Assembly: GCA_035762825.1 (NCBI GenBank)
Contig: DASUCI010000054.1
Span: 1-54,654, forward strand
DNA: 54,654 nt
Source of the DNA: Gaiellaceae bacterium
GTDB taxonomy: Bacteria > Actinomycetota > Thermoleophilia > Gaiellales > Gaiellaceae
Direction: 5' to 3'
Part shown: positions 1 to 54,654 of the stretch, in pieces
Position numbering within the stretch: the first letter of the stretch is position 1
Layout: every line of letters begins with the position of its first letter
Notes under the pieces: model-generated
Told to the model about the DNA's origin: nothing
The model's input: only the letters and a program-made list of their open reading frames with translations
Database searches by the model: none
Made by a program: the position numbers and the translations under genes

Positions 1-198
1 GATCGCGCGGTTCCGGGCCGTGGTGACGAGCCAGGCGCGCGGGTTCGCGGGCGTCCCCTCCGTCGGCCATCGCGCCGCAGCGATCGCGAACGCCTCCTGT
101 GCGGCCTCCTCGGCGAGGTCGAAGTCGCCGAGGAGGCCGATCAGGCTGGCGAGGACGCGTCCCCACTCCTCGCGAAAAACCTGCTCGAGGATCGCTAT
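1..198 (-). CDS. ECF-type RNA polymerase sigma factor, N-terminal part (gene runs off the left edge)
   Basis: Minus-strand translation reads IAILEQVFREEWGRVLASLIGLLGDFDLAEEAAQEAFAIAAARWPTEGTPANPRAWLVTTARNRAI, a sigma-70 region 2 signature of the ECF sigmas usually found next to YCII genes. It is absent from the ORF track because it has no stop in the window. The start codon is unresolved (see findings). Confidence 0.7.
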   Translation of the reverse strand, partial: MAILEQVFREEWGRVLASLIGLLGDFDLAEEAAQEAFAIAAARWPTEGTPANPRAWLVTTARNRAI

Positions 199-554
199 GC
201 CTCCTTGAGCGGGCGGATCTCGATGCCACCGCCCATGCGGGCAGCGGGGATGCTGGCCGCGAGCTCGATCGCCGCGTCGAGGTTGTCGGCCTCGAAGAAC
301 AGGTAGCCGCCGAGCGCCTCCTTCACGGCGACGAACGGTCCGTCGGTGGTCAGCGTCTTGCCGTTCTCGACGCGAACCGTGGTGGCGAGCTCTGGCGGCT
401 CCATCCACTCGCCGGGAGTCACGCCGGGCGCTTCGTTGATCGCCTGGTACGCGGCGAAGACGGCGTTCTGCTCGTCCTGCGAGAGCTGTCCCCAGGCCTC
501 GGGGTCGCTCGGCGTCGGGGTGGTGCCCTGGTGGATCAGCAGCAGGTACTTCAT
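195..554 (-). CDS. YCII-related domain protein
   Basis: C-terminal 119 aa of ORF 195..977 (MKYLLLIHQG...TDGPFVAVKEALGGYLFFEADNLDAAIELA) matches the YCII/DGPF fold signature. ATG at 554..552. The upstream 141 aa of the ORF are Arg/Pro-rich shadow sequence. Confidence 0.8.
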   Translation of the reverse strand: MKYLLLIHQGTTPTPSDPEAWGQLSQDEQNAVFAAYQAINEAPGVTPGEWMEPPELATTVRVENGKTLTTDGPFVAVKEALGGYLFFEADNLDAAIELAASIPAARMGGGIEIRPLKEA

Positions 555-574
555 GTCGTCCTCCTTCTCCTCGA

Positions 575-1759
575 TTGTCGTCTCTAGACGAACGGCGAGC
601 GAGCGAGAGGACATCTCGCCCGGACGAGTACGCTCGGCTCGTGGCCGTCCACCGGCTGAGCAAGGACGAGGCTCGGCGGATCGCGATCCGTGCTCAGTTG
701 CTGGACGCGAGCCGCCCCACCGACCTCCTCGAGGTCGTGCGCCACCTGACCTTCCTCCAGCTCGACCCGACGGCGGCGATCGCGCCGAGCGCCGATCTGG
801 TCGCGTGGACGCGGATGGGCGGCGCGTATCGGCCGGAGCAGCTGACGCAGGCGCTCGAACAGGACCGAACGCTGTACGAGGTCCGCGCGTACGTCCGCCC
901 CACGGCCGACCTCGGTCTCTACCTCGAGTCCATGGCGGCCTGGCCGTACGCGAAGGACGACAAGCGGTACTCGCCACCGCCGGGACCGATCGCCCAGCGG
1001 TGGCTCGAGAAGAACGAGTCGTTCCGCCAGGACGTTCTTCGACGCCTGCGGGATGCCGGGCCGCTGATGTCGCGAGACATCCCTGACACGAGCGTCGTGC
1101 CCTGGCAGTCGACCGGCTGGACCGGGAACCGCAACGTCACGCAGATGCTCGAGTTCCTGAACTCGCGCGGCGAGGTCGCGATCGCCGGCCGCAGCGGTCG
1201 GCAGCGACTCTGGGATCTCCCCGAGCGTGTGTACCCGCGCGCGAAGGCCGTTCCGCTCGCGAAAGCGCGCCGAGCGCTCGCCGAGCGGCGGATGCGTTGG
1301 TTGGGCATCTCCCGGCCCGAGGTCATCGGCGTCAGCGGTGAGCGCTACCACGAAGTGGTGCACGGCGAGCCCGCGGAGGTGGAGGGAACCGCGGGCGAGT
1401 GGGTGGTCGACCCGGCCGCTCTCGGCCAGGACTTCGAGGGCCGCACGGCGCTCCTGTCGCCGTTCGACCGGCTGATCCACGATCGCGTTCGCGCCCAGGA
1501 GCTCTTCGGCTTCGAGTACTACCTCGAGATGTACAAGCCGGCCGCCAAGCGGCGCTGGGGGTACTTCGCGCTGCCGATCCTTCACGGCGACCGGCTCGTC
1601 GGGAAGCTCGACGCGACCGCCGACCGGAAGGCGTCGACACTCCGCGTGCACGCGATCCACGAGGACGTCCGCTTCACGCGTCCGATCACGAAGGGCGTGC
1701 GGGCCGAGATCGACGCGCTCGCCTCGTGGCTCGGCCTCGAGAACGTCGTGCTCGACTAG
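575..1759 (+). CDS. winged-helix DNA-binding protein, YcaQ/DUF1006 family (crosslink-repair glycosylase-like)
   Basis: 394-aa ORF with a YcaQ-like N-terminus (LSKDEARRIAIRAQLL) and C-terminus (YFALPILHGDRLVGKLDATADRK). The TTG at 575 lies only 20 nt from the divergent YCII start, so GTG 641 is a plausible true start. Confidence 0.7.
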   Translation: MSSLDERRASERTSRPDEYARLVAVHRLSKDEARRIAIRAQLLDASRPTDLLEVVRHLTFLQLDPTAAIAPSADLVAWTRMGGAYRPEQLTQALEQDRTLYEVRAYVRPTADLGLYLESMAAWPYAKDDKRYSPPPGPIAQRWLEKNESFRQDVLRRLRDAGPLMSRDIPDTSVVPWQSTGWTGNRNVTQMLEFLNSRGEVAIAGRSGRQRLWDLPERVYPRAKAVPLAKARRALAERRMRWLGISRPEVIGVSGERYHEVVHGEPAEVEGTAGEWVVDPAALGQDFEGRTALLSPFDRLIHDRVRAQELFGFEYYLEMYKPAAKRRWGYFALPILHGDRLVGKLDATADRKASTLRVHAIHEDVRFTRPITKGVRAEIDALASWLGLENVVLD

Positions 1760-2250
1760 CGCGGCTCGAGCAGCTTCGTGTATCGCCGGCACGGAACCGC
1801 GATCGTTCCCCCCTCGACGAACGCCTCGTAGTCGAATCCGCCCTCGTCGACCCACCCCGCGCGCTCGTAGAACGCGCGCGCCCGGGCATTGCCCGCGACC
1901 ACCGCGAGCCAGGCCTTCGGATGACCCGACCCGGCCACCTTCCTCTCGGCCTCGCGCATGAGGGCGTCGGCGACTCCCGTCCCGCGGGCTGCGGCGGCGA
2001 CGTACACCTGCTCCACCTCGTCCTCGACCACCATGACGAACCCGGTGACGGCGCCATCGACGGTCGCCACCGTCGCGTCAGGGATGCGCTCCGCCGCTCG
2101 CGTCGAGAACGACTCCTCGGTGCGGACGTCCACGAGCCCCTGCGGGACGTACCCGAGGTGGCCGTCCTGCCAGCCCTGACGCCAGATGTCGGCGATCGCC
2201 TCCGCGTCCTCGCTCCGGGCCGGCCGCAGCTCAACCCCTGGTGTCGTCAC
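1756..2250 (-). CDS. GNAT family N-acetyltransferase
   Basis: C-terminal 164 aa of ORF 1756..2523 (ELRPARSEDAEAIADIW...VAAAARGTGVADALM...ARAFYERAGW) carries the acetyl-CoA binding motif. GTG 2250..2248 overlaps the TGA of the upstream gene (GTGA). Confidence 0.75.
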   Translation of the reverse strand: MTTPGVELRPARSEDAEAIADIWRQGWQDGHLGYVPQGLVDVRTEESFSTRAAERIPDATVATVDGAVTGFVMVVEDEVEQVYVAAAARGTGVADALMREAERKVAGSGHPKAWLAVVAGNARARAFYERAGWVDEGGFDYEAFVEGGTIAVPCRRYTKLLEPR

Positions 2251-2789
2251 TGCGGCTGGTACGCGAGGTAGACGACGCCGTTCGCATATGCGTCCGATCG
2301 CGCGAGCGACAGCTTGTTCGGCGCCTTCTCGTCGAAGAGCCTCGTCCCGGAGCCGATCGTGAGCGGGTAGACGAACAGATGCAGCTCGTCCACGAGCCCG
2401 TCCGCGAGCAGCGCCCGGACGAGGGTGACGCTGCCGCTGACGTAGACCTCGCCGGCGACCTCTTCCTTCAGCTCCCGGATCCGGTCGGCGTCGTACGGCC
2501 CGACGATCTCGGAGTTCCGCCACGTTCCTTCAGTGAGCGTCCCCGACACGACGTACTTGGTCGTGTCGTTGAAGAACGGCGCGCCCGGGTCGTCGTCGAC
2601 GGTTCGCGTCGACCACGCCGGCTCGAACATCTCGTACGTCTTGCGTCCGAGCAGGATGCCCCCGGAGCGGCCCGTCACCGCGCCGATGGCCTCGCCCATC
2701 TTCGGGTCGAAGCCGTACTCGAAGGTCCACGTCGGCTCGTCGATCACGCCGTCGAGGCTCATGAACTCGTGTACGTGGATGCCACCCAT
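2247..2789 (-). CDS. dihydrofolate reductase family protein (RibD C-terminal domain type)
   Basis: 180-aa ORF (SLDGVIDEP...GRKTYEMF...YVVSGTL...LVDELHLFVYPLTIGSGTRLF) is typical of the YwjB/YyaP-like DHFR family. Confidence 0.75.
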   Translation of the reverse strand: MGGIHVHEFMSLDGVIDEPTWTFEYGFDPKMGEAIGAVTGRSGGILLGRKTYEMFEPAWSTRTVDDDPGAPFFNDTTKYVVSGTLTEGTWRNSEIVGPYDADRIRELKEEVAGEVYVSGSVTLVRALLADGLVDELHLFVYPLTIGSGTRLFDEKAPNKLSLARSDAYANGVVYLAYQPQ

Positions 2790-2881
2790 GCCTCACCTCC
2801 GTGTCGATGTCACGGGTGTAGACCCTAGAGTTGCGCGGCACTCATCGATCGCGCACGCCGCGGCGCGCGCCGAGACGCGTC

Positions 2882-4021
2882 TCAGGCCGGCTGTCGGGCT
2901 TCCCGGAGGACGATGGCTCGGACGACCTCGATGCCGGCGACGACCAGTGCGATCAGGACGAGCGCCGACAGCCAGCCCCGGGCGATGGCCGGAGCGATCA
3001 GGACGAGTACGAGCAAGGCGCCGGCCGCGATTGCATACGTCGACACTCGGTTCTCGAGGACTGGCGCTACGGCGCGGCGCATGTCCGCGGCGCGACGAGT
3101 CTCGCCGACGAACCAGACGCCGACCAGCGTGGCGACTCCGAGAACGATCCACACCCAGGCGCGGTCCGCGAGCGTCTGCGTCAGGATGTTCCACGCATCG
3201 TGGGCCGCCGGCTTGACGGCGTCGTCCTGCGCGAGCTCGTCGACGAGGTAGTTGCCGGCGAAGCGGCGTACCGCCAGCATCAGAAGCCCGACCGCGAGCA
3301 AGCCGAGCGCGATCGCGCGCAGCTCGAGCCTGCGACGACCGCGGGCGAGCCAGACGGCGAGGGCGGCGACTACGAGTGCGACGAGCCACATCCAGTCGGC
3401 CACCGTGCGCAGGAGCTTCGTGATCGTCTGCGCCGTCTCCAGCTGGCTCTCCTCGATGATCGCGATCCGTCCCGAGGACTCCGGGAGCCGCTCGGCAACT
3501 CTTCCGATCACCGCGACCTGGTCACCGATCTCGATCACGATCGGGCGCAGATCGAGGACGACGGCGCCACCCTCGGTCTGGATGAACGTCGTGTCGTCGT
3601 CCAGCAGCCGTACAAGCTGGCGCTGCGTCGCAGTCGTCGTCTCGACCCACACCGTCTGCACGCGTGGCCGCTCGAGCGCGGCGTCAGCGGCGCGATCGGC
3701 GCCCGAGCGGGCGAGACCGGCCAGTACCGGCGCCAGACCCTGCTGTGCGGGAGGCAGTCGCTCCGCGATCGCAGCCTCGACATCGACGTTCTCGAACAAC
3801 GTCTCGACCGACTTGGCAGCGACCTGGGTCCGGATCTGGTCGTTCTCGATCATGTTCCGCGAGATCGTCTCGAAGCCCTCCTCGTCGAGCGCGGTGTTCT
3901 CGACATAGAACGCGATCATTCCGACCAGCGCGAGCAGGATCGCGAGGATCGTGAGCACGCGTGCGCCGATCACGCGCATGCGTGAGGTCCTCGGCAGTTC
4001 GCTGGTCCGTGTCTCGGTCAT
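2882..4021 (-). CDS. integral membrane protein of unknown function
   Basis: 379-aa ORF with one N-terminal TM segment, a long soluble region and 4-5 C-terminal TM segments. Codon usage is coherent and no family was recognised. Confidence 0.55.
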   Translation of the reverse strand: MTETRTSELPRTSRMRVIGARVLTILAILLALVGMIAFYVENTALDEEGFETISRNMIENDQIRTQVAAKSVETLFENVDVEAAIAERLPPAQQGLAPVLAGLARSGADRAADAALERPRVQTVWVETTTATQRQLVRLLDDDTTFIQTEGGAVVLDLRPIVIEIGDQVAVIGRVAERLPESSGRIAIIEESQLETAQTITKLLRTVADWMWLVALVVAALAVWLARGRRRLELRAIALGLLAVGLLMLAVRRFAGNYLVDELAQDDAVKPAAHDAWNILTQTLADRAWVWIVLGVATLVGVWFVGETRRAADMRRAVAPVLENRVSTYAIAAGALLVLVLIAPAIARGWLSALVLIALVVAGIEVVRAIVLREARQPA

Positions 4022-4155
4022 CGGAGCGGGGGAGCTTGCCGCATCCTATGACCCGCGAAGTGTTTTCGTCGCCTGCTGGGCGTACACGCCCGACGCGGGA
4101 TCGAGATGATGCGGGGTAGACGACGAGCGTTCACCGGCGATCCGAGGAGAAGACC

Positions 4156-6168
4156 ATGACGGCGAGCGAGCAGGCGACCCGCACGTACGGCCATTCCACC
4201 GCCTGGAAGCCCGAGCGGCCGACGTGGCGTGCGTTCCCCCTGGTCGTCTCCTGGCTCGCCACGGGCATCGCGCTGATGGTCGCCTCGTGGGTGCTTCCGG
4301 GCGTCGACGTCAAGAGCTTCTGGGGTGCGCTCCTCGTCGCCGCGATCGTCGCCGCGCTGAATGCGGTCATCCCGCCGGTGCTCGCCGCCTTGCGGTTGCC
4401 GCTCACGCTCGTGCTGGGCTTCCTGCTCGTCCTGATCGCGGACGCGCTGATGCTGCAGCTCGCAGCCGCAGTGGCCGAGAGCGTGCTCACGGTCGACAAC
4501 TTCGGTTGGGCGCTCCTCGCGGCTCTCGTCGTCGCGGCCGTGAGCGTCGTGCTCGCGGTGCTGCTCGGCTCGGACGACATGGGATCGATCCGCACCGCGC
4601 ACCGGATCGCGCGCCGGCAGGGAATCATCGCCTCGACCGACGTTCCGGGAATCGTCTACCTCGAGATCGACGGCCTCGCAAAGCCCGTGCTCCAGCGCGC
4701 GATGCGAGACGGCAATGCCCCCAACATGGCGCGCTGGCTGCGCGAGACGCACTCACTCGCCGAGTGGGAGACCGATCTCTCCTCGCAGACGGGCGCCAGC
4801 CAGGCGGGCATCCTCCTGGGATCCAACGAGGACATCTCCGCGTTTCGCTGGGTGGAGAAGGAGACCGGGACGATGATGACGTGCTCCGCGCCCGCCGATT
4901 GCGCCGAGCTCGAGCGTCGGCTCGGGACGGGCATCGGTCTCCTCGTCGACGGCGGCGCGAGCCGCGGCAACCTGCTCTCCGGCGAGGCGGAGGCCGTGAT
5001 CCTCACCGTGAGCCGGATGGAGGCGGAGAAGAAGTCCAACCCCGGCTACCGGGCGTTCTTCGCGAACGGCGACAACGCGACGCGCACGCTCGTCCTGTTC
5101 GGCTGGGAGGTCATCCTCGAATGGGTCGCGGCTCTGCGCGCGATCCGCCGCGACGTGCAACCGCGCGGCCACCGCGGCGGCATCTACCCGCTGATGCGAG
5201 GCGCCCTCTGCGTCTTCGTGCGCGACCTGATCGTGTCGGGCGTGCTCACCGACATCATGCGAGGGCGCCCCGCGGTGTACGCCACGTTCTCGAGCTACGA
5301 CGAGGTGGCGCATCACTCCGGTCTCGAGCGTGCGGACACGCTCGAGGCGCTGCGCAAGCTCGACGACCACTTCGCGCACATCGAGCGTGCCTGCCGGTAT
5401 GCGCCGCGGCCGTACGAGATCGTGGTCCTCTCCGACCACGGGCAGACCCAGGGAGCCACTTTCAAGCAGCGGAACGGATACGGGCTCGACGAGCTCGTGG
5501 AGCGCTCGCTCTCGCGCGGCGACGTCACCGGGATCGAAGGCGGGGACGAGCAGCACTCCATGGTCGGGCTCGCGGTCACCGAGGCAACGGGTACGACGTC
5601 GGGAAAGAAGAAGCCCAAGAACGACGTCTCCGACCGCGACGTCGTGGTGCTCGGCTCGGGCAACCTCGGCCTCGTCTACCTCATGGAGGAGCGCCGCCGG
5701 CTCACGATGGAGGAGATCGACGAGCGCCACCCGGAGCTCCTGCCGGCTCTCCGCTCGCATCCGCACGTCGGCTGGCTGCTCGTGCGCTCCTCCGAGCACG
5801 GGGCGGTCGCGCTCGGGGCCAACGGCACGCACTACCTCAGCGAGGGTCGCGTCGACGGCGAGGATCCGCTGGCGCACTTCTCACCGCATGCGCCGCAGCA
5901 CCTGCTGCGCACCGACGGCTTCGAGCACGTCGGCGACATCATGGTCGGCAGCTTCTACGACCCGGATCTCGACGAAGGCTGTGCCTTCGAGGAGTTGATC
6001 TCCTTCCACGGCGGCATCGGCGGGCTCCAGACGAGGCCGTTCATCCTGCACCCGACGCACCTCGAGGTCCCGGCCGGGCTCATTCTGGGCGCAGCGAGCG
6101 TCCACGGGATCCTCGCGGGGTGGAGGCAGCAGCTCCACTCGACGCAGACCGCCGACGCATCGCGCTAG
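4156..6168 (+). CDS. fusion protein: 4-TM holin-family-IV-like (DUF360) membrane domain + alkaline phosphatase/nucleotide pyrophosphatase-like domain
   Basis: The N-terminus has 4 TM helices (VSWLATGIALMVASWVLPGV..., AALNAVIPPVLAALRLPL...). The C-terminal ~500 aa (YLEIDGL...SDHGQTQG...HGG) resemble type I phosphodiesterase/AlkP-superfamily proteins. Confidence 0.65.
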   Translation: MTASEQATRTYGHSTAWKPERPTWRAFPLVVSWLATGIALMVASWVLPGVDVKSFWGALLVAAIVAALNAVIPPVLAALRLPLTLVLGFLLVLIADALMLQLAAAVAESVLTVDNFGWALLAALVVAAVSVVLAVLLGSDDMGSIRTAHRIARRQGIIASTDVPGIVYLEIDGLAKPVLQRAMRDGNAPNMARWLRETHSLAEWETDLSSQTGASQAGILLGSNEDISAFRWVEKETGTMMTCSAPADCAELERRLGTGIGLLVDGGASRGNLLSGEAEAVILTVSRMEAEKKSNPGYRAFFANGDNATRTLVLFGWEVILEWVAALRAIRRDVQPRGHRGGIYPLMRGALCVFVRDLIVSGVLTDIMRGRPAVYATFSSYDEVAHHSGLERADTLEALRKLDDHFAHIERACRYAPRPYEIVVLSDHGQTQGATFKQRNGYGLDELVERSLSRGDVTGIEGGDEQHSMVGLAVTEATGTTSGKKKPKNDVSDRDVVVLGSGNLGLVYLMEERRRLTMEEIDERHPELLPALRSHPHVGWLLVRSSEHGAVALGANGTHYLSEGRVDGEDPLAHFSPHAPQHLLRTDGFEHVGDIMVGSFYDPDLDEGCAFEELISFHGGIGGLQTRPFILHPTHLEVPAGLILGAASVHGILAGWRQQLHSTQTADASR

Positions 6169-6177
6169 CCCGCGCGT

Positions 6178-6206
6178 CGGGGGAGTCGCTTTTCGCGACT
6201 CCCCCG
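6178..6206. terminator. bidirectional stem-loop between convergent genes
   Basis: Perfect 12-bp stem CGGGGGAGTCGC / GCGACTCCCCCG with loop TTTTC, between the stops at 6168 (+) and 6236 (-). There is no U-tract, as is common in high-GC actinobacteria. Confidence 0.6.
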
Positions 6207-6235
6207 TAGAGCGCTCCGAGTCCGGGCCGGCGGCG

Positions 6236-7762
6236 CTAGTTCTCCGCGTTAAGCTTGTAGACGACGAGCTGGGCCTTCTGTCCCGCTCCTTGCGGGAAGC
6301 CGGCAGCCGTCACGAGCGTGTCACCCGCGATGGCCAGCGGCGAGTTCGTGCCGGCGCCGAGGTCGCTCGTCCAGACCTCGCTTCCGTCCTCGATGGAATA
6401 CGCGCGCACCTTGCCGTCGAACGTCGTCGTGAAGACGAGGTCGTTCGATACGGTCATCGCGCCGAAGGGCATCTGGTCGAGCTCCTGCTCCCACCTGATC
6501 TCCCCGGTCCCGACATCGAGAGCGACGATCGTCCCGGTGCCCTCGGTGAAGTCGACGGGCAGCACCGGCTTGTCGAGGTCAGCCGCCGTCTTCACGTGCC
6601 CCGGCAGGTTGACCACCGCCGCGTAGACGACGCCGTCGCTCACCGCCATGTTGGTCTCGACGCCTCCGTAGGGTCCCGGGTAGACGTCGAACGGAATCTC
6701 CGGGAGGTCGAGCGCTCCCTCGAGCTGCGCCGCGCCGTCGTCGTCGTGCCCGTTGTGCGTCCCGACCGGTCTCTTCCAGACGAGCTCACCGCTGTCGCGG
6801 TCGAGCGCGTAGACGATGCCCATCTTGCCCGAGACGATCGCCAGGTTCGTCCCGTCGTGCTCGACGAGGATCGGCGAGAGGTGAAGATCCCAGTCCCAGA
6901 AGTCGTTGGTGACGGCCTGGTAGTACCAGTCCAGCTCGCCCGTCTCGGCGTTCAACTTGACCGCGCTGTCGGTGTAGAGCCGCTGGTTCTGGAACCTCTC
7001 CGGTGAGTTGTGCGAGTAGTAGCCGTTCGCGACGCCGAAGTAGACGTTGCCCTCGTCGTCGAGTGCGGGCGTGTTCCACGCACCGCCCGACGGAGTCTCG
7101 TCACCCTCGGGCTCGTCGGTGGTGTCGAACCTCCATAGCTCCGTGCCGTCGGTGGCGTCGAGCGCGAGAAGGTCGCCGCCCCCTGCCTTCGCCGCCTCCG
7201 AGAGGTAGAGGACGCCGTCGCGCACGGCGGGCTGGATCGTGAGCCCGAGGTTCTGACCTTCGGCGACCCCGAACTTGCCCGTGACGATCTGCTTCTTCCA
7301 GATCTCATCGCCCGCCTCCGCATCGAGCGCGAACGCGTCCTGGTCGGTGACGCCGTAGACGGTGCCGTCCTCGTACGCGAGGCCGTTGGGCCCGATCACC
7401 GGCTTGTCGTAGGTGACGTCCCAGAGCTTCTCTCCCGTCTCCAGGTCGTAGGCGAAGACATTGGAGCCGAGGTCCTGAACGTAGGCGACGCCGTCCTCGT
7501 CGATCAAGGGTGTCGCGGCGAAGAATCCGAATGGCCCCCGGCCGGTGAGCGGCTCGGTGCTGGCGATGCTCAGGTCGGCGACGTTGCTCGAGTCGATCTC
7601 CGAGCTCGCGACCCGCGTGTTGGCGTCGTCGGCGTTGGGCTCGAGCCAGGATGCGCTCGAGTCGCCGCCGCCACCACAGCCGGCGAGTGCGGCGAGCGCG
7701 AGCGCTGTCGCTGCGCCGGCGAGCGCGACCACCGTGCGCTTGCTTCTCGGTCTGACGTTCAT
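6236..7762 (-). CDS. lipoprotein with PQQ-like (BamB-like) beta-propeller repeats
   Basis: 508-aa ORF with a signal peptide plus lipobox (LAALAGCGGG) and repeated GxxYxxxxDGxxxAxDxxTGxxxW-type propeller blades. Confidence 0.7.
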   Translation of the reverse strand: MNVRPRSKRTVVALAGAATALALAALAGCGGGGDSSASWLEPNADDANTRVASSEIDSSNVADLSIASTEPLTGRGPFGFFAATPLIDEDGVAYVQDLGSNVFAYDLETGEKLWDVTYDKPVIGPNGLAYEDGTVYGVTDQDAFALDAEAGDEIWKKQIVTGKFGVAEGQNLGLTIQPAVRDGVLYLSEAAKAGGGDLLALDATDGTELWRFDTTDEPEGDETPSGGAWNTPALDDEGNVYFGVANGYYSHNSPERFQNQRLYTDSAVKLNAETGELDWYYQAVTNDFWDWDLHLSPILVEHDGTNLAIVSGKMGIVYALDRDSGELVWKRPVGTHNGHDDDGAAQLEGALDLPEIPFDVYPGPYGGVETNMAVSDGVVYAAVVNLPGHVKTAADLDKPVLPVDFTEGTGTIVALDVGTGEIRWEQELDQMPFGAMTVSNDLVFTTTFDGKVRAYSIEDGSEVWTSDLGAGTNSPLAIAGDTLVTAAGFPQGAGQKAQLVVYKLNAEN

Positions 7763-7853
7763 CGTGCCTCCTCGGGGTGAGTCTCGTGGCGATTAACGAG
7801 ACTGCATCGTTCCGTATTCCTGCGAACACGGCGGACCGCCGGGTCCCTACCCG

Positions 7854-8462
7854 TTAGGGCGCAATTCCAAGCCAGATCGTCTCCAGCAGCTCCTCCGCGT
7901 ACCGCTCCGTGACGGGCGGGAGGCCGAGCGGGAGCAGGCGGACGAACGGCGGGCCGCCGACGAGATCGGCGACGTGCTCGACGTCGGCGTCGCGGCGCAG
8001 CTCGCCCCGCTCGCGGGCCTCCTCCAGCAGGTCGACGAGCGCCTGGCGGCGTGGATGCACCACTCGCTCGAGATACACGCGCGCGAACTCCGGGTTTCGC
8101 TGGAGCTCGCCGAGTACGACGGGCAGAATCCGACCGAACAGCGGGTCGGAGAAGAGACGGACGAGGTCCCGGATTCGTTCGAGCAGGCGCGAGCGGAGGT
8201 CGCCCTCCCCCTGCACGACGTCGAGCTCGGATGTGAGCTCGTGCAGCGCGTCGGCGATCAGCTCCTCCTTCGAGGCCCAGCGCCGGTAGATCGTGTTCCT
8301 ACCGACCCCGGCGCGGTCGGCGATCGCGTCGATCGTCGTCGCCTGGAACCCCCGCTCCGCGAGCAGCGCGAGGGTCGCCTCGAGTATCGCTTCGCCCGCG
8401 GATGCACGTCGCGGGCGGCCGCGTCGACGCGGCCGCCGCTCCACCTCGCGGCTCTCCGGCAC
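7854..8462 (-). CDS. TetR/AcrR family transcriptional regulator
   Basis: C-terminal ~200 aa of ORF 7854..8903 contain the TetR HTH (ILEATLALLAERGFQATTIDAIADRAGVGRNTIYRRWASKEEL). The start is uncertain: GTG 8462 is chosen, TTG 8489 is the alternative. Confidence 0.75.
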   Translation of the reverse strand: MPESREVERRPRRRGRPRRASAGEAILEATLALLAERGFQATTIDAIADRAGVGRNTIYRRWASKEELIADALHELTSELDVVQGEGDLRSRLLERIRDLVRLFSDPLFGRILPVVLGELQRNPEFARVYLERVVHPRRQALVDLLEEARERGELRRDADVEHVADLVGGPPFVRLLPLGLPPVTERYAEELLETIWLGIAP

Positions 8463-8507
8463 GGGCTGCGGGATGTCCTCACCGGGCAAACCTGGAGGAT
8501 CCTCGCA

Positions 8508-8553
8508 GAAGCCCTCTGACAGACTCGAAACCGTCCACCGCGTCTTACGGTGC
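8508..8553 (-). pseudogene. degenerate 3' half of a tRNA-Thr (att-like direct repeat of the tRNA at 54545..54617)
   Basis: Plus strand 8508..8539 (GAAGCCCTCTGACAGACTCGAAACCGTCCACC) aligns with 54543..54573 (GAAGCCCTCTGACGGACTCGAACCGTCGACC). There are 29 identities, 2 substitutions and a 1-nt indel. Weaker similarity (CTTAC, GGTGC blocks) continues to 8553. Confidence 0.6.
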
Positions 8554-9791
8554 CCATGACACTCGCGAATGCCATTCCCGCCGATCTTCTCACGCCCCTG
8601 GGGGCATACCTTCGCCTCCGCGGTGACGAGGGCGGCAGCTTCCTGCTCGAGTCGGTCGAGCGGGGGCGACTCGGCCGCAATTCGTTCGTCGGGTGGGGCG
8701 CACGGCTGGTCGGGCTCGAGGAGGCGGAGACGCTCGGGGCCCCTGTCGTCGGCTACGTCTCGTACGACTACGCGGCCAAGCTCGAGCCGACGGTGCCGAT
8801 GCCCGCCGAGGGACCGGACTTCCCGGAGAGCTGCTTCGTCGTCGCCGAGACGCTCGTCCGCTTCGATCACGGCGCGGGTGTTGCCGAGGTGCTCGCCGGC
8901 CAACCGGAGGACGTCGCACGCACGCTCGCAGAGCCGCTCGTCGCGGCGGAGGGAGGAGGTGGCCGACGCGGGCCGCTGCGCCGCTTCCCCTCTCAGTCGC
9001 GCTACGAGGACATGGTCCGGATCTGCCAGGACTCCATCAGAGCCGGTGACGCCTATCAGGTAGTGCCGTCCCAGCGGGCCGAGAGACCCACCTCGGCGTC
9101 AGCGCTCGCGCTCTACCGCGCGCTTCGCCGTGTCAACCCCTCGCCGTACCTCTTCCTGCTCGAGCTCGACGGGCTCGCGCTCGTCGGCTCGTCCCCGGAG
9201 CGGCTCGTCGCGTGCGAGGACGGACGGGCGAGCGTCTGTCCCATCGCGGGTACCACGACCCCCGATGACGGTGACACCGAGCGCCTGCTCTCGTCCGAGA
9301 AGGATCGTGCGGAGCATGTGATGCTGGTCGACCTCGGCCGCAACGACCTCTCCCGCGTCTGTCGCGGGGGGACGGTTCGGGTCACCCGCTTCATGGACGT
9401 CGAGCGCTTCTCGCACGTCTCGCACCTCGTCTCGGAGGTCTCGGGAGAGCTCCGTGACGGGGTCACGCCGTTCGACGTGCTGCGGGCGTGCTTCCCGGCC
9501 GGCACGGTCACGGGCGCTCCGAAGGTTCGTGCGATGCAGATCATCTCCGAGCTCGAGGAGTACCGTCGTGGCCCGTACGCCGGAGCCGTCGGCTACGTGC
9601 TCCCGGGAGGCTCGATGGACACCTGCATCGCCCTGCGTACGATCGTGCTCTCGGACGGAATCGCGCGACTTCAGGCCGGTGCCGGCGTCGTTGCGGACTC
9701 GCAGCCCGAGGCCGAGCACCGCGAGTGCCTTGCAAAGCTCGCAGCGCTCGAGAAGGCGATCGACGTGGCCGAGGCGGAGTACGCCGCATGA
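8550..9791 (+). CDS. trpE: anthranilate synthase component I
   Basis: 413-aa ORF with the LLESVE...GR(N)SF feedback motif and the chorismate-binding C-terminal domain (GTVTGAPKVRAMQII..., GPYAGAVGY). GTG 8550, alternative ATG 8556. A PabB-type function is not excluded. Confidence 0.8.
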   Translation: MPMTLANAIPADLLTPLGAYLRLRGDEGGSFLLESVERGRLGRNSFVGWGARLVGLEEAETLGAPVVGYVSYDYAAKLEPTVPMPAEGPDFPESCFVVAETLVRFDHGAGVAEVLAGQPEDVARTLAEPLVAAEGGGGRRGPLRRFPSQSRYEDMVRICQDSIRAGDAYQVVPSQRAERPTSASALALYRALRRVNPSPYLFLLELDGLALVGSSPERLVACEDGRASVCPIAGTTTPDDGDTERLLSSEKDRAEHVMLVDLGRNDLSRVCRGGTVRVTRFMDVERFSHVSHLVSEVSGELRDGVTPFDVLRACFPAGTVTGAPKVRAMQIISELEEYRRGPYAGAVGYVLPGGSMDTCIALRTIVLSDGIARLQAGAGVVADSQPEAEHRECLAKLAALEKAIDVAEAEYAA

Positions 9792-10351
9792 AGATCCTGA
9801 TGCTCGACAACTACGACTCGTTCACGTGGAACCTGGTCCACCTGTTCGAAGAGCTCGGCGCGGAGGTCGTCGTCCATCGCAACGATGCGATCACGGTGGA
9901 GGAAGCTGAGGCTCTCCGGCCGGACCGGCTCGTCGTCTCGCCCGGGCCGGGCCGTCCGGCTGACGCAGGTGTCTCGGTGCAGCTCATCCGCGCGCTCGGT
10001 CCGAGCGTGCCCACGCTCGGCGTCTGCCTCGGCCACCAGGCGATCGTCGAGGCCTTCGGCGGCTCCGTCGGGCAAGCGCGGGCGCTCCTCCATGGCAAGG
10101 CCAGCCGCGTTCATCACGACGGGCAGGGGATCTTCGCAGGGCTTCCCGAGGAGATCGAGGCCGGCCGCTACCACTCGCTCGCGGCGGTCGTGGTGCCCGA
10201 CGACCTCCTCGTGACGGCGCGCACCGAAGACGGCGAGGTCATGGCCGTCAGGCACCGAGCCCACCGGATCGAGGGCGTGCAGTTCCACCCGGAGTCGGTT
10301 CTGACGGAGACCGGCAACGCGATGGCGCAGAACTTCCTTCGCTCCTCCTAG
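9788..10351 (+). CDS. trpG: anthranilate synthase component II / glutamine amidotransferase
   Basis: MKILMLDNYDSFTWNLV...GVCLGHQAI...VQFHPES is the class I GATase triad. ATG 9788 overlaps the trpE stop (ATGA). Confidence 0.85.
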   Translation: MKILMLDNYDSFTWNLVHLFEELGAEVVVHRNDAITVEEAEALRPDRLVVSPGPGRPADAGVSVQLIRALGPSVPTLGVCLGHQAIVEAFGGSVGQARALLHGKASRVHHDGQGIFAGLPEEIEAGRYHSLAAVVVPDDLLVTARTEDGEVMAVRHRAHRIEGVQFHPESVLTETGNAMAQNFLRSS

Positions 10352-10644
10352 CCGCCGGGCGCGCCGCCGCGCGAGACCTCGCGCTTCATGAGATCGAGGA
10401 GCTCGCGGAAGACCTCCCGCAGGCCCGACTCGGACAGCGGTCCGCCGTTGGCCGCGACGAGCTCGTCGAGAATCTGACGCTCGCGGTCGGGGTCGACGAA
10501 CGCAAGCCCGTGCTCCTCCTTGTAGCGCTTGAGCTCGCCGACGAGCGCGAGCCGGGAGTTGATCGCCTCCAGGATCGTGCGGTCGAGGTCCGAGATCTCG
10601 TCGCGAAGCCGGTGGATGGGGGCGTGAGAGTGCGGGTCGTTCAT
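10348..10644 (-). CDS. chorismate mutase, small AroQ type
   Basis: 98 aa (RLRDEISDLDRTILEAINSRLALVGELKRYKEEHGL..DPDRERQIL) form a single CM_2 helical domain. ATG 10644 overlaps the pheA stop (ATGA). Its stop overlaps the trpG stop in a CTAG. Confidence 0.8.
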   Translation of the reverse strand: MNDPHSHAPIHRLRDEISDLDRTILEAINSRLALVGELKRYKEEHGLAFVDPDRERQILDELVAANGGPLSESGLREVFRELLDLMKREVSRGGAPGG

Positions 10645-11507
10645 CGTCCGTTCGCAGGGTAGGACCCGAAGACGCGAAGCTGTCTCGTGCACCTGCGCAG
10701 CTCGCGCAGAGTCTCGCTCACGATCGCGTCGAGCGGGTGGCCGTCCAGCACCGCATCGAAGCGGTAGCGCCAGGGGGAGTGCGGAATCGGCCGAGAAACG
10801 AGCTGCAGGAGGTCGATGTCGTGGCGCGCGAAGGGCTCGAGCGCCCGGTAGAGCGCGCCCGGCTGGTGATCGGTGACGAACGAGAAGGCGGTGCGCCAGG
10901 GTTCGCCGTTCGCGTCGAGACGCATGTACGTCGCGATCGCGACGAAGCGCGTGTACGCCTCCGGATGATCGCCGACGTCGTCGGCGATCAGAGTCAGCCC
11001 GTGCAGCACGGCGGCACGCTCGCTCGCGATTGCGACCTCCGTCGGATCGCCGTGCGTCGCGACCTGAGCGGCCGCATCAGCGGTCGTTGCCGCCGCGATC
11101 GCTGTCGCCCACGGCATGCCGGCGAGGAGCTGCCGACACTGGTCGAGCGCGACCGGATGCGAGTGGACGACGCGGATGTCCTCGACGCGCGTCGGCGCCG
11201 GGCCGACGAGGCAGTGGCGGATCGGCAGGACCGTCTCCGCGGTGATCGCGAGCGGCGAGTCGTACAGGAGGTCGTGCGTCTCCGACACCGGCCCCGCGAG
11301 CGAGCTTTCGATGGGCAGGACCCCGAATGCGACCCGGCCGGACGCTGCCGCCTCGGCGACCGCACTGAAGCTCGGCAGGGGGACGAGCTCTGCGTCCTCG
11401 GGGAACAGGCGGTCGCAGGCAGCGGCACTGTGGGCGCCGTCGCGTCCGGGATAGCCGACGGTGACGGGTGCGTCGTCCGGGGGCAACGGTTCGGGCATCG
11501 AGTGCAT
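10641..11507 (-). CDS. pheA: prephenate dehydratase
   Basis: 288-aa ORF with the PDT domain (VGYPGRDGAHSAAA...FGVLPIESSLAGPV) and a C-terminal ACT domain (TAFSFVTDHQPGALYRALEPFA...SRP). Confidence 0.85.
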   Translation of the reverse strand: MHSMPEPLPPDDAPVTVGYPGRDGAHSAAACDRLFPEDAELVPLPSFSAVAEAAASGRVAFGVLPIESSLAGPVSETHDLLYDSPLAITAETVLPIRHCLVGPAPTRVEDIRVVHSHPVALDQCRQLLAGMPWATAIAAATTADAAAQVATHGDPTEVAIASERAAVLHGLTLIADDVGDHPEAYTRFVAIATYMRLDANGEPWRTAFSFVTDHQPGALYRALEPFARHDIDLLQLVSRPIPHSPWRYRFDAVLDGHPLDAIVSETLRELRRCTRQLRVFGSYPANGR

Positions 11508-11564
11508 GATGGCCGACCCCGCGTCGCTCGACGCACGCCTACGGCTCTCTATCCTTCAGCCCCC

Positions 11565-12995
11565 ATGAGTAGCGCCCCTCTGCGTCGGTCGAGGCCGTTG
11601 GGCCAGCAGACGCCGGACCCGCCCGGGCCGACTTCGCGCCGCGCCGCAGGCGCCGGCGCGTGGACGACGTCGTCGTGGCGTGCGTTCCCCGCCGGGCAGC
11701 AGCCCGACTGGCCCGATCCCGTCGCGCTGGAGGGCGTCCTGGATCGTCTTCGCGGGGTCCCGCCGCTCGTCTTCGCAGGCGAGGCGCGGGCGCTTCTCGC
11801 CGGGCTCGGCGAGGTCTGCGAGGGCCGTGCCTTCCTCTTGCAAGCGGGCGAGTGCGTCGAGTCGTTCCGGGACGTCTCGGCTCCGGCGATTCGCGAGAGG
11901 CTGAAGGTGCTGCTGCAGATGTCGGCCGTACTCACCTACGGAGCGATGCTCCCGGTGGTGAAGGTGGGCCGCCTCGCAGGGCAGTTCGCGAAGCCGCGCA
12001 CCGAGCCGACGGAGACGGTCGACGGTGTCGAGCTGCCGTCCTTCCGCGGGCACGTCGTGCACTCCGACGAGCCGACACTCGAAGCGCGAACCCCCGATCC
12101 CGAACGGCTCCTCCAGGGTTACTACCAGGCGGCGTCGACGCTCAACCTGCTGCGAGCCTTTACGAAGGGCGGCTTCGCCGACCTCACCCTCGTGCACACG
12201 TGGAACCGCGAGTTCGTTGCTGCGTCTCCCGCGGGCCAGCGCTACGAGGCGCTCGCCGACGAGATCGAGCGGGCGCTCCGGTTCATCCAGTCGATCGGGA
12301 TCGATCTCGCGAACGAGCCCAGCCTGCACGAGGTCGACGTCTGGACGAGTCACGAGGGGCTACTGCTCGAGTACGAGGAGGCCCTTACCCGCACCGATTC
12401 GCTCACGGGCCGTCCCTACGACTGCTCGGCGCACATGCTCTGGATCGGGGAGCGGACGCGAGACATCGACGGCGCCCACGTGGAGTTCTTCTCAGGAGTC
12501 GACAACCCGATCGGAGTCAAGCTCGGGCCGACTGCGACCGTCCAGGACGCCGTCGCGCTCGCGGAGCGGCTGAACCCGGGCCGGATCCCGGGCCGCCTGA
12601 CGTTCATCGCGCGCATGGGCGCGGGGCGTGTGCGCGACGTGTTGCCTCCGCTCCTGCGCGCGGTGCAGCAGGCCGCGATTCCGGTCGTGTGGGTGTGCGA
12701 CCCGATGCACGCGAACCTCGTCCGTATGCCGTCGGGGACGAAGACGCGCCGCTTCGACGAGATCATGGAGGAGCTGCACGGCTTCTTCGCGGCGCATCGC
12801 GAGGTCGGCACGTGGCCGGGAGGCGTGCATCTCGAGTTCACGGGAGAGGACGTGACGGAGTGTCTGGGCGGGTCGGAGGCAGTGCTCGAGGACCAGCTCG
12901 ACAACCGCTACGAGACGCTCTGCGACCCGCGCCTGAACGGGCGCCAGTCGCTGGACCTGGCGTTCCGGGTCGCTGAGCTCATGCGGGCCGGCTGA
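11565..12995 (+). CDS. class II 3-deoxy-7-phosphoheptulonate (DAHP) synthase
   Basis: Residues from MSSAPL (ATG 11565) carry class II signatures (WRAFPAGQQPDWPD, RLAGQFAKPR, MLWIGERTR, VWVCDPMHAN). The 276-aa N-terminal extension of ORF 10737..12995 is antisense to pheA and is rejected. Confidence 0.85.
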   Translation: MSSAPLRRSRPLGQQTPDPPGPTSRRAAGAGAWTTSSWRAFPAGQQPDWPDPVALEGVLDRLRGVPPLVFAGEARALLAGLGEVCEGRAFLLQAGECVESFRDVSAPAIRERLKVLLQMSAVLTYGAMLPVVKVGRLAGQFAKPRTEPTETVDGVELPSFRGHVVHSDEPTLEARTPDPERLLQGYYQAASTLNLLRAFTKGGFADLTLVHTWNREFVAASPAGQRYEALADEIERALRFIQSIGIDLANEPSLHEVDVWTSHEGLLLEYEEALTRTDSLTGRPYDCSAHMLWIGERTRDIDGAHVEFFSGVDNPIGVKLGPTATVQDAVALAERLNPGRIPGRLTFIARMGAGRVRDVLPPLLRAVQQAAIPVVWVCDPMHANLVRMPSGTKTRRFDEIMEELHGFFAAHREVGTWPGGVHLEFTGEDVTECLGGSEAVLEDQLDNRYETLCDPRLNGRQSLDLAFRVAELMRAG

Positions 12996-13005
12996 GCGCG
13001 AGCCC

Positions 13006-14094
13006 GTGCGGCTGGCGATCATCGGCACGGGGCTGATCGGCGCCTCCGCCGGGCTGGCGGCGCGCCGCGCGGGGGTGGGCGAGGTCGTCGGCTGGGACGA
13101 CGACCCGAACGCGCTCGGCGTCGCGGTCCAGCGGGAGGCGGTGACCCGGGCGGAGTCCGTGCCGGAAGCGCTGGCGGGGTCTGACGTCGCGCTGGTTGCG
13201 ATCCCCGTCGCCGGACTTCCGGCGGTCGTTCGGAGCGTGCTCGACGTTGCGTCCGGCGCATGTACGGTGACGGATGTCGGATCCACGAAGGGCGCTGTCT
13301 GCGCAGCGGCCGGAAGTGACCCGCGCTTCGTCGGCGGGCATCCGATCTGCGGTGCCGAGACGCGCGGGCCGGAACGAGCGACCGCCGACCTCTTCGTCGG
13401 CGCGACCTGGTTCCTCACCCCGGTGAGCTCCGTGGAGCCGGAGCGCTACCGCACCGTGCACGGCCTGGTCTCCGCGCTCGGCGCACGGCCGGTCGCGATC
13501 GAGCCCGACGCGCACGACCGGCTCGTCGCTGTCACGAGTCACCTGCCGCATGCGCTCGCCAACGTCCTTCTCAATCACGCCGGCGCTGCGCGCATCGAGG
13601 GCCACGACCCCCTCGCCGCGGCCGGAGGGTCGCTGCGCGACATGACCCGCATCGCGGGCGCGAATCCCAGGATCTGGGTCGACATCCTCCTCGAGAACCG
13701 GGAGGCGCTCACCGCCGCGCTTGCCGAGCACCGTCGCCGCGTCGAGCAGCTGGAAGCCGCGTTGGCCGACGGTGACGCCGGCTTCCTCGCGCGCTGGATC
13801 GGCGAGGCGAGCGGCAACCGGCGTCGCATGCTCGACACTGCCTACGAGGACGCGGGCGCCCTCCATCGGGTGCGCGTGCACGTCCCCGACCGTCCGGGCG
13901 TCCTGGCCGGCATCTTCCACGCGCTCGGAGCCGAGCGAATCAACGTCTCCGACTTCGACCTCGAGCACCTCTCGCCCGAGCGAGGCGGCACGCTGACCAT
14001 CCTCGTCACCGGTGAGGCGAGCGCGACGCTTGCTGCGGACCTGCTCGAGGCGCAGGGCTACGGCGTCGTCGTCGCCCCGGTGCTCGAGGAGTAG
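13006..14094 (+). CDS. tyrA: prephenate dehydrogenase with C-terminal ACT domain
   Basis: Rossmann motif IIGTGLIGAS, catalytic region GGHPICG and SHLPH, and a C-terminal ACT-like segment (HVPDRPGVLAGIFHALG). Confidence 0.85.
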   Translation: MRLAIIGTGLIGASAGLAARRAGVGEVVGWDDDPNALGVAVQREAVTRAESVPEALAGSDVALVAIPVAGLPAVVRSVLDVASGACTVTDVGSTKGAVCAAAGSDPRFVGGHPICGAETRGPERATADLFVGATWFLTPVSSVEPERYRTVHGLVSALGARPVAIEPDAHDRLVAVTSHLPHALANVLLNHAGAARIEGHDPLAAAGGSLRDMTRIAGANPRIWVDILLENREALTAALAEHRRRVEQLEAALADGDAGFLARWIGEASGNRRRMLDTAYEDAGALHRVRVHVPDRPGVLAGIFHALGAERINVSDFDLEHLSPERGGTLTILVTGEASATLAADLLEAQGYGVVVAPVLEE

Positions 14095-14107
14095 AAGACC
14101 TCGGGTC

Positions 14108-14587
14108 TCAGCTCACCGCTTGCTTCACGAGCGCGGCGATCCTTGCCTCGTCGGCGGCGGACAGCTTCTTCAGCGCGAACGAGGTCGGCCACATGGTGCC
14201 GTCGTCGAGCTTCGCAGTGTCGTTGAAGCCGAATGTCGCGTACCTCGACTGAAATTTCGACGCCGGCGTGAAGTAGCAGACGACCTTGCCGTCCTGGGCA
14301 TACGCAGGCATCCCGTACCAGGTCTTCGGCCAGAGGTCGGGCGCGCTGGCCGTGACGATCGCGTGGATCCGCTTGGCCATGGAACGATCGGGTCCCGGCA
14401 TCTCGGCGATCTTCGCGAGCAGGTCATTCTCCCCCTCCGCCCTGTTCTTGCTCGCGCGCTCCTCCGCCTTCAGTTCCTTGGCGCGCTCCTTCATCGCAGC
14501 GCGTTCTTCATCCGTGAATCCCTTGGGCTTCTTGCGGCTCGCGGTGGTGCTCTCGGCGGGCTTCTGTGTGCCCTTCCTTGCGCTCAT
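14108..14587 (-). CDS. DUF1801 (YdhG-like) domain protein
   Basis: C-terminal 159 aa of ORF 14108..14803 (start MSARKG at 14587). A Lys/Glu-rich N-terminus is followed by a YdhG-like fold (WYGMPAYAQDGKVVCYF). Confidence 0.6.
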   Translation of the reverse strand: MSARKGTQKPAESTTASRKKPKGFTDEERAAMKERAKELKAEERASKNRAEGENDLLAKIAEMPGPDRSMAKRIHAIVTASAPDLWPKTWYGMPAYAQDGKVVCYFTPASKFQSRYATFGFNDTAKLDDGTMWPTSFALKKLSAADEARIAALVKQAVS

Positions 14588-14704
14588 CCTTCCCCTCCTT
14601 CGCAGGCTCGCCCATGTTCTACCCGCCCGACCCCAACCCCGCAGCACCGATGATTCACTCCACAGGGGCCGTTGGGTTCGCGAAGCAGCCGTCCGGGCCA
14701 GCAG

Positions 14705-14733
14705 TTGACACGACCCGCACAGGGACTGAGAAT
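14705..14733 (+). promoter_or_regulatory. sigma-70-like promoter for the DUF1326/DUF2182 operon
   Basis: TTGACA (14705..14710), a 17-nt spacer, then GAGAAT (14728..14733). It is followed by the RBS AAGGAGG and ATG 14767. Confidence 0.45.
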
Positions 14734-14766
14734 CGCCCTGGCCCATCCGCGGACGAAGGAGGTCAG

Positions 14767-15366
14767 ATGTCCTGGAATCTCGAGGGCAGCTACTTCGAGA
14801 CATGCTCCTGTGAGCTCATGTGCCCGTGCAACTTCTCGTTCGACCACGGCGCGACGTACGACTACTGCCGCGTCACGCTCGTCTTCCACGTCGCCGATGG
14901 GGATGTCGAGGGAACGGATGTCAGCGGACGTACGGTCGCCGTCATTGCGGACACGCCGAAGGTCATGACGGACGGCAACTGGCGTCTCGGCATGTTCGTC
15001 GACGAGGACGCGACCGACGACCAGCTGGAGAAGCTGACCGCCGTTTTCGGCGGGCAGAAGGGCGGGCCGATGGCGGGCCTGGCCCCGCTGATCGGCGAGG
15101 TGCTCGGCGTGGAGCGCGCACCGATCGAGGTTGTCGAGGACGGCCTTCGCCACAGCGTCCGGATCGGAGATGCCGTCGACTTCGAGGTCGAGGACATCGT
15201 TCCGTTCGGCATCGAGACCGGGGAGCCCGCTCGCCTGACGGGTGTCTTCCATCCCGTCGCCTCGGAGTTGACCGCTGCCGAAGCCACCCGATCACAGATC
15301 AGCGCCTTCGGCATCGAGTACGAGGGAAAGACGGGGCTCTCAGCGCCCTTCTCGTGGGCTGCCTGA
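14767..15366 (+). CDS. DUF1326 domain protein
   Basis: MSWNLEGSYFETCSCELMCPCNFS... is the characteristic Cys-rich DUF1326 N-terminus. The RBS AAGGAGG lies 5 nt upstream. Confidence 0.75.
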   Translation: MSWNLEGSYFETCSCELMCPCNFSFDHGATYDYCRVTLVFHVADGDVEGTDVSGRTVAVIADTPKVMTDGNWRLGMFVDEDATDDQLEKLTAVFGGQKGGPMAGLAPLIGEVLGVERAPIEVVEDGLRHSVRIGDAVDFEVEDIVPFGIETGEPARLTGVFHPVASELTAAEATRSQISAFGIEYEGKTGLSAPFSWAA

Positions 15367-15370
15367 GCGC

Positions 15371-16201
15371 GTGATCGCCTCCGCGCACGAGCGCGCTCCG
15401 AACGCCGGGGGTCTCGGGCCTGCATTCGCCGCCGCACGGACACGGCTTGGGCTGATCGCGCTTCTCCTCGCCCTGGCTGCGGCCGGTTGGTGGTGGACGG
15501 TCGCTGAGATGCAGGGGATGGACGGTGGGCCGTGGACGGATCTCGGGACGCTCGCCTGGTTCGTCGGCGTCTGGGTCGTGATGATGGCGGCGATGATGTT
15601 CCCCTCGGTGGCACCGACGGTCGCCCTCTACTCGAGCATGACGAAGAGGCGGTCTCTCGCTCCACCGCTTCTCTTTACGTCCGGCTATCTCGCTGCATGG
15701 ACCAGCATCGGAGTGCTTGCCTTCGTGGTTGCACGCGTGGGCGATCGTGTCTCGGGCGACCTGCTTGCATGGGATCGCGCCGGTCGCTGGATCGCGGGAG
15801 GGACGCTCGTCGTCGCAGCGGCCTACGAGCTCACGCCACTCAAGGACGTGTGCCTTGGCAAGTGCCGCAGCCCGCTCGGCTTCCTGCTCGGATCCTGGCG
15901 GAGCGGACGCGCTGGTGCCCTGCAGATGGGCGTAAGGCACGGGGCCTGGTGCGTTGGCTGTTGCTGGGCGCTGATGGCATCGCTCTTCGCGCTCGGAGTG
16001 ATGAGCGTCGTCTGGATGGCAGTCGTCGCCGGGCTCATCGCGTTCGAGAAGCTGATTCCGTCGCGTCGTGCTGCGACATCTGTCACGGCCGCGATCCTGC
16101 TCGTGCTCGGTGTTCTGATGCTCGCCGCCCCCGACGCCATCCCTGCGCTCACCGTCCCGGCCAGTGGCTCGATGTCCGAGATGGACCAGATGAGTCCCTA
16201 G
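15371..16201 (+). CDS. DUF2182 family membrane protein (predicted metal-binding)
   Basis: 276 aa and multi-TM (WVVMMAAMMFPS..., LKDVCLGKCRSPL, GAWCVGCCWALM). This is the usual partner of DUF1326. Confidence 0.7.
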   Translation: MIASAHERAPNAGGLGPAFAAARTRLGLIALLLALAAAGWWWTVAEMQGMDGGPWTDLGTLAWFVGVWVVMMAAMMFPSVAPTVALYSSMTKRRSLAPPLLFTSGYLAAWTSIGVLAFVVARVGDRVSGDLLAWDRAGRWIAGGTLVVAAAYELTPLKDVCLGKCRSPLGFLLGSWRSGRAGALQMGVRHGAWCVGCCWALMASLFALGVMSVVWMAVVAGLIAFEKLIPSRRAATSVTAAILLVLGVLMLAAPDAIPALTVPASGSMSEMDQMSP

Positions 16202-16257
16202 TCGCCGGGAACCTGCAGCACGGTTGCCGAAGCGACAACAGGACTAGAGTCGGCCGC

Positions 16258-16698
16258 GTGACGCTGCAACGGATGGACAACGTCGGCATCGTGGTCGAGT
16301 CCCTCGATGCCGCAATCTCGTTTTTCGCCGAGCTCGGCCTCGAACTCGAAGGGCGATTCCTGGTGGAAGGAGAGTGGGCAGGGCGCGTCACCGGGCTGGG
16401 TGACCAGCGCGTCGAGATCGCCATGATGCGCACGCCGGACGGCCACAGCCGGCTCGAACTCTCGCGATTTCTCACGCCGCCTACGGTCGCCGATCACCGG
16501 AACGCCCCGGTGAACGCTCTCGGCTACCTACGCGTCATGTTCGCCGTGGACGACATCGACGATACGCTCGCCCGGCTCCGCAAGCACGGTGCGCAACTTG
16601 TCAGTAGCGAAGTGGTCCAGTACGAAGACGTGTATCGGCTCTGTTACGTCCGAGGCCCTGAGGGGATCCTCATCGGGCTGGCGGAGGAGATCGGCTAG
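16258..16698 (+). CDS. VOC (glyoxalase/bleomycin-resistance/dioxygenase) family protein
   Basis: The C-terminal part of ORF 15532..16698 (MDNVGIVVESLDAAISFFAELGLELEG...LRVMFAVDDIDDTLARL) is a single VOC domain. GTG 16258, alternative ATG 16273. Confidence 0.7.
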   Translation: MTLQRMDNVGIVVESLDAAISFFAELGLELEGRFLVEGEWAGRVTGLGDQRVEIAMMRTPDGHSRLELSRFLTPPTVADHRNAPVNALGYLRVMFAVDDIDDTLARLRKHGAQLVSSEVVQYEDVYRLCYVRGPEGILIGLAEEIG

Positions 16699-16826
16699 AC
16701 CGCCGGTCGAGCAGCGGATGGAGCCGTCGGAGGGATTCGTCCTCAGCCGTACGGGCCTCGTGTGGACGCCCGCGGCTTCGATCGACCCAACCGACGATGC
16801 CCTGCGAGCACCGAGACTCGGTCTGA

Positions 16827-17315
16827 ATGGGGCTCACGTTGCGGGAGGTACGGGACGAGGATCTGCCGCTGCTGTTCGAACAGTGGGCGGATCCGGTCGC
16901 CGCACACATGGCCGCGTTTACGGCGCCCGACCACATGGACCGGGACGCATTCGAGCGCCGCTGGTCGAGGCTAAGAGCCGACGAGACGGTGCTCACCCGG
17001 GTCATCGTCGTCGACGACGAGGTTGCCGGAACGATTGGGTCCTGGGGCGACCCCGGCGAGCGCGAGGTGACGTACTGGATCGGCCGGTCCTACTGGGGCA
17101 AAGGGATCGCCACCGATGCCCTCACTGCATTCTTGGCCGTTGATCGGTCGCGGCCGCTCCACGCCCACGTCGCGTCCGACAACGTCGCGTCCCGCCGCGT
17201 CCTCGAGAAGTGCGGCTTCCGCGTGATCGCGACGGAACGAAACGTCGCTGAAGCGCGCTCAGCCGAGATCGAGGAACTTGTGCTGCGCCTCGACGAGCTC
17301 ACTTCCACGGAATAG
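16827..17315 (+). CDS. GNAT family N-acetyltransferase (RimJ/RimL-like)
   Basis: 162 aa with YWIGRSYWGKGIATDAL...ASRRVLEKCGF. Confidence 0.75.
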   Translation: MGLTLREVRDEDLPLLFEQWADPVAAHMAAFTAPDHMDRDAFERRWSRLRADETVLTRVIVVDDEVAGTIGSWGDPGEREVTYWIGRSYWGKGIATDALTAFLAVDRSRPLHAHVASDNVASRRVLEKCGFRVIATERNVAEARSAEIEELVLRLDELTSTE

Positions 17316-17393
17316 GAATGTGACCCCCGCGAGTGCCCGCGCGTGCTCGTGGGCGGCGAGAAATCGCGGGTCTGTGACGCGCACGACGTGCCA

Positions 17394-17421
17394 GTCCTGC
17401 AGGCCCGAAGGCCCACAGGAC
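17394..17421. terminator. imperfect stem-loop between convergent genes
   Basis: GTCCTG-CA-GGCC cgaa GGCC-CA-CAGGAC lies between the stops at 17315 (+) and 17447 (-). Confidence 0.35.
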
Positions 17422-17446
17422 TTGGACTGATAGGCAGCGCGATGCC

Positions 17447-18247
17447 TCAGACGACGAGCGTGAAGATGAATATCGCAAGGAACACGCTCTGGGCGCTGTG
17501 CACTGCGATCCCGATCCAGGCGCTCCGATACCGCTTCGTCGGGTACGAGATCGTGAACATGTCGAGGAGCGTTCCCGGGATCGCCCACGGCACGTGCAGG
17601 TGGTAGCCGGCGAAGAGGAGGCCGTTCGCCACCCAGTCGCCGCGCCCGAACGCCCCGTTCATGCGCGGAAGGAGGTACCCGCGGAACAGGAGCTCCTCGC
17701 CGAGCATGGTGTTGAACAGGAACATCACGAGGATGAGGCCGTACCAGCCAAAGGCCCCGTCCAGGAACGCCTTGCCGGCGTCCGACTCGAGGATCGTGGC
17801 GAACTCCCGGTCGTCGGGCGCCGGCACGATCGCGACCAGCTCTTGGGCGAAGGTGAACGCGAGGATGAGCGGAATCACGACGAGCCACACGCGACCACCG
17901 ACGCGGCCGCTGCGCGGGCTCCGCGGAGAGCGGAGCCACAGCGCCTCGCGGACCGCCGACCAGCGGAGGGTCCGCTGCTCGCGACCGACGAGGATCGCAA
18001 TCAGGATGAACTGCCAGACCATGCCGGTCGCGAGGGAGACGATCAGCGCCTTCGCCATCGGCACGTCGCCAACGCCGGCGAAGCGGTCGGCGAGCGCTGG
18101 CGCGACGAGCCAGGCGAGCACCGCCAGCGGGAGCGCGGCGGCCGCCCAGACGGCGAGGATCCCGCGGATCCGCAGCTGCGGAATCTCGACGCTCGAGACG
18201 GCGGTGTCAGAGCGGGCAGTGGCTGTGAGTGGGTATGAGACGCTCAT
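17447..18247 (-). CDS. CPBP family intramembrane glutamic endopeptidase (CAAX protease/Abi)
   Basis: 266 aa and multi-TM, with motif 1 GEELLFRGYL and motifs FAGYHL / AVHSAQS. Confidence 0.75.
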   Translation of the reverse strand: MSVSYPLTATARSDTAVSSVEIPQLRIRGILAVWAAAALPLAVLAWLVAPALADRFAGVGDVPMAKALIVSLATGMVWQFILIAILVGREQRTLRWSAVREALWLRSPRSPRSGRVGGRVWLVVIPLILAFTFAQELVAIVPAPDDREFATILESDAGKAFLDGAFGWYGLILVMFLFNTMLGEELLFRGYLLPRMNGAFGRGDWVANGLLFAGYHLHVPWAIPGTLLDMFTISYPTKRYRSAWIGIAVHSAQSVFLAIFIFTLVV

Positions 18248-18325
18248 CTGCGTCCTCCTTTGGGGGGTCGATTCCAGTGCCGGACGCTAGGAGGCGGTGG
18301 CGCCAGGCGCCTCGTCGGAAGGCCG

Positions 18326-18366
18326 GATTCGGGCTCCGACTCGCCGACGATTCCGGCTCCTACTCG
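18326..18366. promoter_or_regulatory. tandem 18-nt direct repeats in the divergent CPBP / two-component promoter region
   Basis: GATTCGGGCTCCGACTCG (18326..18343) and GATTCCGGCTCCTACTCG (18349..18366) share 16/18 positions with a 23-nt period. Confidence 0.4.
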
Positions 18367-18389
18367 GGTAGGAGGCGCCTTCAGAGAGC

Positions 18390-19577
18390 GTGCGGTACGT
18401 TCAGCCCATGGGCCGGATCCGACACATAGCGCGCGAATACTGGTTCGAGCTGCTGATCGCGTTGCTGGCGATCGCGGGCATGCTCGAGCTCGTGGTCGGA
18501 CGCGACTCGCCGGGCGCACCGCCCACGTCGCTGTGGTTCGCCATACCCACGGTGGCTGTGCTCGTCCTGCCTCTGTTCGCGCGTCGCCGCTTCCCCTTCG
18601 CCGCGCCCGCGGCCTACTGGGCCCTGGTCGCGGTGATCTCATTCGGCGACGGGGTGCTGCTCGCGTTCATCGGCAGTCTCGGGCTCGTCGGCTTGGCGAG
18701 CGCCTTCCTGCTCGGGAACCTGCGGGATCCCCTGAAGGCAGGCGCGGGCCTGATCATCGTGTTGGTCGGAATCGTGATCCTCGTCTACAACATCCCCGGT
18801 TCACTGCCAGTCGGCGACTACGTCTTCATCCCCCTTCGGTTCGTGGTCGCCTGGGTCGCGGGCTACGCACTTCGTGAGCGTGCTGAGCAGGCCGAAGCGG
18901 CGGAAGAACGCGCCGTCCACGCCGAGCGCGAGCGCGAGTCGGCTGCACGCGTCGCGGTGGCCGAGGAGCGTTCACGGATCGCCCGTGAGCTCCACGACAT
19001 CGTCGCCCACGCCGTGAGCGTGATGGTGCTCCAGGTCGGCGCAGTGAGGCACAAGCTTCCTGTCACGATGGGCGAGGACAGCGATGCGCTCAAAGGCGTC
19101 GAGCGCGCCGGCCGCACCGCGCTCGCCGAGATGCGCCGTCTCCTCGCTGCTATGCGCCGCGAAGGGGACGAAGCTGAGCTCGTGCCTCAGCCCGGCCTCG
19201 ACGGACTCGGCTCGCTGCTCGCTGATGTCAGCCGCGCCGGCCTGCCCGTCGAGCTGCATGTCGACGGCAAGCCCTTCCCGCTGCCGCGAGGGGTCGACCT
19301 CTCGGCCTATCGCATCGTTCAAGAAGGGCTGACCAACGCTCTCAAGCATGCGCACGCCAGCGACGCCGACGTGACGGTCCGTTATCGGCCGGACGAGCTG
19401 GAGATCGAGGTGCGTGACAACGGCAGCGGCGGCGTGACAAGCGACGGCCTCGGCCATGGGCTCATCGGCGTGCGGGAACGCGTCAAGATCTACGGCGGCA
19501 GGATGACCGCGGGAACGGCCATCGACGGCGGGTTCGTCCTCAGTACACGCCTCCCGCTCGGCCAGGACGAACGATGA
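18390..19577 (+). CDS. sensor histidine kinase (HisKA_3 / NarX-DesK type)
   Basis: The N-terminal sensor has 5 TM segments. H-box ERSRIARELHDIVAH, and an HATPase region (VRDNGSGG...GHGLIGVRERV). Confidence 0.85.
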   Translation: MRYVQPMGRIRHIAREYWFELLIALLAIAGMLELVVGRDSPGAPPTSLWFAIPTVAVLVLPLFARRRFPFAAPAAYWALVAVISFGDGVLLAFIGSLGLVGLASAFLLGNLRDPLKAGAGLIIVLVGIVILVYNIPGSLPVGDYVFIPLRFVVAWVAGYALRERAEQAEAAEERAVHAERERESAARVAVAEERSRIARELHDIVAHAVSVMVLQVGAVRHKLPVTMGEDSDALKGVERAGRTALAEMRRLLAAMRREGDEAELVPQPGLDGLGSLLADVSRAGLPVELHVDGKPFPLPRGVDLSAYRIVQEGLTNALKHAHASDADVTVRYRPDELEIEVRDNGSGGVTSDGLGHGLIGVRERVKIYGGRMTAGTAIDGGFVLSTRLPLGQDER

Positions 19578-20245
19578 CGATCCGTGTGCTCGTCGCCGAC
19601 GACCAGTCGATGGTCCGCGCCGGCTTTCGCATGCTGCTCGCGGGCGAGGAGGACATCGAAGTGGTGGCCGAGGCGAGCAACGGGCTCGAGGCCGTCGACA
19701 AAGCGACGCGGTTCAATCCATCGGTCGTCCTGATGGACATCCGCATGCCCGAGCTGGACGGTCTGCAGGCGACCCAACGCATCCTCGCGGCCGACAACGC
19801 CGCGCGGATTCTGATTCTCACGACGTTCGACCTGGACGAATACGTCTTCGAAGCGTTGAAGGCCGGGGCAAGCGGCTTCGTCCTCAAGGACGATTCTCCC
19901 GAACAGCTGATCGCCGCGATCCGCACGGTCGCCGATGGCGAGGCGCTCCTCTCACCGACGATCACGAGACGGGTGATCGAAAAGTTCGCCTTGATAGCGC
20001 CTCCGGCTCCTCCGAAGGAATTTGACGAGCTCAGTGAGCGCGAACGAGACGTCTTTCGCTTCATGGCTCGTGGCCTGTCCAACGCCGAAATCGGTACCGA
20101 GCTCTACATCAGCGAGACGACCGTCAAGACTCACGTCACTCACATCCTCCAGAAGCTCGACCTTCGCGACCGCGTGCAGGCAGTCGTGCTCGCGTACCAG
20201 ACCGGGCTCTTCGAGCCGGACATACCACACCGAGGCCGAGGCTAG
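19574..20245 (+). CDS. response regulator, NarL/LuxR family
   Basis: REC domain (IRVLVADDQ...DIRMPELDG) plus a LuxR HTH (LSERERDVFRFMARGLSNAEIGTELYISETTVKTHV). The start overlaps the kinase stop (ATGA). Confidence 0.9.
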   Translation: MTIRVLVADDQSMVRAGFRMLLAGEEDIEVVAEASNGLEAVDKATRFNPSVVLMDIRMPELDGLQATQRILAADNAARILILTTFDLDEYVFEALKAGASGFVLKDDSPEQLIAAIRTVADGEALLSPTITRRVIEKFALIAPPAPPKEFDELSERERDVFRFMARGLSNAEIGTELYISETTVKTHVTHILQKLDLRDRVQAVVLAYQTGLFEPDIPHRGRG

Positions 20246-20324
20246 CCGCGCATTCCCGCGAACAGCATCGACTCGGCGGGAACTAGCGGCGACGAGGATC
20301 GGCGGGCGGTGCTTTGCAGGCCGC

Positions 20325-21281
20325 TCAGCGCGCGAGCCGAGGCGCCAGGTGCTCTCCGATCAGCACGATCGAGTCGAGGTCGGTGTGCTGGCTGTGCATG
20401 ACCATCAGCCGATCGGCGCCAGCCTCGGCGTACGGACGGAGCGCCGCTGCGACCTCGTCGACCGAGCCGAACAATCGCTGCTCGCTCGAGCCGGCGAACC
20501 AGTCGTCGAAGTTCAGGTCGCGCGGCCTGAGATCGTAGATCGCGCGTGCCCGGTCCATTGCCTCGTCTCGGGTTTCCCCGACGATGCAATGGATGGCGAT
20601 GGAGAAGCGCATCGTCGCCGGATCCCGGCCGACCTCCGCGCACGCCTCGATCACGCGTTGGCGGGCATCGGGGAACTCCTGGGGACGAGAGTCCCACGAG
20701 ACGTTGTATTCGTCGGCGAAGCGCGCGGCCGGCAGCGTCGTGCCCGGCGTGCCTTTGCCACCGACGATGATCGGGGGATGCGGCGATTGCAGTGGCCTCG
20801 GCCTACCAGGCGCGTTTTCGAGCGTGTAGTGGCTGCCGTTGAACGTGACCCGGTCCTCGGTCCAGAGCCGATGCACGATCTCGAGCTGCTCGGCGAGCAT
20901 CTGCTGGCGCACGCGCGGGCGCGGGAACGGAAAGCCGAACGCCTGGTGCTCGCGCTCCATCCACCCCGACCCGAGCCCGAGCTCCACGCGGCCGCCCGAG
21001 ACGTGGTCGGCTGTCGCGACCGCGTTTGCGAGCACCGCGGGGGGACGAAACGTCACCGGAGTAACCATCGTGCCGAGACGCAGAACCGACGTGCGTGCCG
21101 CGAGACCGGTGACGATCGTCCAGGCGTCATGCGCGACCTGGCCGAGCTCGTCGCTCGTCGAGATGTAGTGGTCTCCGGCAAAGAGCGTCGGGATGGCGGA
21201 CCGTTCGCACGCATCCGCAAGCGCGCACCAGTCGTCCCAGGTGACACCTCCTTGCGTGATGATCAGCAGGTCCAGTTCCAC
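20325..21281 (-). CDS. LLM-class (luciferase-like) flavin/F420-dependent oxidoreductase
   Basis: 318 aa (LRLGTMVTPVTFRPPAVLANAVATADHVSGGRVELGLGSGW) with a typical LLM TIM barrel. Confidence 0.75.
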   Translation of the reverse strand: MELDLLIITQGGVTWDDWCALADACERSAIPTLFAGDHYISTSDELGQVAHDAWTIVTGLAARTSVLRLGTMVTPVTFRPPAVLANAVATADHVSGGRVELGLGSGWMEREHQAFGFPFPRPRVRQQMLAEQLEIVHRLWTEDRVTFNGSHYTLENAPGRPRPLQSPHPPIIVGGKGTPGTTLPAARFADEYNVSWDSRPQEFPDARQRVIEACAEVGRDPATMRFSIAIHCIVGETRDEAMDRARAIYDLRPRDLNFDDWFAGSSEQRLFGSVDEVAAALRPYAEAGADRLMVMHSQHTDLDSIVLIGEHLAPRLAR

Positions 21282-21545
21282 CGATCACCCTCCGTACGGC
21301 CCGCGCTGTCTCGACGCATGTCCGGACCCTAGGCGGTAAATAGGGCGATCTACGTCCTGAATTGCTCGGCTGGTGGACGCTGCATGAACACCGAGCCGGA
21401 GAAACGGCGTCAGGGCCGGCCACGAAAGCGCCGCTAACCGAAAGGGTCGGACACCCAGGAGTGACCCGCGCGTGGACGCGTGTGGACGCGCTGATGTTCG
21501 CACGTGGTTCGCACGACCTGTCGGCTGCGCGGACAACGCCCCCGT

Positions 21546-22706
21546 CTAGATCGTGTCGAGGCCGACGTAGTTCTCGGCGAGCGACGTGGCCGCCGCGCGG
21601 GAGCTCGCGACGTAGCGGAGCTGTGCGAGCTGCAGCTTGAGGCTGAACGCGTCACCGTCATCGCCGCGGTGGAGCATCTGCGTCATCCACCAGGAGAAGT
21701 GCTCGGCGCGCCAGACGCGCCGCAGGACCGTGTCCGAGTAGGCGTTCAGCCCGGTCGCGGCTCCGGAGCTATACCAGTCGGAAAGCGCCTCTGCGAGCAC
21801 GCGCACGTCGTGCAGCGCCAGGTTCAGCCCCTTCGCCCCCGTTGGGGGCACGATATGCGCGGCGTCGCCCGCGATGAACAGGCGCCCGTAGCGCATGGGC
21901 TCGCAGACGTAGCTGCGCATGCCGGTCACGCCCTTCTCGAGGATCGGGCCTTCGGCGAGCGTCCATCCGTCCACATCGAGCCTGGTTTGCAGCTCGTCCC
22001 AGATGCGGTCGGCGGGCCATTCCGCGAGGTCCTCGTCGGGGCGACACTGGACGTAGAGGCGGCTGAGCTCCGGTGATCGGAGGCTCAGGAGCGCGAACCC
22101 GCGCTCGTGATGGGCATACACCAGCTCGTCGTTGGAGGGGGCGACCTGCGCGAGGATCCCGAGCCAGCCGAACGGGTATTCGCGCGAGAACTCGGACAGG
22201 ACGCCTGTCGGAATGCTCGGGCGGCAGATCCCGTGGAACCCATCGCAGCCCGCGATCACGTCGCACTCGACCTCCTCGTCGCTGCCCTCGTGCCGGTACC
22301 GGATGAGGGGACGGTCGGTGTCGAGGTCGTGCACCGAGACATCCGTGACTTCGAAGTGCAGCGGCGGGCCGGTCTCCAGCCGCAGGCGTATGAGGTCTTT
22401 GACGAGCTCGGTTTGTCCGTAGATGACGATCGCCCGCCCGCCGGCGAGGTCGCTCAGCGGGATGCGGTGGCGTTCCCCTGCGAACTGCAGCTCGATCCCG
22501 TGGTGCACGAGTCCTTCGCGCCGGAGGCGCTCGCCCGCTCCCGCCTCGACCAGCATGTCGACCGCTCCCTGCTCGATCACGCCGGCGCGGATACGTGCCT
22601 CGACGTGCTCTCGGCTCCGGTTTTCGAGGATGACCGTGTCGATCCCCGCGTTGTGCAGCAGGTGGCCGAGCATGAGGCCGGCCGGTCCGGCTCCGACGAT
22701 TCCCAC
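21546..22706 (-). CDS. pobA: 4-hydroxybenzoate 3-monooxygenase
   Basis: VGIVGAGPAGLMLGHLL...CDGFHG...FIAGDAAHIVPPTGAKGLNLALHD...FSWWMT is collinear with PobA along its length. GTG 22706 is chosen; the alternative CTG 22727 overlaps the pcaC stop and gives 393 aa. Confidence 0.85.
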   Translation of the reverse strand: MGIVGAGPAGLMLGHLLHNAGIDTVILENRSREHVEARIRAGVIEQGAVDMLVEAGAGERLRREGLVHHGIELQFAGERHRIPLSDLAGGRAIVIYGQTELVKDLIRLRLETGPPLHFEVTDVSVHDLDTDRPLIRYRHEGSDEEVECDVIAGCDGFHGICRPSIPTGVLSEFSREYPFGWLGILAQVAPSNDELVYAHHERGFALLSLRSPELSRLYVQCRPDEDLAEWPADRIWDELQTRLDVDGWTLAEGPILEKGVTGMRSYVCEPMRYGRLFIAGDAAHIVPPTGAKGLNLALHDVRVLAEALSDWYSSGAATGLNAYSDTVLRRVWRAEHFSWWMTQMLHRGDDGDAFSLKLQLAQLRYVASSRAAATSLAENYVGLDTI

Positions 22707-22723
22707 CTGCGTCCGAGTGCGAT

Positions 22724-23092
22724 TCAGATCGCGCCCTCCTCCTCGAGGACGCGCTGGGCGATCGCGAACGCGCCGTTGGCCGCCGGGACCCCGCAGTAGA
22801 CGGCGCAGTGGAGCAAGACCTCCTTGAGCTCGTCCGGCGTGACGCCGTTGCGGAGCGCGGCGCGGACGTGCATCGCGAGCTCGTGCTCGCGGCCGGTCGC
22901 GACGAGAGACGCGACCGTGATGCAGCTCCGCGTGCGGCGGTCGAGGCCCGGCCGCGACCAGATCTCGCCCCAGGCGTAGCGGGTGATGAGGTCCTGGAAG
23001 TCGGCCGTGAACTCGGTCGTGCCCTCGATCGCGCGGTCCACGTGCTCGTCGCCCAGCACGTCGCGTCTCGTCTTCATCCCGTCGTCGCTCAC
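22724..23092 (-). CDS. pcaC: 4-carboxymuconolactone decarboxylase
   Basis: The C-terminus of ORF 22724..23317 (TRYAWGEIWSRPGLDRRTRSCITVA...ELAMHVRAALRNG) is a CMD domain. GTG 23092 overlaps the pcaD stop (GTGA); alternative ATG 23077. Confidence 0.8.
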   Translation of the reverse strand: MSDDGMKTRRDVLGDEHVDRAIEGTTEFTADFQDLITRYAWGEIWSRPGLDRRTRSCITVASLVATGREHELAMHVRAALRNGVTPDELKEVLLHCAVYCGVPAANGAFAIAQRVLEEEGAI

Positions 23093-23862
23093 ACTGGCAC
23101 CTCCTGTCCGAGATGGTCGAGCGCGGCCCTCGTGAACTCCTCGGCACGCTCGACGTTCGCGAGGTGGGCCGCGCGCTCCAGGACGACGAGCCTCGCCTCC
23201 GGGATCCTGGAGACGAGAAGCTCGGCGTGCTCGACCGGCGTCGCCGCCGGGTCCTCGGCCCCCGCGATGACGAGTGTCGGGACGGAGATCGCGGTGATCC
23301 GCTCTCTCGCGTCCCACGCGGCGAGCGCCTCGCAGCAGCGCGCGTAGCCCTCCGGCGGAGTCGCGACCAGCATCGCGCGGAAGCGCGCGACCGTCTCCGG
23401 CTCCTCGCGCGGGAACTCCGGCGTGAACCAGCGCACGACGACGCTGTCCGCGATTGCCTCCATCCCGTCAGCCCGAACTCTCCGGGCGCGCTCTGCCCAC
23501 CCAGCGGGCGGTCCGAGATATGCGGACGTGCACGAGAGAACGAGCCGCTCGACGCGCTCGGGCGCTTCGAGTGCGAGCGCGAGTCCGACCATCCCTCCGA
23601 GCGAGGTTCCGCAGAGCGACACGCGTTCGAGCGCGAGCGCGTCGAGGAGCTCGAGGAGGCTCTGTGCGAATGCCTCGACGGTGCACGGCTCCTCGGGAAG
23701 CCCCGAGGCGCCGTGGCCAGGGTGGTCGTACGTGAGGACGCGGAAGCGCTCCGTTAGCTCTGGGAGCTGTCGGCTCCAGAGGTGCTGACCGGTGCCCAGG
23801 GAGTTCGCAAGCACCAGTGCCGGCGCTTCCCCGCGGCCGTGGAGGCGATGGTCGAGCCTCAT
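23089..23862 (-). CDS. pcaD: 3-oxoadipate enol-lactonase
   Basis: Alpha/beta hydrolase with nucleophile elbow GTSLGG and HxxN (AAHLANVE). ATG 23862 overlaps the pcaB stop (ATGA); alternative ATG 23877. Confidence 0.8.
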   Translation of the reverse strand: MRLDHRLHGRGEAPALVLANSLGTGQHLWSRQLPELTERFRVLTYDHPGHGASGLPEEPCTVEAFAQSLLELLDALALERVSLCGTSLGGMVGLALALEAPERVERLVLSCTSAYLGPPAGWAERARRVRADGMEAIADSVVVRWFTPEFPREEPETVARFRAMLVATPPEGYARCCEALAAWDARERITAISVPTLVIAGAEDPAATPVEHAELLVSRIPEARLVVLERAAHLANVERAEEFTRAALDHLGQEVPV

Positions 23863-25163
23863 CGTGCCTCTGCCCACTCGACGAGTGTGCGGTCCACGAG
23901 CGCCTCTGCGGATCCGATGTACCCGGCAGGGTCGAGGAGCTCGTCGAGCTCGGTCTCCGACAGAGCGACGCGCTTGTCGACGAGCAGCGCCTCCCGGAAC
24001 GAGCGAGCGCGCGCGGCCTCAGCAACGACGTCGTGAGCCTGGCTGCGTCCCAGGCGGGGTGTGAGCGCAAACGAGACGCGCTCCGCGACAACGAGCCCAC
24101 CGCTCGCCTCCAGGTTCGTCCGCATCCGCTCGGCGTCGACTTCGAGACCGGTCACGGCGTCCCCCGCGGCGGACGCCGCTCCGCCTGCGAACGCGAGCGC
24201 GCCGGAGAGCGCCGCCCACTCGGCGTGCCAGCCTCCCACCGCGCGCTCGTGCTCGTGCGCGAGCTCCCCGAGCAGGACGCCTGCGTGAGCGCTCGTGAGG
24301 CGCGCGCACGAGACCGCCAGGGTCGAGCGGACGGGATTTCGCTTCTGCGGCATGGTCGACGAGCGCCCGCCTGCCGCCTCCCTTACCTCGCCCACCTCGC
24401 TCTGGGCGAGGAGCACGAGGTCGCGGCCGACCTTCGCCGCTGCGCCGGCGACGCCTACGAGTGCCGCGCCGAGCTCCGCTACGCGCTGGCGATTCGTATG
24501 CCAGGGGAGCACGGGCTCCGCGAGCTCGAGCTCACGCGCGTAGAGACGGACCACCTCGAGCGCGTCGTCACCGAGCGCTGCGAGGGTCCCGGCGGCGCCA
24601 CCGAGCTGCGCTGCGAGTCGCTCGTCGCGCACCGCCGTGAGTCGCCGCCGCGCCTCGAGCAGCGCAACGAGCCAGCCCGCCGCCTTCAGCCCGAAGGTCG
24701 TGGGCACTGCCTGCTGCAGGAGGGTGCGCGCCGCCATGGGAGTCGACCGGTGGGCGCGTGCGAGCTCGGCGCATCCTTCGCCGAGTCGGTCGACCTCGGC
24801 GAGCACGAGTGCGACTGCACGACGAGAGACGAGCATCGCGGCCGTGTCGATGATGTCCTGGCTCGTCGCCCCGTGATGAACCCAGTCCGAGGCCTCGCCG
24901 CCGACCGCCTCGCGCAGCGCTCGGACGAGGGGCTCGGCCGGGTTCCCGACCGTGCGTCCTTTTTGCGCCAGCTCTTCCGGGTCGTACAGCTCCGCGCGAC
25001 ATGCCGCTCCGATCCGGGCCGCGGCCTCCTCCGGGACGAGCCCGACTGCGGCACTCGCCGTGGCAAGCGCGCGCTCCGCGTCCAGCATCCCCTGCAGCCA
25101 GGCGCGATCCGAGACCGCTTCTCGCAGCGCCCGCGGCACGAAGATGGCCGAGAACGGCGTCAC
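23859..25163 (-). CDS. pcaB: 3-carboxy-cis,cis-muconate cycloisomerase
   Basis: Fumarate-lyase superfamily signature GSSTMPQKRNP, HGATSQD and TNRQR. GTG 25163 overlaps the pcaG stop (GTGA). The longer ORF N-terminus is Arg/Pro-rich shadow. Confidence 0.85.
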   Translation of the reverse strand: MTPFSAIFVPRALREAVSDRAWLQGMLDAERALATASAAVGLVPEEAAARIGAACRAELYDPEELAQKGRTVGNPAEPLVRALREAVGGEASDWVHHGATSQDIIDTAAMLVSRRAVALVLAEVDRLGEGCAELARAHRSTPMAARTLLQQAVPTTFGLKAAGWLVALLEARRRLTAVRDERLAAQLGGAAGTLAALGDDALEVVRLYARELELAEPVLPWHTNRQRVAELGAALVGVAGAAAKVGRDLVLLAQSEVGEVREAAGGRSSTMPQKRNPVRSTLAVSCARLTSAHAGVLLGELAHEHERAVGGWHAEWAALSGALAFAGGAASAAGDAVTGLEVDAERMRTNLEASGGLVVAERVSFALTPRLGRSQAHDVVAEAARARSFREALLVDKRVALSETELDELLDPAGYIGSAEALVDRTLVEWAEAR

Positions 25164-25729
25164 ACCGCGAAGAACGTCGACTGGCCGCGGCCCTGGAGGA
25201 CGATGTCGAAGCGAAGCGCGCCGTCTTCCGCCCGCGCGACGAGCGTCGCCCGCTTCTCCGGCTCGAGGCCGAGGAGCAGGGGGTCCTCCGCGTTCGCGGC
25301 TTCCTCGTCGGGGAAGTACATGCGGGTCGCGACTCGCTTGAGGAGCCCGCGCGCGAAGACCCCGACGAGGAGGTGCGGCGCCTGGAGGTGTCCGTCCACC
25401 CACGGCACGCGGCCCGGCTTCACGGTGACGAAGTCGAAGCGGCCGCCGTCCTGGGTGGCCGAGCGGCCGAATCCCCAGAACCCGTCCTCGAGCGGGACGT
25501 CCTCACGGTCGTCCGCCGGATGCGCGTAGCGGCCCGTGGCATTCGCCTGCCAGATCTCGACCAGGCCGTCGGCCACCGGATCGCCTGCGCCGTCGAGGAC
25601 TACGCCCGAGATGCGGATGGCGCGCGGGTCGACCTCGTCCACCAGGCGGTTCGTGATCGGCCCGTCGACGAGGCCGATCGTGAGAAACGGCCCGGCGGTC
25701 TGGGACGGCGTGAGCACGAGCTCAGTCAT
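25160..25729 (-). CDS. pcaG: protocatechuate 3,4-dioxygenase alpha subunit
   Basis: [15 protein letters not shown]...[16 protein letters not shown]...APHLLVGVFARGL. ATG 25729 lies 2 nt after the pcaH stop. Confidence 0.85.
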   Translation of the reverse strand: MTELVLTPSQTAGPFLTIGLVDGPITNRLVDEVDPRAIRISGVVLDGAGDPVADGLVEIWQANATGRYAHPADDREDVPLEDGFWGFGRSATQDGGRFDFVTVKPGRVPWVDGHLQAPHLLVGVFARGLLKRVATRMYFPDEEAANAEDPLLLGLEPEKRATLVARAEDGALRFDIVLQGRGQSTFFAV

Positions 25730-26450
25730 CGTGCGGCTCCTCGAGCGGCGTCGGCGCACGGCCGCCCAGAACGATGTCGAAGCGAAACCCGAGCGCCCAG
25801 TCCGGCTTCGTCAGCTCCAGGTCGAACTCCGAGACGAGCCGTTGCCGGGCGCGCTCGTCCCGGATCGAGTTGAAGATCGGATCGAACGGGAAGAGCGGGT
25901 CGCCTGGGAAGTACATCTGCGTCACGAGCCGCTCCGCGAACGCGCGGCCGAACAGCGAGACGTGGATGTGCCGCGGACGCCACGCGTTCGCGTGGTTTCC
26001 CCACGGGTACGCGCCCGGCATGACAGTGACGAATCGGTACGTGCCGTCGGCCTCCGTCAGGCAGCGTCCGCCTCCCGAGAAGTTCGGGTCGAGCGGCGCG
26101 TCCCAGGTGTCGGCGACGTGGTCGTAGCGGCCGGCCGCGTTCGCCTGCCAGATCTCGACGAGCTGCCCGCGGAGGGGCTTCCCGTCCGAGCCGAGGACCC
26201 GACCGGTGACGACGATGCGCTGCCCGAGCGGCTCCCCCGCGTGCTGGCGGGTGAGGTCGGCGTCCGTTTCCGAGAGCGGGCCGTCGCCGTAGATAGGCCC
26301 CGTGACCTCGGAGAGCGAGGCCGGCAGGACGACAAGCGGTTCCTTCGGTGCACGCAGGCGCGTGCTCACGTACTCCGGGTAGAGGAGCGGCGGGTCGATG
26401 CCTGTCAGCGCGCTGTCAGGGACGCGAGCAAGAGCGGTCTCAGGCTGCAC
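25722..26450 (-). CDS. pcaH: protocatechuate 3,4-dioxygenase beta subunit
   Basis: [15 protein letters not shown]...[21 protein letters not shown] carries the iron-ligand Tyr/His region. GTG 26450 gives 242 aa and overlaps the pcaJ end by 11 nt. Confidence 0.85.
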
Positions 26451-27096
26451 GGCGATCCTCCAGGTCGACGTCGAAGGGAGCGCCGGTCGCGGCCCGCACT
26501 TCGTCGACGGTCGCGTCGTCGAGCAGCTCGGTGAGGACGAGGGCCCCCTCGCGGAACCGGAAGACAGCGAGCTCGGTGACGACAACGTCGGCGACACCGC
26601 GGGCCGTCAGCGGATAGGTGCACTCGCGCACGATCTTCGGCTCTCCCGTCGACGACGTCGAGGTCATCGTCACGATCACGCGGCGCGCGCCGACGACGAG
26701 GTCCATCGCGCCGCCGACGCCGAGCACGTCCTTACCCGGGACGGCCCAGTTTGCGATGTCGCCGGAGATCGAGACCTGCAACGCGCCGAGCACCGCAACG
26801 TCGATGTGCCCACCCCGGATCATCGCGAAGCTCTGGGCGCTGTCGAAGTACGCCGCGCCGGGGAGTGCAGTCACCGGCCGCTTCGCTGCGTCTATGAGAT
26901 CGGGGTCGAGCTCCTCCTCGCTCGGCCGTGGCCCGACTCCGAGGAGGCCGTTCTCCGTGTGCAGGAAGACGTCCGTTCCACCACCTAACAGTCCCGGTAT
27001 GAGGTTCGGAATGCCGATGCCGAGGTTGACGATCTCGCCCGGCCGCAGCTCCTGCGCCGCGCGCGCTGCGATTGCGGACTTGACGTCGCCGGTCAT
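26440..27096 (-). CDS. pcaJ: 3-oxoadipate CoA-transferase subunit B
   Basis: 218 aa with the class I CoA-transferase B signature (NLGIGIP...LHTENG..., GGAMDL). Confidence 0.85.
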
Positions 27097-27755
27097 CGCG
27101 ACAGCACGAGCTCGTCGACGTAGAGGTGTGGCGTATGGATCGACTCCGGCTCGAGCTCGCCCGCTGGCACGATCTCTCCCACCTCGGCGATTGTCACCCG
27201 TGCGGCTGTCGCCATCAACGGGTTGAAGTTGCGCGCAGTGCGCCGGTACCAGAGGTTGCCGAGCTCGTCGCCGCGCGCCGCGTAGACGAGTGCGACGTCC
27301 GCGTGGATCGGCCGTTCGAGCACGTACGGGACGCCGTCGATGACTCGCTCCTCCTTGCCCTCCGCGAGCAGCGTCCCCGCGCCGACCGGCGTGAGGAAGC
27401 CGGCGATCCCGGCGCCGCCCGCGCGGATCGCCTCGGCGAACGTCCCCTGCGGCACGAGCGTCGCCTCGATCTCGCCTGCGTTCACGGCCGCAACCGCCTC
27501 CGGGTTCGAGGTGAAGTACGACGAGATGCCACGCTTGATCCGCCCTTGGCGGAGCAGCTTCCCCAGGCCCCGGCCCGGCTCGCCGATGTTGTTCGAGACG
27601 ATCGTCAGCTCGTCGGCGTCGGAGCTCTCGGCGAGGGCGTCGATGAGCGTGAGCGGCGCGCCGACGAGCCCGAACCCGCCGACCATGACGGTGTCGCCCG
27701 AGCTGATCGCCGACACTGCCTCATCGGGCTCGATGGGGCCGCTCGCAATCGGCAT
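27093..27755 (-). CDS. pcaI: 3-oxoadipate CoA-transferase subunit A
   Basis: 220 aa ([15 protein letters not shown]...ELTIVSNN...). Its stop overlaps the pcaJ start (ATGA). Confidence 0.85.
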
Positions 27756-27801
27756 CCCTCACACCCCTTTCGTCGCGAAATGCGAAGGAGACTACTAGCG
27801 C

Positions 27802-27875
27802 TTGTATGCAAACGTTGCGTGGTTGAGGGCCTGACGGGCGCCTGCTGGACGCAACACGGTCGGTGTTGTATACAT
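27802..27875. promoter_or_regulatory. two GntR-type (GT-N-AC) boxes in the pcaI / ABC divergent region
   Basis: TTGTATGCAA (27802..27811) and TTGTATACAT (27866..27875, containing the perfect palindrome TGTATACA) sit in the 265-nt, lower-GC intergenic region. Confidence 0.35.
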
Positions 27876-28020
27876 CGGCCGATGTCCTCGTGACGCGCAG
27901 GCGAGCCGCAGTGAGTGTTCCGGGTTCGCTGAACTTCCCAGAGCAGTGTGTCGTCAGAGGATCGACCGGACCGGAGAGCGGGCAGGCCTCGTTGGCAGGC
28001 TTGACGGAAGGAGGAGGGTC

Positions 28021-29259
28021 GTGAAGCGGTACAGAGCGATTGCGGCCGTGGGCGGCTTGGCGATGCTCACCGCCGTACTCAGCGGTTCGAGCGCGTACGG
28101 AGGTTCGAGCGCGTCCGCCCAGGGAAGCCCGATCAAGATCGGCGTGCTCACACCCCTGACAGCGAACTTCGCGCCCTGGGGGCTCCAGGTGCGCGCCGGG
28201 GCGGCGCTCGCAGTGAACGAGATCAACAGGTCGGGCGGCGTGAAGGGGCGCGGCCAGGGGCGGCGTCTCAACCTCGTCGTCGCCGACGACCAGTCCACGA
28301 ACACCACCGCGGCCGTCGACGGCTTCCGGCGGCTGACGCAGCAGGAGAACGTCGTGTCGGTCGGGGGCATCATCGGCAGCCCGATCGGGCTCGCGACGAC
28401 GCGACTCGCCGAAGAAGGGAAGATTCCGCTGTTCCTCGTGAAGTCGGGGAACAACGAGATCCTGACGCAGTCGAGCCGCTACACGTTCCGCACGTGCCTG
28501 CCCGCCGCCGCGACGGTCGCCCAGTCGGTCGTGCGCTTCGCGCAGCGACGTGAGATCAGGAGCGTCGGGGTGATGATCGCGGACTACGCGTGGGGGCAGT
28601 CCTTCAAGTCGTCGCTCGAGGATGCGGCCAAGTCCGTGTCGAACGTCAGGTTCAACGTCCAGGTTGCGCCCGTTCCGACGACCAACTTCACGCCGTACCT
28701 GCGTGCGTTCGGCGACGTCTCGTTGATCGTCGCGACAGGCCATCCGCCGGGAGCGCCGCTGGTTCTGGCGCAGGCTGGGCAGCTCGGCCTGAAGGCACCG
28801 GTGGTGGGCGCGGATGGGCCGTGGTCGCTGACTGCGAAGAGCACGACGACGTCGGCGTTCGGCCGCTACAGCGACTTCAAGTGCATGGCCTCCGCGAGCA
28901 AGCAGTACAAGGCCCTCGCCAAGCGCTACCTGCGGGCGTTCCCGCAGAACGAGTTCATGGAAGACGACGCGGTGGCGGGCTACGCGTACGTGAAGATCGT
29001 CGCGGAGGCGATCAGCAAGGTCGGCGTCAACCGGCAGAGGATCGCCGCCTACGTCCATGCCAACACGTTCAACATCCCCGGCCATGCGTGGCCGCTCAAG
29101 TGGACGGCGTGGGGCGAGATGATCGGGGCGCGACCGCAATACGCGATCCTGACCAAAGGCGCTCCACCCGAGGCCGGGCTGAATACCGCTTCGACCACGT
29201 TCTGGCCGAGAGTGATATTCAAGTCGCCAGCGCTGCCTGCGTACCGTCCGTCGTCGTAG
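28021..29259 (+). CDS. ABC transporter substrate-binding protein, LivK/Peripla_BP_6 type
   Basis: VKRYRAIAAVGGLAMLTAVLSGSSAYG is a signal peptide, followed by IKIGVLTPLTANFAPWG...GVKG... GTG 28021 is preceded by GGAAGGAGGAGG. Confidence 0.8.
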   Translation: MKRYRAIAAVGGLAMLTAVLSGSSAYGGSSASAQGSPIKIGVLTPLTANFAPWGLQVRAGAALAVNEINRSGGVKGRGQGRRLNLVVADDQSTNTTAAVDGFRRLTQQENVVSVGGIIGSPIGLATTRLAEEGKIPLFLVKSGNNEILTQSSRYTFRTCLPAAATVAQSVVRFAQRREIRSVGVMIADYAWGQSFKSSLEDAAKSVSNVRFNVQVAPVPTTNFTPYLRAFGDVSLIVATGHPPGAPLVLAQAGQLGLKAPVVGADGPWSLTAKSTTTSAFGRYSDFKCMASASKQYKALAKRYLRAFPQNEFMEDDAVAGYAYVKIVAEAISKVGVNRQRIAAYVHANTFNIPGHAWPLKWTAWGEMIGARPQYAILTKGAPPEAGLNTASTTFWPRVIFKSPALPAYRPSS

Positions 29260-29275
29260 CCCGTGGAGGCCGAAT

Positions 29276-30010
29276 CTGCTCCTCGAGGTTGACGCGGTCA
29301 CCAAACGCTTCGGCGGTCTGCCGGCCGTCGACGGCGTGACGTTCGCGATCGACGACGGCGACATCGTCGCCGTCGTCGGTCCGAACGGGGCCGGGAAGAG
29401 CACGCTCTTGAAGCTCATCGTCGGACTGGAGCGGCCGACTGCCGGCACCGTCCTGCTGGGCGGCGATCGGATCGACGGGCTCACCGCCCATCAGATCCGG
29501 CGCAAGGGAATCGCATTGGCCATGCAACGACCGCTTCCGTTCGGCTCGATGACGGTCCTCGAGAACGCCGTCGTGGGCGCCATGTTCGGCGTCGGGCACG
29601 GCGTCCTGAGCGAGCGGGAGGCGAGACGGCGGGCGACCGAGGCCTTGGCCGTCGTCGGACTGGAGGAGCGAGCCGGTCGGCCGGTGTCGAGCCTGAACCT
29701 CCACCAGCAGCGATTCCTCGAGATGGCGAAGGCGCTGGCGGGCGAACCGAAGGTGCTGCTGCTCGACGAGGTGATGGCGGGTCTCAACGAGGCGGAGCTG
29801 GCGCACTCCGTCGCCATCGTTCGAAGCGTCCGCGACACCCTCGGGACGGCGATCCTCTGGGTCGAGCACGTGATGAGTGCCGTGATTCAGCTCGCCGAAC
29901 GCGCGATCGTCCTGAACTTCGGTCAGGTCCTGGCGGACGGCGAGCCCGGCGTCGTCATGCGGGACCCCCAGGTAGTCGACGCGTACCTCGGTCAGGCTCG
30001 CGTTGCTTGA
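29276..30010 (+). CDS. ABC transporter ATP-binding protein (LivG-like)
   Basis: Walker A GPNGAGKST, LSGG-like region and Walker B LLLDEV. The conserved N-terminus LLLEVDAVTKRFGGLPAVDG lies upstream of the track start (GTG 29336). The only near-cognate start is CTG 29276, 6 nt after GGAGG. Confidence 0.7.
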   Translation: MLLEVDAVTKRFGGLPAVDGVTFAIDDGDIVAVVGPNGAGKSTLLKLIVGLERPTAGTVLLGGDRIDGLTAHQIRRKGIALAMQRPLPFGSMTVLENAVVGAMFGVGHGVLSEREARRRATEALAVVGLEERAGRPVSSLNLHQQRFLEMAKALAGEPKVLLLDEVMAGLNEAELAHSVAIVRSVRDTLGTAILWVEHVMSAVIQLAERAIVLNFGQVLADGEPGVVMRDPQVVDAYLGQARVA

Positions 30011-30701
30011 GGTCGCCGGGCTGGCAGCCGGGTATCTCGGCGAGCGGGTCATCGACGGCATCGACATCGAAGTTCGGACGGGTGAGGCGGTCGTGGTCTT
30101 CGGCTCGAACGGCGCGGGAAAGACCACGCTCTTCCGGGCCATTGCCGGGCTCCTCCCGCGAATGGCGGGTCGCGTGGTCCTCGACGGCAAGGACCTGACG
30201 CGTAGTCCCGCCCACCGCATCTCACGCACGGGGATCGCGTACGTCCCGGCGGAACGGCACCTGTTCCCGGCGATGACCGTGAAGTCCAACCTGGTACTGG
30301 GCGCGTATCCCCGCCGTGCCGACCGGGACACGCTGGCGCTGGTGTACGACCTCTTCCCGCGGTTGCGGGAGCGGCACCGCCAGCATGCGGGAACCCTGAG
30401 CGGCGGGGAGCAGCAGATGCTTGCCGTGGGTCGTGCGCTCATGGCGAAGCCCAGGTTGCTCATGCTCGACGAGCCCACGACCGGACTGGCGCCGAAGATC
30501 GCGCAGGCCGCGTTCGAGGCACTCGCGGGTCTCAAGGAAGGGGGGATGACCCTGCTCATCGCGGAGCAGCAAGTGCCCCTGGCTCTCTCGGTGGCAGACC
30601 GCGGCTATGTGCTCGAGAACGGCCGGATCCGACTCGAAGGAACCTCCGACCAGCTAGCGCACAACCCTGAGGTCCGACGCGCCTACCTCGGCGTCGCATG
30701 A
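30003..30701 (+). CDS. ABC transporter ATP-binding protein (LivF-like)
   Basis: GSNGAGKTT, LSGGEQQML, LLMLDEP. TTG start at 30003. Confidence 0.85.
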   Translation: MLEVAGLAAGYLGERVIDGIDIEVRTGEAVVVFGSNGAGKTTLFRAIAGLLPRMAGRVVLDGKDLTRSPAHRISRTGIAYVPAERHLFPAMTVKSNLVLGAYPRRADRDTLALVYDLFPRLRERHRQHAGTLSGGEQQMLAVGRALMAKPRLLMLDEPTTGLAPKIAQAAFEALAGLKEGGMTLLIAEQQVPLALSVADRGYVLENGRIRLEGTSDQLAHNPEVRRAYLGVA

Positions 30702-31549
30702 AGGCGGTCGTCCTCGATGGGATCGTGCTCGGCCTGGCCTTCGGACTGCTCGGAGTCGGGATGACGCTCGTCTACGGGCTCGGCGGTGTCATCAACCTCG
30801 CGTACGGCCAGATCGTGATCGCCGCCGCGATCGTCGCCTCATTGGTCATCGAGAGAGGTGAGTCCCAGGCAGTGGCGGCTGGCGTCGGCGTGCTGGCCGC
30901 AGTCGGCCTTAGCGTCCTGCTGGATCTCACCTTGATGCGTCCTGTCTATCGCCAGCACGGCGAAGAGCGGACGCTCTTAGGCCTCCTACTGACGCTCGGT
31001 GCGGCGTTCGTCATCGGGGGCCTCCTCGCCTGGCGCTATCCCGCCGGCGCGTTGTACATCTACGTCGGCGGGGACCCGATCTCGGTCATCGGCGTCCCGA
31101 TGTCCGTGGGCAGCATCTGGGCCTCGGCCATCGCGCTCGTCGTGGCGGCGGTCCTCCTCGTGTTCTTCGGCGCCACCACCTTCGGGCGCGGCGTCCGCTC
31201 CGTGATCCAGGACGAGACGGGCGCGAGGCTCGTCGGCATCAACCCGTCGTTCGTCCGCACGGTCATCTTCGCGCTGAGCGGCGCGCTCGCCGGCGTGGTC
31301 GCCATCGCGCAGTCCATGACCGGGCCGCTGACGGTCAATGCGGGCTTCGAGCTCACGACGTTCGCGCTGATCGTGACCGTCGTCGGAGGCCTCGGGAGTG
31401 TCGCGGGAGCGTTCCTCGCGGGCGTGCTTCTGGGCGTGGTGAACGCGCTGAGCGCCCACTACATCGGGCAGTACATCACCACCATCGTCCTCCTCGGTGC
31501 AGCTGCCCTGACGATCCTCATCCGACCTCGAGGGCTGCTCGGCCGATGA
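30698..31549 (+). CDS. branched-chain-type ABC permease (LivH-like)
   Basis: 283 aa with 8 predicted TM segments (GLGGVINLAYGQ). The start overlaps the upstream stop. Confidence 0.8.
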   Translation: MKAVVLDGIVLGLAFGLLGVGMTLVYGLGGVINLAYGQIVIAAAIVASLVIERGESQAVAAGVGVLAAVGLSVLLDLTLMRPVYRQHGEERTLLGLLLTLGAAFVIGGLLAWRYPAGALYIYVGGDPISVIGVPMSVGSIWASAIALVVAAVLLVFFGATTFGRGVRSVIQDETGARLVGINPSFVRTVIFALSGALAGVVAIAQSMTGPLTVNAGFELTTFALIVTVVGGLGSVAGAFLAGVLLGVVNALSAHYIGQYITTIVLLGAAALTILIRPRGLLGR

Positions 31550-32574
31550 CCGAGACGCGGACGGCGGGCGGCTCGCGGCGGCTCGGGAGTATGGGCTGGG
31601 CGTTCCTGCCCATCGTCGTCACGGCGGCGTTCCTCGCCGTCCTTCCGCCCGTCTGGTTCGGTGACTCGCCGTACACGACGTCGTTGGCCGTCCAGGCGCT
31701 CGTGTTCGCCTCGTACGGCGTGGGCTTCAACCTCATCTTCGGGAGCACGAACCAGCTCTTCCTCTGCGTCGGCGCCCTGGCCGGAGTCGGCGGCTACGGC
31801 GCGGGCATCCTCGCGAACGAAAGCTCGCTACCGATGGCGGCGGGCGTGGCCGTGGGAACGGCGAGCGCGGCGATCGTGGGCGGTCTGCTGAGCTGGATCG
31901 CGGTGCGGCGGTCGCTCGGGATCATCTTCACCGGCATCGTCACGCTCGTCTTCTCGCTCGGGTTCGCGAACCTGCTGCTCGGCCAGCGCGACCTGACGGG
32001 ATCCGAGACGGGTCTCATCGTGGACGGGGTCCCCGCCGAGCTGGCTGACGACAGCGTCGGCGGCTACTACCTCTTCGCGGGTCTCCTCGTCGCGTTCCTG
32101 ATCGTCTTCCGGGCTCTCCAGCTGTCGCACGTCGGCTGGGCGTTCCGCGCCTTGCGCGACGACGAGGTGGCCGCGGAGCTGGCGGGCGTGAACGTCTCCC
32201 GCTACCGGATCTATGCGGCGACCGTGGGCTCGGCGATGATCGGCCTCACCGGCGCTCTCCTCGCCTACAGTGCGGGCTTCATCAGCCCGGCGACGTACAG
32301 CTTCGACCGCGTGGACGTGCGCGTTCTCGTGATGGTCGCGTTCGGAGGTCTCGGTACCCTGCTCGGCCCGGTCATCGGCGCGGGAGTGTTCGCGATCCTG
32401 GACGAGCAGCTGACGGCCAGCCTCGAGCTGCGCGAGGTCCTGTACGGCGCGTTCGTCATCACGATCTTCCTGTTCTTCAGGCGCGGTGTCGTACAGGCGT
32501 TCGTCTCATTCTTCGACCGCTTTGTCCGCTCTGGCCGACGCACCCAGCCAAACGTGCAATCGTCACGAGAGTAG
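31546..32574 (+). CDS. branched-chain-type ABC permease (LivM-like)
   Basis: 342 aa and multi-TM (GFNLIFGSTNQLFLCVGALAGVGGY). The start overlaps the upstream stop. Confidence 0.8.
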   Translation: MTETRTAGGSRRLGSMGWAFLPIVVTAAFLAVLPPVWFGDSPYTTSLAVQALVFASYGVGFNLIFGSTNQLFLCVGALAGVGGYGAGILANESSLPMAAGVAVGTASAAIVGGLLSWIAVRRSLGIIFTGIVTLVFSLGFANLLLGQRDLTGSETGLIVDGVPAELADDSVGGYYLFAGLLVAFLIVFRALQLSHVGWAFRALRDDEVAAELAGVNVSRYRIYAATVGSAMIGLTGALLAYSAGFISPATYSFDRVDVRVLVMVAFGGLGTLLGPVIGAGVFAILDEQLTASLELREVLYGAFVITIFLFFRRGVVQAFVSFFDRFVRSGRRTQPNVQSSRE

Positions 32575-32586
32575 GAGTCGACGACC

Positions 32587-33336
32587 GTGCCACGCGGGAA
32601 CCACCCGAACTCACAGACGACGAAGGCGACGCTCGGGCTCCGGGAGCTCCTGCTCAACGGCGCCTTCCAGCCCCGAGAACGTGTTCCCGAGCTGCGCCTG
32701 GTCGAGGAGCTCGGCGTCTCGCGGACGCCACTGCGGATCGCACTCATGACGCTCGAGCACGAAGGGCTCCTCGAAACGCTCCCGGGCGGCGGCTTCGTCG
32801 TGCGCGAGTTCACGCGCAGCGACATCGACGACGCGATCGAGCTGCGCGGCGTGCTCGAGGGCACGGCTGCACGCCTCGCGGCGGAGAGGCTGGACTCGGA
32901 CGACGAGCTCGAGCCCTTGCGGGAGCTGTGCCGGGAGATGGATGGTGTCGTCCGCGCGCCGAGCATCGAGACGTTCATGGAGTACGTCCGCCTGAACGAG
33001 GAGTTCCACCACGGGTTCCGCGACCTGGCGAAGAGCCCGCAGCTCGACCGGACGCTCGAGCACGTGCTCGCCCTCCCCTTCGGGCCGCCGAGCGCCCTGC
33101 TGATGACGGTCCACGCAGCGCTTCCGGAGTCGTGGGAGATCTTCCTGGTCGCCCAGCACCAGCATGTCGCGCTCGTCGAGGCGATCGGACGGGGCGAAGC
33201 CTCGCGGGCGGAGGACATCGCGCGTGAGCACGCACGCATCGCGCGTCGGAACCTCGACATCGCGCTCGAGAACCGGGACCTCCTCGAGCGTCTTCCCGGG
33301 TCGACGCTGCTGCGCCTTCCGGCTGCTGCCTCCTGA
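32587..33336 (+). CDS. GntR family transcriptional regulator (FadR/FCD subfamily)
   Basis: wHTH (ELRLVEELGVSRTPLRIALMTLEHEGLL) plus an all-helical FCD domain (NEEFHHGF...QHQHVALVEAI). GTG lies 13 nt after the permease stop. Confidence 0.85.
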   Translation: MPRGNHPNSQTTKATLGLRELLLNGAFQPRERVPELRLVEELGVSRTPLRIALMTLEHEGLLETLPGGGFVVREFTRSDIDDAIELRGVLEGTAARLAAERLDSDDELEPLRELCREMDGVVRAPSIETFMEYVRLNEEFHHGFRDLAKSPQLDRTLEHVLALPFGPPSALLMTVHAALPESWEIFLVAQHQHVALVEAIGRGEASRAEDIAREHARIARRNLDIALENRDLLERLPGSTLLRLPAAAS

Positions 33337-33341
33337 AGGGC

Positions 33342-34316
33342 ATGCCGCCCGAGGCCGAGACCGACCGGCTCGAGAGCACTGCGCACGTGAGGCCCATGCG
33401 GGCCGACGATCTCGAGGCTGCTGACCGTGTCCTGAGGATTGCTTTCGGGACGATTCGAGGGCTTCCCGATCCGAGTGCCGCGTTCGGGGACGCGGACTAC
33501 GTGCATACGCGGTTTCGTGCCGCGCCGGAATGTGCCTGGGTGGCCGAGGTCGACGGCGCTGTCGTCGGCTCCGTGTTCGCGGCGCGCTGGGGCTCGTTCG
33601 GCTTCTTCGGACCTCTCAGCGTCGATCCCGGCCTCTGGGATCGCGGGGTCGGGAGTCGATTGCTGCAGCCCGTCCTCGAAGCCTTCGCGAGCTGGGACGT
33701 CCGTCAGGCCGGGCTCTTCACCTTCGCGGACAGCGCGAAGCATCTCGGCCTGTACCAGAAGCACGGCTTCTGGCCGGGACCTCTCACGGCGGTGACCGCG
33801 AAGGCGGTCGGCCCCACGGCGCCGGCCCCGTACGCGCTCGTCGCGAACGAGCTGGAGAACCGGCAGGGCGTCGTGCTCGACGAGATCCGCACCCTGACGG
33901 ATCAGGTCTGCGCCGGGCTCGACCTCGGCCGCGAGATCCTCGCGGTCGACGAGCAGCGGATCGGCGACACCCTTCTCGTGCGGCGCGACGGGACCTTGGA
34001 GGCGTTGGCCGTGTGCCACGCCGGGGCGAGGAGCGAGGCGGGCAGCGGCACCTGCTACGTCAAGTTCGCGGCGGTTCGCCCCGCCGGGGACGCACCGGCG
34101 CGGTTCGAGCGGCTGCTCGACGCCTGCGAGGCGTACGCGGCGGAATCAGGACTGGGCCGTCTCGTCGCGGGTGTGAACACGGGCCGTCTCCACGCGTACC
34201 GCGACCTCCTTGCCCACGGCTTTCGCATCGAGCAGACCGGCGTCTCGATGTGGCTGCACCCCGAGCGCCCGCACTTCCACACGCCTGCGCACTACGTGCT
34301 CGACGACCTCCGCTGA
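33342..34316 (+). CDS. GNAT family N-acetyltransferase, two-domain
   Basis: The N-terminal GNAT core is (VVGSVFAARWGSFGFFGPLSVDPGLWDRGVGSRLL). The C-terminal half is uncharacterised. Confidence 0.6.
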   Translation: MPPEAETDRLESTAHVRPMRADDLEAADRVLRIAFGTIRGLPDPSAAFGDADYVHTRFRAAPECAWVAEVDGAVVGSVFAARWGSFGFFGPLSVDPGLWDRGVGSRLLQPVLEAFASWDVRQAGLFTFADSAKHLGLYQKHGFWPGPLTAVTAKAVGPTAPAPYALVANELENRQGVVLDEIRTLTDQVCAGLDLGREILAVDEQRIGDTLLVRRDGTLEALAVCHAGARSEAGSGTCYVKFAAVRPAGDAPARFERLLDACEAYAAESGLGRLVAGVNTGRLHAYRDLLAHGFRIEQTGVSMWLHPERPHFHTPAHYVLDDLR

Positions 34317-34344
34317 CGGCGCCGGCTTCGGGTCGGCACGAGCC

Positions 34345-35739
34345 TCAGCTCACTGCGGCCTCCGTGCGCCACCCCTCGTGGTACGAGCTGCGTGCGACCT
34401 CGGAGTACGGGCAGGGGCTCACGATGGCGCGGATCTCCACCTGTCGGTGGCGCTCGACCACCGGCTTCGAGGACCCGCCGTCCTCCTCGCCCCAGACGAG
34501 AGTCAGCTCGGCGCCGATCTCCACGTCCACGTCGACCATCGCGAGCGAGAGGTACGAGCGCTCGTTGTAGCTGTACCCGGAGAACGTCGAGACGCCGACC
34601 GGCTCGCCGTCTCGGAGCACCTTGTCGTACGGCCACGTGGAGTAGTTCGAGAGCGGGATGTCGATGTACTTCGCGGGATCCCCCTTCTCGAAGAGCGAGC
34701 CCATGGCGTGCGCGACGTCCTCGCCGTTCCACGCGAGCGTGACCTTCTTCCGGCGCGGCCGGTCGGCCATCTCGAGGAGCGCCTCCCGCCCGACGAAGTC
34801 GTGGTCGAACTTCACGAACGGCCAGTACCCGAGGTCGTGCGGAGTGAGGTAGTAGTCCTCGATGTCGTCGGAGACGAAGCTGCCTCCGAGTGAGCCCGTA
34901 CCCTCGTACCCGTCGGCCGGCAGCCACTCGCGGTAGGCCCTCAGCTCCTCGCCGGTGAAGACGGCCGGGAGCGGGCACGGGATCCACCCCGACTCGAGCG
35001 TGTTGGTCGCGTACACGCGTGAGCCGACCTGGCGCAGCCCGAAGTCCCTGCCGGCCTCGACGATCGCGCCTCTCACGTCCTCACGCTCGGCCCATGGGCC
35101 CCAGAGCTCGAGCCCGGGCACGCCCGACATCCCGTGATGGAGCGCGCGCACCTTCCGCCCGCCGATCGTGAGCTCGCCCATGTTGAAGAACTTGATCTCG
35201 GGGAGGGGCCCGCCGTTCGCTCTCTCCAGCACCTGCATCGCCGTCGGCCCCTGGACCTGGAAGCGGAAGAGCTCGCGCCCGCCCGTCGGGTTGACTGCGG
35301 TTCGCTCGTCCCTCGAGACCTGCACGTCGTAGCCGCCCGTCTCAGCGTGGTACTGCACCCAGTTGTGCGCGGAGGGGCGTCCCACGAGCCGCGCCGTGTG
35401 GTCGTCCAGGTGGAAGAGGATCGCGTCTCCGATGACGTAGCCGTCGGGGTTGCACACGACGAGCTGCTTAGCCTTGTTCACCGCGAAGTTCTCGAAGGTG
35501 TTGACGCCGACATTGGAGAGGAGCTCGATCGTGCCCGGGCCCTCGATCTGGAGGTCCAGCATGTGGTGCGACTGGTCGAAGAGCGCGGACGTCTCACGCC
35601 AGGCCACCTGTTCGTCCCGCCAGTTCGAGAACTCGCTCGGCACCGCCGGGTAGACGTAGGGCCCTATCTGCGAGTTGCGCGCCATCTCCACGGCGCTGCC
35701 AACGGCCTGGAGCTTCTCGTCGAGGTTTCCATACGCCAT
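34345..35739 (-). CDS. tetrahydrofolate-dependent aryl O-demethylase, LigM/DesA-like (GcvT aminomethyltransferase fold)
   Basis: 464 aa, collinear from memory with Sphingobium LigM: VEMARNSQIGPYVYP..PSEFSNWRDEQ.AWR, FRFQVQGP, NTLESGWIPCPLPAVFTGEELRAYREWLPA, FVKFDHDFVGREAL, RKKVTLAWNGEDV, VSPCPYS. Confidence 0.85.
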   Translation of the reverse strand: MAYGNLDEKLQAVGSAVEMARNSQIGPYVYPAVPSEFSNWRDEQVAWRETSALFDQSHHMLDLQIEGPGTIELLSNVGVNTFENFAVNKAKQLVVCNPDGYVIGDAILFHLDDHTARLVGRPSAHNWVQYHAETGGYDVQVSRDERTAVNPTGGRELFRFQVQGPTAMQVLERANGGPLPEIKFFNMGELTIGGRKVRALHHGMSGVPGLELWGPWAEREDVRGAIVEAGRDFGLRQVGSRVYATNTLESGWIPCPLPAVFTGEELRAYREWLPADGYEGTGSLGGSFVSDDIEDYYLTPHDLGYWPFVKFDHDFVGREALLEMADRPRRKKVTLAWNGEDVAHAMGSLFEKGDPAKYIDIPLSNYSTWPYDKVLRDGEPVGVSTFSGYSYNERSYLSLAMVDVDVEIGAELTLVWGEEDGGSSKPVVERHRQVEIRAIVSPCPYSEVARSSYHEGWRTEAAVS

Positions 35740-35781
35740 CTCTGCCAGCCTCCTCTCCGTCGGGGCTTCCGCCCTTGCCGA

Positions 35782-37350
35782 TTATGAGCCGTCCGGTCCG
35801 CCCGCGGTTCCCTGCTCGCCGCGGGCGAGGTGGTCACGACCGAGGAACGTGTTCGCCCAGGCGCTTGTGCCCTGCAGCGCGTTGTCCTTGACGACGACGG
35901 GGCCGTCCAGCATCGACTCCTCCTCGCCGTAGGCCTTCAGTCGCTCGTACGCGTCCGACCAGATGCACTCCGTGTCGTACACCTCGCACAGCCCGTCGCG
36001 CGTCCCGCCGCACGGGCCGTTGCGCTGATTCTTCGCGCACTGCGACTCGGGGCAGACGTATGCGATCTCGGGAAGCGAGCAGTCGCCGCAGTCCTTGCAT
36101 CCGAACAGCGGCACCTTGGCGGTCTGCTCGAGGGCGTGGGCCACCCGGCGAACCGTCTTCGGGGCCTTGTCGATTCCGCTGTAGACACGCCGTCCGGTCT
36201 CGAACAGCGGGGCGTCGCGCGCGAACACCGTGCCGTGCAGGCGACGGCTGAGCCGGTACTTGACGGGAACGCGCAGCTCGGTCCGCCGCCGCCGCTTCGA
36301 CTCGAGGTACGCGGCGTTCACGGCGTCGGTCGAGAGGCCCGTCTCGGGGTCGCGCTCGAAGAAGTGGAACTCCTGGGGGCGCGCGAACTGGACCTCGCGT
36401 GCGAGGTCGCGCCAGTCGCCGGGGGCGAAGGCGTCGGCGCGGTCGATGATCTCGGCGAACGTCTCCGCAGGCATGTGGCCGCCGAGGTAGACGCCGTCGA
36501 AGCCGAGGCCGCGCACGACCGCGAGATGCTTCGAGGCGAGGTCGACGAAGAAGGCGCGGCCCTGGTCCGGGCTGGCGCCGTGCCGCTCCGCGAGCGCGAG
36601 CAGCTCGTCGGACACGAGGATGCCGGGGATGATCCCGCGGTGAAACGCGCGCGCGGCCGTGCGAGAGAGCAGATAGACGTTCCCGACGACGTGCAGGTCC
36701 AGGTCTTCGCGGCGGATCCAGCGGAGGAGCTCGTCGTCCTTGCGCGTGTTCCAGCCTGCCTGGTTGATGACGAAGCGCGCACCTGCGCGGACCTTCTTGC
36801 GCAGCTTGAAGTACTGGGGCATCACCTCGCGCTCGAGCAGCTTGTGGTTCGTGACGACGCAGCCGAGGAAGAAGTCGGTCCGCTCGAGAGGCGTCTCCGG
36901 CGTGCGCGTGTCGGGCAGACCGGCATTCATCTCCGAGAAGAGGCTGATGAGCCCCACCGAGTCGATGTCGAAGACGGGGGCCGCGAGACCTCGATGACCC
37001 ATCACCGGGTAGTCGCCCGACATCGCGAGCACGTTCTGGAAGCCCGCCGAGCTCAGCTGCCAGCCGCGGCTCTCGAGCGCGTTGCGATTCCAGTCCTTGC
37101 AGGCGAGGTGGATGATCACCTCCTGCCCGCGCGAGATGAGGTCGGTTCCGAGCGCGTCAGGCGAGAGCATCGCGTGCCCGCCGGGGTTGTCGGTGATCGA
37201 GAGGACGTCGATCCTCGGGTCGGCGGCGAGATCCCTCGCGAGAGCCAGCACCCGCGCCCCTCCTTCGGAGCTGATCGGGCCGCGGCTCGTGACGAGCTCC
37301 GCGGCCACGACGAAGCCGTCCGGCTGGGCGAGGGCGTCGCGGAAGCGCAC
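35782..37350 (-). CDS. metF: methylenetetrahydrofolate reductase fused to an MTHFR C-terminal (MetV-like, Cys-rich) domain
   Basis: 522 aa. The N-terminal ~300 aa form an MTHFR barrel (SITDNPGG..., LAMSGDYP). The C-terminus is Cys-rich (FGCKDCGDCSLPEIAYVCPESQCAKNQRNGPCGG...C), as in MetV. GTG 37350 lies 4 nt after the upstream stop. Confidence 0.75.
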   Translation of the reverse strand: MRFRDALAQPDGFVVAAELVTSRGPISSEGGARVLALARDLAADPRIDVLSITDNPGGHAMLSPDALGTDLISRGQEVIIHLACKDWNRNALESRGWQLSSAGFQNVLAMSGDYPVMGHRGLAAPVFDIDSVGLISLFSEMNAGLPDTRTPETPLERTDFFLGCVVTNHKLLEREVMPQYFKLRKKVRAGARFVINQAGWNTRKDDELLRWIRREDLDLHVVGNVYLLSRTAARAFHRGIIPGILVSDELLALAERHGASPDQGRAFFVDLASKHLAVVRGLGFDGVYLGGHMPAETFAEIIDRADAFAPGDWRDLAREVQFARPQEFHFFERDPETGLSTDAVNAAYLESKRRRRTELRVPVKYRLSRRLHGTVFARDAPLFETGRRVYSGIDKAPKTVRRVAHALEQTAKVPLFGCKDCGDCSLPEIAYVCPESQCAKNQRNGPCGGTRDGLCEVYDTECIWSDAYERLKAYGEEESMLDGPVVVKDNALQGTSAWANTFLGRDHLARGEQGTAGGPDGS

Positions 37351-37354
37351 GTCG

Positions 37355-38311
37355 TCAGCCCTCTCTGCCGACGTCGGGCGTTCCGTATGTGTGGAAGCTC
37401 TCGATCGTCTGCACGCCCCAGTACTGGCCCCGCGCGCGCTCTGCGGGGGTCCACGTGATGGGCTCGAAGTCCGGGTCGTACACGAAGTAGCCCCCGGTCG
37501 TGACCTCGATCCGGTTGCCTCCGGGCTCGAAGCCGTACAGGAAGAACCCTTGCGCGACTCCGTGTTTCGACGGTGCCGCTTCGATCGGGACGTCCGCGTC
37601 GACGAAGAGGTCCGCGGCCCGCAGGCACTCCTCGCGCGTGTCGACCCAGAAGGCGAGGTGGTGGAGCCGTCCCGTCGCGCCGTGGGCGTCCGCGACGTAG
37701 ATGAGCTCGTGCGCCGCGATCGTGAGGCTCATCCAGGCACCGGTCTCGGTTCCGTCGTCGAGCTCGATCCGCTCGTACAGGCGGTAACCGAGCACGTTCC
37801 TTGCGAACGTGCTGTTCGCGCGGACATCGGCCGCCAGCAGGTTCACGTGGTCGAGCCGCTTGACCGCCGCTCCCCTGCCGAGGTAGCGCTGTGGCTGATT
37901 CCTCCAGGACGGCCGCAGGTGCTTGGGCGGCTCGTAGCGCTCGGCCTCGTAATAGAGCTCGAAGACGTGGCCGTCGGGGTCCGTGAAGCGGTATGCCCGG
38001 CCGTGGCCTACGTCTCCTTCGATCCATCCGAGCCCGAGCCCCGTCGCCTCGACGGCCGCGACCCGGCGGTCGAGCGCCTCGGGGCTCCATGCCCGCAGCG
38101 CGACGTGCCCGAGCCCCGCCTGCGACGACTCCGTGAGCTTCAGGCTGTAGCGGAGGTAGTCGCCCCAGCCCCGGAGGAAGACGGACTGCCCGTCGCGGGC
38201 CTCTTCCTCCATGCCGAGCACGTCGGCGAAGAAGCGGAGGCTCGCCTCGGGCTTCGGGGTGAGGAGCTCCGCATGGCCGATCCGGGCGAGATCGTGGATC
38301 GGCTCGCTCAT
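37355..38311 (-). CDS. type I (VOC, two-domain, XylE-like) extradiol ring-cleavage dioxygenase
   Basis: 318 aa. Candidate 2-His-1-carboxylate ligands lie in RLDHVNL, RLHHLAFW and FEPGGNRIEV, spaced as in catechol 2,3-dioxygenases. ATG overlaps the upstream stop (ATGA). Confidence 0.8.
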   Translation of the reverse strand: MSEPIHDLARIGHAELLTPKPEASLRFFADVLGMEEEARDGQSVFLRGWGDYLRYSLKLTESSQAGLGHVALRAWSPEALDRRVAAVEATGLGLGWIEGDVGHGRAYRFTDPDGHVFELYYEAERYEPPKHLRPSWRNQPQRYLGRGAAVKRLDHVNLLAADVRANSTFARNVLGYRLYERIELDDGTETGAWMSLTIAAHELIYVADAHGATGRLHHLAFWVDTREECLRAADLFVDADVPIEAAPSKHGVAQGFFLYGFEPGGNRIEVTTGGYFVYDPDFEPITWTPAERARGQYWGVQTIESFHTYGTPDVGREG

Positions 38312-38925
38312 TGCTCGACGAGCTGCCGCAGGCCGTCGAGGTCGTACGAGCGCTCGCCGGCCTCGAGCTTCGCTCGCTTCTCGCGCTCGCGCGCCTCGCG
38401 CGCGAGGCCAGCCTTCAGAACCTCGTCGATCCGCTCCCGCTCGACGACGACTGCTCCGTCCGCGTCGAGCACGACCACGTCTCCCTGACGGATCGTCGCC
38501 CCGGCGACCTCGACGGGCTCGCCGATCACGCCCGGAGCCTGCTTCTCGGCTCCGGTGACGCGGACGTACCGCGCCCAGATCGGCAACCCGACAGCTCGGA
38601 GCTCGTCGAGGTCGCGCACCGCAGCGTCCACGAGCAGCGCCGCGAGGCCTGCGACCTTCGCCTGCGTCGCAAGCAGCTCGCCGACGAGTGCGACCGGCCT
38701 CGGCTCGGGCATCGTGAGGACGAGCACCTCGCCAGGCTCCGCCTCGGCCACGGCCGCGTGGACCATGAGGTTGTCGTCCTGGCCGCAGCGCACGGTCCGC
38801 GCCGCGCCGGCCGCACGCGAGCCCGGCACGACCTGGAGCAGCGGCACGTCGACGACGCGGGCGCGGCCCGCCGCCTCGTGCACCGTGGCGGTTCCCAGCC
38901 GGGCGAGCTCGGTGAATTCCGTCAC
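38308..38925 (-). CDS. RraA-fold class II aldolase, LigK/GalC-like (4-carboxy-4-hydroxy-2-oxoadipate aldolase / oxaloacetate decarboxylase)
   Basis: 205 aa (TATVHEAAG..., DDNLMVHAAV..AEPGEVLVL, GELLATQAKVAGLAALLVDAAVRD...GLPIWAR, GDVVVLDADGAVVV). GTG 38925 overlaps the upstream stop (GTGA). Confidence 0.7.
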   Translation of the reverse strand: MTEFTELARLGTATVHEAAGRARVVDVPLLQVVPGSRAAGAARTVRCGQDDNLMVHAAVAEAEPGEVLVLTMPEPRPVALVGELLATQAKVAGLAALLVDAAVRDLDELRAVGLPIWARYVRVTGAEKQAPGVIGEPVEVAGATIRQGDVVVLDADGAVVVERERIDEVLKAGLAREAREREKRAKLEAGERSYDLDGLRQLVEQ

Positions 38926-39635
38926 AGGGCGCTCACCACCTGCGGCGTGACGCGCTGGAACGCCTCGGCGTGGCGAATCGCCGCGTTCCCCGACGAGCGC
39001 CGGGCGTGGTTGGCGCGCTGCTCGGCGCGCTGCGAGTAGTACGTGTGGAGGTACGACTGCGCCTTCATCTCCGCCATCGCGGCGTTCTTCTGCTCGATCA
39101 CCGGCGTGATGTCCACGAAGGTCGTGGGCACGAAGTTGCACAGCTCGGGCTGGTGCGGCTCGAAGAGCAGCAGCTCCGGCGGCTCGACCGTCTCGAACGC
39201 GCTCGGGACGCCCGCGCCGGCGGCGAGTGCGCGAGCCTTCTCGACGGCGAAGAACGCGGCTGCGTGGTCCGGGTTGAACGGGTCGCGATCGGTGTGTGTG
39301 AGGACCACGTCGGGAGCGAACGCGCGGATCCCGTCGGCGATCGCACCGAGTGCTTCGCTGTCGACCTCGAGAGGGTAGTCCCCGAGATCGAGGCACTCGA
39401 ACTCGGCACCGAGCGCCGCAGCCGCCCGCTCCGCCTCGCCGTGGCGGATCTCCTTCACGCGCTCGACGGTCTGTCCCTCCTTCTTCCAGAGCTCGCCGGA
39501 CTCCCCGCGCTCGCCGTAGGAGAGCGCGAGCACGCGCGCCGTGCCGCCGTTCGTCGTCGCGACTGCGATCGCGCCACCGGCCCGCCAGACGAAGTCGGCG
39601 GAGTGCGCGCCGATCACGAGGAGCTTGCGGCTCAC
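38922..39635 (-). CDS. PIG-L/LmbE family protein, GalB-like candidate 4-oxalomesaconate hydratase
   Basis: 237 aa (LLVIGAHSADFVWRAGGAIA, LSYGERGES, DPFNPDH, FEPHQPE). GTG 39635 overlaps the upstream stop (GTGA). Confidence 0.65.
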   Translation of the reverse strand: MSRKLLVIGAHSADFVWRAGGAIAVATTNGGTARVLALSYGERGESGELWKKEGQTVERVKEIRHGEAERAAAALGAEFECLDLGDYPLEVDSEALGAIADGIRAFAPDVVLTHTDRDPFNPDHAAAFFAVEKARALAAGAGVPSAFETVEPPELLLFEPHQPELCNFVPTTFVDITPVIEQKNAAMAEMKAQSYLHTYYSQRAEQRANHARRSSGNAAIRHAEAFQRVTPQVVSAL

Positions 39636-40558
39636 GAGGCACCGGCCAGGCGTCGCGACTGCCCCACGATCAGCTCGCGCACCTCGTCCTCGTCGAACCG
39701 TGCGCCGAGCAGGCGGTCGGCCCAGAGCGCGAGCCCGTCCTCGACCGGCGGATAGTCGGGGTTCCCGCAGTCGCTCGAGAAGAGCGAGTGCTCGACGCCG
39801 ACCGCGCGCACGCCGTCGAAGACGTGCTCCCACTCGGTCTTTCCGGACAGCGGCGTGCTGAGGCACCGCTCGAGCAGGCACCCGCGCTCCGCGAGAGTGC
39901 GTTGATCGTCGAGCGAGAAGTTCTGACAGGGGAACTCCGGGTGCGTGACGACGATGCGTGCCACGCCTTCCTCGAGCGCTGCGTCGACGACCGCGAAGGT
40001 GTCGTCGCGACCGAGGTGGCCCGTGGCGAGTACGAGGTCGTGGCGTGCGATCGCGCGCAGCACGTCACGCGCCTCGGGAAGAAGGCGCCCGTCGGGATCG
40101 GTGACGTGTACCGCGTCGATGCTGAGACCCAGGCCCCGCAGCTCGTGCTGGAGCTGGGCCCACTGCGGCACCTTGTCTCCGTCCCTCGGCTGGGTCCTCC
40201 CGGCCGTCTCCGCGGGGGAGTCGACCGTCGGCATCCAGACGATCGCGGCGCCCTCGCGCGCTGCGATCTCGACGGCGAGGGCATTCATGCCGCCGACGGC
40301 CCAGTTCAGCGTGAGCGTGCCGACCACCTGCACGTCGGCGACGAGACTCGAGACGACCTGCGCGCGCTCGGCGGTCGAGGTGTAGTGCGACTTCAGGGCA
40401 AAGCCCGCGAGCCCGAGCTCGGCGAAGCGCTGCGCGAGCGTGCGGTCGTCGATCCGTCGCCGGGGCACGTCCGGCGCGACGTGGACGTGCAGGTCGTAGG
40501 CGCCCTCCACGAGCACCCGGGCCCGTTCGCTCGGAGAGGTCGCGACGACCTGGGTCAC
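39632..40558 (-). CDS. amidohydrolase-superfamily-like TIM-barrel protein (DxHxH), function unassigned
   Basis: 308 aa with N-terminal YDLHVHVAPD, then KSHY, ATGH and SDCG as candidate metal-ligand positions. GTG 40558 overlaps the upstream stop (GTGA). Confidence 0.5.
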   Translation of the reverse strand: MTQVVATSPSERARVLVEGAYDLHVHVAPDVPRRRIDDRTLAQRFAELGLAGFALKSHYTSTAERAQVVSSLVADVQVVGTLTLNWAVGGMNALAVEIAAREGAAIVWMPTVDSPAETAGRTQPRDGDKVPQWAQLQHELRGLGLSIDAVHVTDPDGRLLPEARDVLRAIARHDLVLATGHLGRDDTFAVVDAALEEGVARIVVTHPEFPCQNFSLDDQRTLAERGCLLERCLSTPLSGKTEWEHVFDGVRAVGVEHSLFSSDCGNPDYPPVEDGLALWADRLLGARFDEDEVRELIVGQSRRLAGAS

Positions 40559-41352
40559 GATCGCACCCCGCGTCCGTGCGAAGCGAGCTCGGCCAGCTGC
40601 GCGGCGCTGGCGGATGCGATGCGCGGCTCGACTCCGAGCTCGACCAGCAGGTCGCGCGCGGCTTCCATCTCGTCGACGCGACGCGCGGCGTGCGTCCGGC
40701 TACCCTCGAGTGCCCGCTCGAGATACGGCCGGCCGATCATTCCGGCGATCTCCTTCGCGAGCCAGTCCGCGTGGCCCGCGATCTCCGCCGCCTGCATGCT
40801 CTCGACCACGGCGGCGGCGAGCCCCTTCATGAACACCGAGCGCACCAGCTTGAGCGCAGCTGCGTCCCCGGCGTGCTCCGAGAGCACCTCGACGGGCATC
40901 CCGAGGGGCTCGAACAGCCCGGCGAACGCCGCCGCACCCGGCCCCGACGCGAGCACGGGAGCGCGCAGCCCGTGCTGCGGGAGCGGCCCGAGGAGGGCGA
41001 CGTCGACGAACGGCAGCGCAGCCTCCCCGACGAGCGCCGCGAGCTCGCGCTTCAGGTCCGGCGAGGCGGTGTTCAGGTCCGCGTAGATCGTCGACGCCGA
41101 GAGCACGGGGAGGACTTGGGCCGCCGCGTCGAGCGCGGCCCGCGCGCCGTTCACGCTCAACACGACGTCGCTGCCGGCTGCTGCCGAGCCGGCATCGGAA
41201 GCCCTCAAGATCGACGGGACGTCACGGTCGGGATCGGGGTCGTAGCCGCGCACCTCCACACCGGCGGCGGCGAGGTCGGCCGCGAGGCGGCTCCCGGCCT
41301 CACCGAGACCGAGCACCGCGACGGCCCGTGCGCTTCGATCCACGGCTGACAT
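40555..41352 (-). CDS. NAD(P)-dependent dehydrogenase, 6-phosphogluconate-dehydrogenase-type Rossmann domain with DUF1932-like C-terminus
   Basis: 265 aa starting MSAVDRSARAVAVLGLGEAGSRLAADL (GxGxxG). The C-terminal helical domain is (KLVRSVFMKGLAA). The upstream 327 aa of ORF 40555..42333 are shadow sequence antisense to the GntR and ligM-like genes. Confidence 0.6.
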   Translation of the reverse strand: MSAVDRSARAVAVLGLGEAGSRLAADLAAAGVEVRGYDPDPDRDVPSILRASDAGSAAAGSDVVLSVNGARAALDAAAQVLPVLSASTIYADLNTASPDLKRELAALVGEAALPFVDVALLGPLPQHGLRAPVLASGPGAAAFAGLFEPLGMPVEVLSEHAGDAAALKLVRSVFMKGLAAAVVESMQAAEIAGHADWLAKEIAGMIGRPYLERALEGSRTHAARRVDEMEAARDLLVELGVEPRIASASAAQLAELASHGRGVRS

Positions 41353-41365
41353 GAAAACAGAATTG

Positions 41366-41394
41366 TTGACGATTTTCGCGACATTCCGCAGAAT
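41366..41394 (+). promoter_or_regulatory. sigma-70-like promoter for the GntR/ligM-like-2 unit
   Basis: TTGACG (41366..41371), a 17-nt spacer, then CAGAAT (41389..41394). The ATG at 41407 is only 12 nt downstream, so the leader is very short or absent. The 54-nt spacer is AT-rich. Confidence 0.45.
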
Positions 41395-41406
41395 CGGTGG
41401 CGCACG

Positions 41407-42069
41407 ATGGCCGTCACCTCGAGCTACGACGCCCTCCGCGCGGCCATCGTCCGCGGCGACATCGCGCCCGACGCGCGCCTCGTCGAAGCCGACCTCTCGA
41501 CGACGTTCGCGATGTCGCGCGGGGCCGTGCGCACCGCGCTCATCCGCCTCGAGCAGGACGGGCTCGTCGTCCGCGAGCCTCATCGGGGCGCACGCGTTCG
41601 GCGCGTCTCGGACGCCGAGGCGGTCGAGATCCTGCAAGCTCGCGCGGTTCTCGAAGGCCTCGCCGTCCGGCAGGCCGCCGACCGCATCGACCATGCGGGC
41701 GCCGCCCGTCTCCAGAGCTGCATCGCCCGTCAACGCGAGCTTCTCGAGAACGGCGACCTCCTCGGCGCGTCGGAGGTGAACGCCGAGCTGCACGCCACGC
41801 TGCTCGAGCTCTCCGGCCACGCGACCGCTATGCGTCTCATCGAGAGCCTGAACGCCCAGACGGTCCGCTACCAGTACCGCACGATCCTCATCCCGGGGCG
41901 TCCGGGCGCGTCCGTGGCTGAGCACGCTGCGATCGTCGAGGCGGTGACCGCCGGGAACGAGGACGAGGCGGAGCTGGCGATGCGGAGACATCTCCTCAAC
42001 GTCGCCGAGGCAGTGCGGGGTGGACGGCTGCCGGGCGGTATCGACAATGCGAGCCGCGGTGTCCTCTAG
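41407..42069 (+). CDS. GntR family transcriptional regulator (FadR/FCD subfamily)
   Basis: wHTH (EADLSTTFAMSRGAVRTALIRLEQDGLV) plus an FCD domain (NAELHATLLEL...EHAAIVEAV). Confidence 0.85.
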   Translation: MAVTSSYDALRAAIVRGDIAPDARLVEADLSTTFAMSRGAVRTALIRLEQDGLVVREPHRGARVRRVSDAEAVEILQARAVLEGLAVRQAADRIDHAGAARLQSCIARQRELLENGDLLGASEVNAELHATLLELSGHATAMRLIESLNAQTVRYQYRTILIPGRPGASVAEHAAIVEAVTAGNEDEAELAMRRHLLNVAEAVRGGRLPGGIDNASRGVL

Positions 42070-43456
42070 TCCTAGCCTCGAAGATCTGCTGGCCACGGCC
42101 GGGAACCCGGTCGAGCTGCTCCGCAACTCGCCGGCGGGCCCCAACGTGTACCCGGTCGTGCCTCCGGAGTTCACGAACTGGCGCGACGAGCAGAGGGCGT
42201 GGCAGACGACGTGCGTCCTCTTCAACCTCTCGTACCACATGAACGACCTGGCGGTCGAGGGCCCGGATGCCCTCGAGCTCCTCTCCCGGCTCGCCGTCAA
42301 CAGCTTCGACGGATTCGCGGGCGATCGTGCCAAGCACTACGTGCCGTGCAGCCCCGACGGATATGTGATCGGCGACGTCATTCTCTTCGCGCTGGGCGAG
42401 AACCGATTCAACCTCGTCGGCCGCGCCCCGGCCCTCAGCTGGATCATGTACCACGCGGAGACGGGCGGCTACGACGTCGCGGTCGAGCTCGACGTGAGGT
42501 CTGCGCTGCGCACCGACGGCCGCAGGAGGTCGTATCGCTTCCAGGTGCAAGGCCCCACCGCGATGCAGGTGATCGAGAAGGCGCTCGGCGGCACTCCGCC
42601 CGAGCTCGAGTTCTTCCATACGACGCCGGTGACCATCGCCGGCACGACCGCCGGCGCCTTGCGGCACGGCATGGTCGGACAACCGGGCTGGGAGCTCTTC
42701 GGGCCCTGGGACGACGGGGAGGCCGTGCACGAGGCGCTCGTCGCGGCCGGGGAGGAGTCCGGGCTCCGGCTCGCGGGTGCACGCGCGTACTCGTCCAACA
42801 CGCTCGAGTCCGGCTGGATCCCCTCGCCGCTTCCGGCCGTGTACTCCGGTGAGAGGATGAAGGCCTACCGCGAATGGCTGCCCGCGGCGGGGTACGAGGG
42901 GTCCGCGTCCATCGGCGGCAGCTTCGTCTCCGCGGACATCGAGGACTACTACTTCACTCCCTGGGACCTCGGATACGGGAGCTACGTCAAGTTCGACCAC
43001 GACTTCATCGGGCGCGAGGCGCTGGAGGCGATGGCGAAGGGAGAGCACCGCCGGAAGGTCACGCTGGCGCTCGACGACGAGGACGTCACCCGCACGATCG
43101 CAACCATGTTCGAGCAGGACGAGCGTGCGAAGTTCATCGACTGGCCGTCGGCGGTGTACTCGATGCATCAGTACGACCGGGTGACCGTGGAGGGGGAGAC
43201 CGTCGGCGTCTCGACCTGGATCGGCTACAGCGCGAACGAGGGCAAGCTGCTCACGCTCGCCGTGCTGGACGCCGAGCATGCCGAGCCCGGCACCGACGTG
43301 ACGTTCGTCTGGGGAGAGGAGGACGGCGGCACGGCCAAGCCCACAGTGGAGCCACACGTGCAGGTCGAGCTCGGCGCCGTGGTCAGCCCGGCGCCCTACG
43401 TGGAAGCCGTACGCAGGTCCTACGCACCCGGCGGCTGGCGCGCACAACATCCCTAG
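42047..43456 (+). CDS. tetrahydrofolate-dependent aryl O-demethylase, LigM/DesA-like, paralogue 2
   Basis: 469 aa from MRAAVSSSPSLEDLL. It shares the blocks of the 34345..35739 product (ELLRNSPAGPNVYPVVPPEFTNWRDEQRAWQ, YRFQVQGPTAMQVIEK, NTLESGWIPSPLPAVYSGERMKAYREWLPA, VKFDHDFIGREALEAM, RKVTLA). It overlaps the GntR end by 23 nt. Confidence 0.85.
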   Translation: MRAAVSSSPSLEDLLATAGNPVELLRNSPAGPNVYPVVPPEFTNWRDEQRAWQTTCVLFNLSYHMNDLAVEGPDALELLSRLAVNSFDGFAGDRAKHYVPCSPDGYVIGDVILFALGENRFNLVGRAPALSWIMYHAETGGYDVAVELDVRSALRTDGRRRSYRFQVQGPTAMQVIEKALGGTPPELEFFHTTPVTIAGTTAGALRHGMVGQPGWELFGPWDDGEAVHEALVAAGEESGLRLAGARAYSSNTLESGWIPSPLPAVYSGERMKAYREWLPAAGYEGSASIGGSFVSADIEDYYFTPWDLGYGSYVKFDHDFIGREALEAMAKGEHRRKVTLALDDEDVTRTIATMFEQDERAKFIDWPSAVYSMHQYDRVTVEGETVGVSTWIGYSANEGKLLTLAVLDAEHAEPGTDVTFVWGEEDGGTAKPTVEPHVQVELGAVVSPAPYVEAVRRSYAPGGWRAQHP

Positions 43457-43473
43457 CGGGATGCCGCCGAGCG

Positions 43474-44292
43474 CTACCAGAGCTCGAGGCGGCCGTCCTT
43501 GAGGACGGCGGTGCCCTCTGGGTTGACCGACTCGAAACCGAATCCAGCGTCGACGTTCCAGACGCGCGTCGTGACGGTCTCGCCGGGGAAGAGCGGTGCG
43601 GAGAAGCGCACGGCGATGCGCTTCACCGCTCGCGGATTCGCGACGCCCGCCGCCCGGAGAACGGCCCTCCCCGCGAACGCCATGGTGCAAAGCCCGTGCA
43701 CGATCCGTCCGGGGAGCCCGACCCCGTGGGCGAACTCGTCGTCGAGGTGGATCGCGAAGTCGTCTCCCGAAGCCGCCGCGTAGCGGGCGGTCTGATCCTC
43801 CGCGACGAGGTACGTGATCTCGGCGACCGGGTCGCCGTCCGCCTCGAGTCGGTGGTCGGGCGCTCGCTCGCCGACTCCGTCGCCTGCCTGCACGCCGCGG
43901 AAGAACTCCGTCACGTACTGCTCGTTCACGAGCTCGCCGCTCTCATCCCGCGTCTCCGTCTTGATGACGAGCGACGTCCCGTTCGGGCGCGGGAGCAGGG
44001 CGACCGGTGTCGCACGCGATACGACCTGCATGCCGGCCTCGAGCGGCCGGTGGAGCAGCATGTCCTGCTCGTAGTGCACCACGAAGCGGCGAATATCGCC
44101 GGACGCGACCGCCTCGGACGCAGGCGCGATCGCGCTCCGTACCGGAACGATCGCGAAGACCGGCCCTCCGGCGACGTCGTCCGTCGCCTCCGCGTACGCT
44201 TGCATCGCCGCGTCGGTGACCTCGTACGGGTAGTCGTCCCCGGCGCCTCCGATCGCAGCCACGTCGAAGGTCAGGGCACTCGTCTCGGGCAC
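43474..44292 (-). CDS. double hot-dog MaoC-like (R)-specific enoyl-CoA hydratase
   Basis: 272 aa from GVG 44292 region start VPETSALTF (GTG 44292). There is an N-terminal hot-dog domain and a C-terminal MaoC motif (YAAASGDDFAIHLDDEFAHGVGLPGRIVHG). The upstream 88 aa of the ORF lie in low-GC intergenic DNA. Confidence 0.75.
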   Translation of the reverse strand: MPETSALTFDVAAIGGAGDDYPYEVTDAAMQAYAEATDDVAGGPVFAIVPVRSAIAPASEAVASGDIRRFVVHYEQDMLLHRPLEAGMQVVSRATPVALLPRPNGTSLVIKTETRDESGELVNEQYVTEFFRGVQAGDGVGERAPDHRLEADGDPVAEITYLVAEDQTARYAAASGDDFAIHLDDEFAHGVGLPGRIVHGLCTMAFAGRAVLRAAGVANPRAVKRIAVRFSAPLFPGETVTTRVWNVDAGFGFESVNPEGTAVLKDGRLELW

Positions 44293-44296
44293 GCGT

Positions 44297-44311
44297 TTCA
44301 GGCTACCTGAT
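44297..44311. promoter_or_regulatory. operator palindrome TTCAGG-N3-CCTGAT (site 1)
   Basis: TTCAGGCTACCTGAT lies 5 nt upstream of the MaoC-like GTG, in the divergent region shared with the SBP gene. Confidence 0.6.
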
Positions 44312-44345
44312 AACCGGCAAAAGGTTTCAGCCTCTGGACAGTAGT

Positions 44346-44360
44346 TACAGGTTCCCTTAA
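44346..44360. promoter_or_regulatory. degenerate second operator copy (site 1b)
   Basis: TACAGGTTCCCTTAA matches 10 of the 12 half-site positions, in the same intergenic region. Confidence 0.35.
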
Positions 44361-44412
44361 ACTCGACCTCGTTGAGGCGACGCTGTCTCATCGATACCGA
44401 AGGGAGCCCTTC

Positions 44413-45594
44413 ATGAGCAGGAGGCAGATCGGTGTCGTCGTGGCTGCCGGTGCCGCGGTTCTCGCCCTCGTTCTCGTACCGGCGTCCGCGACGAGCCCCT
44501 CGCAGGCAGGCGCCATCTACTTCGGCATGGACGCGCCGCTGACCGGGCCCACGCAACTCGTCGGCCAGAGCGACCGGCAGGCCGTCGAAGCAGTGGTCGC
44601 GTACTGGAACTCACGCGGCGGCATCAGAGGTAGGCGAGTCGTCGTGGACGTTCTCGACAACTCATCCAACCCGTCGCAGGCCGTACAGAACGTCCAGAAG
44701 TTCATCAGCGACGCCAAGTACGTCGGCATCTTCGGCTCGGGTAACGCGGCCGCGGCCGTGGCGACCGGGGCGATCGCGAGCCAGGCGAGGATCCCGTTCA
44801 TCGCACTCTCGCCGCCGACGACGCTCGTCGAGCCGCCGCAGCCGTACGCCTACATCCTCACGGCGACGGCCCGCCTCTACGCATACAGCGAGGCGGCGTA
44901 CCTGAAGAGCATCGGCGTCAGGCGTGTCTGGCTGATGGGTGACAACGGCGGCTACGGCCGCGACGGGCCGAACCAGGTCTCGAAGCTCGCCCGGAAGTAC
45001 AACCTCGAGATCGTCGACACGACGATCTTCTCGCCCGCGTCGACGGACTTCTCCGCCGAGCTGACGAGGATCAAGAACTCCAATGCGCAGGCGCTCTGGC
45101 TCTGGACCGCGACACCTGCGGGCCCGACGATCGTCAAGCAGTTCAAGCAGCTCCAGCTGTCGCAGAGGCTCGTGTTGACGGGCGCCAACGTCTCGCCGCA
45201 GTTCCTCCAGGGCACGTGCGGCGACGTGAACGGCGCGCTCGTAAACTCGTTCCTGGCGACCGCGTGGACGTTCCTCCCCAAGACGAATCCCGTGCGCAAG
45301 GAGGCCGCTCTGCTCCGAAGCATCCTCAAGCGGCCGGTCTCCAACTTCGACGGCGACGCTGCGGGCGCGCTCTGGGCGTACAAGGCGGCGATCGAGAGAG
45401 GCGGTGCGACGCGAGCGGGCATCAACGCCGCGCTGGAGACGAAGCTGCGCGGGCTCGTGACGCCCGCAGGGAAGATCTATCTCTCACGGACCAACCATCA
45501 GGGCCTTCAGCTGGACTCGATGTGGGTCGGGAGGATCCAGAACTGCCAGGTCAGGCCGCTCTTCGGCCCGGCCTTCGCGAAGAAGAAGAAGTAG
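44413..45594 (+). CDS. ABC transporter substrate-binding protein, LivK/Peripla_BP_6 type (second system)
   Basis: 393 aa with a signal peptide (VVVAAGAAVLALVLVPASA), then YFGMDAPLTGP...GGIRG. Confidence 0.8.
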   Translation: MSRRQIGVVVAAGAAVLALVLVPASATSPSQAGAIYFGMDAPLTGPTQLVGQSDRQAVEAVVAYWNSRGGIRGRRVVVDVLDNSSNPSQAVQNVQKFISDAKYVGIFGSGNAAAAVATGAIASQARIPFIALSPPTTLVEPPQPYAYILTATARLYAYSEAAYLKSIGVRRVWLMGDNGGYGRDGPNQVSKLARKYNLEIVDTTIFSPASTDFSAELTRIKNSNAQALWLWTATPAGPTIVKQFKQLQLSQRLVLTGANVSPQFLQGTCGDVNGALVNSFLATAWTFLPKTNPVRKEAALLRSILKRPVSNFDGDAAGALWAYKAAIERGGATRAGINAALETKLRGLVTPAGKIYLSRTNHQGLQLDSMWVGRIQNCQVRPLFGPAFAKKKK

Positions 45595-45643
45595 CGATCA
45601 TGCGAGCGCCGCAGACGCTCGTCGTCCGGCGGCAGCGGCGCTC

Positions 45644-47059
45644 GTGAATCTCGCCCACGTCCTCGCGGACGGCGCCGACCGGCATCCCGAGCGGACGGCG
45701 TTGCTGTTCGAGGGCGAGCGGATCTCGTACCGCGAGCTCGACCGTCGGGCGGCCGTTGCGGCCACTGCGCTGCGGGCGCAGGGCGTCGACGCCGACGACC
45801 GCGTCGCGATCAAGCTGCCGAACACGCCCGACTACGTGGCCGCGTACTTCGGCGTTCTCCGCCTCGGAGCGATCGCGGTGCCACTCAACGTCCTTCTGGC
45901 ACAGCCCGAGATCGACGCGCGGCTCGAGGCGGCGACGCCGAGGACGTTCGTCGATCGTCCGCTCACGAGGGATGGCGAGCCGCGCGTCGAGATCGCCGTA
46001 CGGGACGAGGACGATCCGGCTGCGCTCCTCTTCACCTCCGGCACGACCGACCGGCCGAAGGGCGCGATCCTGACACATGCCGGAATCCGCGCGTCCGCGC
46101 GCTTCGGCGTGGAGGCCCTCGGCTTCACCGCCGACGACGTGCTGCTCGGCGTCGCACCCTTCCCGCATGTACTCGGTCAGCAGGTGTTCGTCTGCGCGTT
46201 TCTCGTCGGGGGAGCCGTATCCGTGATGCAGCGCTTCGAGCCCGAGGCCGCGCTCGAGACGATGGCGAGCACGCGGACGACGGTCATGTTCGGCGTACCG
46301 ACGATGTGCATCGCGCTCTGCGAGGCAGCGCCGAGCGCGGAGGCGCTGCCGCCGCTGCGGATCGCGCATATCGGCGGGTCCGCGGTCCCCGTCGACGTCG
46401 TGCGACGGTTCGAGGAGACGTTCGCGGCGGCGGTCCACGAGGGCTACGGTCTTACCGAGATGAGCGGCCTGGCGACGACCTTCGCGCTCGGGCGGCGCCG
46501 CAAATCGGGCTCGGTCGGACAGCCGTCGAGTGGCACGGAGGTTCGGATCGCGAGCACGGACGAGCGGGGGGCCGGTGAGGTCCAGTTCCGCGGCCCCTCG
46601 GTCATCCGCGGCTACTGGAACGACCCGGAGGCCACGGCCGCGAGGCTCGACAGCGACGGCTGGCTCTCGACCGGCGACCTCGGCTACCTCGACGAGGACG
46701 GCGACCTCTTCCTCGTCGACCGCAAGAAGGAGCTGATCATCCGAGGCGGCTACAACGTCTATCCGCGCGAGGTCGAGGAGGTGCTGTACCAGCATCCCGC
46801 CGTCCTCGAGGTCGCGGTCGTGGGAGTGCCCCACGAGTCGCTCGGTGAAGAGGTTGCCGCGATCGTCGTCCCGCGGCCCGGTGCCAAGGTCGATCCTGAA
46901 GAGCTGACGGCGTGGGCGAAGGAACGCGTGGCGGCCTACAAGTACCCTCGGCATGTCGTACTCGTCGCGGAGCTCCCGAAGAGCCCGACGGGGAAGATCC
47001 TCAAGCGGAGCATCGATCTCGGCCCACTCCGGGAGGGACTGACCCGCGCCGCACCGTGA
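45644..47059 (+). CDS. AMP-dependent acyl-CoA ligase (candidate hydroxycinnamate:CoA ligase)
   Basis: 471 aa with the adenylate-forming motifs LLFTSGTTDRPKGA, GYGLTE, TGDLGYLDEDG and RKKELIIRGGYNVYP. GTG start. Confidence 0.8.
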   Translation: MNLAHVLADGADRHPERTALLFEGERISYRELDRRAAVAATALRAQGVDADDRVAIKLPNTPDYVAAYFGVLRLGAIAVPLNVLLAQPEIDARLEAATPRTFVDRPLTRDGEPRVEIAVRDEDDPAALLFTSGTTDRPKGAILTHAGIRASARFGVEALGFTADDVLLGVAPFPHVLGQQVFVCAFLVGGAVSVMQRFEPEAALETMASTRTTVMFGVPTMCIALCEAAPSAEALPPLRIAHIGGSAVPVDVVRRFEETFAAAVHEGYGLTEMSGLATTFALGRRRKSGSVGQPSSGTEVRIASTDERGAGEVQFRGPSVIRGYWNDPEATAARLDSDGWLSTGDLGYLDEDGDLFLVDRKKELIIRGGYNVYPREVEEVLYQHPAVLEVAVVGVPHESLGEEVAAIVVPRPGAKVDPEELTAWAKERVAAYKYPRHVVLVAELPKSPTGKILKRSIDLGPLREGLTRAAP

Positions 47060-47084
47060 GCTTCGCGCGTGAATCTCAGGGTGA

Positions 47085-47113
47085 TTGACAGGTAGCCTGA
47101 AATCTTCGATACT
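47085..47113 (+). promoter_or_regulatory. promoter with embedded operator (site 2)
   Basis: TTGACA (47085..47090), a 17-nt spacer, then GATACT (47108..47113). The spacer carries GACAGGTAGCCTGAA (47087..47101), the reverse complement of TTCAGGCTACCTGTC. Confidence 0.55.
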
Positions 47114-47178
47114 CCCTCGGTCATCTGCCGGCGCGGGCAGAGCGGCCGAAATGCCGGCACGAGCAGGGGAGGTCGATC

Positions 47179-48573
47179 GTGAACCGTCTCCGCATCTGGC
47201 TTCGGAGCACGCTCCTCGTCGTTGCTCTCGTCGTGACGCTCGTCGCGGGCACGGGCTCGTCGGCGTCGGCAGCGAGCACCCACTTCACGGGGACGCTCCC
47301 GAACGGAGCCGCGTGGGTCGCGGACGTGCCGTCGAGCTGGAACGGCGTTCTCGTTCTCTACAGCCATGGCTTCGGGCCGCTGCTGGCGGCGAACGCGCCG
47401 AATGCGGCGACGCGCGACGCACTGCTCGCGCGCGGCTACGCGCTTGCCGGCTCGTCGTACGACCCCGCCGGCTCGTGGTGGGCGCTGAACACCGCCGTCA
47501 GCGACCAGTTCGCCACGATCGGCGCGGTGACGGCGGCAGGCCTCCCGCGCGCGCCCGAGCGCGTCCTCGCGTTCGGCACCTCGATGGGCGGCCTCGTGAG
47601 CGCGCTCGAAGCGGAGCAGGGAGCCGGAGTCATCGACGGTGCGCTCTCGACGTGCGGCCTCGTCGCCGGCGCGATCCATCTCAACAACTACCAGCTCGAC
47701 GCCGAGTACGCGATCGCGAGGCTCCTGATGCCTCCTCCTGGGGCCAAGCTCCTCGATTTCGCGAACCCGGGCGAGGGCGCCGCGTCGGGAGCCGCGCTGA
47801 CCGCAGCGGTGCAGACCGCGCAGACGACCCCGGAAGGCCGTGCACGCCTCTCACTGGTCTTCGCGCTCCTCAACGTCGTACCCGTCGCGCCCGGCGTTCC
47901 CGAGCCGGCGCCGAACGACGCCGCGGAGATCGAGGCGGCGCAATACGCGAGCGCGGTGCAGTCGTTCCCGCTGCTGAACTTCATCCAGTTCGGCCGCTAC
48001 TGGATCGAGCTCGCGGCCGGCGGCAACGGATCGTGGACGCGCGGCGAGGACTTCGCCGAGCTGCTGAGCCACTCGCCATACCACGACGTCGTCCGGAAGC
48101 TGTATCGCGCTGCCGGCCTCGACCTGAAGGCGGATCTGGGGACGCTCGACGCGGGCGCCTCGATCGGAGCCGATGCGGATGCCATCGCCTCGCTCGAGGA
48201 GACGTCGGTGCCGACCGGAGAGCTCGAGGTCCCGCAGCTCACGCTGCACACGACGGCAGATCCTCTCGTTCCCGTCCAGCACGAGAGCGTCTATGCGGAC
48301 GTCGTGCGGCGCGCCGGGAGCACCAGTCTCCTGCGGCAGGCATACGTCGACCGCTGGGGCCACTGCAGCTTCACGCCGGCCGAATTGGTGGCGGGCGTCG
48401 AGGCGCTCAGGCATCGGGTCGAGACCGGCCGCTGGGGCTCCGTCGCGCAGCCGGAGGCGCTCCAGGCGTCGGCGAACGCGCTCGGGCTCGGAGACGCGGC
48501 GTTCGTGCACTACACGCCACCGGCGCTGTCCGGCGACAACGGCTCGTTCGACCCGGCGAGCAACGGACGCTGA
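47179..48573 (+). CDS. secreted alpha/beta-hydrolase (candidate esterase)
   Basis: 464 aa with a signal peptide (LLVVALVVTLVAGTGSSASA), nucleophile elbow GTSMGG, and later TTADPLV and WGHCSF as candidate Asp/His positions. Confidence 0.6.
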   Translation: MNRLRIWLRSTLLVVALVVTLVAGTGSSASAASTHFTGTLPNGAAWVADVPSSWNGVLVLYSHGFGPLLAANAPNAATRDALLARGYALAGSSYDPAGSWWALNTAVSDQFATIGAVTAAGLPRAPERVLAFGTSMGGLVSALEAEQGAGVIDGALSTCGLVAGAIHLNNYQLDAEYAIARLLMPPPGAKLLDFANPGEGAASGAALTAAVQTAQTTPEGRARLSLVFALLNVVPVAPGVPEPAPNDAAEIEAAQYASAVQSFPLLNFIQFGRYWIELAAGGNGSWTRGEDFAELLSHSPYHDVVRKLYRAAGLDLKADLGTLDAGASIGADADAIASLEETSVPTGELEVPQLTLHTTADPLVPVQHESVYADVVRRAGSTSLLRQAYVDRWGHCSFTPAELVAGVEALRHRVETGRWGSVAQPEALQASANALGLGDAAFVHYTPPALSGDNGSFDPASNGR

Positions 48574-48669
48574 CGTGGAGCTGACGGCAGCAACGACCCA
48601 CCTGGCCGCGGGCGGCCGGCCGACCGGCTGCCCGCGTGAGCCTTCCGCGCGTTGTGCCACGATGCGCCG

Positions 48670-49137
48670 ATGAGCGAGGCCGTCCAGGTCGAGGAGGCGA
48701 CTCGCGCGGAGCCCGGCGTCTCGTACGCGGTCGCCCGCCTCCATCAGCGACTGTTCGCGGGCATCACCGAGCGCGTCGCCTCGTACGGACTCACGACACT
48801 GCAGTTCACGACGCTCAGCGTGCTCAGCCGGCACGGTGCCCCGCTGTCCACCTCGCAGCTCGCGCGGCGCGCGTTCATGACCCCGCAGTCGATGAGCGAG
48901 GTCATCCACGCGCTCGAGCGCAAGGGGCTGATCAAGCGCAACCCGCATCCGAATCACCGCAGGACGCTGCCCGCGACGCTCACGGCCAAGGGCCGTCGCG
49001 TGCTCGCCGAGTGTGAGGCGGCGGTCACGGAGTTCGAGGACTCCATGCTCGCCGGCTTCTCGGAGAAGGACCGCGCCACGTTCCTCGACATGGTCAAGGC
49101 GGCGGTTCGCAACCTCGGCGGCGGCTTTCCGGACTAG
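48670..49137 (+). CDS. MarR family transcriptional regulator
   Basis: wHTH (LTTLQFTTLSVLSRHGAPLSTSQLARRAFMTPQSMSEVIHALERKGLIKRNPHPNHRRT). ATG 48670, alternative TTG 48652. Confidence 0.85.
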   Translation: MSEAVQVEEATRAEPGVSYAVARLHQRLFAGITERVASYGLTTLQFTTLSVLSRHGAPLSTSQLARRAFMTPQSMSEVIHALERKGLIKRNPHPNHRRTLPATLTAKGRRVLAECEAAVTEFEDSMLAGFSEKDRATFLDMVKAAVRNLGGGFPD

Positions 49138-49151
49138 AAGCTGCCACGTGT

Positions 49152-49166
49152 TTCAGGTAACCTGAA
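49152..49166. promoter_or_regulatory. operator palindrome TTCAGG-N3-CCTGAA (site 3, best palindrome)
   Basis: TTCAGGTAACCTGAA lies in the 32-nt gap between the MarR stop and the ATPase GTG (49170). Confidence 0.6.
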
Positions 49167-49169
49167 TCC

Positions 49170-49973
49170 GTGGCGGCGGCTCTCCCGCTCGCACCCGAGA
49201 CGGAGCCGCAGCTCGCCTGCGAGCTCTCAGGCGTCACGAAGGCGTTCGGCGCGGTCAGGGCGGTCGACGACGTCTCGCTGGACGTCGCCGCCGGGTCGCT
49301 GACCTGCCTCATCGGTCCGAACGGCGCGGGAAAGTCGACCCTGCTCGGCTGCATCTCGGGATTCCACCTCGTCGACACCGGCGTCGTTCGGATCGAGCGG
49401 CAGGACGTCACGCGCTGGCCTCCGCATCGCCGCGCCCGGCACGGCCTGGCGACGGTGTTCCAGACGACGCGCCCGCTTGCCGAGCTCGACGTCCTCGACA
49501 ACGCTGCGGTCGGAGCCCATGTCCGCTCGCGCACCGGCTTTTTCGAGAGCATGCTGCGGCCCCCGTGGCAGTGGCGCGAGCAGCAGCGGGTGCGGGAGGA
49601 GGCTCACGAGGCTCTCGCGATCGTCGGGTTGGACGGGCGTGCGGCGCACCCGGCCGCCGTGCTTCCGCTGGGACAGCTCCGGCTCCTCGCGCTTGCACGG
49701 GCGCTCGCGCAGCGTCCATCCGTGCTGCTGCTCGACGAGCCGGCCGCAGGGTTGCGCGCCGGCGAGAAGGCGCACCTCATCGACGCCCTGCGGACGCTCT
49801 CGGGGCGTGGGCTCACGATGGTGCTGGTCGAGCACGACATGCAGTTCGTGGGCGCGCTCGCAGAACGCGTCGTCGTGCTGGACCGGGGGCGCGTGATCGC
49901 AGACGGAACGGCGACCGAGGTGCGCAATGACCCGCAGGTCATCGCGGCGTACCTCGGCTCGACGACGCTATGA
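49170..49973 (+). CDS. ABC transporter ATP-binding protein (LivG-like)
   Basis: GPNGAGKST and LLLDEPAAGL, with the LivG-specific insertion. Confidence 0.85.
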   Translation: MAAALPLAPETEPQLACELSGVTKAFGAVRAVDDVSLDVAAGSLTCLIGPNGAGKSTLLGCISGFHLVDTGVVRIERQDVTRWPPHRRARHGLATVFQTTRPLAELDVLDNAAVGAHVRSRTGFFESMLRPPWQWREQQRVREEAHEALAIVGLDGRAAHPAAVLPLGQLRLLALARALAQRPSVLLLDEPAAGLRAGEKAHLIDALRTLSGRGLTMVLVEHDMQFVGALAERVVVLDRGRVIADGTATEVRNDPQVIAAYLGSTTL

Positions 49974-50737
49974 CCGCGCTCGTCGAGGTGGACGACCTCG
50001 TCGTCCGCTACGGGCCGGCGGTGGCGCTCCACGGCGTCTCGCTGACGCTCGGAGCGGGTGAGCGCGTCGCCCTCATCGGCGCCAACGGCGCGGGCAAGTC
50101 CTCGCTCTTGAACGCGGTCTGCGGCGTGGTGCGGCCGGCGGGAGGAAGGGTGCGGGTCGCGGGTGACGACGTCACCGGAAAGACGCCGAACCACGTGGTA
50201 CGCCGTGGCCTGACGCAGGTCCCGGAGGGCCGGCAGGTGTTCCCCAGCCTTCCGGTCGAGGCAAATCTCCTTCTCGGCGCGTTCGGCCGCTCCTTCCGGA
50301 CGGAGATCGTGACCTCGACTCTCCGCTACCTCCGCCGCCGTGCGGAGGCGCGCGAGCGTCTCGAGCGCGTCTACACCCTGCTGCCGAAGCTGCACGAGCT
50401 GCGCCAACGGCCTGCCGGACGAACCTCGGGCGGCGAGCAGCAGATGGTCGCGATTGGTCGCGCACTGATGGCCGAGCCGCGGGCGCTCGCGATCGACGAG
50501 CTCTCGCTCGGACTCGGGCCGATGGTCGTGGAGCAGCTCGTCGAATTCCTGCACCGGCTCAACGACGAGGAGCACGTCGCGATCCTCCTCGTCGAGCAGA
50601 ACGCGCTGCTCGCTTTCGACTTCTGCGAGCGCGCCTACGTCCTGGAGACCGGTCGGGTCGCGCTCGAGGGAGAGAGCAGTCAGATTCGTGAGCGCCCGGA
50701 GGTGCACAGCGCGTACCTCGGAGGTGGCCCCGGATGA
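49970..50737 (+). CDS. ABC transporter ATP-binding protein (LivF-like)
   Basis: GANGAGKSS, TSGGEQQMV, LAIDELS. The start overlaps the upstream stop. Confidence 0.85.
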   Translation: MTALVEVDDLVVRYGPAVALHGVSLTLGAGERVALIGANGAGKSSLLNAVCGVVRPAGGRVRVAGDDVTGKTPNHVVRRGLTQVPEGRQVFPSLPVEANLLLGAFGRSFRTEIVTSTLRYLRRRAEARERLERVYTLLPKLHELRQRPAGRTSGGEQQMVAIGRALMAEPRALAIDELSLGLGPMVVEQLVEFLHRLNDEEHVAILLVEQNALLAFDFCERAYVLETGRVALEGESSQIRERPEVHSAYLGGGPG

Positions 50738-52707
50738 CCGAGTTCCTGCAGCTTGTCGTCGTCGGGCTCTCGACCGGGTCGGCGTTCGCGCTCGTCGGCA
50801 TGAGCCTCGTGCTCGTCTATCGGACGACGGGGATCGTGAACTTCGCGCAAGGCGTCTTCGCGGTGATCGGCGGACTGTTCACGTTCCAGCTCTCCGACGA
50901 CATGCCGCTCGCGCTCGCGACGCTCGTGTCCGTCCTGCTCGCCGCGTTCCTCGCCTCGCTTCTCGCCGTCGTCGCCGTCGGCTTCCGCGGGCGGACGACC
51001 GGTCTCGCGAGCACGATCATCACGCTCGGCGCCGCCTTTCTGGCGCAGGCGCTGCTCCTGCTCAAGTTCGGGGACATCCCGCGCAGCTATCCCGGCATCT
51101 CCGACCGGGCGTGGAGCATCGGTGGCGTACTCGTCCAGCCGCAGTACGTGCTCATCGCAGGGGTCGCGCTCGCCTGCGCCGTCGCACTGACGCTCTTCCT
51201 CCGCTGGACCATCGTCGGACAGGCGCTCGTCGCGTGCGCGGACTCGCGCCGCGCCGCCGAGCTCGTCGGCCTCAACATCCGCTCGCTCGCTGTCGTCGCG
51301 TTTGCCGGTGCAGGCGCTCTCTGCGCGCTCGGCGGCGCGCTGCTCGCGCCGAGCAACCCGATGACGTACAGCTCGGACGTCGCGATCACGGTGAACGGCT
51401 TCGCCGCGGCCGTCTTCGGCGGCCTCGGCTCGATCCGCCTCGCGCTGCTCGGGGGCTACGCGCTCGGGATCCTCGAGCAGCTCGTCGTCGGCTACGTCGA
51501 CCCGCAGTACAGCCTGATCATCGCCCTGATCGTCATGCTCGTCCTCATCGGCTGGCGCTCGCGCGCGGAGATCGCGAGTGCGTCGCACGAGGCGCGGGCG
51601 GTCGTCCAGCGCGCACGCGTGCCGTGGCCGGCGCCGGTCCGGATCGGGCTGATCCTCGCCGGCGCCGTCTTCGCCTGTTGGCTTCCGTACCAGCTCTCGA
51701 CTTTCGACGTGGCGCTGTACGACCGCATGGGTCTGTATGCGCTCGTGACGATCGGCCTGACGCTCCTCATGGGGTATGCCGGGCAGATCTCGCTCGGGCA
51801 GGGGGCGTTCTTCCTCGTCGGCGCGTACACGTCGGCGATCCTCACCGTCGGCATCGACCCCGACACGCGCTTCGTCGATCCCGGTGCCGGCGTCTCGCCG
51901 GTGCTCGCCGTGCTCGCCGCGCCCGTGGTCGCGGCAGTGCTCGCGGCCGTGATCGGCGTCCCGCTTCTCCGCCTCCACGGCCATTACCTCGCGTTCGCGA
52001 CGCTCGCGCTCCACCTCATCGCGTTCTCGGTTCTCTCGGCCTGGGACCGGTTCACGGGCGGCCAGTACGGGATCTCGGTCACGAAGCCGCTCACAGTCTT
52101 CGGTCACGATCTTCGCGGGCCGCTGCATGCAGCAGTCGTCTGGGCCGTCGTTGCGGTCGCACTGCTCCTCGCGACCAACCTCGTCCACTCGCGGGTCGGG
52201 CGCGCGTTGCAGGCGATCGCCACGGACGAGCAGTCGGCCGCCGCGTCGGGCATCCCGGTCGCGAGCTACAAGCTCCGGCTGTTCGTCTTGGCGGCCGCTC
52301 TCGCCGGGCTCGGCGGAGGGCTGTTCACGTTCTCGTTCCTCATCGTCTCCCCCGAGGCGTTCCCCATCGTGCTGAGCATCGAGTTCGTCGTCATGGTCGC
52401 CGTCGGCGGACTGGGAAACATCTACGGCGCGGTCGCGGGGGCGGTCGCCATCCTCTACCTCGAGCAGAAGCTCCGCGACCTGGGAACGCGGCCGGACCTG
52501 TTCGGCTGGGACTTGCCCGACGCGGCTCCGACCGTATTCTCGTTCGGCGTCTTCGGGCTGATCCTGATGGCGATCATGCTCTTCTTCCCGCGCGGGCTGC
52601 TTCCGGCGCTCGGCGACGTGACCGCGCGCCTCTGGGAGAAGGTCCGCAGTGCCCGGCGTCCGGGCGCTACTCCGCCAGCCCCAGCAGCCGGGCAGCGTTC
52701 TGCTTGA
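50734..52707 (+). CDS. fused LivH-LivM type ABC permease
   Basis: 657 aa. The N-terminal ~290 aa are LivH-like (GIVNFAQG). The C-terminal ~340 aa are LivM-like (LLMGYAGQISLGQGAFFLVGAY). Confidence 0.8.
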   Translation: MTEFLQLVVVGLSTGSAFALVGMSLVLVYRTTGIVNFAQGVFAVIGGLFTFQLSDDMPLALATLVSVLLAAFLASLLAVVAVGFRGRTTGLASTIITLGAAFLAQALLLLKFGDIPRSYPGISDRAWSIGGVLVQPQYVLIAGVALACAVALTLFLRWTIVGQALVACADSRRAAELVGLNIRSLAVVAFAGAGALCALGGALLAPSNPMTYSSDVAITVNGFAAAVFGGLGSIRLALLGGYALGILEQLVVGYVDPQYSLIIALIVMLVLIGWRSRAEIASASHEARAVVQRARVPWPAPVRIGLILAGAVFACWLPYQLSTFDVALYDRMGLYALVTIGLTLLMGYAGQISLGQGAFFLVGAYTSAILTVGIDPDTRFVDPGAGVSPVLAVLAAPVVAAVLAAVIGVPLLRLHGHYLAFATLALHLIAFSVLSAWDRFTGGQYGISVTKPLTVFGHDLRGPLHAAVVWAVVAVALLLATNLVHSRVGRALQAIATDEQSAAASGIPVASYKLRLFVLAAALAGLGGGLFTFSFLIVSPEAFPIVLSIEFVVMVAVGGLGNIYGAVAGAVAILYLEQKLRDLGTRPDLFGWDLPDAAPTVFSFGVFGLILMAIMLFFPRGLLPALGDVTARLWEKVRSARRPGATPPAPAAGQRSA

Positions 52708-53536
52708 GGACGAGCGGCCGGACGTCGTCCCTGAAGTCCGCGCGCGCGAAGTCCTCGAGCCACCGGTCGGGCGTGATCAACGGGAAGTCCGACCCGAAGA
52801 GCACGCGGTCGCGCAGCAGCGTGTTCGCGTACTGGACCAGCTGCGGCGGGAAGTACTTCGGCGACCAGCCAGAGAGATCGATGTAGACCTGCTCCTTGTG
52901 CAGCGCGACCGAGATAGCCTCGTCCTGCCAGGGGAACGAGGGATGAGCGAGCACGATCTTCAGCTCGGGGAAGTCGACCGCGACGTCGTCCACGTACATC
53001 GGGTTCGAGAACTTGAGCCGGATGCCGCCTCCGCCCGGAAGGCCGGAGCCGATTCCCGAATGCCCCGTGTGGAAGAGCGCGGGCACGCCCGCCTCGGCGA
53101 CCACCTCGTACAGCGCGTAGAAGGCGCGATCGTTGGGATAGAACGCCTGCACGTTCGGGTGGAACTTGAACCCCTTGACGTCGTAGTCGCGGACGAGCCG
53201 CTTCGCCTCCTCCACCGCACGCGCGCCTTTGTTCGGGTCGATCGACGCGAACGGGATGAGCACGTCCGGATTCGCCGCCGCGACCTCGGCGATCTCTTCG
53301 TTCGGCACTGCCGGGCGCCCGGTCACCGTCTCCGCGTCGACGGTGAAGATGACCGCCGCAAGCTTGCGCTCGCGGTAGTAGGCCGCCACGTCCTCCACGG
53401 TCGGCAGCGCGTGCTCGCCGAAGTACGTGGCCGCCGCCGCGCGCCACTCCGGCCGCAGCCCGTCCTCGCCCGCGCGCCCGACCTCCGCGTGGACGTGGAC
53501 GTCGATCGCCTCGACGGCTGCGACGTCGATGGTCAC
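52667..53536 (-). CDS. amidohydrolase family protein (Amidohydro_2-like; CouO-like candidate)
   Basis: 289 aa from VTIDVAAVEAIDVHVHAE (HxH), then FHTGHSG, LAHPSFPW and GSDFP. GTG 53536 overlaps the SDR stop (GTGA). Confidence 0.7.
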   Translation of the reverse strand: MTIDVAAVEAIDVHVHAEVGRAGEDGLRPEWRAAAATYFGEHALPTVEDVAAYYRERKLAAVIFTVDAETVTGRPAVPNEEIAEVAAANPDVLIPFASIDPNKGARAVEEAKRLVRDYDVKGFKFHPNVQAFYPNDRAFYALYEVVAEAGVPALFHTGHSGIGSGLPGGGGIRLKFSNPMYVDDVAVDFPELKIVLAHPSFPWQDEAISVALHKEQVYIDLSGWSPKYFPPQLVQYANTLLRDRVLFGSDFPLITPDRWLEDFARADFRDDVRPLVLKQNAARLLGLAE

Positions 53537-54360
53537 GAGGTCATGCCGGTCATCTGGCCGCCGTTCACCGTGAGCACCTGGCCTTGCACGAAGTTCGACC
53601 ATGGGGAGCACAGGAAGAAGATCGCGCCCGCAGCCTCCTCGGGAGTGCCGGCTCGGCCGAGCGGGATGATCGTCGGCGCGAGCTCGCGCATCTGCTGGGG
53701 GATGCCGAGCCTGATCGCCTGACCGTCCCGTTCGATCGTGTCGCCGTTCTCGGAGGAAGCCGTCAGCCGGGTATCGATGAACCCGAAGGCGGCGGCGTTC
53801 ACGTTCACGTTGAACGGTCCCCATTCCCGCGCGAGCGTCTTCGTCAAGCCGACGAGCCCGGCCTTCGCAGCCGCGTAGTTGATCTGGCCGACGTTCCCCT
53901 GCGTGCCGGAGATCGAGGTGATGTTGACGACCTTCCGGAAGACTTCGCGGCCCTCCGCCTTGTCCTTCTTGCCTGCATCTCGGAGGTACGGAGCGGCACC
54001 GCGGAGAACCGCGAACGGCACCACGGTGTGGATCTCGAGCATCGCGCGGAACTGCTCGTCGCTCATCTTGTGCGCCATGCCGTCCCAGGTGTAGCCGGCG
54101 TTGTTGACCACGATGTCGATCTGCCCGAACGCGTCGACCGCGGCCTGGACGAGTGCCGCGGGAGCGCCCTCCGCCGTCAGGTCGCCTGCGAAGACGGCCG
54201 TCTCGCCATCGATCTCGTTCGCGGCCTGCTCGGCGACGTCGCCGTCGACGTCGTTGATCAGCACGCGCGCTCCGTGCTCGGAGAGAAGCGCGGCGGTCGC
54301 GCGACCGATGCCGCGCGCCGACCCAGTGACGATCGCCGCCTTGCCGTCGAGCACGCCCAT
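53533..54360 (-). CDS. SDR family oxidoreductase (candidate 3-hydroxyacyl-CoA dehydrogenase)
   Basis: 275 aa from MGVLDGKAAIVTGSARGIGRA (TGxxxGxG), with NNAG and YAAAK. ATG 54360 is preceded by GGAAAGGAAGG. Confidence 0.8.
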   Translation of the reverse strand: MGVLDGKAAIVTGSARGIGRATAALLSEHGARVLINDVDGDVAEQAANEIDGETAVFAGDLTAEGAPAALVQAAVDAFGQIDIVVNNAGYTWDGMAHKMSDEQFRAMLEIHTVVPFAVLRGAAPYLRDAGKKDKAEGREVFRKVVNITSISGTQGNVGQINYAAAKAGLVGLTKTLAREWGPFNVNVNAAAFGFIDTRLTASSENGDTIERDGQAIRLGIPQQMRELAPTIIPLGRAGTPEEAAGAIFFLCSPWSNFVQGQVLTVNGGQMTGMTS

Positions 54361-54384
54361 GGGGCGGGCCTTCCTTTCCGCGAT

Positions 54385-54399
54385 TTCAGGTTCCCTGAT
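54385..54399. promoter_or_regulatory. operator palindrome TTCAGG-N3-CCTGAT (site 4)
   Basis: TTCAGGTTCCCTGAT lies 25 nt upstream of the SDR ATG. On the coding strand it directly follows a TAGTAT -10-like hexamer. Confidence 0.55.
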
Positions 54400-54544
54400 A
54401 CTAGTCGGGGTCACGCGTAGGCGCGTAGGGCGTGCGTGCCGTCTCGACGTTAGGGGATCGCGCCGACAACCGCTGCGGACTTCGGGCTACGTTGTAGTCG
54501 ATCTCACGCTCCGACCAAATGCCGATTTGCAGGTAATTCAGCGA

Positions 54545-54617
54545 AGCCCTCTGACGGACTCGAACCGTCGACCCCCTCCTTACCATGGAGGTGCTCTACC
54601 GACTGAGCTAAGAGGGC
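54545..54617 (-). tRNA. tRNA-Thr (anticodon GGU)
   Basis: The reverse complement folds as a 73-nt cloverleaf: GCCCTCT TA GCTC AGTCGGTA GAGC A CCTCC ATGGTAA GGAGG GGGTC GACGG TTCGAGT CCGTC AGAGGGC T. No CCA is encoded. Confidence 0.9.
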
Positions 54618-54654
54618 AAGAGATCGGAGTGTAGCCCCCGTTTTCCGGAGGTCC

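Follow-up and report, generated by a model that had tools for sequence, protein, structure and literature searches.

In Rhodopseudomonas palustris, the MarR repressor CouR and the CouPSTU ABC system are involved in the uptake of lignin-derived aromatic acids. The CouR protein of Rhodococcus jostii RHA1 is a MarR repressor with p-hydroxycinnamoyl-CoA as ligand, one inverted-repeat box being present at each of the four cou promoters; this box, cATTGA-N5-TCAATg, always lies over the -35 element, and the cou pathway is a CoA-dependent beta-oxidative deacetylation whose last enzyme belongs to the amidohydrolase superfamily (PMC4737184). HcaR of Acinetobacter baylyi ADP1 represses the hca genes of hydroxycinnamate catabolism, and it is debated whether its ligands are CoA thioesters or the free acids (PMC5487221). 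In S. coelicolor, the protocatechuate genes are repressed by the MarR protein PcaV, with protocatechuate as ligand; its operator, TCAG-N4-CTGA, occurs twice in the region between divergent genes, once as a perfect and once as an imperfect palindrome, and the sites were found through their cross-species conservation (PMC3616709).

The gene cluster described here lies in a window of 54,654 bp (the whole stretch of DNA that was analysed); the source organism is an uncultured soil actinobacterium of the Gaiellaceae. As in the RHA1 CouR regulon, a MarR-type regulator is found within a hydroxycinnamate cluster (here a putative one), with boxes overlapping promoter elements at several promoters, and the enzyme families (AMP-binding, MaoC, adh_short and Amidohydro_2, by Pfam matches only) recall the RHA1 cou set; an NCBIfam search of the enzyme genes returned no specific names. 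The label "cou-like", given to the cluster in an earlier note on this DNA, may suit the enzyme set but suits neither the regulator nor the box: RHA1 CouR (5cyv/3fm5; 22.8-22.9 bits, E about 9e-4) is the weakest of the 56 MarR structures matched in the PDB and was rejected as an orthologue of the window MarR protein, and the CouR box has 0 matches in the whole window with up to one mismatch. Also unlike RHA1 CouR, the boxes occupy four registers, the regulator gene is embedded midway in an ABC-transporter operon, and it is the transporter, not the enzymes, that forms the conserved core.

The best solved relative of the window MarR protein is HcaR (3k0l/5bmz; E 3.3e-17, 66 bits, residues 6-133), whose host belongs to a different phylum; in both proteins the recognition helix begins with PQS and the wing has the pattern P-x-P-x-H-x-RR. 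PcaV, an actinobacterial MarR protein, has a half-site resembling that of the window, the spacing differing by one base (N4 versus TCAG-N5-CTGA, here written TCAGG-N3-CCTGA), and its perfect and imperfect sites form a pair like sites 1 and 1b below; however, PcaV has two sites against five, and the match of the window MarR to its structure 4fht is weak (E 4.9e-4). The combination of a MarR regulator with a Peripla_BP_6-type ABC system is that of R. palustris CouR/CouPSTU, but both similarities are low: the MarR protein matches CouR (6c28) with E 3.5e-8, the substrate-binding protein (SBP) matches the aromatic-acid binder CouP (4jb0) with E 2.4e-11, and several "Leu/Ile/Val-binding" proteins outscore CouP against the SBP.

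Five Palindromic Sites in the Window

The five sites listed in the earlier note were all recovered by sequence search, at the coordinates given there (Table 1). The full motif covers about 17-19 bp, gTTTCAGG-N3-CCTGAAAc; in its core, TTCAGG-N3-CCTGAA, the arm centres are 9 bp apart, roughly one turn of the helix, and the information content is symmetric, while the central triplet differs among sites (CTA, TTC, TAG, TAA). Exact matches to TTCAGGNNNCCTGAW occur at 44297, 49152 and 54385, with 0 in shuffled sequence; with at most two mismatches, TTCAGGNNNCCTGAA finds the five sites and none further in the 54,654 bp (expected, 0.86), a count of five being reached in 0 of 100 shuffles. The motif had not been seen in the other intergenic regions inspected for the note, and there is indeed no sixth site in the window. 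The 14-mer TTTCAGGCTACCTG, described as common to sites 1 and 2 in opposite orientations, is found at 44296-44309 (plus strand) and 47089-47102 (minus strand). All five sites are non-coding, as claimed, and are housed in gaps of the gene block that total 600 nt (63% GC); shuffling of these gaps gave a mean of 0.018 matches, with P(>=2) = 0.0002, where five are present.

Two gaps of the block, between the SBP and ligase genes (45595-45643) and between the hydrolase and MarR genes (48574-48669), are without a site, so that "every non-coding gap" would be too strong a statement; the data do agree with a site at every predicted promoter. The promoter scan of 11 kb returned just two sigma-70-type promoters, both coinciding with sites.

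Table 1. Features of the gene block, with window positions (site scores in bits refer to the weight matrix described in the text).
Feature	Position	Strand	Remarks
MaoC-like (R)-hydratase gene	43474..44292	-	Target; Pfam MaoC_dehydratas
Site 1, TTCAGGCTACCTGAT (minus strand ATCAGGTAGCCTGAA)	44297..44311		Directly upstream of MaoC-like hydratase gene; 26.4 bits
-10-like hexamer TAGCCT	44300..44305	-	Centre of site 1; read from sequence
SBP promoter	44335..44363	+	-35 TGGACA 44335-44340, 17-nt spacer, -10 TAAACT 44358-44363; promoter scan
Site 1b, TACAGGTTCCCTTAA	44346..44360		Fills SBP promoter spacer, overlaps -10; 29.4 bits
ABC-transporter SBP gene, Peripla_BP_6 family	44413..45594	+	Target; conserved core
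Acyl/aryl-CoA ligase gene	45644..47059	+	In SBP operon; Pfam AMP-binding
Hydrolase promoter	47085..47113	+	-35 TTGACA 47085-47090, 17-nt spacer, -10 GATACT 47108-47113; promoter scan, 10/12 matches; conserved in orthologues
Site 2, GACAGGTAGCCTGAA	47087..47101		Overlaps -35 and spacer of hydrolase promoter; 22.5 bits
Secreted alpha/beta-hydrolase gene, unnamed family	47179..48573	+	Target; weak Pfam matches; homologues unnamed too
MarR-family regulator gene, 155 aa	48670..49137	+	Proposed binder; Pfam MarR_2 4.8e-16, MarR 6.8e-13, both past cut-offs
Site 3, perfect palindrome TTCAGGTAACCTGAA	49152..49166		14 nt past MarR stop, 3 nt before ATPase GTG; 31.3 bits
-10-like hexamer TAACCT	49158..49163	+	Centre of site 3; GTG at 49170, 6 nt on
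Two ABC ATPase genes and one fused permease gene	49170..52707	+	Targets; conserved core; Pfam ABC_tran x2, BPD_transp_2 x2
Amidohydro_2 gene	about 52667-53530	-	Target, after SDR; Pfam; start inferred from orthologue alignments
SDR dehydrogenase gene	53533-54360	-	Target; Pfam adh_short
Site 4, TTCAGGTTCCCTGAT	54385..54399		Upstream of minus-strand SDR-amidohydrolase operon; 28.0 bits
-10-like hexamer TAGTAT of SDR promoter	54398..54403	-	Overlaps outer two bases of site 4; read from sequence

Conservation in Related Loci

The comparison set consisted of 42 related loci (741 kb, flanks of +/-10 kb) found via MarR homology, the MarR proteins being 73-94% identical. A 21-column weight matrix, for which only the sites of other species were used (Gaiellaceae-type genomes, n = 42), recovers exactly the five sites in the window at 22.5-31.3 bits, the next best position scoring 8.4 bits; in Markov-simulated windows, the top score has a 95th percentile of 12.0 bits. 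Across the 42 loci, the matrix gives 99 matches of at least 12 bits, 97 of which lie at most 130 nt upstream of SBP, MaoC, hydrolase, ATPase or SDR orthologues. About 40 related species have the palindrome at corresponding positions, and boxes are gained or lost jointly with the target genes: site 1 is kept ahead of 10 of 11 MaoC orthologues, and TAGTATCAGGGAACCTGAA, at site 4, ahead of 7 of 8 SDR orthologues. The core order SBP-(ligase/hydrolase)-MarR-ATPase-ATPase-permease is common to all loci, SBP-MarR-ABC synteny holding in all 42, and no regulator gene other than MarR is conserved in the cluster; since the loci were collected through MarR, the constant adjacency of MarR and motif is partly so by construction. 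In most species, the MarR gene lies directly behind the SBP gene and a CoA ligase gene adjoining the module is absent; no box was found upstream of the ligase gene of the window.

Site 1b, previously taken for a degenerate copy, is instead the universal, ancestral site: it is the sole site found in all 42 relatives possessing the region, the sequence T[G/A]CAGG[C/T]TCCCTTAA occurs in essentially all related loci, and its G13->T mismatch is the T1 of the -10 hexamer TAAACT. The sole conserved island upstream of the SBP gene (44332-44366; 38 distinct sequences) is a 35-nt block running from the -35 to the -10 element, including all 17 positions of the spacer. Promoter function alone places no constraint on spacer positions. 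Site 3 is retained behind the MarR gene in 36 of the 43 loci and eroded in six (L022 and L024-L028). Site 2 is the least conserved, reaching 12 bits or more at 4 of 11 orthologous promoters; its right arm varies among species, its left arm being conserved along with TTGACA.

Sites and Promoters

By consensus prediction, sites 1b and 2 overlap -35/-10 elements, and sites 1, 3 and 4 contain or abut -10-like hexamers; the four-promoter regulon proposed earlier is better described as five operator-promoter units (maoC, SBP, hydrolase, ATPase and SDR). At site 4, TAGTAT is invariant in every site-bearing orthologous SDR upstream region and, as it overlaps the site, the operator would extend over the region where transcription starts. 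The GTG with which maoC begins (44292) is 7 nt beyond TAGCCT, a distance suggesting that the maoC mRNA is leaderless; the same hexamer is 7-8 nt from ATG or GTG in 8 of 11 MaoC orthologues, and a Shine-Dalgarno sequence is absent. At site 3, the start codon follows the hexamer at 6-8 nt in all 38 instances, TANNNT is matched in 28 and the start codon is GTG in 37, making an internal promoter with a leaderless ATPase-permease mRNA possible; such a promoter could not be general, because the most distant clade has TGGCCT at the centre of site 3, without the key A of a -10 element.

The earlier note placed MarR under autoregulation through the hydrolase promoter. With MarR directly behind the SBP gene in most species, autoregulation, if any, would generally proceed via the SBP promoter, the hydrolase route applying at most to genomes like that of the window. 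The MarR gene may also have a separate promoter, in the form of a conserved element that lies 6 nt before its start, which leaves autoregulation putative.

The Regulator and Alternative Explanations

The evidence argues, with a probability that we put at about 0.78, for the palindrome gTTTCAGG-N3-CCTGAAAc being the operator of the MarR-family protein, both binder and repression being inferred. All 43 orthologues share one wHTH recognition helix, TPQSMSEVIHALE, the CAGG/CCTG core being likewise invariant, and changes in the wing from NPHPNHRR to DPHPSNRR accompany changes of outer and central operator bases. Of the operator interpretation in the earlier note, there stands a conserved cis-element tied to the cluster and overlapping promoter elements, but not the number of promoters, the status of site 1b or the route of autoregulation. 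That the box belongs to another factor, MarR having a different target, is unlikely: the candidates would be a global regulator encoded elsewhere or the GntR/FCD regulator whose gene (41407-42069) lies 2.2 kb upstream, adjoining a DesA-type O-demethylase gene, and the GGTAACC inside site 3 is vaguely like a GT-N-AC core; yet the central triplet varies, so that GT..AC is not conserved, only 4 of the 42 loci carry the GntR gene whereas nearly all have the motif, neither the GntR nor the DesA gene has a box ahead of it, and MarR is the sole regulator of the conserved core.

It is also improbable, and rather more so, that the palindromes act as RNA hairpins controlling translation or stability, for example by sequestering the ATPase GTG at site 3 in a polycistronic mRNA. 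The segment 49130-49190 folds to -30.4 kcal/mol (z = -4.3) with an extended helix, GCUGCCACG/CGUGGCGGC, that covers the start codon, and locus L042 folds well too (z = -2.7); this helix, however, is not conserved (z from +0.2 to -1.6 in most relatives), RNAalifold retains a 4-bp core alone with no compensatory change, a 6-bp stem closing a 3-nt loop is a weak structure, sites 1b and 2, located in promoter spacers, precede the predicted transcription starts, and the motif stands in both orientations before genes of either strand. Least credible of all is a palindrome arising as a by-product of -10/-35 hexamers, with no repressor involved. Every site does overlap a -35 or -10-like hexamer, and at site 2 the left arm is conserved with TTGACA as the right arm drifts; but one and the same pair of arms is found in four different registers relative to -35/-10, the spacer positions are invariant over 38 distinct sequences, and sites 1, 3 and 4 keep both arms, of which one hexamer explains at most half.

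Proposed Mode of Action

If the MarR protein is the binder, each site would be occupied by one dimer, one winged helix per CAGG/CCTG arm, and RNA polymerase would be blocked through the overlap of each site with core promoter elements: a dimer at site 2 would cover the -35 element and the spacer, one at site 1b both spacer and -10, one at site 1 or 3 the entire -10, the transcripts there being probably leaderless, and one at site 4 the -10 together with the transcription start. The repressor would be released by an aromatic ligand, which could be a hydroxycinnamoyl-CoA formed by the ligase of the cluster or else the aromatic acid as imported; the CoA-thioester option is weakened by the lack of a CoA ligase beside the module in most species. 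Release would turn on uptake by the SBP and the ABC transporter and, in genomes having them, the CoA-dependent side-chain-shortening enzymes and the secreted hydrolase. The locus would then hold a well-supported but ordinary bacterial on/off switch for aromatic-acid uptake and breakdown.

A more tentative and on balance doubtful proposal is that at sites 1 and 3 the palindrome serves both as repressor binding site and as the entire core promoter of a leaderless mRNA. Site 3 would then be a separately repressible internal promoter right after the repressor stop and, in this genome, read-through transcripts might also fold there into a hairpin that covers the GTG. At both sites, the central triplet and right arm spell TA(A/G)CCT, the last T being the invariant T of CCTG, and the start codon follows 6-8 nt after the hexamer without a Shine-Dalgarno sequence.

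Occurrence and rarity of the palindrome

The five copies of the palindrome that the earlier note had reported in the 43.5-54.4 kb gene cluster (the block), TTCAGG-N3-CCTGA(A/T) or, in extended form, gTTTCAGG-N3-CCTGAAAc, are present at exactly the positions claimed; all are non-coding, falling inside the 600 nt of gap DNA of the block, and the 14-mer common to sites 1 and 2 is real. In this window of 69% GC, the strict pattern TTCAGGNNNCCTGAW matches at 44297, 49152 and 54385 and gives 0 matches in shuffles; with up to two mismatches to the perfect palindrome allowed, 0.86 matches would be expected across the 54.6 kb and the five sites are the only ones found, a number that none of the shuffled windows reached. 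The rarity of the motif relative to shuffled DNA also holds for the non-coding gaps, whose shuffles yielded a mean of 0.018 matches against the five present. A 21-column matrix, built from the sites of other species only, assigns 22.5-31.3 bits to the five sites, the next best position of the window scoring 8.4 and the 95th percentile of the null lying at 12 bits. A generic inverted-repeat search of the block picked up the hydrolase leader and, beyond it, just coding palindromes rich in GC.

Features of the window discussed in the text, with the box (palindrome) assigned to each gene and its frequency among orthologues
Feature	Positions	Strand	Remarks
Methoxylated-aromatic catabolism genes	34345-37728 and 41407-43456		adjoin the block upstream
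DesA-type syringate/vanillate O-demethylase			upstream of block; NCBIfam 802.6 bits, cut-off 800
Second GCV_T-type enzyme			upstream of block
MTHFR-like gene			upstream of block
GntR/FCD regulator	41407-42069		upstream of block
MaoC-like hydratase	43474-44292	-	site 1 (44297-44311); box in 10/11 orthologues
Conserved island upstream of SBP	44332-44366		contains site 1b (44346-44360)
SBP leader hairpin	44374-44389
Peripla_BP_6 substrate-binding protein (SBP)	44413-45594	+	site 1b
SBP-ligase inverted repeat	about 45600-45640
CoA ligase	45644-47059	+
Extra half-site TCAGG	47077-47081
Hydrolase leader	47112-47178
Secreted alpha/beta-hydrolase	47179-48573	+	site 2 (47087-47101); box in 4/11 orthologues
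GTGA(C/A)ACGATG element	48654-48664
MarR	48670-49137	+
Two ABC ATPases and fused permease	49170-52707	+	site 3 (49152-49166); box in 36/43 ATPase orthologues
Amidohydro_2	about 52667-53530	-
SDR	53533-54360	-	site 4 (54385-54399); box in 7/8 orthologues
tRNA-Thr (GGT)	54545-54617	-	about 145 nt beyond site 4

Conservation across related loci

A scan with the MarR protein provided 42 loci (L001-L042) from soil MAGs of different species, which carry the labels Gaiellaceae, Gaiella or Actinomycetes, with MarR identities of 73-94%; since the loci were chosen via MarR, with flanks of +/-10 kb only, the linkage between MarR and the motif carries this selection bias. In a separate protein search, whose reach is within the clade, the MarR relatives listed were all at least 85% identical and unnamed. 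The constant core is composed of SBP, an optional ligase and/or hydrolase, MarR, two ATPases and the permease; the MaoC and SDR-amidohydrolase genes occur in just about 10 of the 42 loci. The motif recurs at orthologous places: among 99 matrix matches of at least 12 bits in 741 kb, 97 lie no more than 130 nt upstream of an SBP, MaoC, hydrolase, ATPase or SDR orthologue, the remaining two being a MarR-downstream site at a contig end and a borderline match (12.4 bits). The boxes thus accompany their target genes across loci. In locus L036 the entire SBP-MarR-ABC module is present twice in tandem (63-5326 and 5412-10676), each copy with its own boxes, and L032 has a second MarR paralogue (62% identity; 14028-14441), encoded downstream of the permease gene and on the other strand.

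Position of the sites relative to predicted promoters

Site 1b falls within the 17-nt spacer of TGGACA-17-TAAACT, a promoter found independently by promoter scan, and its sole obligatory departure from the palindrome (G13 to T) coincides with the T that opens TAAACT. Among 38 distinct sequences upstream of SBP a single 35-nt island is conserved, which starts at the -35, ends a little beyond the -10 and includes every spacer position, the remainder being unconserved; because of this, site 1b, which had been regarded as a degenerate extra, is the primary site and, as a putative operator, the ancestral and universal one. Site 2 overlaps the -35 and the spacer of TTGACA-17-GATACT; other species retain the left arm, which is part of TTGACAGG, but the right arm drifts, and the site is weak in relatives. 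The extra half-site (tATCAGGGTGtTTGACAGG), which precedes site 2 by about 10 nt, is conserved in other species' hydrolase promoters.

Sites 1 and 3 are centred on the hexamer TA(G/A)CCT, which precedes the start codon by 7-8 nt at maoC and by 6-8 nt in 38/38 instances at the ATPase gene (GTG in 37), and at neither gene is there a Shine-Dalgarno sequence; the arrangement would fit leaderless mRNAs with the -10 lying inside the operator. The internal promoter at site 3 is not universal, since the hexamer is TGGCCT in the most distant clade and in six loci the site is eroded or has the MarR reading frame running through it. In L022, L024, L025, L026 and L028, all with an intact site 1b, site 3 either is eroded (e.g., CCCGGGTGACCTGAA) or falls within a MarR frame extended at its C-terminus, and the internal operator is thus dispensable. 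Immediately next to site 4, on the SDR strand, is an invariant TAGTAT, followed by a leader with a GAAAGG ribosome-binding site. Transcription is predicted to start at 44292 (-) and 49170 (+) for the leaderless mRNAs, and near 44370 (+), 47120 (+) and 54390 (-) at the other promoters.

Alternative origins of the motif

An origin of the sites in chance or base composition is ruled out by the shuffles, the matrix scores and the gap shuffling. That the motif is itself a promoter element is disfavoured because one palindrome is found in four different registers relative to the promoter hexamers, which favours a separate DNA-binding protein that would occlude RNA polymerase at these promoters. Action as an RNA hairpin is a minor, genome-specific possibility for site 3, whose region in the window has a strong predicted fold (-30.4 kcal/mol, z = -4.3) in which the GTG start is covered; however, the extended helix is not conserved in relatives and no covariation supports it, which rules out a conserved hairpin, and at sites 1b and 2 transcription is predicted to start only downstream of the palindrome.

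The proposed binder and its ligand

The reading of the box as the operator of the embedded MarR is well supported in silico, with corrections to the earlier proposal concerning the number of units, sites 1b and 2 and the kinship of the regulator: the proposed regulon has five operator-promoter units rather than four. MarR is the sole regulator in the conserved core of the 42 loci; the GntR/FCD gene occurs in 4/42, and the matrix scan of the window places no box upstream of this gene or of the demethylase, GCV_T-type and MTHFR-like genes. The recognition helix of MarR and the helix preceding it (STSQLARRAFMTPQSMSEVIHALE) are invariant in 43 orthologues, matching, in a correlative sense only, the invariant CAGG/CCTG core of the box, whose arm centres are 9 bp apart. 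By clade, the wing reads NPHPNHRR or DPHPSNRR and the outer and central operator bases TTCAGGTAG or G(T/G)CAGGTGG; the two sets of differences appear to run in parallel, again as a correlation only.

CouR, FerC and R. palustris CouR set a precedent for CoA-thioester ligands (PMC5487221), and by analogy such a ligand is plausible for this MarR, the ligase being encoded in the first operon; the imported acid itself is equally plausible, because most related species are without a ligase beside the module. No terminator was found, and MarR therefore probably shares the transcripts that begin at the SBP and hydrolase promoters. A GTGA(C/A)ACGATG element (GTGCCACGATG in the window) ends 5-6 nt before the MarR start codon in nearly all of L001-L042, whichever gene precedes MarR, and there is no Shine-Dalgarno sequence before MarR; the element might be marR's own promoter, with TGnCACGAT as a possible extended -10 from which a leaderless marR mRNA would be made. 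The ATG of the element is in frame in the L033-L042 clade, where MarR translation may begin at this codon. Autoregulation, which the earlier note had assigned to the hydrolase promoter, is plausible but not established.

Comparison with known systems

Among regulators of solved structure, the best relative of the window MarR is Acinetobacter HcaR (E 3e-17), followed by Rv2887, R. palustris CouR (3.5e-8) and, as the weakest match, RHA1 CouR (9e-4). The RHA1 CouR box, cATTGA-N5-TCAATg, lies over the -35 at four promoters (PMC4737184); it is absent from the window and thereby ruled out as the motif described here. PcaV of S. coelicolor recognises TCAG-N4-CTGA and has two sites, one perfect and one imperfect, within a single divergent region (PMC3616709); the present box reads TCAG-N5-CTGA. 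Judging from the ranking of these relatives and the comparison of boxes, the present system would work like CouR and PcaV, and it lies outside the CouR orthologue group. The label "cou-like" is a fair one for the enzyme families, since p-hydroxycinnamate deacetylation in RHA1 employs a ligase, beta-oxidative steps and the amidohydrolase-superfamily enzyme CouO (PMC4737184); it does not extend to the regulator, which appears HcaR-like rather than a CouR, or to the box.

A literature search for Gaiella and hydroxycinnamate regulation found nothing, and the proposed regulon (one repressor, a 15-19 bp box, five promoters) is a concrete, testable one for Gaiellaceae, an abundant but almost uncultured soil lineage. 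It would tie ABC uptake to the CoA-dependent side-chain shortening of lignin-derived aromatic acids, and it adjoins THF-dependent O-demethylase genes; the motif offers a means of following the regulon through metagenomes, and box and repressor together could make a compact sensor part that responds to aromatic acids or to the corresponding CoA thioesters. MarR regulation as understood is left unchanged by these results.

The secreted hydrolase and leader structures

The hydrolase is a member of a large unnamed family with an invariant GTSMGG motif, of which 1960 relatives are found at E<=1e-5; its homologues are unnamed, and a PDB sequence search gave no match. Foldseek with the AlphaFold2 model (pLDDT 62.5) retrieved generic esterases, a few feruloyl/cinnamoyl esterases included, at TM 0.2-0.3, too weak to call. 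An esterase releasing aromatic acids is a possibility because of the predicted co-regulation with an aromatic-acid transporter.

An Rfam search of the window at E<=1 returned the tRNA-Thr gene and one spurious snoRNA match, nothing else. The hydrolase 5' leader is conserved over about 60 nt; the RNAalifold consensus (-21.8 kcal/mol over 9 species, with no compensatory changes seen) has an inner GCCGGC stem enclosed by pairing of the GGGAG ribosome-binding site to a CUCCC close to the 5' end, and the leader may sequester its Shine-Dalgarno sequence. Just past the predicted transcription start, the SBP leader contains a small hairpin, GAGGC-N6-GTCTC, not recovered by RNAalifold on this leader; L029 has GAGTC..GACTC, an apparent compensatory change, and the L033-L042 clade has CAGGCtgCCTG instead. 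In the gap that separates the SBP and ligase reading frames there is a conserved inverted repeat, GCGCCGCAG...(C)TGCGGCGC, which may form an intercistronic stabilising or attenuating hairpin; in loci without the ligase gene, a related repeat follows the SBP gene.
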